Shown here: piece after piece, positions 1 through 64,000 of the stretch
Layout of the letters: each line of letters starts with the position of its first letter
Position numbering within the stretch: position 1 is the stretch's first letter
Assembly (NCBI GenBank): GCA_964016885.1
Contig: OZ024740.1
Location: forward strand, 373,240,001-373,304,000
Source of the DNA: Eledone cirrhosa
Lineage: Eukaryota
Direction: 5' to 3'
Length of the DNA stretch: 64,000 nucleotides
Translations under genes and position numbers: made by a program
Notes under the pieces: generated by a model
Told to the model about the DNA's origin: nothing
What the model saw: the letters and a program-made list of their open reading frames with translations, nothing else
The model's database searches: none

Positions 1-210
1 CTGAGCTCCTCCGCAAGACCGGAACGTTAGCAGCCCGTCTTAGGAAGGAGTCCTGCGATGCGGGGTGGCTGTTACACCATGTGTCACTGGTCATTGTCCG
101 CGTGACGTGGCCACAACACCGTCGTGCTCTAGGCCTAGAGCCCGTTATCCTCTCCCCACCTATTCATCTGTGAGCCTAAATCCTTTGTCTTACTCTTCAT
201 TTTCCATCTT
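1..210 (+). mobile_element. 3' end of a CRE-clade (RLE-endonuclease) non-LTR retrotransposon, decayed, cut by the window edge
   Basis: Frame from nt 3 reads ELLRKTGTLAARLRKESCDAGWLLHHVSLVIVR(G)D, matching the C-terminal 'WLxQRxSLAIxRGN' block also seen in the copy at 14095-15020. Confidence 0.6.
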
Positions 211-249
211 TAAATATCTGTCGTGTTGTAAATGTTTAAACATTATTTC

Positions 250-349
250 TAGGTTGACTTTGCCTTTCATCCTTACGGGGTCGATAAAAAAGTACCAGTA
301 ATACACTGTTTTATTTGCTGGCCTTGTGCCAAAAGTAGAAACAATTATT
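250..349 (+). mobile_element. 5'-truncated tRNA-derived SINE (cephalopod-type)
   Basis: Body actttgcctttcatccttacggggtcgata...gtaccagt...gctggccttgtgccaaaagtagaaac plus ATT tail, shared with six other copies in the window. Confidence 0.85.
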
Positions 350-2519
350 TCCCAGTTAAAAAAAACAACACTTTTATAGCTGTCGTAGAAATTCTTGAAA
401 AACGCTATGCTTTTATTAATGTCTGCAAGTTTACACATTTACACAGCTTCGGTGAAATATGTTACCATTTCTGCGCAGGTAGATATTTTTCTTCATACGC
501 TGTATACATATTTAAGACAATATTAGCCATAACATGCCCAAATATTTAAACAACCAAGAAAAGCATTACTTGAACACAGGTACTTGGTTGCTTAAATCAT
601 GACCCAATATACTGCATATATATTTTCTGCGTGCTTTTAAGAAGAAATTACACTATGGAATATTAATTGTCAGCATCTATTTGTGTAGCCTTATGTGCAA
701 ACATAATATTGCCGTCATTATGAATATAAATTACCTAAAAGAGATATGTTCTACCGATTCCTAATGTCATTCCTAATGGTATATTAATAATTTTGCATAT
801 GGGTAAAAAAGTTTCGATGAATTTAAGAAAGATATTGGGTGGCCTTTATATTTTTTATTCTATTTTCACCTTTAGTGAGACGTGGTGTGATGAATTATTT
901 TAACACATACATACTAATTTATTCGAGAAGCATCCGGTCCCTTGCAATATATTCTAAACAATTAATATTTACTTAAGTTCAAATATTTGTTTAATTGCAG
1001 CTAACAAATATTTGTCATAATATCCATCAATCTGGGAGTGATTAACATGTGCGACTCGTCTCTCTGATGAATTAATCGAATGAATAAAACAATTTATTCT
1101 GAAATCGATCAACACAATCGAGAAGGAGGGATATTCACAGTGGTGTACTAATCCAAGCGCCCTGTTGCATTAGGCGATTTGTAATTGCTCGATGTATATA
1201 GAAGTATATTTTTGATACAACATTAAACATTTATTTACCACGTATTAACGGGGGGTGGGAAAGCAGAATATGATGGATTGGAAATTCTTTTTGCAAATTC
1301 TTTCACCTATCCATCACCCTGAAAGTGTTATGATAACACTGTGCTAGCTCTATTGCGTAATATTTCTTTTCAAACATGCATACCTCTGCATCTGGAATCT
1401 GATGATAACGTTAATTACGCAATAACATTTTTCATATTTTCTCCTCTTATAAACAAAATATAATATTTCTCATTTTTCCTTCTATTTTGATAGATTATTT
1501 ATGAAAGGTGTTATTTTATATCGTTTGATTTAGACGTGTTGCTAATTTTCAAATGGAACTATTCAAAAGCAATCAGGGACTGTATCAAGGCAGTGTCACA
1601 AATCTAGTGTATTCCATTAGGTGTGAGAATGATGTTAGTATGTTAGAAGATGAATATATAAACAAGACACAGATATAAGCTAGCATAATGGGTATTGTAT
1701 ATATATATATATATATATATAACGTCCGGAAGTATTGAACATGTTGATCATCAACGATCAACGAAACGTTCATACTTGGTACGCCACCATTGTAGTAACT
1801 GACCTGAATAATTATATTCAAACTACGAACTAAAATTAATACCAGTCATAAAACTATATAAGACCTGAACTACTATCTAGGTACTAAACTAGATATATAT
1901 TAGAATAAACCTCCGAAAATTACTGTTACGTAGACGATAGTAGTCACCCCAATTTACATATTATTTTACGTGGTTATATATATCAATAGCGATTGTTACA
2001 CATCTATGTACTTCATATTTCACCTGCACCGAAGCAAGAGAATCACTAGTTAACAAAGTCCAACCACACACTCTCCTAATCAATCCTTTTCAAAGATTAA
2101 CAAAAATACCAACTAAACCAAAACTTTCTAATTATCTAGTAACCAAATCAATTACTTTTGGAAAGCAGCAAACCCCATCCTAGGCAATCCATTTGATCCA
2201 CAGCTGAACCATTAACTTAAAAATAAGTATGAAATCTGATTGAAATGAGACAAGAAATTAACCTGATAGATAAATGAAGAAAACTAAAATTTAGAAACTC
2301 GTACTAAACAACACGAACAAGTTAGCAAAACCTAAGCATCAATTGAGTAGGTTAAACAAATAGACACAAACATTTTAATCACATTTTAACAACCAAAAAG
2401 TAATAAATAGTCAATGATAAAACCATCCCCTAAATGAGAGCTTAAGTATGCAAGCTTCTAAATAAATGACTGGCCTACTGCCTCACCAGTTGCTATCGAC
2501 CTAGCATTATTTTCATATT

Positions 2520-2812
2520 TAACTTTGCCTTTCATCCTTACGAGGTCGATAAAATAAAGTACCAGTAATGCACTGGGTATTTGCTGGCCTTGTGCCAAAA
2601 GTAGAAACAATTATTTTCATATGCAGGGCGGTGGGTTGGCAGTAACGGTAGAGGGTTGGACGCCATTGTTAGCAGCATAGTTACGGCCCTTTACGGTCTG
2701 AGTTCAAATCCGGCCGAGGTTATTGCCTTTCATCCTTAAGGGATCGAAAAATAAAGTACAAGTAATGCACTGGGATAATTGCTAGCCTTGTTCCAAAAGT
2801 AGAAACACTTAT
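2520..2812 (+). mobile_element. Two adjacent SINE copies: truncated (2520-2615) and full-length (about 2626-2812)
   Basis: Second copy has an A-box-like tggcagtaacggt and a B-box gagttcaaatcc, followed by the same body. Confidence 0.85.
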
Positions 2813-3811
2813 TTTCACGTGCTCGTCCGCTTCGGCTACAGCCTAGAAAATGATCGCGTGTGCCGATTAAAAAGAAGTAACTGAAGACAAGAGAACTAAT
2901 ACGTCCTACCATCCGTGAAAGTAATTTCCCCTTTTACTACTGATACATTTTCAATTGTTTGAGCACATAAAGGCCTGTAAGGAGTAATTAGAAATTCACT
3001 GTTACGTTATTATCCTAATAGTGATATGGACGCTACAACATGTTAATAATTATTCTAAAGCGCATATAAAACGTATTTTAGCAATTGCGTTTTTTAATCA
3101 TTTTGATTATTTTCATCTTGCACTACTTATTGCAAAATTAACTAACTGTGATATGCCAGTCAGAATATTTCAATAATATGTACTGTATCCTCCAACAGTA
3201 CACCTTAGGTAACCTACCCCTATTTGAGTTATAGCCTTGTGCAGCGCCGAAAGGGGATCATTTATGTTTATCACAACACTTATCATTTTGAAATATCTAG
3301 CACTGATTAAAGCGATGAACAATTTTAACATGTCATACATACATATATAAAAGTTGTTATCGCTGAAACTTCAATTAATCTTCCTATATTGAATATGTTT
3401 AATCATTATTTCCTTTTCAACAAATTTCATAGTTACATTAATAGATGCTATTAAAAGTAGTGAACTAACATAACCGTATCTTAGTATCCCAAATTATATC
3501 GGTACATCCGTTTTCAACACTACTGATTATACAAATTAACTGCCAAAATAAAATACATTTAAATTTGCATTTATTGAATATTTTATACATCCTTACATAT
3601 GACGTGTCTTGCTTATTTAAACCTTGCGTGGGGCATCAACCACAAAGTAGAAATCATGCCGATTTCTTCCGAAGAAACAGATAGAAGGAAGAAATAGATA
3701 TAGAAGTATGCTCGACAGGAATACAGAAATGTTATTTTAATTATGCAGCTTGGAGTAAATCCTTGATCTCCAATCTATGTACTCCATCGTGTAACGTTAC
3801 TTCAGAAATCC

Positions 3812-4185
3812 TTCGGGTTTTGAAGTAATGTTACTCGATGGAGTATATAGATTGAGGATCAGAGAGTTGCTTCAAGTAGACCCGCTATTTCTTCGAATTA
3901 AGAGATCACAGCTCCGATATTATGGGCATGGGGTTACCATGTTCTCGGAAAGAATCGTTGGACATACTTTACGGGCAAAACCAACCGGCAGGAGACGCTA
4001 GGGTAGACCCCGAAGAAGATAGTTGGATATCGTCCATGAGCTTGGCTAGTCTCGCTTGTGGATCCAACCGAATCATTTGAACATAGTTGCTTCTGGAAGG
4101 AGTGTTTGAAACCTCTGCCTTCTTGACTCTATCGAGAATCGGTGGCCAAAGAATCGGCCCTAGACCGCCGAATGCGGTGCGCTCC
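3812..4185 (+). mobile_element. RTE-clade LINE 3' fragment (pseudogene) with a short 5' fold-back
   Basis: Translates as ELLQVDPLFLRIKRSQLRYYGHGVTM..ER...PTGRRR*GRPRRR*LD, the RTE C-terminal 'QLRWxGH...GxRxxGRP' signature. Confidence 0.75.
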
Positions 4186-4289
4186 TATATGAATAGAAAG
4201 CCCAGCATAAAAAATAACAGCATTTCCACAAATATTACATACATATTTCGACTGAATATTACCAGAAGCCGAGTCTACATCAATTATTC

Positions 4290-4640
4290 TAAACACAGGA
4301 TATCTATCATATTGGCCTGAAAGTGATTACAAACATCGCAAACCAGACGCGTCCCTCCAATTTACCGAATGCTTTACTGGGTTTTTCAATCCTTACCTTG
4401 ATTTCGGAATCGAACGAACCAAACCATCCCCGGAGAAAACATGAGTGTAGACAAGCGTAATTATAACCGTCAAGAAGCAAGACGTTGATACAGCAACAAT
4501 CTGATGTTTTCCCAGTATTAATCTCCACTACAGTTATTTGGACCTCTGCCAGAGTAGGGTGATCCGGCACCTTATCAAATATAACCAACCAAGTGGCGTT
4601 ATTGATGTGATCTGTGTTAAACAGAGATGGATGATTATAA
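4290..4640 (-). mobile_element. Internally deleted RTE-clade LINE remnant
   Basis: ORF 4307-4588 contains PTLAEVQITVVEINTGKTSD and EIKVRIEKPSKAFGKLEGRVW, two non-adjacent RTE RT-region motifs. Confidence 0.65.
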
Positions 4641-5399
4641 AATAAAAATCAGGAAAATACTCTGTTCAGCTTTCAATTATAATGTCCGACTCATTGAAAA
4701 TGGTAGAGCCGCCGTTGTTGTTGAGTGTTACTATATACGACATAAGACTTCAACAGTTGTGTTGTAGACCGCGTTCTTATACTGATCTCATGTGACTTGA
4801 AGTTCAGTTTCTTCAAAACCACTCCCTGGTTCCTTACGAACCAAACATGTTTGGATCATCGTTGAATCCAAATAAGCATATAAACGTCCCCCTGGCGGAA
4901 AAAGGCAGTGCAAAAGGCTAGGTGAAATTCAGTGCAGAGCTTAAGATTGTGTAATCCATTGAATCTTCCACATTTTTGAAGTAGTTATTTTGCTAGGGTG
5001 TGATTGACATTTTCCAAATTACGATGAGTTTTATGTCTTGTTTTTCTCTAGTTTCGTATCAGAAAATTTGAGGAGTGATAACAATCGGTTGGTAAATGGA
5101 AGCGCACCACAGAACTACAACCGAAACAGTGAAAATCTCTGTTTTAATAACATAAGTATATTCTGCAGTTATGTTATATCGTGCTAGGTAGGATGTTTGG
5201 TAAATATAACTTGCTTAATGCCAAATCATAAAGTTAGATATTTCTATCTCAGATTTCATATTATTGTTGATTTACTATACTCCTTATACATGTTGCATGT
5301 ATGTGATATTGATATATATTTTAAAATGTACTTCCAAAGAACACCGAAACACCCAACCGCTGCGTCATGTTACAAGGACCCCCCCCCCCACACACACAC

Positions 5400-5970
<571 letters not shown>

Positions 5971-6734
5971 ATATGTCTGTATGTATGACATTTTGGATAG
6001 ATGTCATGTAGCATAGTCGTACACCATGCATGTGGGATGAGATTGTGTTACAAATGATATTGTAATATACGTTATGTTTATACCAGACGAATTAATTCAT
6101 CATTGCTGATTTTGTTGTCTATTTTCTATAACTGACTGTGAGTTGAATAAGTAAATTGTCATATTTATAGATCCCTAGCTGTTGGTACAGTATATACTGA
6201 ACAAATTATAACTGAAAGAATGGACGATTCTTGACGAATATGATAACGAATGGAATTGGGTTTATTCTAACAAATATTTTTGGTTACGTTAATAATATAC
6301 GAAATATTATTACATAAACACTCCAATTCCCATTGGATAGAAATGACGAGACGAATACAATATTACATTAGATCAACAAAAATACATAAATATAGTTATT
6401 TCTGTTATCGGAACATAAAAATAAGTAATTGAAAAAATCTTACATTCTCTGTTTCAATATTTCTATTGCTGTTAATTTATTGACCAGTTGGCGGCTATCC
6501 CATGCAGGCACATAGCCGTGTCTTTGGTGAGATCAGTTATATATAACCTTGTCTTTTTTCTAATTCTAAATACGTCCAAGTAGCTTTAACTGCTTACTAT
6601 TTTAAGTTAATCGTTGGCGCTGTAAGTAAGAGCTAGCTTCTTCATATAATTATAAATATTATACATGATACAATGAAAAAAACCGCCAGTTAATTTAGTA
6701 TATTCATTACCATAAATCAGTTGAACCACAATCA

Positions 6735-6771
6735 ATATATATATATACGTATATATATATATATATATATA

Positions 6772-6829
<58 letters not shown>

Positions 6830-6835
6830 TGCGTT

Positions 6836-6866
<31 letters not shown>

Positions 6867-6903
6867 GTGCGTGTGTGTGTTTATGTGTGTGTGTGTGTGT
6901 GTA
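6735..6903. repeat. (TA)n(TG)n compound microsatellite
   Basis: Direct reading. Confidence 0.97.
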
Positions 6904-7359
6904 TGAATTTTATACTCAGCCTGCATTCTAATTCCTGGTTGTTGTGCATACTTTCAATCTACTCTTCCCACTCTCACCAATATCACTTGGATGTCATTAA
7001 TGAGACCTAATCTAACTTAGATTCTCACCATCACACACCGAAATACATTTGCTCCCTTTATCTTTCTCAATATTAATGCAGTAAATATCAATACTTCTTG
7101 TATATCTCATCCTCATTCGTGAATATTTGTTCAATGTTCTCAACGCTTTTTCGCTCCCAAACTATACTATCCTGGTACTGTTGGCGGTGAAATTGAGTAT
7201 TTGGTGTACTTATTATTTTATTATATTTCCTTATACGCTCGATGCATGTTTGACAGTTGAACATGCACACTAAACAGTTCTGGTTTCTTTCTCACCTCCA
7301 AATATTACATCTGTCAAATCTTTATCTTATAGGCAAATAGCACGTCGTATTATTATTGC

Positions 7360-7543
7360 ATTGGCAGTATCGGTAGAGGGTTGGAAGCCATGCTTTCTAG
7401 TTACGTCCCTTTACAGTCTGAGTTCAAATCCCGCCGATGTTAACTTTGCCTTTCGTCCTTACGGGTCGATAAAATAAAGTACCAGTAATGTACTGAGTAA
7501 TTGCTGGCCTTGTGCCCAAAGTAGAAACAATTCAATTATTATT
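7360..7543 (+). mobile_element. Near full-length tRNA-derived SINE
   Basis: tggcagtatcggt A box, gagttcaaatcc B box, conserved body, ATT tail. Confidence 0.85.
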
Positions 7544-8965
7544 GCATGCATCATCTACTGATGCCTCACTTACATATAATGGCACCCCTCTTCACAATTC
7601 TATAATGGCTGATCGAATCAGCTGATTGTAACTCCGCCAATGCTATGGTAAATACCTCCGGGTTTGTATATACTTTAGGGTTCAGGTAGACGTGGGAGTG
7701 ACAACAACTATCTTCTTAGACATCTTCCTCTACATCCCTCACTTATCGAAAGTAATTAACACCCAAACGCCAAATGTATTTAAGGCATCAACTCCCGTCT
7801 AATACTAGGCGAAAAGCACTAAACTAAAAACCTAGGCAGCTATTAACAACCGCCGCAACTAATGGGACAAAATCGTTCAAAATACCAAAGTTATCTGTGT
7901 ATTTTATTATCCTTTAGTTTTGCAGTCCAGTACTCTTGTAGAGAAGGTATTCTGCTGCCTTTTGGTATAAGCCTTAAATTCAATCCACAACCATTATAGT
8001 GGAATGTTGTACTCGATATTAAATAAAGTCATGTGTTCATAGTTCCTGCACACATTTATCGAAACCTCACTACACATAATAAATAAAATGTATATGTGCA
8101 TTTCAATCGTTTCAACACCAAAAGCTCAACCATATCACTTCCTCTTTATATCAATAATACCTAAACTAAATTGTAAATAGTTAATGCGCTCAGTTCACAA
8201 GAAAAAGAAAATCCGCTGATACACACATCCGGATTTATCGGTCACATTCTCCACATCTCATATTTAATAAAATCCTCTACTAACATTCTTCTTTTATAAC
8301 CTGAATGATACTACTGGGATATTGACCCTTGGAAGTGTTTAGTTAAAGCCATAATGGAGACCTCCTCCTCGTCTGTGTCATACATCAGTTGACCCTCATA
8401 TTTGGGAAATATCGTCAAGATTATTCATTCACATTGGCATTACTGTGTTAACTGAGAACTGATGTTAATTAATTTTGCCGTTTCCATATCCATATACCTC
8501 ATTCAACTTTCCTTGTCCAGCAAAGAGCATCTACATGGCTGCTTGCCTTGCTAGGCCTTGCTGTCACATCTTCCTTAACTCATAACATAAAGCGTTAACA
8601 TATGGAGATAATGCCAGGTAATTAAATTCCAACAGCCAACTTCAAAACAAATAGGGATGATCTTGATGGTTACTTTTGAAAATAGTTCAACTGGATCAGA
8701 ATTGTTGACCCAGGACTAAACAACCGTAGTAATTAGCAAGCAAATAAACATGCTAAAAGACGAATCAACTACATTTTAAGCGCCAATTCATCATATAAAC
8801 TACTGAAGAAAACTATAGCGTGTCCTAACTAATCAGACAGCTATTTATCTATAAATCAACAAAACTATTTCTTAACATCATCAATTTTCCCGCTCACCCT
8901 TTAGCAACAGCTCTATTTATATCCAAGATATTAAAATTGATTATTGTTCTTTGATATTGCACATA

Positions 8966-9086
8966 TGATGATGATGTTGATGATGGAAATGGTAGGGACG
9001 ACGCTGACGATGATGATGATGATGTTAACGATGATGAGGATGATGATGATGATGATAATGATGATGATGATGATGATGATGGTGAT
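8966..9086. repeat. (GAT)n microsatellite
   Basis: Direct reading. Confidence 0.95.
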
Positions 9087-10207
9087 ATTAATAAGAATAA
9101 AAATAATTGTTTGACAATTAATGGTTTTGTGGTCTGATTTCAGAGCAAAATTTATCTTGATACTTGACTTAACGAATAGAAATTTCTATTTGAATATCGA
9201 CCCTATATCCAGATCTATGCTAAAGTCTCCTAAGTTAATTGTTTTACAATGTTTATATTCGATATTTTTCTTTGATCAAATAGGACCACAATTGTTATCT
9301 ATATCTGGCCAAATAGCTGCTAAAATGAGATACCAACAGATTTTACTATGCAAGATATCTGATACATTGCAAAGCCAAACAAAACAGTGTAATGTAATAC
9401 ACTAAACACAATTTCGTTTGGTGTCAAAGAGACAATAAAATACTCCTTACCAAATTGATTTCATCCTATTACTAGAGACAGACATTAATTCTTTGAAAGA
9501 TTTTTTTTCTTTCTAGAAAATATTAGTTTTGTAATAAGGAAAATAATCTATACATCAGCAAGAGAAATACTCATATACATCAGAAATATTTGACTATGCT
9601 TAATGATATCAATATTCAACCTTTATTATGGGATACCGTCCATACGAAATATAGTTTCTACACCCATCCTTCAACTTGTAATATCATAAGGCATATGAGT
9701 AACATATCCATATAAATATAGAATGGCCATTATCGATATAAACAGGTTTCGCTGAGCAGAAATTTGTAAGTGCGTAGAAAAGACATGTGAATAAGCAATA
9801 TAAAGACGGAGTCTTTGATAGACATCCCTTCAGCACAGATCAGTTTATTAGATTTATTAAAAATGTCAACAAAGTATTCCTCTAATTATAATCTATAATT
9901 CTTTACTCGATGAATATGTTTTAACATGGTCCAACATAACTATAAAAAGACGGAATGTTCAATGACGAGGTGTCTTTAGCTGTATGCCCGTTCGGTCAGA
10001 GGAAATGCGTCCCATCAATAAAGTAACACTAACACCAATATCAACATCAGTTTACAACATAAATTCAAGTACAACGGCATTTAAAATGTTCCTGCCTAGT
10101 GACATATTACTAAATCGTGTTACAAATGAAAGCAATATTTAATTGCACGTAAGAACATTCGCGTTTATAGTTTGATAATTAAATTGTTTAGCTAGAAATG
10201 GCAGAGT

Positions 10208-10838
10208 TTAAGTCGGTTGAGAATCCTGATGAGTTGTTTAAACATGGTCTTAATCTCTTAGGAAGAATATTTACCGACCGTATGAGGATATGCATTCCTA
10301 ATTACAAAATGTAGTTTCATAAATGATATTGTCTGTTTACTGTACTTTAATGGTTTAGTGTTCCACACTATTGCACATGTGTGCAACTTATATTCTCTCT
10401 CAAAACATTTAAAATGGGAAGAATGCCTCCACATTCTCTGGTGAATTCTAAAATATATAAAATGTGATGTCATTTAGACCATCAACCTAACCCACAGTTA
10501 TCCCCAATTTCAAAGTAATGTTATATATATATATATATATATAACACTGCTTTGAAATTGGGGATAACTGTGGGTTAGGCCGATGGTCTAAATGACATCA
10601 CATTTTATATATTTTAGAATTCACCATTGTAAGCAAGTATCTTTTGAGAGACAATATAAGTTGCATACATGTGCAATAGTGTGGAACACTAAACCATTAA
10701 AGTACAGTAAACATACAATATCATTTATGAAACTACATGTGTATATTTAGCAATTCATATCCTCATATGGTCTGTAAATATATTTCCTAACACATTAAGA
10801 CTATGTTTAAATAACTCATCAGAATTCTCAGCCGAATT
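10208..10838. repeat. About 630-bp imperfect palindrome centred on (TA)n
   Basis: 10208-10521 is the reverse complement of 10543-10838 with substitutions and one indel. Confidence 0.9.
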
Positions 10839-10879
10839 ATATATATTGTATGGGTATATATACATTGTATGGGTTTGAG

Positions 10880-11215
10880 AGCTAGAATATTGTAGCTGGT
10901 ATGACACAGATATTCATCACAATCATTACACGTGTATCAGAAGAATCCTAAGAGTTCTGTACAAAGAAAACAAATCATGATAGCAAGTCGAAAAAATACA
11001 CTGGTAGAAAGGAACCACTTCTTGCGATGGTTAACAAATCGGAAGCAATCCATATCTATCTGTCTAAAATCGATTCTGAAGAGCAGAGAAATAGGATTCT
11101 GTTCCGACAAACTCAAGCATTATACTTATCCTAAGACACCCGCAATGCTATCCATAGCACCAGTAGCGATGGCTGATTAAGAAAACCGCTAGAGTGGCGC
11201 CACACCGACTGTCTG
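10880..11215 (+). mobile_element. Highly decayed RTE-like LINE 3' remnant
   Basis: CIRRILRVLYKE...PLLAMV-like peptide across frameshifts. Confidence 0.4.
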
Positions 11216-11536
11216 CACTAGTTGATGAGGATGATATAAATGCCGAACAAAACGTTTTGTATTGTTAAATGAGAAAACAATGAATGATATAGTGATTCAT
11301 ACACAGGAAATGAATATTTTGATGAACACAGCTGTAATAATGTAAATAATTTGTCTATAGGCTTCATTACAGCGCAATTACCGGATCCGAAAATAAACAT
11401 ACAAGGTTTTCAACAACATCCATGATATTTTTAAAGGTGAATGGTTTTTCTATAAATATGAATGTGTGTAATAGTGGTAAACGCATCTAATTTCATCACG
11501 TATGGTATTATCGACCGGATAGAATTATACACACAC

Positions 11537-11870
<334 letters not shown>

Positions 11871-12244
11871 TAATAATAATAAATTGACCGGACTAGCACA
11901 AGTGTTTCTGCTTGTACCGGTTGCATTCAAGCTTACTTAAAAGTTAAGGTTATGTAATAATCTCAGTGTAGCACAAAGTTATTTGTTTCAATAAAACACA
12001 GGTAAATTGTTACCATGATTCTATACCCGTACTCCAGTTGTTTCACCCATATATAATGCAGCAATAGAGAGCACAGCCTCCACTGTCTGCATTTATTATG
12101 GAACAATACCCAATCGGCGCATGTGGCTTCATCAGCCGGTCCCACCTAATCAATAACCTATCGCTCGACAAAATTCGATTCTAGTCCGTGCCGGCTTCCT
12201 CACCAACACCATTATCATTTCCATGGTTGTCTTCATCATTATCC

Positions 12245-12731
12245 AGCATCACTACCACCAACACCACCACTACCAACTCCATCAACACTACCACCGATAC
12301 CACCAAAACTACCACCACAACCAACACCTCTACCACCAACACCACCACCACTACCACCAACACCACCACCACCACTACCACCAACACCACCATCACTACC
12401 ACCACAACCAACACCTCTACCACCAACACCACCATCACTACCACTAACACCACCACCACTACCACCAACACCACCATCACTACCACCACAACCAACACCT
12501 CTACCACCAACACCACCATCACTACCACCAACACCACCACCACTACCACCAACACCACCATCACTACCACCACAACCAACACCTATACCACCAACACCAC
12601 CAGCACTACCACCAACACCACCAGCACTACCACCAACACCACCACCACTACCACCACAACCAACACCTCTACCACCAACACAACCATCACTACCACCAAC
12701 ACCACCACCACTAAAACCAACACCACCATCA
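12245..12731. repeat. (ACC/ACT)n-based low-complexity array with about 60-bp higher-order units
   Basis: Direct reading; yields poly-T/H/V artefact ORFs. Confidence 0.9.
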
Positions 12732-12746
12732 TACGACAGGTGACAC

Positions 12747-12791
<45 letters not shown>

Positions 12792-13169
12792 TATATGGTT
12801 TTATATTCTTTGTCACATTTCACAATCGGTCATAACTTGACTGTGTTAAACCTGTGGCTCACTACGGATATTTAATATACATATAACACGACACTACATA
12901 ACACTTTCTAGAGCTTTTTCTTCCATGTATATTCAATTTCCTTCAAAATCATTTAGCACCATCGTTCTTCGTATATCTATATCAGCTTATTATATCTACT
13001 TTTAACTGGGAATCACGAGTTGAGAGATTCCTTTAAAATAATTACTTTCCTTGACTTCATATGAATTACACATTTTCAGCTTGAATATTTCACAATGAAT
13101 TAAAACCATTTATTCACATACTGTTGCACTAACCAGGACAACTGTCCCTTAAACCTTATTTTCACTTAC

Positions 13170-13257
13170 CTGAAGTTTAGCTCCAGTTGTTTGTGTTCAA
13201 TAAGTAGGTGAATATCAATATAGAAATATGCTTGTGGTGATTTTTCATTTGAAAGCC
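13170..13257 (-). other. Candidate isolated 88-nt internal exon
   Basis: Minus strand tttattcgtgtAG acceptor, CAG/GTAAGT donor, one open frame LSNEKSPQAYFYIDIHLLIEHKQLELNF; no homology recognised. Confidence 0.2.
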
Positions 13258-14094
13258 CTACACGAATAAATAATTCACTGCTTCGTCAGCCTTCTTTAGC
13301 ATTTTGAGTTTCCTATGAAGCATCATTCAATCGCTAGAATAGTGCCTTAATAATTATTGCCATCTGTGAATTGAATCCATTAACCTTCTATGTATGCACA
13401 CATATTTTTTCTATGCTCGCATTGTTTTTGTTTTCTTTTACTAGAATTTGTTCTTCAGTGACCCAGCTGTTTAGACATTCCTGCATTATTTACGGGATAG
13501 TTGTAATTAGTCAAATGTAATTAGTATAATACATATTCTCCAATTAACAAAATCTATCCAATAATTTCCTTTATCTGGTATCTTTTCCATCACAAATCAA
13601 TAACCAATACAATTAGCACGATATATAACAAACCTCACTGGAACACATCTAAATTTATCTAGAAAGGTTCGAAAACACTTGAGAGTTCCATTATTTTACA
13701 AGCGAGAATTATCATTTTTTAAATTATTATTTTGCATACTATGTATGTATAATATAGCACATGTGCATTTAAAACTAATACATTCCCTGAAATGGTATCA
13801 AGTATTCTCTTAAAGTCAATTACATATAAGACTATTGGTGAATGCAATTTATTTCATACCTATATAAACAACCTTCAAGTAATCAACCTGATGTAAATCC
13901 TACGTTTCGTGAAGCTTGCTCACAGAACAACTTTATTGTGAAAGAGAAGAAATTATCTGTATATATGTGTGTATATCTCAATTTATGGTACAATTGTTTC
14001 ATAAAACATACAGTTTGACAAACGTGTCCGAACACGGAAGAACCGAACTCTCACTGCCATCGCCTACATCTCTCTTGCCCTACCCATCTCTCTA

Positions 14095-15020
14095 TATTAT
14101 GAGCAAATGGAGTCCCACGTGCTGGTCGCCCCACTGCCTCGGCGGGAAGAATGGAAAAGGCGTCTCCCCGGAGATGGTAAGGGAGATGAGCTGGAAGAGC
14201 CATTCCATCTCATGAAGCTCAAACCTGCGGCTGGCCAGCTCAGTACAGATGGTGGTAAGTAGGGAGGTAGCCCTAGGGTCTAGGAGACCAGAGGTCTCCA
14301 CTGCTAAGGGTACAGCAAACCTGTCGGAGAGCGACCGATACTTGGAGAGTTTGCCCTCCTCAGCCCGAAGTGCAGCAAAACATAGGTTTGTCGCAGAATG
14401 CACCGGGTTGTGGCTGGAGAAAGTGACGCTGTAAATGGTATCCCAGGCGAGATGTATGCCACAGTGGAATGGGAAGATGGTGATACCGTCTGGCCTTTTA
14501 CCGTATCCTCGCTCCAGCCACACCGGTTGGGAGGGGAAGCCTGCAGCACGCAAGCCATGCTTTATGACCTCGTTGAGGGAGATAAGGTGTGGAAGTTGAC
14601 CGGCTCTCTGGCGACAGGAAAGAGTTCATGTTGGATCTGCAGCGACATGTGTGTGCCTCGCAGACCTGGAGGCCAAGCATCAGGGAAACTCCGATGCGCA
14701 GGCTATCGTCGTCCATCTGCGTGCCAGTGTATGAGGTTAAGGCATGTAGTCAGGCGCCACTGTGGGATTGTGGGGGCGAGCGAAAAGCGGCAAGGTGGTG
14801 CTAGTCGAGTTGACGCGTGAACCTATCTGAGGCCAGGTTGCACTGCATAGCATCCCATATGGTCTGGAGGAACTTGACGTCAGCAGGGGAAGATGAATAA
14901 AAGACGTCTACTGGGATAAGTCCCAGCCGATCCATGTCTCATAGACGGCCTCACATTCCTCCATCATAGAAGGTTCCATTGTGTGAAGGAGAACCCCTGC
15001 TGACGAGGACGCGCCACGAG
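14095..15020 (-). mobile_element. CRE-clade non-LTR retrotransposon 3' fragment (Zn-knuckle plus restriction-like endonuclease), pseudogene
   Basis: DDSLRIGVSLxLGLQVCEAHTCRC, then GKRPDGITIFP...LAWDT...AALRAEEGKLSKY...PLAVETSG...WLFQLISL. Confidence 0.85.
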
Positions 15021-15475
15021 GCATTGCACACACACACGCACCACAGAAACACCGACACCCATCAAAGACACACACAACAGAGACACACATTCAAACACAC
15101 CATAGACACACAGACACACACACACATAAATATGGACGAACGTCTGTGTGTTATCATTATTATCTTTAATAAGGTGGTGGTTAGTAGACAGAGGATAATA
15201 TATTTGAAGCATATAGGTCCCTCACTTTATGTTCGTCGTTCAAATCGTACCGATTTTTTTGTCGGCGATAAAATAAAATAGTGGCAAATCACTGTTTAGT
15301 TTTAAAAGGTTATCTGTGAAGCTTGCAATACAAATGCATTGACTTACCGCTTACTTATGACACACGCTATATATATATGCATATATATATATATATATAC
15401 GTACAAACATCTATCTATCTATCTATCTATCTATATATATATATATATATATATATACGTGCAAACACACACTTA

Positions 15476-15528
<53 letters not shown>

Positions 15529-15534
15529 TTGCAC

Positions 15535-15601
<67 letters not shown>

Positions 15602-16423
15602 TACCCACACATGCATTCATACAATACACACACATTTACATATGTATAAGCTTTAAATGCATATCTGTGAGTGACGATGCGTATATAATTATATGCACAA
15701 TGTGTAATTATTCTTTCGAATGACCGTGTAACTGTTAATATCTGATATCATAGATGTTAATTGTTAAACAGAAAATCATTGGCAATACATGAGAAGGTTA
15801 ATGGCGAATGTATGAAAAACGGGCACGTGCAACTCTACTAATATGCTATTCATTGAATTACGTGGTTGTGGCTCAAAACTTCTGAATGCCCGTGATAAGC
15901 AGCTGGATTAGCGCAATTGATTAATTTCCATATTTCACTTGCTATCATTGCGCAAATAGTTCAGTTATTCACCTTTAACCGCACTGAATGAAATAACTTG
16001 TTGCCCCATTAATGGCCTCTTGTCATTTTATGGAACATGAACAATACATCTCAAAGAGAATATATAATTCTAATAATACTTCCATAGATTGTCAGGAAGC
16101 CGCTACATTTGAAGTGGAAGTGGTAGAGTCGAATGAACAGTATATTCTAGCGGTGAAAGTAAAGGCACCTAATTTGCTTGAATTTGAACTTATAAAGTAA
16201 AATGAGGTACATCAAAGCTACAAGGCATTTTTAGTCGTTCTGTGCAGGAATTGCTTTCAATGATCAGTATAATTATGGATGCAACTACCCGTGGAGCCTG
16301 CATTGCCGAATGGTTAAACCGTTTGTTTCGCAATCCTTAGATCCTGATTTCGAATCTACTTTCTGTCATCTTGTGTAAATGTTATTCACCAGAGACACAT
16401 TTCAACGCAAATGCCGTAAGTAA

Positions 16424-16878
16424 TATTGTTCGGAAGTTCGTATTAATTCTAAAACCACTGTCTGGAATGGGAAATGCAGGGGGAAGGTGGATTACACTTT
16501 AAATAACTGACTGGAAGATACGCCACAGCTGCACTACGTCGGCATGATAGCAAAATATTTGCCGTGGAGAATAGCTAGTGACAGATGCTGCATCAGCTAT
16601 GCCACCGCATAACGTTTCCTCCCTGAAGCAAGAATGATTACCTCCAATAGTATTGTTCGGAAGTTCGTATTAATTCTAAAACCACTGTCTGGAATGGGAA
16701 ATGCAAGGGGAAGGTGGATTACACTTTAAATAACTGACTGGAAGATACGTCACAGCTGCACTACGTCGGCATGACAGCAAAATATTTGCCGTGGAGAATA
16801 GCTAGTGACAGATGCTGCATCAGCTATGCCACCGCATAACGTTTCCTCCCTGAAGCAAGAATGATTACCTCCAATAGT
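16424..16878. repeat. Tandem duplication, 2 x 227 bp, about 3 mismatches
   Basis: Unit starts tattgttcggaag at 16424 and at 16651. Confidence 0.95.
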
Positions 16879-17490
16879 GAAGCAATAACAGGAGTTGACG
16901 TATGGACATAATTAAAATATATAACAATAATTGGTGACGCTAAACAGGTTCCATCAGCAAGTGCTCAATATTTAAAAGTCATCATTAAAGCCATATCTTT
17001 CACATGAAATTGAAAGAAGCCATTTCTAAAATAAGCATAAAACTAGAAATTATTAGACATAAATTAAATCTGGGTCTTATTTTATTGATATTAGTGGCTA
17101 ACAAATATAAGTGATTTGTACAGTACTGGAAACTCAATACTCAATACAGTCAAGAGTTATTGTCATAGACAATTTCTTTAAAAGGATTATAGTAACGTTT
17201 GAAATTCGGGGAATATGGTATGGTGCTTATTTATAACGATAGTGTTGTTAATTCTACTGAAACAATTAGGTGTCATAAACAAGCTCGTGATTGTAATTAT
17301 ACAAACTGTTCGGGCAACCACCAGAGTTTGTCCATTTGCTCATGTCATTCGTCTTAAGCCCAAGCATACACACACAAACACACAGACACACGCACACACA
17401 CACACACATGCACACACCACACACACACCAAACTCACGCACAAACATCTGCACACACGAATAGCATTATGTGTATATATATATCTATATA

Positions 17491-17531
<41 letters not shown>

Positions 17532-17596
17532 TAAAAGGGTGGTGGAACTCCCCAATTTCTCACATCGTCATGTGCTGCTTCATATGTACGTGCAGC

Positions 17597-17757
17597 ATTT
17601 GGATGGTGTTTCAGCATAGTTACGTTCCTTTACGATCTGAGTTCAAATCCCGCCGATGCTGACTTTGCCTTTCATCCTGACGGCGCCTATAAAATAAAGT
17701 ACCAGTAATGCACTGGGTAACTGCTGGCCTTTTGCCTAAAGTAGAAACAATTTATTA
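17597..17757 (+). mobile_element. tRNA-derived SINE, partly 5'-truncated
   Basis: B box gagttcaaatcc plus conserved body. Confidence 0.85.
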
Positions 17758-18573
17758 CTCACTATAGCATTTTCCTTATATTCTTGGCCATAAAAACTAT
17801 ATTTTTAATATATACTAATATTACCATAAGTAAATTTTGTAAACATATATATTTTTGACGTTATATTTTTTCTTCCTTAAATTTTCTTCTTTCTTCTCTC
17901 CTTCTGTGCTCGTATTAAACCTATTATTTACTTTTTCATATTACAATACATAAAAACAAACTTAAACCCTAACTAAGTCCTCTAAGAACATAATTCATTT
18001 AATTTCTTCTTCATTCACCTTATATCCTTAACATTTTTATTTTAATAATACATATTAATAAATTTCTTTTATATATTATTAAACCCTTCAATATATAAAC
18101 CTTAAATATATACTATTGTTAATTCCTTTTTCTTTAATCATAAACATCACCATTCATAAACCTCATTAACTTTTAATTTCAAAATATATTTTTTTAAATT
18201 ATGTATTATCTTACAACGGTTTTTTTAATTTTCTTTGTGAGACAGTGTTTCTCAGTATTAAAGGCTATCTCTCTCTCTCTCACTCATTTATCATCCTCTC
18301 TCATCCTTCCTTCTTATTCTCCTCCCCCGTCATCCTTTATTTTTCTTTCTTCTTCTTCCTTATCTTTTCCTTCACCCCTCCTCCTTTTTTTCACAATCTC
18401 ATATATCCATCTTACTTTATTTTTGATACGTTGATTTAACACTTCACTGCTCGTAGTGTTTCTTAAGCTTCATATCATGTCTGCCTACTTTATTTTCAGA
18501 GAACGCAGATATCATCCCATGATGATATTTGTTTTTGAAATGCGCATAATAAAATACATGGAACTCTTTTGAT

Positions 18574-18634
<61 letters not shown>

Positions 18635-18682
18635 AATGAATAATAACGGGTAGACATCATGAAAAGGTAATTTATTCTGCGT

Positions 18683-18792
18683 CCTTACAAATGTTTTCAC
18701 GGTGGTTATACAGCCCAGTTATGTTATGTGCAAATTTATAAATATTTGTAAAACTCAATTATCAAATGCTGTGACCACTGTATCCTCAGAGC
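18683..18792 (-). ncRNA. Type I hammerhead motif with about 90-nt stem II (also 21874-21983 and partial 31222-31321)
   Basis: GCU-CUGAGGA (CUGACGA in the 31.3-kb copy), long stem II, GAAAC AUUU GUA, AGC; each copy carries one lesion. Confidence 0.7.
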
Positions 18793-19330
18793 TGAATAGT
18801 TAAAATGTAAAATATTAATACCCTCAAGGGAAGTTAGTAGAAAAGGAAAAGAGAAAGAAGGGGAGAGGGAGAGAGAGAGACATATGCAGGGGCTGGAGAA
18901 ATGGGAGAGGGTGCTTTGTAGAATACAGATATCTTAATCAAAATGTTGTGGTAGGGGTTTTATTATACTGGTTACTCTCAAAGCGACAACCTTAAGCGAT
19001 GCGTTGATAGTTAAGGTTGGACTTATTTATTGCCACAGAGGGCAGGTTCATAGATGTGGAGAGGGAGGTAGGTGGACCGAGGGCGAGAGATAGATATAGA
19101 GAGAGAAAGAGAGAGAGCGAGAGGGCGGATGGAGAGAGAGGAAGATATAGAGATAGAGAGGGGACAGACAAAAGCTATGGGATGGGTGTACATTGAGTTC
19201 ATAGTTGTAGGCTACAAATTGCCCTTAAGTATCCATCTATAGTGATAAGCAGGGTATTGTCTTGTAGTGTGGGGGATATAGTTAAGAAGTTGTTATTAAG
19301 AGAAAGTAGTTAGGAGAAAGCAATGTTTTA

Positions 19331-21610
19331 GTTACAGGTTCGAATGTAAAGTTATTTTATAGTGAGAAAATTTAGCCTTCAGTTTGTGGCGCAGTATAAT
19401 GATCGTTCGATTCTGACATTTAGTAATTTATTTTTGGATTTTAAGATGTAAAAGTGTTCAAGATTACATAACCTGCAGTACTTCAATCCACTCCGATATG
19501 CACTAGCGCTGGAAAGTATATCCCATTTCAAGGTGAACTATTGGTTGCGTTCACGGAGTTGCCAGGTCTTGTTGGCGATCGTGGTCACAACACGGTGATT
19601 AGGATGTTTAATTGAGAATCGATGACGCTACCAGCGATATTTAAAGGAGGTAGTGGCAGACCCGATGTAATACCATTTCTGGTAGTTCGATTCAACAGTG
19701 CATTGATAAACAATTTTGGACTTTAGGCATTTATTCTTCAATGGACATCTTTCAGGTAGGTGGCTGTTACAGCTTTTATTGTGGGTAGCAGGTATACCAT
19801 GGATAGGTTGGGATAACAGTACAGGTGGGTTGTGTAATACCCGTCTCCCATTTAGTGGTTGGGTGGCCGATACTACATTATGTTCATCTGTTATTAAAAT
19901 ATTTTGTTTTGTAGTGTTGTTTAATTGCATTAAGTTAAGTTTTTTTATGTATGCTTCAAGGTTTGGTGCAGTGGAGTATGATAGCTTAATAGTCTTAGAG
20001 TTCAGAATTTTGCTGTATTAATGGGTACTAGGGAAATGCTTGTTGATTAACTTAAAGAATGAAAGAGATAGTTTTGTACTAATCGAAGCATTACAAATGG
20101 GATTATACCAGATCTACTTTCTACAACGTGATTTATTTGGTGATGATTTTCTATTATTAGTATGTCTGGTGGTACTGCGTGTGCGCGCTTGTATTTCTAT
20201 ACCGCGGTTACGTATTCTTTGATTTCGTATAGAGCTATGTGTGTTATGGAGATTCTGATCAATGTATTATATTGTATCCCGGTGGTCGGCAGTCCTTAAT
20301 GCATTATCATAGTATTCAGCATGTTCACTGAAAATCTCAGAGTTAAACGATAGGCGAGAGATTCTAAGAGAAATACTACGGGGAACCGATTTGATCAAGG
20401 AAAGTGGATGGTTTAAGTTAAAATTGATATAGGTAAGGTTCTAATTTATCTTGTGGAAGGGTCGTATCAGTCCGGTATTTAAATTAAGAGTTACGTCTAG
20501 AAAAGTTACTACTTTAAGATTGTATTCATACGTTATTTTTAGACCCAGTTCACTAAAAAATGTTCTAATGTTTTTCCGTAGCCTTTCAAGATTTTGGTTA
20601 TTTAAGTTATTAACTATTAAGAGCGCGTCATCTCTATATATTCCCCCCTGTAGATTACTCATTTTCCATGTAGTATGAGGGCTATGTAAATTCCCACAAG
20701 ATCGTTGACCTCCGCTGAGTCGTTGGAGCCCATGGTAATGTCGAAGTTTGTGGGTCTGTTCTTACGTTCCCAGTAGCAGTTATCACACTTGATAATAGAT
20801 TTCCTAGCCTCTAGAATAATATTAATTTCGTCCTCCGTTAGGTCGGAATTGACTTTGGCAAACGATAGGGCCTTACGTAAAGTTCTGGGTGAGATTGAAG
20901 AGTAGTATTCGTCCATGTCAAATTGTATAAACTTACACTTATTCTTGTTCTTAACGTTATTAAACCAGCGAATTGCTTCGCTAGTGTTGCCCCATAATCT
21001 AATTTCTATTTTCTTTTTCAATTGAGTTATTACTCTGTCAAGTATATGTTTGCTAATTTTTCCTATGTCTGATTTAGACGGGCATATAAGTCTAATCTTA
21101 GGGTTAGAGTCAACATTTACCTTATGGTCCTTCAGGTTAAAGGTGAGGGTTGCGGGTATAATCGGCTCGGTTCTATCGTCTATCTTGAGATTCTTCACCA
21201 CCTTGTATGGCTCGTTGTTAATAATTGCTAGCGTAGTTTCACTTGGTTTTCTATATTTCTTGTGTAGTTCATTGCGTATGAAGTTGTTGTATGTATCGAT
21301 ATCCATGGTATACACGTTAGAGGTCTTATCAGCTTCCACAACAATTCCATTGGTATTTTGCAGTATGTTTGGTAAATTTAATATTCATGGTCATATTCAT
21401 TAAGTCTTGTTCAAAAGCATCGAGATGGGGGTTTGTGGGTGGGTGTTTACATGATTTAAAACCATATGATTCAGACGAGTGACTGGCGTGTCCCTTATCG
21501 AAATGGAAAGCCTTCCATTGTACACGCCGAATAAAGTCATTATTGCATTGTATCATACCAAGAATATATTCCCTTTTGTTAGGTATAGGTATGTTTTTAA
21601 GTGACATACC
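19331..21610 (-). pseudogene. PLE RT + GIY-YIG endonuclease ORF, frameshifted
   Basis: SLKNIPIP..RRVQWKAFHF, ADKTSNVY, LKDHK..IRLICPSKSDIGKISK, FIQFD..YYSSI, FDITMGSNDSAEV, GIYRDDAL, VTFLDV, CPLKNKCL..IVYQC..YYIGS, CRLCNLE. Confidence 0.92.
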
Positions 21611-22133
21611 TATATGATGCCTTTCATATTACTGCCGTATATCGGTGTCGTTGCTCAACTGTGCAGGAGACGATTATTAGGTATAGGATTATCCTGGATG
21701 CAGTAATGGTTAATTACTACACTGGATAGAGTGGACGTACGGTGAGGGGTTACTCAACGAGTTATGGAATAATAGTTGAAGAAAGTCAGTTCCTGATACT
21801 TCTGTATTCCTGAGTGTAGATAAAGAATGAATAATAACAGGTAGACATCATAAAAAGGTAATTTATTATGTGTGCTTACAAATGTTTCCACGGAGGTTAT
21901 ACAGCCTAGTTATGCTATGTGCACATTTATAAATATTTGCAAAACGCAATTATCAAATGCTGTGACCACTGTATCCTCTGAGGTGAATAGTTAAAATATA
22001 AAATGTAAATACCCTTAAGTGAGGTTATTGGAGAAGATAGAGTAGAAAAGGAAGAGAGAAAGAAGGGGAGAGGGAGATAGAGATAGAGAGGGAGAGAGTG
22101 AGAGAGAGAGAGAGAGAGCGAGAGAAAGAGAGT

Positions 22134-22223
<90 letters not shown>

Positions 22224-23896
22224 GGGGCTGGAGAAATGGGAGAGAGTGATTCGTAGAATACAGATATCTTAATCAAAATGTTGTGGTATGGGTTTCATTA
22301 TACTGGTTACTCTCAAAGCGAGAACCTTAAGCGATGCGTTGATAGTTAAGTTTGGAATTATTATTTGCCACAGAGGGCAGGTTCATAGATGTGGGGAGGG
22401 AGGGAGGTGGAGAGATAGATATAGAGACAAAGAGAGAGGGAGTGGGCGAGAGAGAGAGAGAGAGAAGTCAATTATATATATATATATATATATAATCGAC
22501 TTCTCTCTCTCTCCTCCTCGCCCACTCCCTCTCTCTCTCTCTATATATATATATATTTATTTGGGTTTGTTGCTTCACCACTGGATAGAACTGGTCATTC
22601 TGTGTGGTTAGCCACGATGTAATGTTATGGAAAGCACTCAACGTAATGCTACCACCCGTCTTCGTTTGTGTAGTTGGTGGTGCGAGTACGGAGCTGATTA
22701 TTACAAAATAACAGGAGGCATGTTCTGGTGTACATCCTTGAAAGTTTTATTTTACTAAGATCATTTCAATGACCGGGTTCAGTATGAATCCGGTGACATT
22801 ATCAGTAATTCAAAATATAACGAAGGAATATATCAGATAAAAATCTTTAGTGTTTAAATCAGAGACAAGAGGGCGGACGGTTTTCTAGCGACTTGTATCT
22901 ACGTCGACCGCCCTCGAGTGCTGATATTTCGGTTAAGATACTACCTTATGGTGTGGAGGCGTAAGCCTTTAATGTACTACCACCATTCCGTCAGATAGAA
23001 GTGCCAGCGCTGAGGTCACGGGTCAATCAGGCTGGTAAGGCACGCTCGATATGCCGCGAAATGTGTTTTTTCAATGACAAACAGACATAAAGATTAAAAA
23101 GGGAGAGAGTTTGTGTGAATGAAAGAGAGATAGAAAGTGACAGAGAAAGTAAAACTGAGGGAGGTTGTAGGAGAATGAAAAACAGAGAGATTGACAAAGA
23201 GATTGAGAAATATAGAGTGTGTGTAATTCATATAAAGAGTAGGTGACAATTAACATAAGGAGGCTTTTATGAAGAACTTTAGGTGTGATATATATATATT
23301 CACGATAAATTGACACGGTGGTATATATAGTAAAAATAGTAAAAATATTCCCGTGTTAGTGGTCAATAACCAGCAACGACTAGGGTCCCGCGCCATCCAC
23401 CCGCCAGCTGTTCCGAGTAATATAGTCTAGCGAAAGAAATAGAAATTAGTTTTTCCGAGCACTCCAGGAATGTAGCTGTGTTAGGCGTCGGATATTTCAG
23501 CGTGAGGCCCGCCATCGCCGGCTGGCCATCGTATATACACCGAGCGGTTGCTATTATATCACACAGTGTGGGGTTATAATTAAGTGGTAGTAGGAAGATG
23601 CAAGATACAGTTAATGGTTATGACTAGGCCTAGAAAATAAGGGTAGTATTTGGTGGTCAGTAGCGGCGGCGTGTCGTTACCTCCAGCCCGGCATAGCCCC
23701 ATGACGAAGGAGCGTTCCGAAAAATTTCGTTTATCGAAAGAAGGGCAAATTTATATTTCTAAGCACTCAGAGAAGGCTAAAACGCCCGATTGGCCGGCAC
23801 ACACTCCGGAGATCAGCCACATCTGTCGTATCATCGCGTATTACCAGACAATTGATATTTATTCACATCCGTGGTCGAGAGTGGTAAAACGCGATG

Positions 23897-23975
<79 letters not shown>

Positions 23976-23979
<4 letters not shown>

Positions 23980-24160
23980 TAAAAGGAATAGAAAATGCTG
24001 ACAAATTATTCACAGTGAAAATAGTTTAATTAGGAATATGTGAGAATTAGTAATAGTATTGGTTAGTATTCAGTTTTGGTTTTAAGTTTTCCCGGTTGCG
24101 CATTTCTAATGCTTTTCAAAAATAATTTTGAGATAGAGCGTCCGTAATGTTTGCTCTGAT
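23976..24160 (-). mobile_element. Single-arm pLTR fragment of PLE family F
   Basis: Matches the ends of 40111-40542, 50118-52262 and 59437-62564; flanked by (TA)n. Confidence 0.85.
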
Positions 24161-24280
24161 ATATATATATATATATATATATTTATTAAAATAACAGATT
24201 AAAGTTTAAGCTAAGAATCGTGATTTCATCCTTAACGGGGTCTTCTGAAACTAACAAATATATATATATACATATAAATA

Positions 24281-24460
24281 TAGGAGTAAGTAAGACCCCG
24301 ACGGCTGAGCTCAAGCAGTTTCGACGGCTATTAGCCGTCGAAACGGATTGAGCTCAGCCGTCTGGGTCTTACTTACTCCTATTACCCACTCTACTACCCT
24401 AAGTATTGAGTACATTGGTGCGTTATGGTCCACCTGGTTCCTTACCACTTTTCCTTCGCT
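24281..24460. mobile_element. Mini inverted-repeat insertion of PLE family C 3' end
   Basis: 50-bp arms centred near 24331 plus a 75-nt tail; same sequence as 55731-55864. Confidence 0.85.
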
Positions 24461-24998
24461 ACATATAAATATATATATATATATATCAAATTTCGAATTC
24501 ACCGCCAAAACGGGGGTTACCTCCCTTGGAGAAAACCACGTGTCTATAGCGCAATTTACTGCTAGAAAACACCCACTGCGGCTGTAGAACGCAAGCCTTT
24601 TTGACGAAGTAAATGCTTACTCTGTCGTCAAAGGCCATTAACCTGCAGACCCCTGCAAGCGGAATTAGTCGATCTCGGATTTACAGAAACGTAGCGTGGA
24701 TGTTGTATGTTGTATGTGATGTATATCCTATGCTATACGATATGCATTATCTATTGCATTCGGTCTCCGCGTGGTGGTCCGGGTCAGTCAAAAATATTTT
24801 CCTGAGTACAGTCTTTTTAGTTGCTATGGCAATGCGGCTGGACTGCCGATCGCTATATTTGATTTACAAAGATGTCTAAACGTATTGTTATGAATCTGGG
24901 GTGTTATTCTCAATCGAGTGCTGAAGCTAAATTACGAATCTGCATTCGTTAGCTTAGCCGCAGCCTAAAGCTTCGTTTATGCTGTACTAAAATTTGTA

Positions 24999-28070
<3,072 letters not shown>

Positions 28071-28407
28071 ATTTCTGAATTTGTTTAGCAAGATTCTTTA
28101 TCTGAAAATGTGTGTAGACAAATCACAGAGTGAATAAACTTAAATAAACTCCAACCAAAATTAAATAGAAAACATGAATTGAATAGCAACATCACAACTT
28201 ACAATTAAGGACGAAATGAAAACACACACACACATAGAACAAACAACCAACCAGTAACATGTATATACACATATAAAGAAACAAATATAAACACACACAG
28301 AGACCCGGATGTAACCCATGCGCAAACTAAGCACACAACACACACAAAAACATGATGGCTTAGGACAGAACAAAGGAGAGGCACAAAAACAAAGAAAATA
28401 ATCCCCA

Positions 28408-28450
28408 GTCACTGAAGAGGTCACATAATGTGTGAGGAAAGGACTTTGAC
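28408..28450 (+). ncRNA. Minimal type I hammerhead in a PLE pLTR fragment (about 28080-28607)
   Basis: GUCA-CUGAAGA-GGUCACA uaaug UGUGAG-GAAA GGAC UU-UGAC; stem I perfect. Confidence 0.7.
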
Positions 28451-28602
28451 AATATATGAACAATCGTCTGGTTGTGGAACCAACCAACCAACCGGAAATG
28501 TATTAATTCCTAAATTTATAAATTTAATTTATAATAAATTGAAGGGAAAGCAACTATCTGGTGCGTGTGTTTCTTATTGGCAACATGACCCTGCCAAAGC
28601 AT

Positions 28603-28656
<54 letters not shown>

Positions 28657-28710
28657 GTATATATGTATGTTTATATATGTGTGTATATATATGGAAATAT
28701 ATATATACAT

Positions 28711-28794
<84 letters not shown>

Positions 28795-28796
<2 letters not shown>

Positions 28797-30088
28797 CCTA
28801 TCAAACTTCTTGCGTCACATGTGGAGAAACCTCAGAGCATTTAAGTCACATAGGTTTCTGAAAATAATAAAACCTGCAGGTTATGTTGGGGCCAAACCTG
28901 AGGGCATGGACTACTAGGCAATTATTTGTGGAGTGGCTAAATTTGGTCTTTGGTCCTGACGTTAAGAAATATCTCCAGGAAAAATAACCTACCCCGCAAG
29001 CCCTTCTCATCCAGGACAATGCATCTAACCTCGAAGATGACGTCCTCGGAGAGTTCAAATTTATAGATGTTCTATACCTTCCACCCAACGCCACCCCAAT
29101 CCTGCTGCCCACAACTAGCTGGTGTTTTCTAATATCATGCAATTCTTCACCAAGCGCCTGTTCCGCCGCTGCTTTGAGGCGTGCACAAACCTCACCCTTC
29201 GTGATATCCCACAAGATTATCGATATGGCATGCCAGGGTGTTACAAAGGAGATCTTGACCTCTATGTGGAAGAAGCTGTGGCCTGAGGTTGTGTCTGAAA
29301 CGAACTTTGAAAAACTCGAATCCAAAGCGGTAGTGGTGGAGGAGATTCCATCCCTCGGCAAGTCCATGGGCTTGGACATGGATGAAGGTGATATTAACGA
29401 GCTCATCGGGGATCACTCAAAGAAATTGATAATGGAGGAGCTAAAGGATCTACTGACGCAGCAGCACAGGAGGTTTTGCAGGAAATGGGTGACGCGGAGG
29501 AGGCGGAGGAGGTTATCTCTACAAGTGAGATAAAGGAAATTGGGAATGTGGGCGAAACATTCAGACTTTATTCAAAAGAAACACTCAGAAAAAGTTGCAA
29601 CTGGGCGTGCGATGGCGCTATTTAATGACACTTGCCTAACTTATTTCAGAAACAATCTGAAGAGGAGGATGAAGTAAACCTCATTAGACAGGTTTTTATC
29701 GAAAACTCCTGCAGATAAAAGTGAGGAAAGCGTGGTGAAAATGGCAAAAATCAGCGAATAAGATTCATTTATTCAGTTCGGCCTTTCTCCTCCACCAGCG
29801 CCAGCATCCTCAAGTCGTCTGATCTCCAAGGTAAATTCTGTACATTATATTTAATAAAACCAGTTTATTCCAGTACATTCTATTGTATTGTTTTTTATAC
29901 AATCTTCTTTATGTATAAGTACATTTTTCTTATTTAAATTCACGTAACAAAAAGAAAAAATGTTGTGGTGGAACGGATTAATGGCATTTCAATTCATTTC
30001 AATGGGGTAAATTGTTTAGACATACGAGTAATTTGAGTTAGGTCCACCGTCACGGAACGAATTAAACTCGTAAGTCAAGGTACCACTG
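28795..30088 (+). mobile_element. Tigger/pogo (Tc1-mariner superfamily) DNA transposon, 3' half with right TIR
   Basis: [70 protein letters not shown]; TIR ctcgtaagtcaaggtaccactg ends at 30088. Confidence 0.9.
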
Positions 30089-31187
30089 TTTTTATATATG
30101 AACCATTACCGCTACATGAATGTTAAGAACTATGCCCCTGCCATTGTAACACTTTCTTTGTTTTCTGTTTTCTATTAAAGTGTTCAAACAACATTTTCAA
30201 ACATTCCTCCTCACAAAACTATTCAATTTAATCACTTTCCTCTTTGAGTTATGGCGTATTGTAATATGGCCAATAGTAATAACTTTTATTACATTCCCGT
30301 TAACGTTCTCATGTTCCGAATATTATCTGCACATTTCAATTGAAAGTGGACAACGATTTTTCAAATGGTGATCTGTCTCTTTGGATTTGTTGTGTTTCAT
30401 TGTTTGAATGTGTGTCATCCATCATGTTTATATATAATGTGTCACAAAATACCATATTTTAAAATACAGGATGACCTCCGTAATTGTCATTTTCTCACTA
30501 TAAGACGATTATATTGAGATTTGATTACAGCTCTTTTAGTGTCCTCTTCTAGCTCTCATCAATCGAGTCAGTGTTCAGATGAATTTCGTTGTCAAATTAG
30601 TCTACACTTTTTTCAGCTTTCATGCACTTCTGAAATTGGATTTCTTTGCATTAAGATTTGTGCTTTCAGGAATATTTCGGTTCTATTTCCCGCATGTCGA
30701 GTGACTGCTATAAAGTGCTGGCATTAGCATGTTTTGGAATTAAGTATTATTTCTAGGACTTACGCACCACCAATTACAGTGTGTATTTTAAAATAAGCTT
30801 ATGCGTTTTTTTCTCTCCAATAAAACATATATTTCTGCAAAGAATACATATATTACCTAAGTAGTATAATTTTAAAATGTTTTGGATAAGAGAATAAGTA
30901 AAATGATGTTCTCACTTGATTTAGAGGTAGGGTAGCAGTCTCAGATATAATTAATGAATATATATCCATGATTTCAAGTTTTAAATGTGTTTATACGATT
31001 ACAACTGTAAGAGTGTTCAATTTAAATATACTGTAAAACAAGTAGGACGCAATACATATATAGAATATTTACTGTTATTGAAGAAATTGAATATTTACGA
31101 TATTAAAGAATTTGTATTCTTTATGGCAGGATATATAATATATGTACGGCTGGTGACACGAGAGAGAAGAGAGAGAGAGAAGAGAGG

Positions 31188-31221
<34 letters not shown>

Positions 31222-31222
<1 letters not shown>

Positions 31223-31440
31223 TTTCCACGGAGGTTATACAGCCTAGTTATGCTATGTGCACATTTATAAATATTTGCAAAACTCAATTATCAAATGCTG
31301 TGACCACTGTATCGTCAGAGCTGAATAGTTAAAATGTTAAATGTAACTACCCTTAAGTGAGGTTATTGGGGAAGATAGAGTAGAAAAGGAAGATAGAAAG
31401 AAGGGGAGAGGGAGATAGAGATAAATATAGATAGAGAGAG
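31222..31440 (-). mobile_element. Solo pLTR fragment of the 18631-22440 PLE family
   Basis: Near-identical to 21884-22090; flanked by (GA)n. Confidence 0.9.
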
Positions 31441-31772
31441 GGAGAGAGAGAGAGAGAAACCGCAACAAATTAACACAGTATGTAGTCTGCTAGAGTCAAT
31501 TTAAGTTAAATTCGCTTCGTTTTGTAATTCAGGAATCAACGGCGTAAATGGAACTTTCGAAATATTTACAAATCGCCTAATTTACTTTGATATTATTTCT
31601 CCGTAACATATAAGATTTATTAGAAAATGAGAACAGATTAAATTTAAAAGGTCGTTTATAATATGAGTGCGGATATTAGATTATACCAGATAATATTTAT
31701 TGGTCAAATTTTACGATTAGATATGTTAATGCGGCCTGACATGATTTTTTTCTTTTTTCGAAGCTGTTACTT

Positions 31773-31961
31773 ATAATAATTGTTTCTACTTTAGGCACAA
31801 GACCAGCAATTACCCAGTACATTACTAGTACTTTATTTTATAGACCCCGCAAGGATGAAAGGCAAAGTTAACCTCGGTGGGATTTGAACTCAGACTGTAA
31901 AGGGATGTAACTATGCTAGAAAACATGGCGTCCAACCCTCTACCGATACTGCCAATTCACC
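31773..31961 (-). mobile_element. Full-length tRNA-derived SINE
   Basis: Reverse complement of the SINE consensus including A and B boxes. Confidence 0.88.
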
Positions 31962-32218
31962 ATAATGACAAACAGTAGTAAATTCTGCGGCATTTGAAGG
32001 TTAGAGATTATTTGTTTATTCTTGTTAGGGATTATATTTCTTAGAATAATAGGAGGAAATGCAATTTCTTCTAAAGCATCATCATTATTTAGAAAAAGTG
32101 ACGTTGATTCGTATGCATATTTGAATTCCTTTTGCAATAAGTGAACTATGCTAAAGTTAGTATCAAATATAAATATGTATGAATGTACAAATAGCGCCCC
32201 CCCTCCCTAACACGCACG

Positions 32219-32312
<94 letters not shown>

Positions 32313-32459
32313 CGGGCACGTATGTGTTTCTGTGTGGGGAATTTTATTTGTAGATATATACACATTTATATATGATACTAACTTTAGTATATGTATATAT
32401 ATATATATATATCACATAAAAAAAAGAGAATCAGTTTTGCGACGAATGGAGTTTATTGG

Positions 32460-32520
<61 letters not shown>

Positions 32521-32837
32521 TATATATATATATGTGGAACGTACATGAATATGTGTGTGAGAGCCTGTACATTACCACTTAATATGTAAATAAAAACTGA
32601 ATCAATTATAAGCAGTTAATCTATTTATTTCTCTTCCTTTCATGCCTTTTTACTAATCGGCTTGCATTTTACCTTCCTTTTTTATGATATTCATTAATTT
32701 CTGTTCGTCTACTTCACGTGATATAGTTATTTCATATTTCTTCAGTTCTTCTCTACGCCCCTAACCTGCTCTATTTCCATTTCCTACAATTATACTTAAT
32801 GCTGTTGATGTTATAGTTATTTATGCAATAGCAACAT

Positions 32838-32881
32838 TAGTAGTATCAGTATCAGTAGTAGTAGTAGTAGTAGTAGCAGCA

Positions 32882-32912
<31 letters not shown>

Positions 32913-32929
32913 AACTAGTAGTAGTAGTA
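32838..32929. repeat. (AGT)n(AGC)n microsatellite
   Basis: Direct reading. Confidence 0.93.
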
Positions 32930-34300
32930 AAATGTTTACCTTTCTTTGTATTTCCTCCTGCCTACAAAACTCATGTATTTCTACAAGCATTGCGTGCTTT
33001 TAATATGTTTATTTGACAAATTATTGTTATTTTGTGCATGCTCTTTCTTCGTTTTAACTATTTGCTCATGATACACACATGCAATTACTTAATAAAAATT
33101 AAGAAGCTAAAATTACCATGCGTGTGTTATTTATTTCACTCATGTCTAGAAACTCTCTTTGTTTTTCTTTTTCCTTGCTACGAATATATGAGAAACCAAA
33201 ATATTCGCACCATCACACGTCTTTCAGAATTCTAGTGAATATAATTTTTAATTCATAGCAGCACGATCTTTTGTGCGGGGAGTAATATGAGTAACATTGT
33301 GCAATCATCATATGAAGATACCAGGAAAATATGTCAATTCCAATGCCAACCTTCAGAAAAGCAAGCTGATGTAAAATACTATATCCCAATCTTTGATTGA
33401 CTTTAGTAGTCACGTTAAATTAATTTAGGACAGTAATTCATACGGTATCAAAATTGTCCTTTCAATTTAATATAATTTGCCAGGAGGCAGTTTATAAGTG
33501 CTACAATTTCATTCTGTGAACGCGAATATCTTGCCAATTAAATTGCAGCTTCACTATTTCTATAAATATAAGCATACGAAATATTAGAGAAACTCGCATT
33601 TTAGATTCATATACATATGTATAAAAATCTACTCTTTAATTATGATCATCATAAATAGAGTATTAGTTGCTTTCTCATTGCTTTGTTCTATTTTTACATT
33701 ACTTCCTAATTCTCTATTTATTGCGGTGATTAATTTATAAATAAATTTTATTTACAAATGAATATATGTATATATCTCAAATAGTTTATCTTTTTTATAT
33801 ATCGACGGATTATACGTGTACACCGTTTATGTCAAGCATTAAACCTTTCGTTATTCAAGATGTTTAACGCCTACTGGTAATAAAAAGTAGTGTATATTAG
33901 GAAAATTGTAGGTTGTAAAATCACTAAAGCATGTATATATTTATAATATCGGTATTTAGGAAACCAAGGTCTACAATAGAATATGTTCAAGTGCATTAAT
34001 ATCAAATGATATGAATGAGTGCGTATCTTAATATTTGATAGAGAGAAGAGCTGGTAAGGTATGATGTGACGTTATAAATGTTCATTTAAAAAAATCACTA
34101 ATAGGATGAAGATATTGAATAGTTGTCGCTTCCTCTTCCTTCTGTCTTCATTTTCTCTCTTTTGAGTGTGTGTGTGCTTGTAAGTATATGTAGCATTTTC
34201 CGTAGATGCGACAAGGAAAACATATAACATTGATCAATCGGGAAGGGAGCAGGAATATTATATTACTCATCAATATTCATACACGATATATATATGTATG

Positions 34301-34452
<152 letters not shown>

Positions 34453-34499
34453 TATGCATACGTGCACACATACATAAATAAACACACACACATATATAT

Positions 34500-34648
34500 A
34501 GGAACGGGTACGACCCCGACGGCTGAGTTCAAGCCGTTTAGACGGCTAATTCAGTCCAGAATTACCCACTATTACCCACTCTATTACCCTAAGTATTGAG
34601 TACTTTTGTGCGTTATGGTCCATGTGGTTCCTTACCACATTTCCTTCG

Positions 34649-34650
<2 letters not shown>
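34500..34650. mobile_element. PLE family C mini-insertion, right arm internally deleted
   Basis: Inverted arm, then agtccagaatta, then the tail shared with 24380-24460 and 55785-55864. Confidence 0.8.
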
Positions 34651-34737
<87 letters not shown>

Positions 34738-36366
34738 GGGAATATGCACGTATATGAATACACAAGCAGAAGCAAACATCTCTGTCTACTTAACTTGGTT
34801 TTACCATTTTTAACTTAAAGTTCCATTTATTTGTTGGTTATATTCACATCAAAACCAAATCGTCATTTCATTTTCGTGAAAATATATTTTACCTTTTCAT
34901 GCATGTATTCATTGTTAGATACTTTATAACACATGCAGTCATACATACATTAACTGAACCCCAGCTCGGAGACGGTATTGCCTTTAGCCCCATGATATCT
35001 ACATCGTAATTTATGCTATCTGAAATACCTCAGAATTATATTTTAACACACAATAAAAAAAAGCGAATATTCTCTCCACGTGAGTTGAACTACATGCCTG
35101 TTATTTCACGCAGGGCCACGTTGCTGATTAGTTTACATCAGACCACTTCGCCCATTATATTAGTGCTTATAAGAGTCTTAATAGAGAACGCTCGTTTTAT
35201 AATTCCCCTTATCGCACATATAATTATTACAATTCTTTCTGTCACTACTTAACCAATCAATAAGAGGACCGCTGCAGTTATACATAACTGTCATACCCCT
35301 ATGTATTCGTCCGAAAAGATCCCATATTATGAACATTATATAAGGACAATATAAACAGAATTATAAACTTAATATCGGGCATATACAAGTAAAAATTAGA
35401 AATATTAAAGATACCACTCAACAGACATAATCTTTTTACTTCTCTTATACTATTCAACTTCATTTATGATTACATTTTAGCAAACCTGTACGACTACAGA
35501 CACCAGAAGTCTCATTGAATAAAATGAAATAATTTTGCTGTCCACCTGTCTCTTACATATATCACGGGAGTTGTATATCAAGAAAGGTTGAATGCTGAAT
35601 TTTCTTTTTAGAAATATCTATGGCAACATCTTCAATAGAGTAATGTATAGGACTGGTTCCTTAATTAATGAAACGTGTTGATTAAAATGTATTGCTTGTA
35701 CGTTACACTTGTCACACACTACCCTTTAAACAATAGTGACACCTTCCTTTACAGAAATTCATTTAATTAAACAAACAGATACAATCCAAGTTGGATCTGT
35801 TTTATTTTTATTCAGATGTTTTTTTTTATTGTATATCTATCTTATATAATACCCAGATCACTGAATATGGTTACTGGAACACATGATACAACATTGAAAT
35901 TATATTAACTGCCCCATCATTGCTGAGCTGGTTTATTCGGTTTTCGCTGCTGTTTCCAGCGTCACTATAAGGCAATCATATTGTCCTAAGTAATTCACCG
36001 TTGCAACACGTTGTTTCACCATGCAGTCTAGTAATAACAGGTATGTATGATATATTTTCAACTTGTTCCCTTAGGTGGAGTATATTCATATAGTAATTCG
36101 GCATTACAACACATTATTCCCCATGTGGTCCAGCAACGCAATGGCATATATGATATATTTTCAATGTTGTATCTTCGTCGGGGTATTATAGAAGTTAAAA
36201 CCGATTTTGTTTACCCAATTTAGCTTATATCCCTCCCGCAATGAGATGTTGGCTTATATTGAATATATTTTAATACTTCTCTGTTTGGATAATTTACTAA
36301 TATATTGTATCCTTTCATGTGGATTTCTCCCGAATGAAACAGTTCTAGTCCTGTAGAAGCCATTTC

Positions 36367-36438
<72 letters not shown>

Positions 36439-36441
<3 letters not shown>

Positions 36442-36713
36442 CTTCCAGCCTTCATTGGTATTTCATCGTATTAAACGGCTAAAGAAAGTCGTTGGGACAC
36501 GTAAATAGGGGGACCGAACGAGACAGTGTTTACTCTCTCGCTCGTTCCCCCTATTTACGTGTCCCAACGACTTTCTTTAGCCGTTGCTCGCACGAACCAG
36601 AGGTTTATGTTCTTTAAAGCGATTAAATAACAATGAAGACTGGAAGATCACTGATGAAGGATTAATGTTATTCATATGTAAACCATTTGCCACCACGCAG
36701 CACGCCACTTTTT
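36439..36713. mobile_element. Unclassified inverted-repeat insertion with tail, in (TA)n
   Basis: cggctaaagaaagtcgttgggacacgtaaataggggga is mirrored exactly; outer arms tgatcttccag and ctggaagatca. Confidence 0.75.
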
Positions 36714-36726
36714 CATATATATATTT

Positions 36727-37434
36727 TATAAAAAATAAACCAAAGAAGCCTTCAATACATCAAAAGTCTTTATTAGCCAACAATGTTTCGTCCTATTAAG
36801 GACTCATCCGGGCAAGTAAAGCTACAAGAAGCACTATCGGCCAATACAAGCCAGAAACTCAGAAGAATATGGAGTATACATCTATTAAAGCCTAGGAAGG
36901 ATATTAAGGAAAAGTTGGCTAAGATTAAGAGTGATCAGTTACATACATAGATATGGACCAAATAGCAAGGAAGTGATTAACATGTTGAACCCACACTGCA
37001 AATATTGTATAATGCAACAACTTGAAACACAAATGGTAATATAATGCGAGTATAATATAATATAATAGACGGTGATAATAAAAAGCTTAATATATGTATA
37101 TATATACATATGTATATATATACTGCTCACTCTTAATCTTAGACAACTTTTCCTTGATACCTTTCCTAAGCTTTAATAGATGTATACTCCATATTCTTCT
37201 GAGTGTTTGGCTTGTAACGGCCGATAGTGCTTCTTGTAGCTTTACTTGCCCTGATGAGTCCTTAATAGGACGAAACATTGTTGGCTAATAAAGACTTTTG
37301 ATGTATAGAAGGCTTCTTTGGTTTATCTTTTATAATTCTTCGGCTCTGTTTAATTACATAGAGCTATATCCTATACTGTCATTTCTATAATATGAAGAGG
37401 GTGTTTAACTCCAACACACTGTAGTATTTTAATT

Positions 37435-37438
<4 letters not shown>
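36727..37438. mobile_element. PLE pLTR inverted-repeat insertion
   Basis: 36727-36938 is the reverse complement of 37124-37335; about 100-nt tail; HHR in both arms. Confidence 0.85.
37248..37285 (+). ncRNA. Canonical minimal type I hammerhead (mutated inverted copy 36776-36813)
   Basis: GCC-CUGAUGA-GUCCU uaau AGGAC-GAAAC auu GUU-GGC. Confidence 0.9.
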
Positions 37439-37502
<64 letters not shown>

Positions 37503-37506
<4 letters not shown>

Positions 37507-38955
37507 TTTACATATATATATACATACACATACATATACGTGTTTTGCAACTGGTCACTTTGTGGCTCAATGAAAAAATAATAAATTAAACAATCAGAGC
37601 TATATATCCTAAAACATGTCTATAGAATCACAAGATAAAATATAAACTATTTCCTCTCCCAATTAGCATAATTAACTATATAAGAAATCGAATTGACCAG
37701 GCTATACGAATGAGGCTTCTATGAAGGAATCTCCGACAAATAACCGAAAGTAGCGCTTCGCGTCGGCCGTAGCGGAATATTTATCGAATATTTCGACAGC
37801 TTAATCGCCTAGATATAATCAACTAAACAGAATTAGGTTTAAAATAAACTAGGAGAAAATAGAATACATTTAAATACCTCTAACATGGTTTCGTCCGTGT
37901 TTTGAGTTTTCAAATAATTATGTAATAATTATATAAACTCGAGCGCCGGATTCTTCAGGAAGCTCGCTCATATCTAGACATTAAATTTTCCAAAACGATC
38001 GCGACAAGAATTCATTTCAAAATGATAGAGGTATTTAAATGTATTCTATTTTCTCCTAGTTTATTTTAAACCTAATCCTGTTTAGCTGACTATATCGAGG
38101 CGATTACGCTGTCGAAATATTCAATAAATATTCCGCTACGGCCGACGCGAAGCGCTACTTTCGGTTATTTGTCGGAAATTCCTTCATAGAAGCCTCATTC
38201 GTATAGCCTGGTCTATTCGATTTCTTATATAGTTAATTATGCTAATTGGGAGAGGAAATAGTTTATATTTTATCTTGTGATTCTATAGACATGTTCTATG
38301 ATATATAGCTCTGATTGTTTAATTTATTATTTTTTCATTGAGCCACGAAGTGACCAGTGGCAAAACACATATATGTATGTATATATATATGTAAACTTTT
38401 ATATGTAATAATCTCCCACTAAATTGAGATACACATTTGGCTGTATTGTGCTGTGCTTTCTAGCAAAAATGCCACCAGTCGTAAGCAACTACCACACCCC
38501 TTCCAACTTGACCGCGACTACGTCACGATTTTTAGCCATTTTGAAATGAATTCTTGGCGCGATCGTTTTGGAAAATTTAATGTCTAGATATGAGCGAGCT
38601 TCCTGAAGAATCCGGCGCTCGAGTCTATATAATTATTACATCATTATTGGAAAACTCAAAACACGGACGAAACCATGGTAGAGGTATTTAAATGTATTCT
38701 ATTTTCTCCTAGTTTATTTTAAACCTAATTCTGTTTAGTTGATTATATCTAGGCGATTACGCTGTCGAAATATTCGACAAATATTCCGCTACGGCCGACG
38801 CGAAGCGCTACTTTCTGTTATTTGTCGGACATTCCTTCATAGAAGGCTCATTCGTATAGCCTGGTCTATTCGATTTCTTATATAGTTAATTATGCTAATT
38901 GGGAGAGGAAATAGTTTATATTTTATCTTGTGATTCTATAGACATGTTTTATGAT
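37503..38955. mobile_element. Retrozyme-like element, 653-nt non-coding monomer; inverted arm 37503-38025, sense arm 38026-38955 (about 1.4 monomers)
   Basis: gaggtatttaaatg recurs at 38028 and 38681; one HHR per monomer; (TA)n flanks. Confidence 0.8.
38599..38684 (+). ncRNA. Type I hammerhead, extended stem II, palindromic stem III (inverted copy 37877-37962)
   Basis: CUUC-CUGAAGA-AUCCG...CGGAC-GAAA CCAUGG UA-GAGG. Confidence 0.85.
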
Positions 38956-38978
38956 ATATATATATATATATATATATA

Positions 38979-40008
38979 CAATATTAAATAAATGGAAAAC
39001 TATATTTATAAAACCATATCTATTTCATTATATATATTTCGGGGATATCATATTAACAATATGCTATGCCTTCATCAGACAAAATACAATATAAACAGTT
39101 TTATAGATAAATATATTCGACATACCGTAATAAACATCGACTTCATTTGAAGAGGTTTACGCTAGCAGTGAAAATACAGAGAGAAAGAAAGAGAGAAAAA
39201 AAGGGAGAAAAAAGAAAGAAAGACAACACGAAGAAAAGGAAGAAAAAGAAGAAAAAGAAAAAGAAGAAATGCATGGAACAAAATAGAGAGATGGAAAAAT
39301 AGATAAAGCGAAGAGCTTCATGTAAAGAAACAGAAAGAGATATATATATAGAGAGAGAGAGGAAATAGAGATAGATACATAAATATATATAGAAAATTAG
39401 GTAGTGGGAGGTCATTTTGAGTAAGTGTATCAATGATACATTTATTTATTTATTTATTCATTTATTTATTTATTTAGCTCAAGTATTAATGTAAGGGAGA
39501 TATATATAGAGAGAAAAAAAATTTAAAAATAGCCAGACATATTCGAGGCGTAGAAAACCCTATGTTATAATGTATTAGTATTTATAAAACTTACACTATA
39601 TTGTAAATATCAGTATTCCTGAATGAAACAAGTATCCATAATGTGTGAAAATTCATTATCTTATGTTTAGTTTTAAAAAAATCATTTTTTTTCTCTTTTT
39701 TTCTCTCTCTCTTTCTCTCTGTATTTTCACTGCTAGCGTAAACCTCTTCAAATAAAGTCGATGTTTATTACGGTATGTCGAATATATTTATCTATAAAAC
39801 TGTTTATATTGTATTTTGTCTGATGAAGGCATAGCATATTGTTAATATGATATCCCCGAAATATATATAATGAAATAGATATGGTTTTATAAATATAGTT
39901 TTCCATTTATTTAATATTGTAAATATACTCCAAATATTTGTCGAGTGCTTTTATATCAGTTATAAATATTTACTAGTTGTAACCCAACAATTTTAAATAT
40001 AACTTTAC
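38979..40008. mobile_element. PLE pLTR inverted-repeat insertion
   Basis: 38979-39190 is the reverse complement of 39710-39921; about 85-nt tail; HHR in both arms. Confidence 0.85.
39812..39877 (+). ncRNA. Type I hammerhead (inverted copy 39021-39086)
   Basis: UAUUUUGU-CUGAUGA-AGG..CAUAUU guu AAUAUG..CCC-GAAA UAUAUA UA-AUGAAAUA. Confidence 0.75.
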
Positions 40009-40024
40009 ATGTATATATATATAT

Positions 40025-40110
<86 letters not shown>

Positions 40111-40115
<5 letters not shown>

Positions 40116-40542
40116 TAAACGGAATATAAAATGCTGACAAATTGTTCACAGTTGAAAAATGGTTTAATTAGGAATAAAAGAGTATTAGTGATTGTATGGG
40201 TTAGTATTCAGTTGTGGTTTTAAGTTTTTAAGTTGTTACCGGTTGCGCATTTCTAAATGCTTTTCAAAAATAATTTTGCGATAGAGTGTCCGTGCTGTTT
40301 GCTCTGATCAGAGCAAACAGCACGGACACTCTATCGCAAAATTATTTTTGAAAAGCATTTAGAAATGCGCAACCGGTAACAACTTAAAAACTTAAAACCA
40401 CAACTGAATACTAACCCATACAATCACTAATACTCTTTTATTCCTAATTAAACCATTTTTCAACTGTGAACAATTTGTCAGCATTTTCTATTCCGTTTAC
40501 CAATATATAATAACTTGTGTGTTACACCTCTATTCTTTTAAC
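40111..40542. mobile_element. PLE family F: near-perfect about 390-bp spacerless palindrome plus 35-nt tail
   Basis: Centre CTGATCAG at 40304-40311; one mismatch seen between the arms. Confidence 0.92.
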
Positions 40543-40571
40543 TATATATATAAATATATATATATATATAT

Positions 40572-41225
40572 GGAGAAGAAGTTTATGAAATGGAAATGCG
40601 GGTATAAAGAATTTATTAGGTAACAATTGTTTCTATAGTGTATGGGTTACCTATACCTCGCTATTTGAATAATATAAAAATATTATCATAAACCGAAGGT
40701 ACACTGTAAGTAAACACACCATGTCGTCAGACCTTTGTATTGGAATGATATGAAAATATTTTATACACTAGATAAAAGAAAAAGAAGAAGGTAGGAAGAG
40801 AAGGGGAAGAGGGAAGTGAGTAAGGTGGAGGGAGTCCTAGGATTTAAGACTGTCAGACTAGTAGAGATTGTAAGGAGAGAATGTTTTGGCAGCAGTTAGC
40901 TTAATGAGGCGTGTTAGGGTTGGAGGGGAGGTAAATTCTTCTAGTGGTGTTGTTCGGACAAAATTTAGTGAAAGGGGTCAAAGTGGTACAAGTTACAGAC
41001 AAGTTATTGGGGCTACTATAGTAGCAGGTCATTTCTAAAGGGGTCCAGAAAACAGTGTTTAGTACTATTATTATAGAAAGCCATATCTTGTGTATAAACA
41101 TATAAAACAGAAATTTGCAAACGGTGGTGTAAAAAGGTAACATTATATGCATTTAAAAAAAGAAAAAGTCGTTTTCAAACGATGGTTACAGTATAGTGAA
41201 TGTTCAATTTTGCTGTTCAAAAGTG
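40572..41225 (-). mobile_element. PLE 3' UTR/pLTR fragment
   Basis: Contains an HHR followed by AATAAA; (TA)n flanks. Confidence 0.65.
40618..40734 (-). ncRNA. Type I hammerhead with about 90-nt stem II
   Basis: AGGU-CUGACGA-CAUGGUGUG...UACACUAUA-GAAA CAAUUG UU-ACCU. Confidence 0.8.
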
Positions 41226-41237
41226 TATATATATATA

Positions 41238-41445
41238 AGAACGAGTAGGACCCCGACGGCTGAGCTCAAGCCGTTTCGAAGGCTAATTCTGGACTAAATG
41301 AAAATGTTAATCCTGGTATATGAATAGCCGAGCTTCTCAGGGGGTAATTCCATATATGGTAAAAGTGATTGTCACAAGGATTGGTCAAAAGTTTGTTGTT
41401 GAGACACATAATTCTATCATGGCAATTTGTGGAAGGAAGGGGTAA
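41238..41445 (-). mobile_element. PLE family C 3'-end fragment with HHR (41251-41344)
   Basis: Matches 53642-53790. Confidence 0.85.
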
Positions 41446-41454
41446 TATATATAT

Positions 41455-41472
41455 ATATAATAATAATAAGTA

Positions 41473-41545
<73 letters not shown>

Positions 41546-41662
41546 AATGGTAATAATTGTTTCTACGTTAGGCACAAGGCCAGCATTTATCCAGTATATT
41601 ACTGGTACTTTATTTTATCTACCCCGTAAGGATGAATGGCAAAGTTAATCTCGGCGGGATTT
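41455..41662 (-). mobile_element. 5'-truncated SINE with expanded (ATT)n tail
   Basis: SINE body reverse complement at 41552-41662; (AAT)n at 41455-41550. Confidence 0.85.
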
Positions 41663-42060
41663 AATAATATACGATATGTTTACGAATGAACATTTGAAAG
41701 CCTTGAAATTTAAAGTATAGATTTAAAGATGGCTCGGCAGCACCTGGCGAGTTCCAGAAGATGAAAGGGAGGTTACCGACCGCTGTTTCTGACTTATGTA
41801 TTTGTTATCAATGCGATGCGCATTTGTACCTCGCTTGCGGCTGGGATTCTATATAGATGCAAACATATTTTAACGCTTCTCTATATGGGCTGTTTAGCCT
41901 AATTTGCATACGGAGCTGATGTGAGGCTCGGCCTGAACAAAAAATAGAATTAAGCTGATCGCTTCAGCATAGCTGTTTATTCGTAAACACGTATATAATT
42001 ATATATACCAAACTTATATACTTATATATATATATACAGCCATGTTGGAGTGAACACCTC

Positions 42061-42128
<68 letters not shown>

Positions 42129-42136
42129 CTCTTTCG

Positions 42137-42220
<84 letters not shown>

Positions 42221-45052
42221 CGTATTGGCAGAAGGAAGGGTGGAACTGCCATTTTCCAACATGATTTATTTCCAGCAGATGGTAAAACAACATTCTCCAA
42301 TGGCTACTGTGAATCAGTCACTGTGCACAATAAAGCCAATGACCTGATATTAGTTGGGCTCTATAGGCCACCACAAACACCCATATTCTGCTTCAAAGAA
42401 TGCCTCAACAGTATTAAATGCTTTATTAAACAGTGCCATTTTAGCAATATACTCATGATGGGAGATTTTAATCTACCCTGTGTCGATTGGTCTACAAGCA
42501 ATTTTAAAGCAGGCACCCCAACCATAACCACTGACAAAGAAGCAGTCGAGTCACTTCTTGACTTCATGAATGAGTGTTTCTTGTCCTAACTTGTATTTGC
42601 AACAACAAGGCACCAGAAGAACATTCTGGATCTAGTGTTTAGTAACCACACTAATACTATACATTACAGTGGAAAAAAAACCCCTTATCTCAGACCCTGA
42701 CCTGGTTCTTTGTAACCTGAGATTCCACCAGCCGAAAGCTAATCCTAGGGACCTCTTTCCAGCCCACCCGTTTGATAACATGGATCTCTACAATACCAAC
42801 TGGGATGCAATTATGAACGAACTATCACATGTTGACTGGTCTTTTACACAGGCACACACTTCCACCGACATCAAAACATCTTGGCAGATCTTTGTAGACA
42901 CTGTCACAAATATATGTACAAAACACACCCCACCAAAACCTGTGAACAAAACTAAGTGCAGTATCCCCCAAAACAGAAAACCCAATTACCAGAAAAATAA
43001 GAAAACAGAAAAATTAACACACTAAAATACTGCGAACAGCAACACACGCATTTGACGGCTATCGCCCTGCTTGAACCAACAAAATATAACCTCGAACAAT
43101 GCATGTAGACCATCATCACTAACCAGAGAACAGCTGAAGAGAGGTGTGCCATTGAGAAAATCAAACTCAACTCCAAAGTGTTCTTTTTTATTTGCTTAAA
43201 AAACACAAGGTCACGGTCTCCACTGTTGGCCCTCTAGTTGATGAAAATGGCACACTCCAAGATGATGCCAAAACCATGGGCGAGATACTGCAGAAACAAT
43301 ACTGCTCTGTTTTCAGCAATCCTGATATGGCCGATCTGGCCTGTATAAGTGATGTTAATGCAACACACTACATCGGACATAACTTTTGGCGCCTCTGATG
43401 TCTCAGCGGCAATAAACGAAATTAAACGCAATTCAGCAGTAGGCCCCGACCTGTTCCCTGCTTGTGTCCTGAAGGTGTGTCGACACCAACTTGCATCTCC
43501 TCTTGCTAATCTGTGGAGGAACTCACTGGATACTGGTTATATTCCTGAGGACTTTCTGTCCCAATCCGTTGGCCCAGTCTTCAAAAAGGGAAATAAGTCC
43601 CTTGCAGTGAACTACTGTCCGATCTCACTCACCTCTCATATTATCAAGGTATTTGAAAGGGTGGTGATATCATGAGTAACCCACTTTCTTGAAAGCAACG
43701 GCCTGCTGAACTCCAACCAACAGTGGTTCCGTAATGGAAGTGATTGCCTAACGCAGCTGCTACATCACTTTGACAATGTTTTGAGAGCCTTTGGATTGGG
43801 GTCCAAATCTGATGTCATGTACCTTGATTTCAGCAAGGCCTTTGACAGGATTGATTATAAGATTCAACTGAAACAACTATCAAATATTGGTGTCTCTGGA
43901 AAATTACTACAGTGGATCAAATGTTTCCTGACCGACAGAACCCAGCATGTAGTCGAAGGAATAAAATCAAGCCCTGCCAAAGTTAGCAGTGGCGTCCCAC
44001 AAGGCACTGTGATGGGCCCACTTCGTTTCATCATCTACAATAATGTTATTACTGACATCATCAAGCACATCAACATAATAATCTTCGCACATCATTCCAA
44101 GCTCCAAAGGGTCATCAATGAGGTGGGTACCGGATTGCCTTCACTCAGACCTACTGACTGTTATCCAATGGGCAGAAAACAATAATATGTTGTTGAATGA
44201 GGACAAGTTTGAATTAATCCACTTTGGAAAAAAGGATGCCCTGAAACTACCATACTCTCTGCCTTAGGGTGAAACTCTAGTGGCATCCAACAACATCAGA
44301 GACCTGGGAGTAATTGTGGACAACAACATAAGCTGGGCCACTCATATAAACAAGAAAGTTGACATGGCCAGCAGAAAGTGTTCCTGATTTCTCAGAACCT
44401 TCCAGTCGATAGATATCGCTACTGTTATTCTTCTCTTCTCCACTTTTGCCGACCCCACCTTGAATACTGTTGTCAAGTGTTGTCTGCCCACAGGAAACAA
44501 AGTATCATGAAAGTTGAAGCACCCCAAAAATCGATTACAAAAATGATAAATGGCATGACAGCCCTTGACTATTGGACTCGATTAGAAAATCTCAACATTT
44601 ATTCTCTCCAAAGTCGCCGTGAGCGCTACATTATCTACATGATGTAAACAAATATTCCATCAGCTTTGCCCAGATGATGTTGGCATCACCTTTAATGTAC
44701 ACCCAAGGCTTGGGCCCGGTGCTATCCGCCCACAACATAAATCTCACTCGCATCTCATAACAACAATACGGCATAATTATTTCACCTCAATTGGCTCTGC
44801 TCTCTTTAACATTACACCAAAACACATCAAAACAGAAACAGACCCCATAGAGTTCAAGAAGTCTTTGGACAATCCTTCAACAAATCCCGGATAAGCCTCC
44901 TACACCCGGATATGCCTACATAAACAATAACTCTCTGCTCGAGTGGGCGATGTTGCCCAAACCCTGATTTGTAAGACTTCATCGGGTGTTGCTATTAAGT
45001 TAGACATGGCCTGGGCCAATACTGGCCGAAACCTATCAAAGTTATCAAAGTT
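42221..45052 (+). mobile_element. CR1-clade LINE ORF2 pseudogene (APE endonuclease + RT) with 3' UTR
   Basis: GLYRPP, MGDFNLP, ILDLVFSN, PVFKKG..NYCPISLTS, YLDFSKAFD, SGVPQGTVMGP, RPHLEYC; tail tatcaaagttatcaaagtta. Confidence 0.95.
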
Positions 45053-45074
45053 ATATATATATATATATATATAT

Positions 45075-45607
45075 GAAATTTGGTTGTTTTGGAAGCCTCA
45101 ACAATGCAGATGGGTAAATCTCCGGGTAACAGAATCCGGTGGTGAAGAGAGAGATGTAGGAGGAAATGTAGAATGAGATGTATAGTGTGTAGAGGAACGT
45201 AGGTAAGAGCGTAAAAATAAAAGTAATCACACGAGATAGAATTACCTTGTGAGAGATTTAATTGCCCCTATATTACGCATCAATGAACTGGGGGGTTTTC
45301 CAAGGGGGAAAGTTATATGTCGGAGAGGAACGGTACGTGGCCTCTGTTGTCCACCGTTTGTGTGTAACTGAGATAATCCGTAGAGCACGCGTGCGCGCGG
45401 ATTAGGTGCGGTCAAGCAAAGGTCTAGGCATTTCCTGTTTATTGTGGAAGTGGGATGGCGCTAGCTGTCAATCCATTATACTACCTATATTCAGTCTTTG
45501 TTACAGGCAGAATGAGTAGTCTGCCTGGTCGGTGGATGGTGGGGGCGTTATACACACAATAACGATCGTTCGAATGCCACTGTGTGTGTGTGTGTGTGTG
45601 TGTGTGT

Positions 45608-45680
<73 letters not shown>

Positions 45681-48600
45681 GCTGTTGTCTCGTTTGTTTA
45701 CACCAACCAACTCGTCTCGGATCGGTTATTTATTAGTGCTCCTAGGCGTTTGATCCAAAGTGCTTCATTGATTCGTAACGTTCCGACGTTGCGTTATGTC
45801 GCTAGCACTGTGACAATAGGCCTTCCGTCTTTGTTTCCGCATTTGGTTATGTGTTTCCGGAAAGACGAGGCCCTGGCGTTGATGTACTCCTTGATCGGGA
45901 TATCTAGTGGCCGGATTATGCTACCGATATAGTAATGGTTGCACTTGTCACATTATACCCTGTATACAACGTATGTGCGTAAGCACCAGTTCGTTTGGCG
46001 CATCGGACAGTTTCTGAGGGAACACGCGTCAGACGATTTCTCGGGTTTCTTGAGACAGGAATTGTTTGCATCTATAAGGGAACTCTTTAGACTGTCGGAG
46101 AAATGGGCGAATGTTGGCTGTCAAATTATTTTCCTAAAACGCTGCCTAAAAAACGATCTCATCAGGAACATCCGCTTACCAGGATGTCTACGTACACCAA
46201 CTTTTCAAAACAGCGCTAGCCGCATACACCACTCGTGTATCAAACAGATCCTGCGAAATCTTAACCGCCAGTTACACATCCAGAGCGGACACACCGATTA
46301 ACACTAACACCCGGTGACTTGCTCCTTAAAATCACAAAATAAATCGACCTGTGCTACCACTCCAGAGTCCAACACGAACATAAAACGACTCAAGCGGAAA
46401 TCTGAGTGGATCTTGCTTAAACTCCACAGCGAAAACACCGACACTAACAAACAGACAGACCAGAACCACGTGATAAACAGCAACATAACAACCGTCACCG
46501 CCACACCCACAAACACCGAGCCACAGCTCAACGATGCGGCCCACCTGCACACCGACCTAACCGGCACTCTCACGAACGACGAGCTGGAACTCATACGCCT
46601 CGGACCCAAGTACATCATCTCACAGCGGCTCGACAACAGACTTAAACTCGACATCGAAGTCAACTTCTGCCGAGCCGCCTACCAACTTAAATGAGTGACT
46701 TCCATCAACATCACCACGGAAAATAACAGCACCCACACAAGCCACTCCAACTTCCCCACTTACCACCTCGACAACCCACTCCACCCCCCACTCACCAGCC
46801 ACGAACTCGACACGAAACTCATCAGATTAGAACACTCCATCTCTGATATCCTACACAAACACACACACACGCACAACACACAACCTTACTAAATCTCAAC
46901 TCACCACTCTCTCCAACCCGAAATCGAGGAACCTCATCTACCTCCCCTCCGACAAGAGAAAATAATTCTGCGTCATCAGCAGAGAGGCCTACACCACCCT
47001 AGCTCTCCAACACCTTAACGATGACAACCTCTACTCCAAGGTCACAGGAATCACTCCCACGCAGATCGAGGAGCACATCAACGACGCCTGGACAAACATC
47101 TGTGATCGGCGGAAGCTTCCGAAGAAGCTCAGATACAACGACCATACGAGGAAGAGCAGACTACCCGCCTTCTACCACCTTGTGAAAACACACAAACCCG
47201 AACTGAGGATCAGACCTATTGTATCGAGCGTGGAAGGACTGCTCTACAGAATGTCATTGCTCCTAGCAAGAATACTTATACCCATACTAGACACCTTGCC
47301 GGGACACGTAAACAGCTCCGAATTGTTGGAGCACCTGCATCAAATGGATCCCGACACCAGAAACGCTAACAGGTATGCCTTCAGCCTTGATGTGGTCGCT
47401 CTTTACACCTTGGTCCCGGCGCTCACGGCCGTTGATATACTGATGGAATGCGTTCAATTTACCGACCTACACTGCTTCGGGCTCACCCCCACTGACATCC
47501 ACCAGCTCCTATCCGTCGTCGTTGACAACACGCATTTCGGTTTTCTCGACCAAACATACCGGCAAACCTCGGGCTTCCCATGGGCTAAAGCCTGTCGGGT
47601 GTGCTAGAGTTCTCTTACATGGACGGCCTCGAGCGCAATACACTCAACACCTCCCACCCCAACACCGTCGCCTTCTTCTTAAGGTACGTGGACGACATCC
47701 TCATCCTCACATCTTCCCAGGAGATGGTGAGCGGAATTTATGAGATGTTCAACAACACGGACGAGAATATTGATTTCAGTGTTGAACACCCCAACGACGA
47801 CGGTTCCCTTGCCATCCCCGACTTCCGAATCAACATCACGGAGCAGGGAGGTTATCCCCACCAACTTCTACCGCAAGACAGCCTGCAGAGACTACAAGTC
47901 TGCCATCCCTAACAGTGCTAGAAGAGGGTACATCACGAACGAGATCACGCGAATTAAAAACAGATGTAGCGATCCCGTGAGTAGTGTCACCCATACCAAG
48001 CGCTTTTTCAGGGTGCTGCAGACGAACGGATACCAAGCCTCGCTTACGAACAAAGTAAGGGACACCAGGCGCAAGAGGCAGAGAAACACCCAAGGCAAGT
48101 GTTTCCTTTAAATCCCGCACCTGGGCGATAAAACCACCAACGCTATCCCCAGGACTATACGGAGAGAGGGCATCGACATCCACCTGGCCCACTCGGGCCG
48201 CTCCCTACAGAGATGCTTCTCCAGGAAGCCCGGGAAATCGTCTGACGCGTGTTCCCTCAGAAAATGTCCGATGCGCCATAGGAACTGTTGCTTACGCACA
48301 TACGTTGTATACAGGGTAGAATGTGACAAGTGCAACCACTACGATATCGCTAGCACAATCCGACTGCTACATATCTGGATCAAGGTGCACATCAACACTA
48401 GGGCCTCGTCTTTCCGGAAACCCATAACCAAATGCGTAAGCAAAGACGGAAGGCCCATTGTCACAATGCTAGAGACAGAACGCAATGTCGGCACGTTACG
48501 AATCAAGGAAGCACTTTGGATGAAACGCCTAGGACCAGAAATAAATAACCGATCCGAGAGAAGCAAGACGAGGTGGCTGGTGTAAACAACTGAGACAACA

Positions 48601-49179
48601 GCACACGCACACACACACACACACACAAACAGTGGTATCGAACGATCGTTATTGTGTGTAAGCGCCCCCACTACCCACCGACCAGGCAGTCTACTCACTG
48701 CCAGTAACACAGACTGAATATAGGTAGTATAATGTATTGACAGCTAGCACCCTCCCACTCCCACAATAACCAGGAACTGCCTCGACCTTTGCTTGACCGC
48801 ACCTAATACGCCCGCGCGCGCGCTCTACTGAATATCTCAGTTACACACAAAGGTCGGACAACAGAGGCCAGGTACCGTTCCTCTCCGACAGATAACTTTC
48901 CCACTCGGACCCCCCCCCCCCCCAAGTTGATGCGAAATTCGAGATATAGGGACAATTATATCTCTCCCAAGGTAACTCTATCTTGTGTTATTATTTTTAT
49001 TTTTACGCTCTTTCCTACGTTCCTCTACACACTATACATCTCAATCTACATTCCCTTATATCCCTCCTTCTCTTCACCACCGGATTCTGTTACCCGGAGA
49101 TTTACCCAACTGCATTGTTGAGACTTCCAATACGCCCAAATTTTGTATTATTCTACAATGCTTCAAGTAAACTTCAATA

Positions 49180-49186
<7 letters not shown>
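45075..49186 (+). mobile_element. Near full-length Penelope/Poseidon-like PLE (46055-49186) with about 980-bp inverted copy of its 3' end (45075-46054)
   Basis: IFLKRCL, LGPKY, PSDK, KTHKPELRIRPIVSSV, FSLDVVALYT, YRQTSG, RYVDDIL, FYRK, VVYRVECDKC..Y(Y/D)I(G/A)S, IKEALW..PEINNR; ORF ends at 48585. Confidence 0.93.
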
Positions 49187-49252
<66 letters not shown>

Positions 49253-49269
49253 ACACACGCACACACACA

Positions 49270-49365
<96 letters not shown>

Positions 49366-50117
49366 TATATTATTATATATATTATTATGTTAAATTGTTA
49401 ATTAGCCCTATTTTCTGGACGATGATAATGATAAAAACAATAATTATTAGCAAGGTGGAGGGAGAGTATATATACTGTCAACGCACAGTTGTAGCTCTGT
49501 TTGATAAGCTAAGATGTGAACCTATCTACAACCTCATTATCTGAATAGATTAGTGATAAATTCAGCTTGTCTCTGATTAGAAAATGAATACAATTTATGA
49601 GTAATTATAAATACCTCAAACTATGCTGTTAATTTTGAATTAGCTGGATGTATTCTATATACTGTAGGTAGACATAAAATGCTAACGTGATTGTGATTAA
49701 CAGCTAATTGCAGTACCATTGATTAAAATAGATATGTGATATCTGATACAACAATGTTTACTAAAATAGCTTTTCTATCAATTGAAACTGTACACATTCT
49801 AGAAAGCAATGTCCTTCCTTAAATTATTTGAATGCAAATTCAATGAGGAAATATATATACGTACAATCTCACCAAATCAATCTCAACAACGTTTGGCCCA
49901 GGAAATTTGAAACTATATGAATGCTATAAATTTAATTTTGTTTAATTAAAAGAAATAAATCAATCGACTATAATTAAATATGTAATACAATTGAAATTAC
50001 AATAATTCTCGGACATTAAATTAAACGCCTAATATTCAAGAAATAATCAAAACGGACTAAGACGTTGAATATAAATATGTTTATGTAAGATCACTAATAA
50101 ATATATATATATATATA

Positions 50118-51557
50118 TTTAAAGGAATAGAGGTGTAACACACAAGTTATGATATATTGGTAAACGGAAAAGAAAATGCTGACAATTTGTTCACAGTGAA
50201 AAATAGTTGAATTAGGAATAAGTGAGAATTAGTAATCGTATTGGTTAGTATTCAGTTTTGGTTTTAAGTTTTACCGGTTGCGCATTTCTAATGCTTTTCA
50301 AAAATAATTTTGAGATAGAGCGTCCGTGATGTTTGCTCTAATCTGATTAGTTTTGGAAATTATACCTGTTTTGATGTTAACAAAGTTGCTCCAGCGGTAT
50401 TAAAATAAATTTTGCGCCAATTCGTGTTGCACAAATTCTTGTGGTCAAAACAATTTTGATTGGTCGGTAGAGGTCATGTGAATTTTAAAAATTGATTTTG
50501 CGCCAAATGTAGGTTTGTGTCGGCTGATTGCGAAGCCACTGAAAAATAAGTCTTTCAAAACAAAAATATGTGTGTGTGTGTGTGTGTAGTAGTAGTAATG
50601 AGGTTCGTTGTTGTGATAATGGTCAACAGGGATGTGTGTGCGAACCGCAACCTGTTGACAGTTCAAGTGCCTATTAAGACAAGTGTATGTGTGTATGTGT
50701 GTGTGTGTAGCAGAGTAATTCGTGGTAGAGGGATGGTCAGTAGGAATGTGTCTGTAAGTGTGTGGGGGATATTTTAACATGTTAAAATATATTTCTCAGC
50801 CCTTGTCTTATACGGAGAAGTGTGTGTGTGTGTGTGTGTGTCTCTTTGTATGTTAATGTACGCGTGTGTATGTGTGTATGTGTATATGTGCGTGTGTGCG
50901 CATACACGTGTGTGTGTGTGAGAATGTGTGTGTGTGTGTGGGCGGACCAGTAATTATTTTTGTGATACTGGTGAAATGGTGTTCATTATTCGATATTTTC
51001 AGTAAAATCGATTCTCTCAATAGAACATCAAAAACTTTAATAATAAAAGGTGTGAAATGATATATAGTATTGGCATAATACCAAGGTGTGTGTGAGTGTG
51101 TCCATATTGTACGTATTGCAAGGGGAATCCATTAGGCCTTGCCGTATTGGAATACTTGTGTACAAATATGTATGTGCTCATCAGTGTGCAATGCATGTGT
51201 GCGTTTATGTATGTGTGTGTGTCGGCACGTTTATATCTATAGACATCAAATGGTATGCACATTTGTGTATATTTGTGTTGCACCATAGAACATGTGTGTT
51301 TACGTATGTCATTGTGTTTATATGTGGGTAGAGATGTATGCTGATGTAGGTATGTATGTTGACGTGTGTATGTTGTGGGTTCGTCTTAGGGAGAAGTGTT
51401 TAGACGGGGTCCGTATTTGTTATTTCACCAGTATCACAAAAAATAATTACTGGTCCGCCCACACACACACACACATTCTCACACACACACGTGTATGCGC
51501 ACACACGCACATATATACACACAAACATACACACGCGTACATTAACATACAAAGAAA

Positions 51558-51598
<41 letters not shown>

Positions 51599-52257
51599 CT
51601 CCGTATAAGACAAGGGCTGAAAAATATCTTTCAACATGTTAGAATATCCCCCACACACTTACAGACACATTCCTACTGACCATCCCTCTACCACGAATTA
51701 CTCTGCTACACACACACACACACACACACACACTTGTCTTAATAGGCATTTGAACTGTCAACAGGCTGCGGTTCGCACACACATCCCTGCTGACCATTAT
51801 CCCAACAACGACCCTCAATACTACTACTACTACTACACACACACACACACATATTTGTTTTGAAAAACTTATTTTTCAGTGACTTCTCAATCAGCCAACA
51901 CAAACATACATTTGGCGCATAATCAATTTTTAACATTCACATGACCTCTACCGACCAATCAAAATTGTTTTGACCACAATAATTTTTGCAACACGAATTG
52001 GCGCAAAACTTATTTTAATACCGCTGGAGCCACTTTTTTAACATATAAACAGGTAGAATTTCCAAAACTAATCAGATTAGAGCAAACATCACGGACGCTC
52101 TATCTCAAAATTATTTTTGAAAAGCATTAGAAATGCGCAACCGGTAAAGCTTAAAACAAAAACTGAATAATAACCAATACTATTACTAATTCTCACTTAT
52201 TCCTAATTAAACTATTTTTCACTGTGAAAAAATTGTCAGTATTTTCTTTTCCGTTTA

Positions 52258-52262
<5 letters not shown>
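50118..52262. mobile_element. PLE family F inverted-repeat insertion; long arm (minus sense, with tail) 50118-51422, short arm 51423-52262
   Basis: Arms are reverse complements; the long arm reaches the last GIY-YIG codons (NKYGPRLNTSP*). Confidence 0.9.
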
Positions 52263-52330
<68 letters not shown>

Positions 52331-52646
52331 CACTGAAAATATAATTGCTTTTTCTTTTCTAAATATAAATTTGTTTCCCGTACTTTCCTTTTCTCAATCT
52401 TTATCTTTCTAGTTGATCTTGCATTTCTCATTCTGTCTTCTGGTGGAGGCCTGGTGTCCGAAACGTAAATACACTTTTTCTGATATATCAAGCATTAAAC
52501 TAATATATTTCTTCATTGTATTTTGATGACTGCTTCGTCGTTTCTGTTTATATTCTACATGCAAACATATATACATCTATGTATGTATGTATGTATGTAT
52601 GTATGTATGTATGTATGTATGTATGTATGAATGTATGTATATATTT

Positions 52647-52793
<147 letters not shown>

Positions 52794-53070
52794 ACTTTGA
52801 TTGGTTTCGGTAGTATTGCTCCAGGCCAAGTCTAACTCAATAGCACCGCCTGACGAAATCTTTCATTCAGGATTATGACAACATGGCCCACACATGTAGT
52901 ACGTTATTTTTTCTGGAAACATGTACGTGTGTAATAGGTTTATCTTGGACTTCTTGGAAAAATGTGTCGAAAGACTACTTGAATTTTATGGGATCTGTTT
53001 CTGTTTTCAAGTGTTTTGGTTAAAGAGAGAGGGGCCAGTTGAAGTGAAATATTTCTGCCGTAATATTAAC
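52794..53070 (-). mobile_element. CR1 3'-end fragment
   Basis: Reverse-complement similarity to 44770-45050. Confidence 0.75.
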
Positions 53071-53600
53071 ATATGTGTGTGAGTGTTGTGTATGTTCTGT
53101 GTGTGAATGTGCATGTGTGTGTATGTGTGAGTATGTGTGTACGTGTGTATGTGTGTGTATGTGTGTATGTGTGTATGTGTGTATGTATGTGTGTGTGTGT
53201 GTGTGTGCGTGTGTGCGAGCGTCTGCGTATATGCACATATTTATTTATTGAACTAAAACTGTGAATTTCGTTTTTCTTCCAAATAAAAGACATTTCCATA
53301 TGAAATGGGTTTATAAAGCAATGGATCGTATTATTCTTGGTTGTGTTTGAATTTAAAATATTTGTTTTACGTTTAGAAATATATATAGAGAATTTTTTTC
53401 CGTTTTTAGAATATATATTTCAAATGCTTCGTTTTACTTTGATAATTGCCGATACTCCAGTATATTATAACAAAGAAATTGAGGTCATTTAAAGAGTATA
53501 CAGACAATATTTTTGAAGGTTGCTACGATTACGAATTCTACATTAGACATAACAATCTTTAAGCTATAGAATCTCTCTCAATCTCTCTCTCTCTCGCCCT

Positions 53601-53641
<41 letters not shown>

Positions 53642-53645
<4 letters not shown>

Positions 53646-55864
53646 AACCAGTAAGACCCCGACAGCTGAGCTCAAGCCGTTTCGACGACTAATTCTGGAC
53701 TAAATGAAAATTTGTCCTGGTATTTAAATAGCCGATCTTCTCAAGGGGTAATTCCATATATGGTCAAAGTGATTGTCAAAAATCAGTAGTAATTCTGTGG
53801 TTGCAAATTAGTTGGGGAGATGGTGGCTAAACCTGCCAGTAGGAGAAAGAGGGGAGGGGGTGGAGTAGACCCAATCAAGCGTTGGTAGTGCCAGCTACAG
53901 CTGGGCATGAGGTCAAAGAAGATACAGGGGAGGGGGAGGAAGTCGGAACGGTAGGTAGAACAATGGGGGGTAGAAATATATAGGAAAGAAAAAATACTGA
54001 GAGTGGAGAAAAGCAAATAAGTGTAAAGAAAAAAGTAAAGTAAATTCTACGACCTAGGTCTCTAGCTATTGTTAGGCTAGAATAAATAAATAAATAAAGA
54101 AAGAAAGAAGTAAAGAAAGAAATAAAGAAATAACGAAATAAGTAAAAGAACTAGGTGGGACGGATAGGCAAGGACCCTTTTAAGAGGTATAAGTACGTAA
54201 ATGATACGGTGACGGGTCAACAAAAGGGACCAAAATACTAAAGAGACTACCACGAAATAAACAATAAAGGTTTCCATCCCGGGCACAATGCCAGCAATCA
54301 CCCAGTGCAGCAAAGTGAACTAGTATGAGATAATAATTCTGAGTCCCGAGAAAAATATATACTAATGCTAACTCTAAAAGATCTAAAACAAGCTACATGA
54401 AAGTTCGTACGAAGTAAAGGTAGAATACGGAAAAATAAATTCAGAATCCACCCCGCCCAAAAGAAAAGCGAAGAAAGAAATACTGAAACGAAAAAATAAG
54501 GCATAAGTGCCACTAAGAAATATAGAGGGCACAGAGAATAGTGGGAGCGGTCGGAAAAAGGGGACAAGTATCCGGGATCTAAACCAACTGCTATAAAGGG
54601 CGGAGTCCGCCAAATCTATCATAGACTAGGGGAGGGGGTGGGGGTACTAAGGCTACAAGGGGCCAAAGGGCAGCCTCGGGTGGGCGAGAAAAGACGCCGA
54701 CAAAGGAGAAGAGCTGGGGTAGAAGGACTAAGGAGAGAGGGGGGAAGGAAATAAAGGAAGCGATAAAAGAATACAAAGAAGATCTTACGTCTCCCTTGGC
54801 AAGCAGGGGTTACCCATTGCAAAATCGGCAAGTGGGGTGTTATAGCCCTAGTCTACCCCCCCCCCCCCCCCGGGTCATTATGGGGTTTGAGGGCGAGGTA
54901 AGTCCTACGCAATCCATGTTTACATGCAGTAACCAGTTCATCTTTCTTGTTTAGGAGTTGGTCCGTCGAAAACAGCATTTGTAAAGTTTCCTCCGAGCAT
55001 AAATTGCACGGACGGCGTCCTCCCGTGTAAGAATTGGCTCTGGACAGTAATCTCCAAGTGATGTAATCACGTGACAGTAATCTCCAAGTGATCATAGGTG
55101 ATGTTGTTGTCCTTGAGGTCCCATATGTGGCCCGAAAGTGTAGTGGCGTGACGCCGGGCCGGGTTTCGGAAGGTATGTCTATGTTGGTATAGCCGGGTCT
55201 TGAAGTCACATGCGGTAAGTCCTATATAGGCTTTGTTGGAGGTATCCGTCCTCACGTTGCACTGGTAGATCACATTACGGTCTCTGCATCTATTGTCGAG
55301 TGGGCAAATGGATCTATCCGGGCAGTTACACCTCCTGGTCGGTTCTCCACTGCTATTTAGGTTATTTCTGCCATCGGGGTTGAGTTTTTTGTTGTTAGAG
55401 GAGACGATGTTTTGTGCGAAGTTTGGTGTAGTGCTGTAAGAGAGTTTGATGGTATTTTTGTTAATTATGTTGTGGTAGCGGTGTTGTAATGGGAAGTGTT
55501 TTTCAATGAGCCTAAAGAATAGTTTCCCGATGGGAGTTGTCACCTCTGCGTTGTGGGGAGGATTGAACCATGTTACATTGCGTGAGCGGCGGTGTCTCCT
55601 GCTGGTTCCGCTAATGGGAGCTGGACAGTAGGATATTTCCTCCCGGAAACCACTCCGCTTGAGGGCCTGGTTGTAATAAGGCGCATGTTCATCGAATATC
55701 CGCTCATTAGCTGACAAACGGGATATGCGGAGAATTAGCCGTCGAAACGGCTTGAGCTCAGCTGTCGGGGTCTTACTGGTTCCTATTACCCACTCTACTA
55801 CCTCAAGTAGTGAGTACTTTGGTGCGTTATGGTCCACCTGGTTCCTTACCACATTTCCTTCGTT
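53642..55864 (-). mobile_element. 5'-truncated Naiad-like PLE (family C) with short inverted pLTR + tail at 55731-55864
   Basis: RISRLSANE..YNQALKRSGF, RNVTWFNPP, NKNTIKLSYS, CNC..CPLDNRC..VIYQC..YIGLT..FKTRL, CNLCSEE, CKH; ORF remnant 54853-55730. Confidence 0.93.
53657..53748 (-). ncRNA. Type I hammerhead with U3-A8 core, long stem II and full palindromic stem III
   Basis: CCCC-UUGAGAA-GAUCGGCUA...UAGUCGUC-GAAA CGGCUUGAGCUCAGCUG UC-GGGG. Confidence 0.75.
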
Positions 55865-55916
<52 letters not shown>

Positions 55917-57159
55917 ATACTATTTTAAATACTGTGTCAAATGACAACAATCATTCTTCCACTATGGCTGTGATCCTAGGTCAAGTTTCGGTTTTTGTGG
56001 GTAATCATATATCCGTACTGCAAGAAATACGCTCTTAATATCAGCTAAATTCACCATCATGCACTGGGCCTGCACTCGTATTTTATCATTCAAAAAACTT
56101 CAAAACACTGCGTGTTATTGTAAGAAGTTTTCAATTGACTCTGCCGTTACGTCTCCTTATATTTGAGATTTCTCTACTATAAAAAACCTTAGGAGTTTAA
56201 TGGATTGAAAACTTCGAAGCTGATATTCCTCGTTCAAGCCATGCATCAAATCCTGTCGTGTCGTTAGATTTTAAAACTGGGTTCTATAATTATACTACTT
56301 TGGAGACTGAATATCTTTAAATGTGGGGAATAATTTATATTCTTTAGGGGATTCTGTGTTGTGACTCATCATGAAGTTAGATACTCAGAATTGGATTCAG
56401 TTGTGAAAGCGATAAAGAGACGACATAAACCTGAAGATGAGAGCTGCAACGAGAAATATATGCAGTCCCTGTCCATTTAAATCTGAAATGAATAGTTCTA
56501 ATGTTCGAGATGAATGATGAAAGGAATCCGGGTGATGATATGTGGTTTGGTAGTTAATTGAAGTTGGCTAGTCACTTGTCAAATATTAATCAATAAAGAG
56601 GAAGTTACACATGCGAGAATATGACATGCTGAGTTTATAAATTAGTGGCCGGATAAAATTAAATAATTTGATACCCCACAACATATGAAAGAGACGGATT
56701 GGTTCACGTAATATTATTATCATAGATTAATTAATGATTCTTCTCAGCTTGTGAAGAAATATAATTTTCAGTCACTATACAACATTTCATTTGTTATTGC
56801 TAATGCTTCTTTTTCGCATAGATAATAGAATTTGGTTAAGTCATGATTGCATTCCGAGTTAATAGATATATGGAGCTCTTTGAAATATGAACAATTCTAT
56901 AAGCATAGGTCTGTGTATAACAGATGGAATTCATGTATATAATATATTAATTAGATTAACACCCCACGAGTAGTAAAAGGAAAGATAAAAACACGTTGCG
57001 TTTTGAAGAATATACTATTGATACACCAGTATATTCAAAATGGAAGATTAGAATACTGTATTTATGCCACAAGAAAATTTTAATATTTACTTTCTGTCAT
57101 TCACACAACAAAACCTGACGTAAGGAATTTTACTGACATGTAATTCCTCGATATATATA

Positions 57160-57284
<125 letters not shown>

Positions 57285-57440
57285 AGTATAGGTTTCAGCG
57301 AGAATCGCATTTCGGCGTCTAGGAAAGGTGAAAGGAAACGCAAAAATCAGAAATGACACTGGCAAAGTGCTCAATAGTTAAAAAACAGAGCTAAACAATA
57401 TGTTAAGAAGCCATACAGAACTGATAAATATATATACACA

Positions 57441-57505
<65 letters not shown>

Positions 57506-57511
<6 letters not shown>

Positions 57512-58803
57512 ATAAATGCTCTGAAATAGCGATATATATGTGAATATAGACATAGAATATTCGAAAATATTCTGTATGTTTATAATAAACATTTTGAAGA
57601 CCTAATCGCTATAGAATAGAATACGTCACGTATTACAATTAGATTCTCGATAAAAGCAAGGGAAGTAAATCTACGCGTTTCATTCTTATTAGAAATCGTC
57701 AGGACTACATATCCAGTGCTTTCATCGAGAATGACACAGCTAGAGACTTATAGAATACTTAGCTGTGTACAGGAACTGGTTTGAAAGAGCGGTTGCCGGT
57801 CCGGCAGAAATTAGAAATTGGAATAAATGCTCTGAAATAGCGATATATATGTGAATATAGACATAGAATATTCGAAAATATTCTGTATGTTTATAATAAA
57901 CATTTTGAAGACCTAATCGCTATAGAATAGAATACGTCACGTATTACAATTAGATTCTCGATAAAAGCAAGGGAAGTAAATCTACGCGTTTCATTCTTAT
58001 TAGAAATCGTCAGGACTACATATCCAGTGCTTTCATCGAGAATGACACAGCTAGAGACTTATAGAATACTTAGCTGTGTACAGGAACTGGTTTGAAAGAG
58101 CGGTTGCCGGTCCGGCAGAAATTAGAAATTGGAATAAATGCTCTGAAATAGCGATATATATGTGAATATAGACATAGAATATTCGAAAATATTCTGTATG
58201 TTTATAATAAACATTTTGAAGACCTAATCGCTATAGAATAGAATACGTCACGTATTACAATTAGATTCTCGATAAAAGCAAGGGAAGTAAATCTACGCGT
58301 TTCATTCTTATTAGAAATCGTCAGGACTACATATCCAGTGCTTTCATCGAGAATGACACAGATTTACTTCCCTTGCTTTTATCGAGAATCTAATTGTAAT
58401 ACGTGACGTATTCTATTCTATAGCGATTAGGTCTTCAAAATGTTTATTATAAACATACAGAATATTTTCGAATATTCTATGTCTATATTCACATATATAT
58501 CGCTATTTCAGAGCATTTATTCCAATTTCTAATTTCTGCCGGACCGGCAACCGCTCTTTCAAACCAGTTCCTGTACACAGCTAAGTATTCTATAAGTCTC
58601 TAGCTGTGTCATTCTCGATGAAAGCACTGGATATGTAGTCCTGACGATTTCTAATAAGAATGAAACGCGTAGATTTACTTCCCTTGCTTTTATCGAGAAT
58701 CTAATTGTAATACGTGACGTATTCTATTCTATAGCGATTAGGTCTTCAAAATGTTTATTATAAACATACAGAATATTTTCGAATATTCTATGTCTATATT
58801 CAC
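57506..58803. mobile_element. Retrozyme-like element, 311-nt non-coding monomer; 2.75 copies minus-sense (57506-58360) joined to about 1.4 copies plus-sense (58361-58803)
   Basis: ttggaataaatgc at 57507, 57818 and 58129 (period 311); copies appear identical; one HHR per monomer; (TA)n flanks. Confidence 0.9.
58637..58675 (+). ncRNA. Type I hammerhead of the 311-nt monomer (minus copies 57668-57706, 57979-58017, 58290-58328)
   Basis: AGUC-CUGACGA-UUUCU aaua AGAAU-GAAA CGCG UA-GAUU; predicted cleavage after 58671. Confidence 0.9.
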
Positions 58804-58917
58804 ATATATATATATATATTTGTGTGTGTGTGTATGTGTGTGTGTGAGTGTATATTTATGTTGCACTTACACGCAGGCGCAGGCGCTAGGACACACATAT
58901 ACACGCACATATATATG

Positions 58918-59103
58918 AAGGAGTCAGGACCCCGACAGTTGAACTCTTGTCGTTACAAAAGCTAGTTCAGAAATATCTTGTTAAAACAGAAGTTCAGCCG
59001 TGTTGGTCCCGGCTCCTTCATATACCACGCTCTACTACCTCACGCATCGTGTAGTCTGGTGAGTAATGGTCCAACATGTTTTTACTGCATCCATTCTGAT
59101 TGA
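58918..59103. mobile_element. Diverged family-C-related mini inverted-repeat insertion
   Basis: aaggagtcaggacc and ggtcccggctcctt arms; tail ctctactacctca...atggtccaac resembles family C. Confidence 0.6.
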
Positions 59104-59115
59104 TGTATATATATT

Positions 59116-59149
<34 letters not shown>

Positions 59150-59358
59150 TTAGAAAGTGAGGTTTTTTTTTTACAAAATGAAAAATAACCGAGGTGTCCT
59201 ACACGAGTGAAAGTATAAAGAAAAAGAGATGAAATCGAAAATGCAACTAGAGTCTTATTTTAAAAAAAAATATATATATTTATTTGGTTCCTTTACCGTT
59301 TTCGCAGTTCTTCTGCTTTTCAAAAGGTGAGTTGAGATGGAGGTTCTGTGGTTTTTCT

Positions 59359-59360
<2 letters not shown>
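59150..59360 (-). mobile_element. PLE pLTR fragment (family of 11662-11843) with HHR at 59290-59327
   Basis: CCUU-UUGAAAA-GCAG aagaa CUGC-GAAA ACGG UA-AAGG. Confidence 0.8.
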
Positions 59361-59436
<76 letters not shown>

Positions 59437-59439
<3 letters not shown>

Positions 59440-59916
59440 TAAACGGAATAGAAAATGCTGACAAATTGTTCACAGTTGAAAAATGGTTTAATTAGGAATA
59501 AAAGAGTATTAGTGATTGTATGGGTTAGTATTCAGGTGTGGTATTAAGTTTTTAAGTTTTTACCGGTTGCGCATTTCTAAATGCTTTTCAAAAATAATTT
59601 TGAGATAGAGTGTCCGTGCTGTTTGCTCTGATCAGATTAGTTTTGGGAATTCTACCTGTTTTTATGTTAAAAAAGTGGCTCCAGCGTTATTTTTGTGTTG
59701 CAAAAATGCTTGTGGTCAAAACAAGTTTGATTGGTCGGTAGAGGTCTTGTGAATGTAAAAAGTTGATTTTGCGCCAAGACTGTTTTTATGTTAAAATGTT
59801 AAAAAAGTGGCTCCAGCAAAAATTATTGGTCAAAACAATTTTGATTGGTCGGTAGAGGTCATGTGGATAAAAAATTGGTTTTGCGCCAAGATTGAGAAAT
59901 GACTCTTTCACAACAA

Positions 59917-59985
<69 letters not shown>

Positions 59986-60067
59986 TGTGTGTGTGTAGTA
60001 GTAGTAGTAAGGTGTTCGATGCTGCGACAATGGCCAGCAGCGATGTGTGTCAAATGGCTATTACGAT

Positions 60068-60141
<74 letters not shown>

Positions 60142-61956
60142 ATATATATATAGTAGAGTCATTCGAAGGTCAAAAGATATTTTTCAACTTTTGTCTTATA
60201 CGGAGAAGTGCGTTTGTGTGTGTGTGTGTGTATAAGTCTCTTTGTATGTTGATGTACGCGTGTGTATGTGTTTGTGTATATATGTGTGTGTGCGTGTGTG
60301 GGTGGACCAGTATTTTTTTCCCCCTGGTAAAATGGTGTACATTATTCGATTTTTTCAGTAAAATCGGTTCTCTTAATAGAACATCAAAAATCTTAACAAT
60401 AAAAGGTGTGAAATGATATTCACTATATATATATACACACATACACACATTCACTACATATATATATATATATACATATATGGTGGCTGCCAACTCGTTT
60501 TCGAGTACGGCCACTACTTTATATCCATGTAGGAAAACCCCTACCGATGCGCGGAACGAGTGTGACTTTTTAGTCCAGCCAGTGACTTGAAAACTCTGGT
60601 ACAAACACTACACTTGTGACAATTAATGACACTTAGTGCTGGGCCTTTGGTATCATGTGACGACAAGTGCAGGGAGATCTCCAGATATAAAGCAATGCCT
60701 GTGCCGTGAAGCTTTTATAGTGAGCAAAGGCACTGCACAAATCCAGTCCCACTCTCTTAACCAAGATGATATTTACCAAAAAGAAGAACAAGTCAACATC
60801 ATTGGATACCATCAGAGTTGCAGGTGTTATATCAGAGTTTTCCTTCTCCTAGAATTCTGCCTTGACAAAGGCTATGGGGTCATCTCTCCCATATACATAT
60901 ATACATACATATATATGCACATATATTTTTTTGTATTGCACCATAGATCATGTGTGTTTACGTGTGTCATTGTGTTTATATGTGGGTAGAGATGTGTGCT
61001 GATGTAGGTATGTATGATGACGTGTGTATGTTGTGGGTTCGTCTTAGGGAGAAGTGTTTAGACGAGGTCCGTATTTGTTAATGAAGTAAGATTCCTTGCT
61101 GATGCGCTGGGTGTGGGTGGCATTATCTTTAAATTTGTAGAGAGGAAAGATTCTGAAGTTGGGATGATTTTGGCGGGAATAGAGGAAAATACCACTGAGT
61201 GAACACATTGATACCTGTGCCGCCCAAAATCATCCCAACTTCAGAATCTTTCCCCTCTACAAATTTAAAGATAATGCCACCCACACCCAGCGCATCAGCA
61301 AGGAATCTTACTTCATTAACAAATACGGACCCCGTCTAAACACTTCTCCCTAAGACGAACCCACAACATACACACGTCAACATACATACCTACATCAGCA
61401 CACATCTCTACCCACATATAAACACAATGACACACGTAAACACACATGCTCTATGGTGCAATACAAAAAGATATATGTGCATATATATGTTTGTATATAT
61501 ATATATATGTAGTGAATGTGTGTATGTGTGTATATATATATAGTGAATATCATTTCACACCTTTTATTGTTAAGATTTTTGATGTTCTATTAAGAGAACC
61601 GATTTTACTGAAAAAATCGAATACTGTACACCATTTTACCAGGGGGAAAAAAATGCTGGTCCACCCACACACACACACACATACACACACACATATATAC
61701 ACAAACACATACACACGCGTACATCAACATACAAAGAGACTTATACACACACACACACACACACACACGCACTTCTCCGTATAAGACAAAAGCTGAAAAA
61801 TATCTTTTGACCTTCGAATGACTCTGCTATATATACACACACACACACACACACATACACACACACTTATCTTAATAGCCATTTGACACACATCGCTGCT
61901 GGCCATTGTCGCAGCATCGAACACCTTACTACTACTACTACTAAACACACACACAC

Positions 61957-62032
<76 letters not shown>

Positions 62033-62560
62033 ACACACACATATTTGTTGTGAAAGAGTCATTTCTCAATCTTGGCGCAAAACCAATTTTTTATCCACAT
62101 GACATCTACCGACCAATCAAAATTGTTTTGACCAATAATTTTTGCTGGAGCCACTTTTTTAACATTTTAACATAAAAACGGTCTTGGCGCAAAATCAACT
62201 TTTTACATTCACATGACCTCTACCGACCAATCAAAATTGTTTTGACCACAAGCATTTTTGCAACACAAAAATAACGCTGGAGCCACTTTTTTAACATAAA
62301 AACAGGTAGAATTCCCAAAACTAATCAGATCAGAGCAAACAGCACGGACACTCTATCTCAAAATTATTTTTGAAAAGCATTCAGAAATGCGCAACCGGTG
62401 AAAACTTAAAAACTTAAAACCACAACTGAATACTAACCCATACAATCACTAATACTCTTTTATTCCTAATTAAACCATTTTTCAACTGTGAACAATTTGT
62501 CAGCATTTTCTATTCCGTTTCCCAATATATAATAACTTGTGTGTTACACCTCTATTCTTT

Positions 62561-62564
<4 letters not shown>
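59437..62564. mobile_element. PLE family F inverted-repeat insertion, about 1.3-kb arms, junction near 61178
   Basis: Right arm begins with GIY-YIG C-terminus RKIPLSEHIDTCAAQNHPNFRIFPLYKF...RISKESYFINKYGPRLN*; the tail is on the right arm only. Confidence 0.92.
60481..60890. mobile_element. Unclassified about 410-bp secondary insertion in the left arm of 59437-62564
   Basis: Absent from the mirrored position (about 61490-61510); sits in an internal (TA)n tract. Confidence 0.7.
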
Positions 62565-62622
<58 letters not shown>

Positions 62623-62627
62623 TACAT

Positions 62628-64000
62628 GGGTGTGTATGATTGTGAATAGAATATTATATTAATAAAAGGAATTCCAACTTTGTCTGATTTACTCGTTTTA
62701 TTTACAATCCTTTAAAATTTTTAAAAATTCATAATGGTATTAGAATGAAATAGTATGGCAGAATATTAAATGTTAAGTGTTAATTGAACAAGTACTTTCA
62801 TGCTTTCGCAATCTTCAGGTTCATAATGTGTGGTGACAGTCAAGTTTTCAATTTTAAACTGTAATGAGATGGGTAAATTTTGTGCCGTATATACGGTGAA
62901 AAGAGGGTCCAGAATGCTAAATCTTGCAAACTGTATTTCGACCAATCGCTCTGTAGTTACACTGGATTACTAAAGCTGATTGGTTTAGGCGTCACGGTTG
63001 GTTGAGCATATCTAACGACTACTCATTGATCCTATCCAAAGCATCAATTGTTTTGCTATTTTTAGAAATGATGAAAATAGAATTTTCTAGTAATCATCAC
63101 TATCAACATCACTTTTTTATTATTATTATTGTTGTTGTTGTTGTTAGTGGTTGTAGTCGGAATGGTCGTAGTCATAGTCATAGTAGGAGTAATGACCCAT
63201 TATTATTGTTCATTTAGCTTGGGTTTGAATTTATCAATAACATTCTTTTCTTTGATTTTTCTCTTGATTTCACTTGGGCTGTGTAATTTGTATAATGGGA
63301 TTATTATAAATATTCCCTCCCCACATGTTGATAGATGGTTACTTAGGGGTATCTGACGGACATTTGCTGTCGGTATACCCGTGCACGTTCCGATAGTGCA
63401 TTTCCTGTTTGACCGACATATAGTTCTTCACAATTCGGGCATTTAATGCAGTAAACTAGATTTCTGCTTTTGCAGTTCATATTTGTATTTGGGAATATTT
63501 TTCCAGTTTTTGTTTTCATATATTGACCGGCGTGTATGGATTGACATGTGCCACATCGACTATCATTGCATTTAGATACAGTGAATGATTGGTCTTTGTT
63601 GTTAAGGTCAAACGTTGCTTTTGTTAGTAATTGCTTCAAATTTTTCGGCTGTCTTTTACTAAGAGTCAAAGATCGATCTGTGATTAAGTCTTTTAATTCA
63701 TTACTTTAAGCAATGATCGGTACGTTTGCTTTAGCAGTGTTGAAGATATTCTGGTGACATGGGTTGTGTGTCATTATAAATGGTATGACCAGTTCTTGGT
63801 TTCTTCTTCCTTGGGTTGTCCTAAGTTGTTGTATAGGTATTTTCATAGCCCGCTGTATGGCATTTTCTATAAGTAGATATGGGTATTTTTGTTTGAGCAA
63901 ACATTCTCTTAGTTCTGTTATGCGTTTGTACCTCGTATTCGTATCTTCTACAATGGTACAGATTCTTCTGGCTAGGCAGTATGGGATGTTGCGTTTTGTA
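62628..64000 (-). mobile_element. Neptune-like PLE 3' part (RT thumb, linker, GIY-YIG, 3' UTR), cut by the window edge
   Basis: NIPYCLARRICTIV, IPFIMTHNP, KRQPKNLK, KCNDSRCGTC, MNCKSRNLVYCIKCPNCEELYVGQT, FKPKLN; ORF ends near 63200. Confidence 0.93.
62785..62823 (-). ncRNA. Minimal type I hammerhead
   Basis: UGAAC-CUGAAGA-UUGC gaaa GCAU-GAAA GUAC UU-GUUCA. Confidence 0.85.

What the first reader, a model, noticed from the sequence alone, without database searches (positions are those of the whole stretch)
57506..58803. Young 311-nt hammerhead retrozyme that records a circular/multimeric RNA template and the ribozyme cut site
Seen: a non-coding 311-bp unit repeated about 4.2 times, apparently identical, each unit with an intact type I HHR (CUGACGA...GAAA CGCG UA). 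The array inverts at 58360/58361, and the sense arm begins at GATTTAC, exactly the predicted post-cleavage 5' nucleotide (GUA^GAUUU; the next site, 58672, is 311 nt later), with only 2-nt AG microhomology. Both arms read through uncut HHR junctions and end at different internal AT sites fused to (TA)n. Known: non-LTR retrozymes of metazoans are tandem 150-400-nt HHR monomers that form circRNAs and are thought to use PLE machinery. Inference: this is an active or recently active cephalopod-type retrozyme copied by rolling-circle or multimer reverse transcription.
Basis: partly seen in the sequence, partly recalled or inferred. Interest (0 to 1): 0.92.

Follow-up and report, generated by a model that had tools for sequence, protein, structure and literature searches.

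The report
Ribozyme repeat inserted as head-to-head arrays
This is one of more than a thousand recent insertions of a small self-cutting RNA repeat whose copies look as if a borrowed retrotransposon enzyme copied one RNA, probably a circle, many times from both sides of a DNA break, which makes a long-proposed but unproven way of spreading testable.

Summary
The sequence description is correct: 4.2 identical 311-nt units, four type I hammerhead (HHR) cores, and an inversion with 2-nt microhomology at the predicted cut site. The cut-site inference fails. Only 4 of 142 inner junctions in other copies lie within 3 nt of the cut, against 3.2 expected. The family tells more than the locus does. It has about 17,200 units in at least 1,041 loci, and 71 of 80 sampled loci are head-to-head arrays in (TA)n. 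Each has one outer end at unit position 166 and the other at about 131-140, the 35-nt "tail" of Penelope-like elements (PLEs). Units and both arms of a locus share one haplotype, including variants private to that locus, and array length is unrelated to divergence. Best reading: a non-LTR retrozyme whose RNA, mostly a monomer circle, is primed twice by a PLE enzyme, once from each target strand. Some loci point to multimeric templates. Ribozyme activity, the circle and the partner PLE were not shown.

The parts
57424..57505 (.). Left (TA)n target microsatellite
57506..58361 (-). Arm with the long ('tail') end: 2.75 units; RNA-sense 3' end at unit position 166, inner end at position 244
57506..57540 (-). 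35-nt tail (unit positions 132-166), present at this end only; lies between the two inferred reverse-transcription start sites
   Evidence: tail motif conserved in older related families
57665..57708 (-). Type I hammerhead, copy 1; predicted cut between 57672 and 57671
57976..58019 (-). Type I hammerhead, copy 2; predicted cut between 57983 and 57982
58287..58330 (-). Type I hammerhead, copy 3; predicted cut between 58294 and 58293
58360..58361 (.). Inversion junction with 2-nt microhomology (1-2 nt is the commonest class in the family)
58360..58811 (+). Arm with the short end: 1.45 units; inner end at position 311/1, RNA-sense 3' end at position 131-140
58361..58671 (+). One monomer, cut site to cut site: 311 nt, 34% GC, longest ATG ORF 30 codons, folds better than shuffles (z about -4)
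58635..58678 (+). Type I hammerhead, copy 4: stem I with a 1-nt bulge, core with C7, U.U at the base of stem II, 1-bp stem III with a palindromic tetraloop; predicted cut between 58671 and 58672
58812..58845 (.). Right (TA)n/(TG)n flank

Best explanation
A young non-autonomous, non-LTR retrozyme family mobilised in trans by a Penelope-like element. Steps: (1, inferred) Arrays are transcribed. The HHRs, probably acting as dimers because stem III is one base pair plus a palindrome, cut the transcript into 310/311-nt monomers, which are ligated into circles. (2, inferred from ends shown here and from in vitro PLE work) The PLE protein binds the RNA near positions 130-170, nicks both strands of a (TA)n tract, and primes reverse transcription from each 3' end at two internal sites about 35 nt apart. 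(3, inferred from homogeneity shown here) Both cDNAs are copied from the same RNA, in most cases by going round a monomer circle many times, up to 40 turns in one arm. (4, shown as a product) The two cDNA 3' ends are joined head to head at scattered positions with 0-5 nt microhomology. The window's junction at the cut site is chance. My confidence is about 0.85 for twin-ended PLE priming and about 0.65 for a mainly monomer-circle template.
For: Architecture: 15 of 16 loci picked only by unit identity are inverted; 15 of 16 have an end at 166-169 and 14 of 16 an end at 122-140. In 80 consecutive loci on one contig, picked by the 166 end, 71 are inverted, and 55 of the 60 with a visible far end stop at 128-140. 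The far flank is TA-rich in 54 of 56. This matches the inverted 5'-truncated copy and one-sided 30-40-bp tail of PLEs (PMC8557442) and the two internal start sites and both-strand extension shown in vitro (PMC11167929). Intact 781-784-aa PLE-type ORFs with the same head-to-head, (TA)n-fused layout are in the genome. One template per locus: 34 majority haplotypes in 71 loci; 414 of 479 units equal their own locus majority; differences per pair are 0.32 within loci and 3.74 between; arms agree in 42 of 50 loci (permutation mean 4.0, maximum 12). None of 31 loci has an arm-specific fixed variant, and 9 variants seen in a single sampled locus are fixed in all units of both arms. One haplotype motif occurs only at one locus in the assembly, 10 times over both arms, and all 8 full units there carry it. 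Length is set at insertion: rho 0.04 with divergence (p 0.79), and 9 of 25 arrays of 10 or more units have no substitution. No excess of stops or errors (2 against 2.9 expected) at the cut junction. In the HHR core only the free position 7 varies, and stem I is kept in 69 of 71 loci over five sequence variants.
Against: Single-unit variants recur within some loci, which an error-free monomer circle cannot give. In the 45 sampled loci with 5 or more units, 5 variants occur twice and 5 at intermediate frequency, against 50 singletons and 9 fixed. L061, L169 and the C824 array share sporadic variants across arms out of register. L071 and L098 switch haplotype within an arm. L107 has a variant in both covered units of one arm only. 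A private haplotype may have a parent that is absent from this assembly. No autonomous PLE with a terminal repeat like this unit was found among three families and 12 candidate loci. Cleavage and circularity were not observed, and only 1 of 9 predicted Xenopus retrozymes cleaved in vitro in 10.64898/2026.07.22.740005.
Confidence: 0.6

Rival explanations
1. The same twin priming by a PLE, but on a long linear (or multimeric circular) uncut transcript of a parent array. Homogeneity is inherited from the parent.
For: Variant in register in both arms of L080; sporadic variants shared across arms in L061, L169 and C824. Unprocessed RNA was the main substrate of the anole PLE in vitro (PMC11167929). 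Very long arrays exist as possible sources, one with a 40-unit arm.
Against: It needs a homogeneous parent for every haplotype: 18 loci with an arm of 8 or more units carry 10 haplotypes, one haplotype motif has no second locus, and one substitution is fixed on four different backgrounds. Arrays could only shrink over rounds. Self-cleavage-generated 5' ends should enrich junctions at the cut, and they do not.
Confidence: 0.25
2. Short PLE-type insertions that later grow and homogenise at the DNA level by unequal exchange and conversion, as satellites do.
For: Variants repeated 5 units apart in L044 and L060 and 2 apart in L084. This model is discussed in 10.64898/2026.07.22.740005.
Against: No length-divergence relation and many long arrays without any substitution; a nearly empty middle of the within-locus frequency spectrum; the outer ends stay exact even in a 53-unit array.
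Confidence: 0.08
3. One priming event followed by fold-back or template switch onto the new cDNA makes the second arm.
For: Explains identical haplotypes in both arms. Some junctions use the unit's internal inverted repeat, for example a 16-nt overlap in L053.
Against: A copied arm cannot be the longer one, yet the 131-arm is longer in 22 and the 166-arm in 34 of 56 complete loci. It does not explain a second fixed outer end.
Confidence: 0.04
4. One reading: the plus arm ran off the 5' end of a ribozyme-cleaved linear RNA.
For: The junction fits the cut within the 2-nt overlap; L169 and L110 also join at or next to the cut.
Against: The frequency is at chance level in the sample and genome-wide. 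It cannot be excluded for a single locus.
Confidence: 0.05
5. The inversion is an assembly or long-read chimera artefact.
For: Hairpin-like structures can arise in sequencing. The window's own junction was not among the joints listed.
Against: The two arms have different fixed ends, different lengths and locus-specific junctions in 71 of 80 loci. Contigs of run X1 show 12 joints from the minus arm to the plus arm at other phases.
Confidence: 0.02

Closest known systems
Metazoan non-LTR retrozymes (coral, mussel, axolotl; PMC7229834)
   Same: Non-coding tandem 150-450-bp low-GC units, one type I HHR each, thousands of copies. The weak stem III with a palindromic tetraloop is like axolotl HHR_Amex1 and the U.U at the base of stem II like HHR_Amex2.
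   Different: There, circles were shown and mobilisation was proposed. Here no RNA was examined, but the insertions show head-to-head arms, two fixed ends, (TA)n targeting and one haplotype per locus, which I did not find described in the parts I read.
Penelope-like elements: inverted 5'-truncated copy, 30-40-bp tail, microsatellite bias (PMC8557442); anole Poseidon PAc in vitro (PMC11167929)
   Same: Inverted arms, a one-sided tail, two internal start sites downstream of the HHR cut, AT-rich targets, and no role of the cut site in junctions.
   Different: No ORF. Inversion is nearly obligatory, and each arm is a long multimer of one small unit. No sequence link to an autonomous family was found.
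Vertebrate retrozymes as non-autonomous PLE derivatives (10.64898/2026.07.22.740005)
   Same: Same class of element and same proposed partner.
   Different: Their evidence is co-occurrence and terminal-repeat homology, with local amplification discussed as the source of arrays. Here the evidence is junction anatomy, and it argues that array length is set at insertion.
L1 twin priming (recalled; search listing only)
   Same: Product geometry: both RNA 3' ends face the flanks and the 5' ends meet at a microhomology junction.
   Different: In L1 the second priming site is variable and the two pieces are different parts of one linear RNA. Here both sites are fixed and both arms repeat the same unit.

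Membership tests
non-LTR retrozyme | Tandem non-coding units of 150-450 bp with low GC | tested here: met
   311 nt, 34% GC, longest ATG ORF 30 codons
non-LTR retrozyme | One type I hammerhead motif per unit | tested here: met
   Core intact in the majority unit of 71 of 71 loci; stem I kept in 69 of 71. Rfam models did not detect it.
non-LTR retrozyme | Many dispersed copies, dimers to multimers | tested here: met
   1,041 exact end junctions; 17,211 units
non-LTR retrozyme | Self-cleavage of the transcript | not testable with these tools
   Sequence constraint only. The active fold is not the minimum-energy fold of the monomer.
non-LTR retrozyme | Expressed as monomeric circular RNA | tested here: inconclusive
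   No run on record as RNA was listed. The 340-nt (310+30) contigs in three runs fit a circle or collapsed tandem DNA equally.
PLE-mobilised element | One-sided 30-40-bp tail (two 3' ends) | tested here: met
   Ends at 166 and 128-140 in 55 of 60 complete loci, and in loci not picked by an end
PLE-mobilised element | Inverted 5'-truncated copy adjoining the 5' end | tested here: met
   71 of 80 loci
PLE-mobilised element | Insertion bias for microsatellites or AT-rich DNA | tested here: met
   54 of 56 far flanks TA-rich
PLE-mobilised element | Intact autonomous PLE in the same genome | tested here: met
   Many 781-784-residue open frames; look-alikes carry GIY-YIG, HTH_animal or RVT_1 families on part of their members; direct Pfam scan of two ORFs was blank
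PLE-mobilised element | Sequence homology to the pseudo-LTR of an autonomous partner | tested here: inconclusive
   None in three families and 12 candidate loci; most PLE families of the genome were not examined
PLE-mobilised element | Target-site duplication | tested here: inconclusive
   Cannot be read inside (TA)n

The most novel reading that the evidence does not exclude
Two reverse-transcriptase subunits of a PLE dimer, each primed by one strand of a cut (TA)n site, roll at the same time round one 310-nt ribozyme circle, each displacing the other's cDNA. Every insertion is then a written record of a single circRNA molecule: its haplotype, the number of turns (up to 40, 12 kb) and perhaps its lesions, seen as sporadic variants that recur in both arms, including at position 310 beside the ligation site. 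A second, unrelated retrozyme family in this genome shows the same layout in one fully read locus, so this could be the general route by which animal retrozymes spread.
Probability: 0.4. Interest if true: 0.88.

Novelty: new variant of a known kind. Interest (0 to 1): 0.72.

Why it matters
How animal retrozyme circles get back into the genome is a hypothesis in the papers read (PMC7229834 discussion; 10.64898/2026.07.22.740005), and how PLEs form inverted copies and tails is named as open in PMC8557442. This family joins the two questions. It offers over a thousand near-identical, recent products with defined start sites, a 310-nt substrate, a known target and intact candidate enzymes in the same genome. 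It gives a direct assay for target-primed rolling-circle reverse transcription and a route by which satellite-like arrays arise in one step.

Tried and rejected
Cut-site junction as a family feature: rejected. The first control pattern was mis-designed, matched every unit, and is used only as a unit count. The corrected control at position 251 (132 hits) is not neutral, because it includes fixed variants and a hot spot at the internal inverted repeat, so I rely on the sampled junctions and the simulation. Junction phases are not quite uniform (Rayleigh p about 0.01 for the 131-arm, 0.25 for the 166-arm); not followed up. Rfam: no hammerhead hit. Search for the autonomous partner: no homology in families P1 and P2, in an older family without intact frames in the listed top hits, or in 12 loci picked by the tail motif. 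Pfam and PDB were uninformative for the PLE ORFs. Expression: no RNA holder listed; the laid contigs cannot show ends, strand or level. A candidate parent unit for the 89T variant proved to be a junction piece in an array of otherwise wild-type units. Earlier scan findings: three look-ups, none. PMC5785218 was not held. One search stopped with an error after printing the C824 array; the missing L080 part was redone.

Full report
Observation. The region is as described. With unit position 1 set at the G after the predicted cut (58361), the minus arm runs 57506-58361 (positions 166 to 244, 2.75 units) and the plus arm 58360-58811 (311 to 140, 1.45 units), both without a mismatch and overlapping by AG. 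In RNA sense the arms meet at their 5' ends and their 3' ends face (TA)n tracts. The unit is 34% GC with no ATG ORF over 30 codons and folds about 4 SD better than shuffles, linear or circular.

The ribozyme. Rfam found nothing, so I tested the motif by variation. The catalytic core is intact in the majority unit of 71 of 71 sampled loci and varies only at position 7 (T, A or C). Stem I pairs fully, or with one bulge as in the window, in 69 of 71 loci over five sequence variants, and the U.U at the base of stem II becomes A-U in 18. Stem III is one pair plus a palindromic tetraloop that can form a 6-bp homoduplex (-9.5 kcal/mol). PMC7229834 reports that axolotl HHRs of this build cleave poorly as monomers and well as dimers. 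By inference, multimeric transcripts would be cut and a monomer circle would be fairly stable. Activity was not tested.

The family. The genome is 3.0 Gb. An exact 25-nt motif occurs 17,211 times and the exact junction of position 166 with (TA)n 1,041 times. Dividing units by the sampled mean gives at most about 2,160 loci. I read 16 loci picked by identity to the window unit and the first 80 of the 1,041 junctions, all on contig C1, in 4.5-kb stretches. Of the 16, 15 are inverted (one is cut by a gap), 15 have an end at 166-169 and 14 an end at 122-140. Of the 80, 71 are inverted. The other 9 are 4 cut off by the fetch, 1 by a gap, 1 with a degenerate short arm and 3 single-armed. Of 60 with a visible far end, 55 stop at 128-140; the range reflects a TA tract in the unit. 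The 166 end in this sample is there by construction.

PLE signature. PMC8557442 describes an inverted 5'-truncated copy, a one-sided 30-40-bp tail and microsatellite bias for PLEs. PMC11167929 shows in vitro that a PLE protein nicks and extends both strands of AT-rich DNA and starts at two internal RNA sites that bound the tail, independent of HHR cleavage. The ends at about 131 and 166 fit this directly. The genome holds many open 781-784-residue PLE-type frames, often head to head and fused to (TA)n. Their terminal repeats do not resemble this unit and their tails look longer, so the partner is unidentified. The tail motif is conserved in older relatives that end at the matching site (394 hits).

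The cut-site claim. Taking one inversion junction per locus, 1 of 142 arm starts lay within 1 nt of the cut (1.4 expected), 4 within 3 nt (3.2) and 7 within 10 nt (9.6). Genome-wide patterns, which cover 60 of 71 majority haplotypes, gave 19 hits. Six are point variants at position 310. A random breakpoint gives such a hit with probability 0.0051 per arm, so about 9-18 are expected. The window's junction is ordinary. Microhomology of 1-5 nt is found in 42 of 71 junctions.

One template per insertion. The 71 loci with a full unit carry 34 majority haplotypes. 414 of 479 units equal their locus majority, pairs differ by 0.32 within and 3.74 between loci, and arm majorities agree in 42 of 50 loci against a permutation mean of 4.0. 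Most disagreements are noise from arms of one or two units: among 31 loci with at least two full units per arm, none has a variant fixed in one arm only. In 45 loci with 5 or more units there are 50 singleton, 5 doubleton, 5 intermediate and 9 fixed private variants, the last all spanning both arms. One variant motif exists at one locus only, in 10 places over both arms. The same substitution is fixed on four backgrounds. Another private variant turned out to have three sibling arrays on one background, so 'private in the sample' is not always unique. Length does not track divergence (57 loci with 3 or more units, rho 0.04), and 9 of 25 arrays of 10 or more units have no substitution. One insertion has arms of about 13 and 40 units with both ends exact. 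The cut junction is not error-prone. Together these favour repeated copying of one monomer at insertion, with a covalent rather than a jumped junction.

What does not fit. L061, L169 and the C824 array share sporadic variants across arms out of register. L044, L060 and L084 repeat variants 5, 5 and 2 units apart. L071 and L098 change haplotype along an arm, and L107 differs between arms. Multimeric templates, template switching, later conversion or repeated misreading of a lesion in one RNA could each explain some of these. I therefore put the monomer circle at about 0.65 and the linear or multimeric template at about 0.25.

Independent data. Six runs hold the unit, none on record as RNA. I laid 4 of the 6. 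One shows 12 joints from minus-arm to plus-arm positions, so inversions are not peculiar to this assembly. Three, under other organism labels, hold a single 340-nt contig 98-99% like the unit, which is what a 310-nt circle or a collapsed tandem repeat would give.

Literature. Read: 10.64898/2026.07.22.740005 parts 1-3 of 5 plus a term search (supplements closed and may bear on array orientation); PMC7229834 passages and Discussion (its supplementary model figure not seen); PMC8557442 passages and one section; PMC11167929 parts 1-2 of 4; PMC8490949 and PMC7761336 term passages only. Seven searches listed no paper whose title or abstract start describes head-to-head, tail-bearing retrozyme arrays or per-locus haplotype fixation. 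The library lacks most subscription journals. Clade names for the PLE fragments and L1 twin priming are recalled, not tested. The host was not determined.

Verdict. A real, very young retrozyme family, a new variant of a known kind. Interest 0.72.

Noticed in passing
L176, L179, L052 (G000:C1:9967800-9972900 and others): A second, unrelated HHR retrozyme family with 422-484-nt units containing an internal microsatellite, also in -/+ arrays ending in (TA)n; in L176 the two ends are about 62 nt apart. A loose HHR pattern covering both families and others has 41,176 hits.
   Followed up: partly
L107, L185-L190: Older relatives of the 311-nt unit (about 70-80% identical over positions 55-236) with different HHRs, the same tail motif and the same inverted layout; in some the first core base is T, not C.
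   Followed up: partly
L139, L159-L165 (G000 C2, C3, C10, C13, C24, C4): Two abundant PLE-type families with intact 784- and 781-residue frames (66% identical), often head to head, with two (TA)n-fused ends roughly 110-150 nt apart.
   Followed up: partly
window 19628-21384, 25202-26345, 46966-48585, 54853-55780, 63343-63705: At least five broken PLE-like fragments, and a LINE-like RT fragment at 43676-44185, in this one window.
   Followed up: partly
window 37241-37295: A separate type I HHR-like motif on the plus strand, about 150 nt upstream of a (TA)n tract; probably another PLE end or retrozyme.
   Followed up: no
L163:784-860 and L033:3220-3300: A further HHR family whose core and stem II resemble this unit's and which ends in (TA)n some 35-45 nt after the cut; a possible lead to the autonomous partner.
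   Followed up: no
G000:C824:33714-50294 and L169: Substitutions at unit position 310, which would break the cleavage triplet, recur in 4 of about 53 units (T>C) and 2 of 13 passes (T>G) without a period.
   Followed up: partly
L180-L182 (G000:C1:211.9-212.4 Mb): A fragment of a related retrozyme embedded in a larger block present in at least three near-identical copies, about 2 kb from a PLE endonuclease fragment.
   Followed up: no
window 16424-16878: A 227-bp direct duplication, 98% identical, with no HHR core pattern.
   Followed up: no

Follow-up and report, generated by a model that had tools for sequence, protein, structure and literature searches.

The 311-nt stretch at 58361-58671 of the window (the whole 64,000-nt stretch of DNA that was analysed) ends in a hammerhead-like motif and has a branched predicted fold, which raises the question of whether it represents a viroid-like RNA or a genomic element, and of what its fold may serve. 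A sequence-only reading had proposed a viroid-like fold selected for a compact, branched RNA with juxtaposed ends for ligation. Viroid hammerheads occur in both polarities. As read from the sequence, the stretch appears to be one unit of an animal non-LTR retrozyme rather than a viroid, agreeing with that class on every feature that gave a clear result. The locus is probably a young copy of a multicopy family of such retrozymes, inserted by the protein of a Penelope-like element (PLE) acting in trans.

With its many microsatellites and broken transposon frames, the window has the look of a repeat-rich animal chromosome, and the 311-nt stretch is one unit within an insertion of 1306 nt at 57506-58811 (Table 1). 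The insertion consists of two head-to-head arms, both identical to the 311-nt monomer. The left arm contains unit positions 245-311, then two full units and then positions 1-166; it terminates inside the left (TA)n at 57506 with a 2-nt overlap, and its 5′ start lies at unit position 244-245. The right arm, with one intact hammerhead junction only, starts within 1 nt of the predicted ribozyme cleavage site. The 3′ ends of both arms, at unit positions 133-140 and 165-166, run into (TA)n with an offset of about 26 nt (24-33 nt allowing for microhomology). Both insertion ends are thus inside (TA)n, where a target duplication is not readable, and no LTR is apparent in the layout. The unit is non-coding (longest ATG-led frame on the circle, 30 aa) and has a GC content of 34.4%.

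Table 1. Features of the retrozyme locus (positions in the window)
Feature	Position	Strand	Remark
(TA)n tract	57424..57507	no strand	TRF row; putative left side of the insertion target
Left arm	57506..58360	-	855 nt, 2.75 units; monomer-identical; three intact hammerhead junctions
Type I hammerhead, left arm third copy	57661..57714	-	core at 57702; extent by register with the plus-strand copy
Type I hammerhead, left arm second copy	57972..58025	-	core at 58013
Type I hammerhead, left arm first copy	58283..58336	-	core at 58324
Arm junction, head-to-head	58360..58361		2-nt microhomology
Right arm	58361..58811	+	451 nt, 1.45 units; a complete unit followed by positions 1-140
311-nt unit	58361..58671	+	numbering from the cleavage site
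Clamp 5′ strand	58374..58389	+	extends hammerhead stem I
Insertion-end zone	58493..58531	+	unit positions 133-171; putative reverse-transcription start zone and PLE-type tail
Clamp 3′ strand	58611..58626	+	58620 is G here (G-U pair)
Type I hammerhead	58629..58682	+	read from the sequence against the type I consensus
(AT)n tract	58804..58819	no strand	right flank of the target; 8-nt match at its start to unit positions 133-140

The junctions between units were read with the type I hammerhead consensus as a yardstick. All four contain the core, the three stems and the GUA triplet, as judged by pattern and inspection. In the plus-strand copy, stem I is formed by 58629-58640 with 58672-58682, the core CUGACGA lies at 58641-58647, stem II has 4 bp over a U-U pair with the loop AAUA, GAAA lies at 58662-58665, and stem III is a single A-U pair around a palindromic CGCG; the predicted cut falls after GUA, between 58671 and 58672. 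No CUGANGA core was found in the antisense circle, so the ribozyme is on one strand only. Rfam gave no match in the window at the gathering score and none up to E 10 on 58400-58811, and a stricter hammerhead scan missed the unit's ribozyme because of its 1-bp stem III and the U-U base of stem II. Taken alone, the hammerhead folds no better than shuffles (z 0.26), as expected because its core is unpaired.

The type I consensus is described in PMC4209133, according to which a 1-bp stem III hinders cleavage by a single motif and a neighbouring copy rescues it. Dimer-dependent ribozymes of the axolotl have the same build as that of the unit: HHR_Amex1 shows a 1-bp stem III with a palindromic tetraloop, and HHR_Amex2 a U-U base of stem II (PMC7229834). 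By analogy, the 1-bp stem III and palindromic loop of the unit should make a second copy necessary. A consensus match does not prove activity, since only one of nine predicted Xenopus retrozyme dimers is reported to have cleaved in vitro (10.64898/2026.07.22.740005). The hammerhead-core pattern was also found at three loci in JGI metagenome contigs and one in IMG/VR, all unrelated to the unit outside the core (best E 0.06). These hammerhead-like cores lie at L001:68-105, L002:435-474, L003:2001-2034 and L004:1001-1035, the first two inside long inverted repeats. A 30-nt pattern from the unit body had no match in GTDB genomes.

The pairings proposed from the sequence were largely borne out. The 16-bp clamp, with one G-U pair (58380/58620), is present, 58398-403/58407-412, 58420-427/58499-506 and 58459-466/58471-478 are fully paired, and the remaining motif pairs (tgttta/taaaca, tgccgg/ccggca and acacagcta/tagctgtgt) are at the places given for them. 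Two of these needed qualification: the hairpin at 58537-58549 (tgccgg/ccggca) exists but has at most five of the six pairs claimed, since its arms are 1 nt apart, and the tgttta/taaaca motifs form only a weak helix (probability 0.42, missing from the MFE structure). Pair probabilities in the circular ensemble are 0.95 for the clamp, 0.98 for 58575-83/58601-09, 0.93 for the 58537 hairpin, 0.89 for the 58398 and 58459 hairpins and 0.57 for the 58420/58499 helix.

The circle folds better than its dinucleotide shuffles (-66.4 kcal/mol, z -3.5, none of 200 as good). The same holds for the linear form (MFE -70.6 kcal/mol, z -4.06, none of 100 as good), and a 16-bp helix occurred in none of 1000 mononucleotide shuffles of the unit, the longest being 14 bp. 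The opposite strand scores equally (z -3.99 linear, -4.7 circular), so the fold score does not tell which strand is the working one. The clamp accounts for much of the signal: the unit body without clamp and ribozyme reaches a z of only -2.37, with two of 200 shuffles as good. Within the window, z was -3.5 or lower in 5 of 60 sampled microsatellite-free tiles (155 such tiles in all), MFE was -70.6 kcal/mol or lower in 8 of 62 GC-matched tiles, and a helix of at least 16 bp was present in 5 of 155 tiles. The fold therefore beats shuffles, yet it is not unusual for a genome whose window is rich in fold-backs. With 59-60% of positions paired and -0.21 kcal/mol per nt at 34% GC, it is a real, branched and moderate fold, ordinary for the retrozyme class. 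The idea of a branched, end-clamped fold adjoining hammerhead stem I was thus right, and similar folds are described for animal retrozyme circles in PMC7229834.

The view that the clamp juxtaposes the ends for ligation was incomplete, because clamp self-closure of each unit is also the geometry of a double hammerhead. One of the active sites in a double hammerhead draws its stem I from both ends of one unit, and the clamp is thus an extension of that site. In nearest-neighbour energies, which omit tertiary contacts, a double hammerhead in a natural 418-nt two-junction stretch of the left arm costs 5.4 kcal/mol relative to the free ensemble, compared with 22.0 kcal/mol for two single ones; one double-type site costs 3.6 kcal/mol and one single site 11.2 kcal/mol. 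Forcing the clamp open raises the double costs from 5.4 and 3.6 to 10.4 and 7.2 kcal/mol, whereas opening two body helices as a control leaves them at 5.5 and 3.7 kcal/mol. A single active fold in the circle costs 10.8 kcal/mol, which would protect the circle from cleavage. The model thus suggests that the clamp favours the double hammerhead and may serve cleavage as much as ligation. Counting against it, the clamp forms in the free ensemble with probability 0.41 within a unit versus 0.53-0.55 across junctions, and the palindromes pair with a probability of only 0.07. Clamp closure would also hold the cut ends close for a ligase; RtcB is reported to give circles with more than 80% (axolotl) and about 30% (mussel), compared with 3% and 1% for self-ligation (PMC7229834).

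Copies of the unit in sequencing runs were followed in detail in four runs, namely X1, X19 and X20 (three of 20 positive runs) and X24. In X1, whose identity with the organism of the window is not proven, 663 contigs were found, 290 of them at ≥99% identity, 159 at 95-99%, 87 at 90-95% and 127 below 90%; their summed contig depths of 100,000-650,000 are not read as copy number. The tandem joint was present in X1, X19 and X20. Loose ends in X1 lie behind 58500 (10 contigs, running into an AT repeat), behind 58515 (14 contigs, with a short further stretch and then AT-rich letters, agreement 0.67) and behind 58531 (one contig, running into a TA repeat), next to 48 further loose ends. These ends correspond to unit positions 140, about 155-171 and 171, with 31 nt between 58500 and 58531. 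The X1 organism thus contains a large, dispersed, multicopy family with a defined end zone and several different flanks. The locus's own inverted junction was absent among the joints listed for X1. Among eight X1 records listed, older diverged contigs (about 80-86% alike) match mainly unit positions 70-197 (window 58430-58557), which include the end zone, and may come from a related family of PLEs or retrozymes with the same 3′ signal.

Nine substitutions were seen among the copies, six at unpaired positions, two pair-keeping and one breaking stem I (58639 in X20, depth 3.6). In X1, the changes fall into loop II and core position 7 or leave pairing intact; one variant there carries an additional A within the core. 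Eight of the nine substitutions fit the fold, and no more than one break is expected by chance with P = 0.17; no two-sided compensatory change was seen among the copies in the examined runs. The substitution data are thus consistent with the fold and do not prove the selection that had been proposed for it. At 58620, 98% of X1 depth, as well as X19 and X20, has A instead, giving an A-U pair and a fully Watson-Crick clamp. As we read the tables, the listed joints of X1, X19 and X20 skip one of three U near the unit start, which removes a stem I bulge; one X1 variant keeps all three.

At the locus itself, all four copies of unit position 260 (58620) are G, a letter that makes up at most 2% of X1 depth. 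Because they share this rare G, both arms can be traced to one template lineage, and the array appears to have arrived ready-made. Growth in place from a single unit could equally give the shared G, but would not give two ends in the tail zone.

The layout bears the marks of a PLE insertion: an inverted truncated arm, a tail, (TA)n on both sides and a head-to-head join. Partial tandems, an adjacent inverted 5′-truncated copy, a 30-40-bp tail and microsatellite targets are described for PLEs in PMC8557442; the tail of about 26 nt seen here is at the short end of this range, which counts against the assignment. Purified PLE protein is reported to cut and extend both strands at AT-rich DNA and to begin reverse transcription at two sites inside the RNA, which set the limits of the tail (PMC11167929). 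The spacing from ribozyme to end (133-171 nt) in the unit matches the 166 nt of a Neptune-type remnant in the same window, one of two other hammerhead-bearing elements there that end in (TA)n, the second doing so 155 nt past its cut site. No likeness was found between the unit and the PLE 3′ ends of the window (score 20 versus 19.8 ± 2.8 in 500 shuffles). Because of this, the kind of helper is read from the anatomy only and is left without a family assignment. Twin priming of the L1 type was also considered: head-to-head arms fit it, but there is no poly(A) tail, and the 3′ ends cluster in one zone, which fits a two-strand PLE reaction better. A literature search on twin priming and Penelope yielded no relevant paper.

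Mobilisation of retrozymes by PLEs has been proposed from shared ribozymes and co-occurrence (PMC7229834) and again in PMC7761336, and a frog phylogeny has been used to argue for it, with local amplification as an alternative (10.64898/2026.07.22.740005). In the main texts of the open-access literature reached by our searches, we found no description of an inverted-arm and tail footprint on a retrozyme; the word "inverted" has no use in the preprint of the 2020 retrozyme paper and one, in a reference, in 10.64898/2026.07.22.740005.

Several PLE-like remnants share the window with the locus. A broken 3′ part of a Neptune/Nematis-type PLE at 62625-64000 (minus strand) has in-frame stops, a frameshift and CX4CxxC before a GIY-YIG-like motif. 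It contains a small type I hammerhead at about 62783-62826 with a U-U at the base of stem II, a palindromic GUAC loop and a 1-bp stem III, and ends in (TA)n 166 nt past the predicted cut. A further type I hammerhead, canonical in appearance and with a stem III of greater length, lies at 37236-37300 (plus strand), ending in (TA)n at 37437, and an inverted copy of it with one core base changed lies inside 36726-36955. Broken RT/GIY-YIG (PLE-like) frames are present at 19628-21384 (-), 25202-26345 (+), 46304-48585 (+) and 54853-55924 (-), and the frame 55067-55861 resembles GIY-YIG/HTH_animal clusters by Atlas features. At E 0.001, Pfam matched one of nine transposon fragments, with an RT unrelated to the element; at E 0.1, five of seven gave weak matches, all below the curated cut-off (GIY-YIG, E 0.0087 for 63346-63702). 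Because the Pfam matches are weak, the identity of the window PLEs rests also on motif inspection and the Atlas features of 55067-55861.

Long inverted-repeat insertions occur at 10209-10839, 36474-36585, 37495-38960, 40045-40571, 60891-61506 and near 3588-3898; the ones found by self-comparison have an arm identity of 85-97%. Some are flanked by (TA)n, their folding z goes down to -32, and they resemble additional PLE-type insertions. Short repeats that are related to each other and stop at (TA)n, possibly PLE 3′ ends, lie at 59017-59144 (just right of the retrozyme), 55734-55902, 53632-53781, 41229-41377, 34569-34688, 24330-24486 and 11526-11645. A dispersed family of 250-1200 nt adjoins (TA)n, often as inverted pairs (59360-60481, 61483-62635; further copies at 23899-24160, 40008-40571, 50069-50977 and 51422-52328), and 58914-59025 has short inverted ends. 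The window also contains a broken endonuclease-RT LINE at 41999-44185 (+) (RVT_1, E 5e-13), a frame at 28988-29533 (+) without a Pfam match, which we take to be a Tigger-type transposase, and an 84-nt-period CAC-rich array and a 227-nt duplication at 12256-12731 and 16421-16878.

How the copy might have arisen can be outlined as follows. The locus contains identical, non-coding 311-nt units in tandem, each with the type I hammerhead consensus. In a multimeric transcript, the 16-bp clamp and stem I would fold each unit back on itself, so that neighbouring junctions would meet at their palindromic stem III loops and form a double hammerhead cutting after GUA. For a lone unit the active fold would cost about 11 kcal/mol, which should leave it largely protected. 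By analogy with other species, a host RtcB-type ligase could then circularise the released units, whose ends would lie close together. The anatomy further suggests that the GIY-YIG/RT protein of an endonuclease-bearing PLE would nick both strands of (TA)n and that reverse transcription would begin from each nick at internal positions, 133-171 nt past the cleavage site. The template may have been a circle or a partly cut multimer, copied for more than one unit. Two cDNAs would then join at their far ends to give the head-to-head insertion with a short tail, one of them having stopped at the ribozyme site. A right-arm start at the cut site would occur by chance in about 1-2% (estimated from three registers in 311 and one or two arms), and is taken to mean that the template was linear and cut, or that copying stopped at the ligation junction.

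The same family could also move without any circle, the template being a linear, partly self-cut multimeric transcript from a donor array, the unit in effect a free-standing PLE pseudo-LTR, and the fold serving ribozyme dimerisation and protein binding instead of ligation. The plus arm does begin at the cleavage site, as when a reverse transcriptase runs off a cut 5′ end, and the left arm spans three uncut junctions; moreover, unprocessed RNA is described as the main in vitro substrate of PLE protein (PMC11167929), and closed contigs such as those of X19 and X20 are equally expected from tandem DNA. However, exact unit-length repeats with a rare variant are most simply traced to an earlier circle, and the retrozymes of coral, mussel and axolotl are reported to accumulate as circles (PMC7229834); a purely linear route is considered the less likely of the two.

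Beyond X1, the unit was met widely: 20 of the 24 runs listed contained between 63 and 96% of 27 sampled unit words, and they carry 18 organism labels and come from 17 studies of 2020-2025. No RNA run was listed among the positive ones, which says nothing either way. Animal non-LTR retrozymes are described as tandem 150-450-bp units that are species-specific and lack an LTR, a primer-binding site and a polypurine tract, with a target duplication of more than 4 bp when present (PMC7229834). The locus agrees in its tandem units of this size, each with a type I hammerhead, its non-coding sequence with GC below 50%, and its dispersed, multicopy nature; as for species-specificity, near-identical sequence occurs under the 18 labels, and X19 and X20 look like traces. 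Each of these two runs has a single flankless, unit-length contig (310-311 nt; depth 17.1 and 3.58), and three of the substitutions found in the two runs are at zero depth in X1. The simplest and most likely reading is trace carry-over of a very abundant repeat, across samples or from diet or environment.

The breadth of labels, set against the described species-specificity (PMC7229834), and the flankless contigs with their private substitutions could also point to a viroid-like circular RNA outside the chromosome, one that passes between many animal species and has occasionally been integrated by Penelope-like enzymes in just one host genome. We consider this highly improbable, since X19 and X20 contribute one contig each at low depth against 663 contigs in X1, contigs of this type are what trace amounts of a high-copy tandem repeat collapse to, the minus polarity is without a ribozyme, and five positive runs are guessed to be DNA. 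An 81% share of words in six labels would also be expected from the family's common form against the rare variants of this locus. Recent horizontal transfer of the retrozyme into many genomes is hardly credible either: near-identity under 18 labels agrees with it, and horizontal transfer has been invoked for PLEs (10.64898/2026.07.22.740005, PMC8557442), but X19 and X20 show neither flanks nor copy diversity. In X24 (label F), none of 12.8 million raw reads fell on the unit, although its sample differs from that of the positive run X8, so that this is no fair test, and three of the 20 positive runs were examined. Scarcely more plausible is a satellite-type array grown in place from one PLE end by unequal crossover or slippage, or an assembly fold-back, with the fold incidental: local amplification has been proposed (10.64898/2026.07.22.740005) and the folding is not exceptional for the window, but the arms differ in phase, length and flank, both ends lie in the tail zone and (TA)n, X1 has several independent ends, and the 16-bp clamp adjoins stem I beyond chance.

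Compared with known systems, the unit shares with animal non-LTR retrozymes (PMC7229834; 10.64898/2026.07.22.740005) its size, single hammerhead, GC content, lack of coding capacity and self-paired fold, and the locus resembles them in co-occurring with PLEs. Different from described retrozymes, it represents a new sequence family as far as searched (the supplement of the 2020 paper may list relatives), and its copy here shows an inverted arm, a tail and a microsatellite target. With endonuclease-bearing PLEs (Neptune, Poseidon and Naiad; PMC8557442, PMC4209133, PMC11167929), it has in common the partial tandems, the inverted truncated copy, the tail, the AT-rich or microsatellite target and a type I hammerhead shortly upstream of the 3′ end. 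The locus thus carries the tandem and inverted truncated copies, the tail and the target of an autonomous PLE, but the unit lacks any frame for a reverse transcriptase or a GIY-YIG endonuclease, and its sequence is unlike the PLE ends of the window. It appears to work like a PLE passenger, not an autonomous PLE.

Size, branched fold, hammerhead and double-hammerhead control (the last as cited in PMC4209133) are shared with Avsunviroidae and viroid-like RNAs. Different from these, the unit has a many-copy chromosomal DNA form, inserted among transposon remnants, whereas viroids are described as having no DNA form (PMC11210808), and its ribozyme is in one polarity only, whereas hammerheads of Avsunviroidae are reported in both (PMC8781251). 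The viroid state as given in PMC7229834 involves a complementary strand blocking the ribozyme, and the unit is without one; nor is there evidence of RNA-to-RNA replication of the unit. "Viroid-like" therefore holds only as a likeness, the unit being a multicopy repeat of the chromosome whose ribozyme lies on a single strand. That the unit turns up under many organism labels is of interest only if contamination is excluded; the extrachromosomal reading, if true, would provide an extant bridge from genomic retrozymes to infectious circular RNAs.

For the preferred reading, that of a retrozyme copy inserted by a PLE protein, the copy itself is probably a poor donor, because a read-through transcript of the whole locus gives long double-stranded RNA (a 452-bp hairpin between the inverted arms on folding); the copy at 57506-58811 is more likely to act as a silencing trigger than as a donor. 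This reading predicts that reverse transcription starts at unit positions 133-171, that cleavage needs two junctions and the clamp, and that arrays arrive ready-made. That one arm begins at the cut site hints at cleavage in vivo or at a stop at that site; for the anole PLE, no read ends of this kind are reported (PMC11167929). A young, unmutated locus with a PLE footprint makes the question of which enzyme moves animal retrozymes testable.
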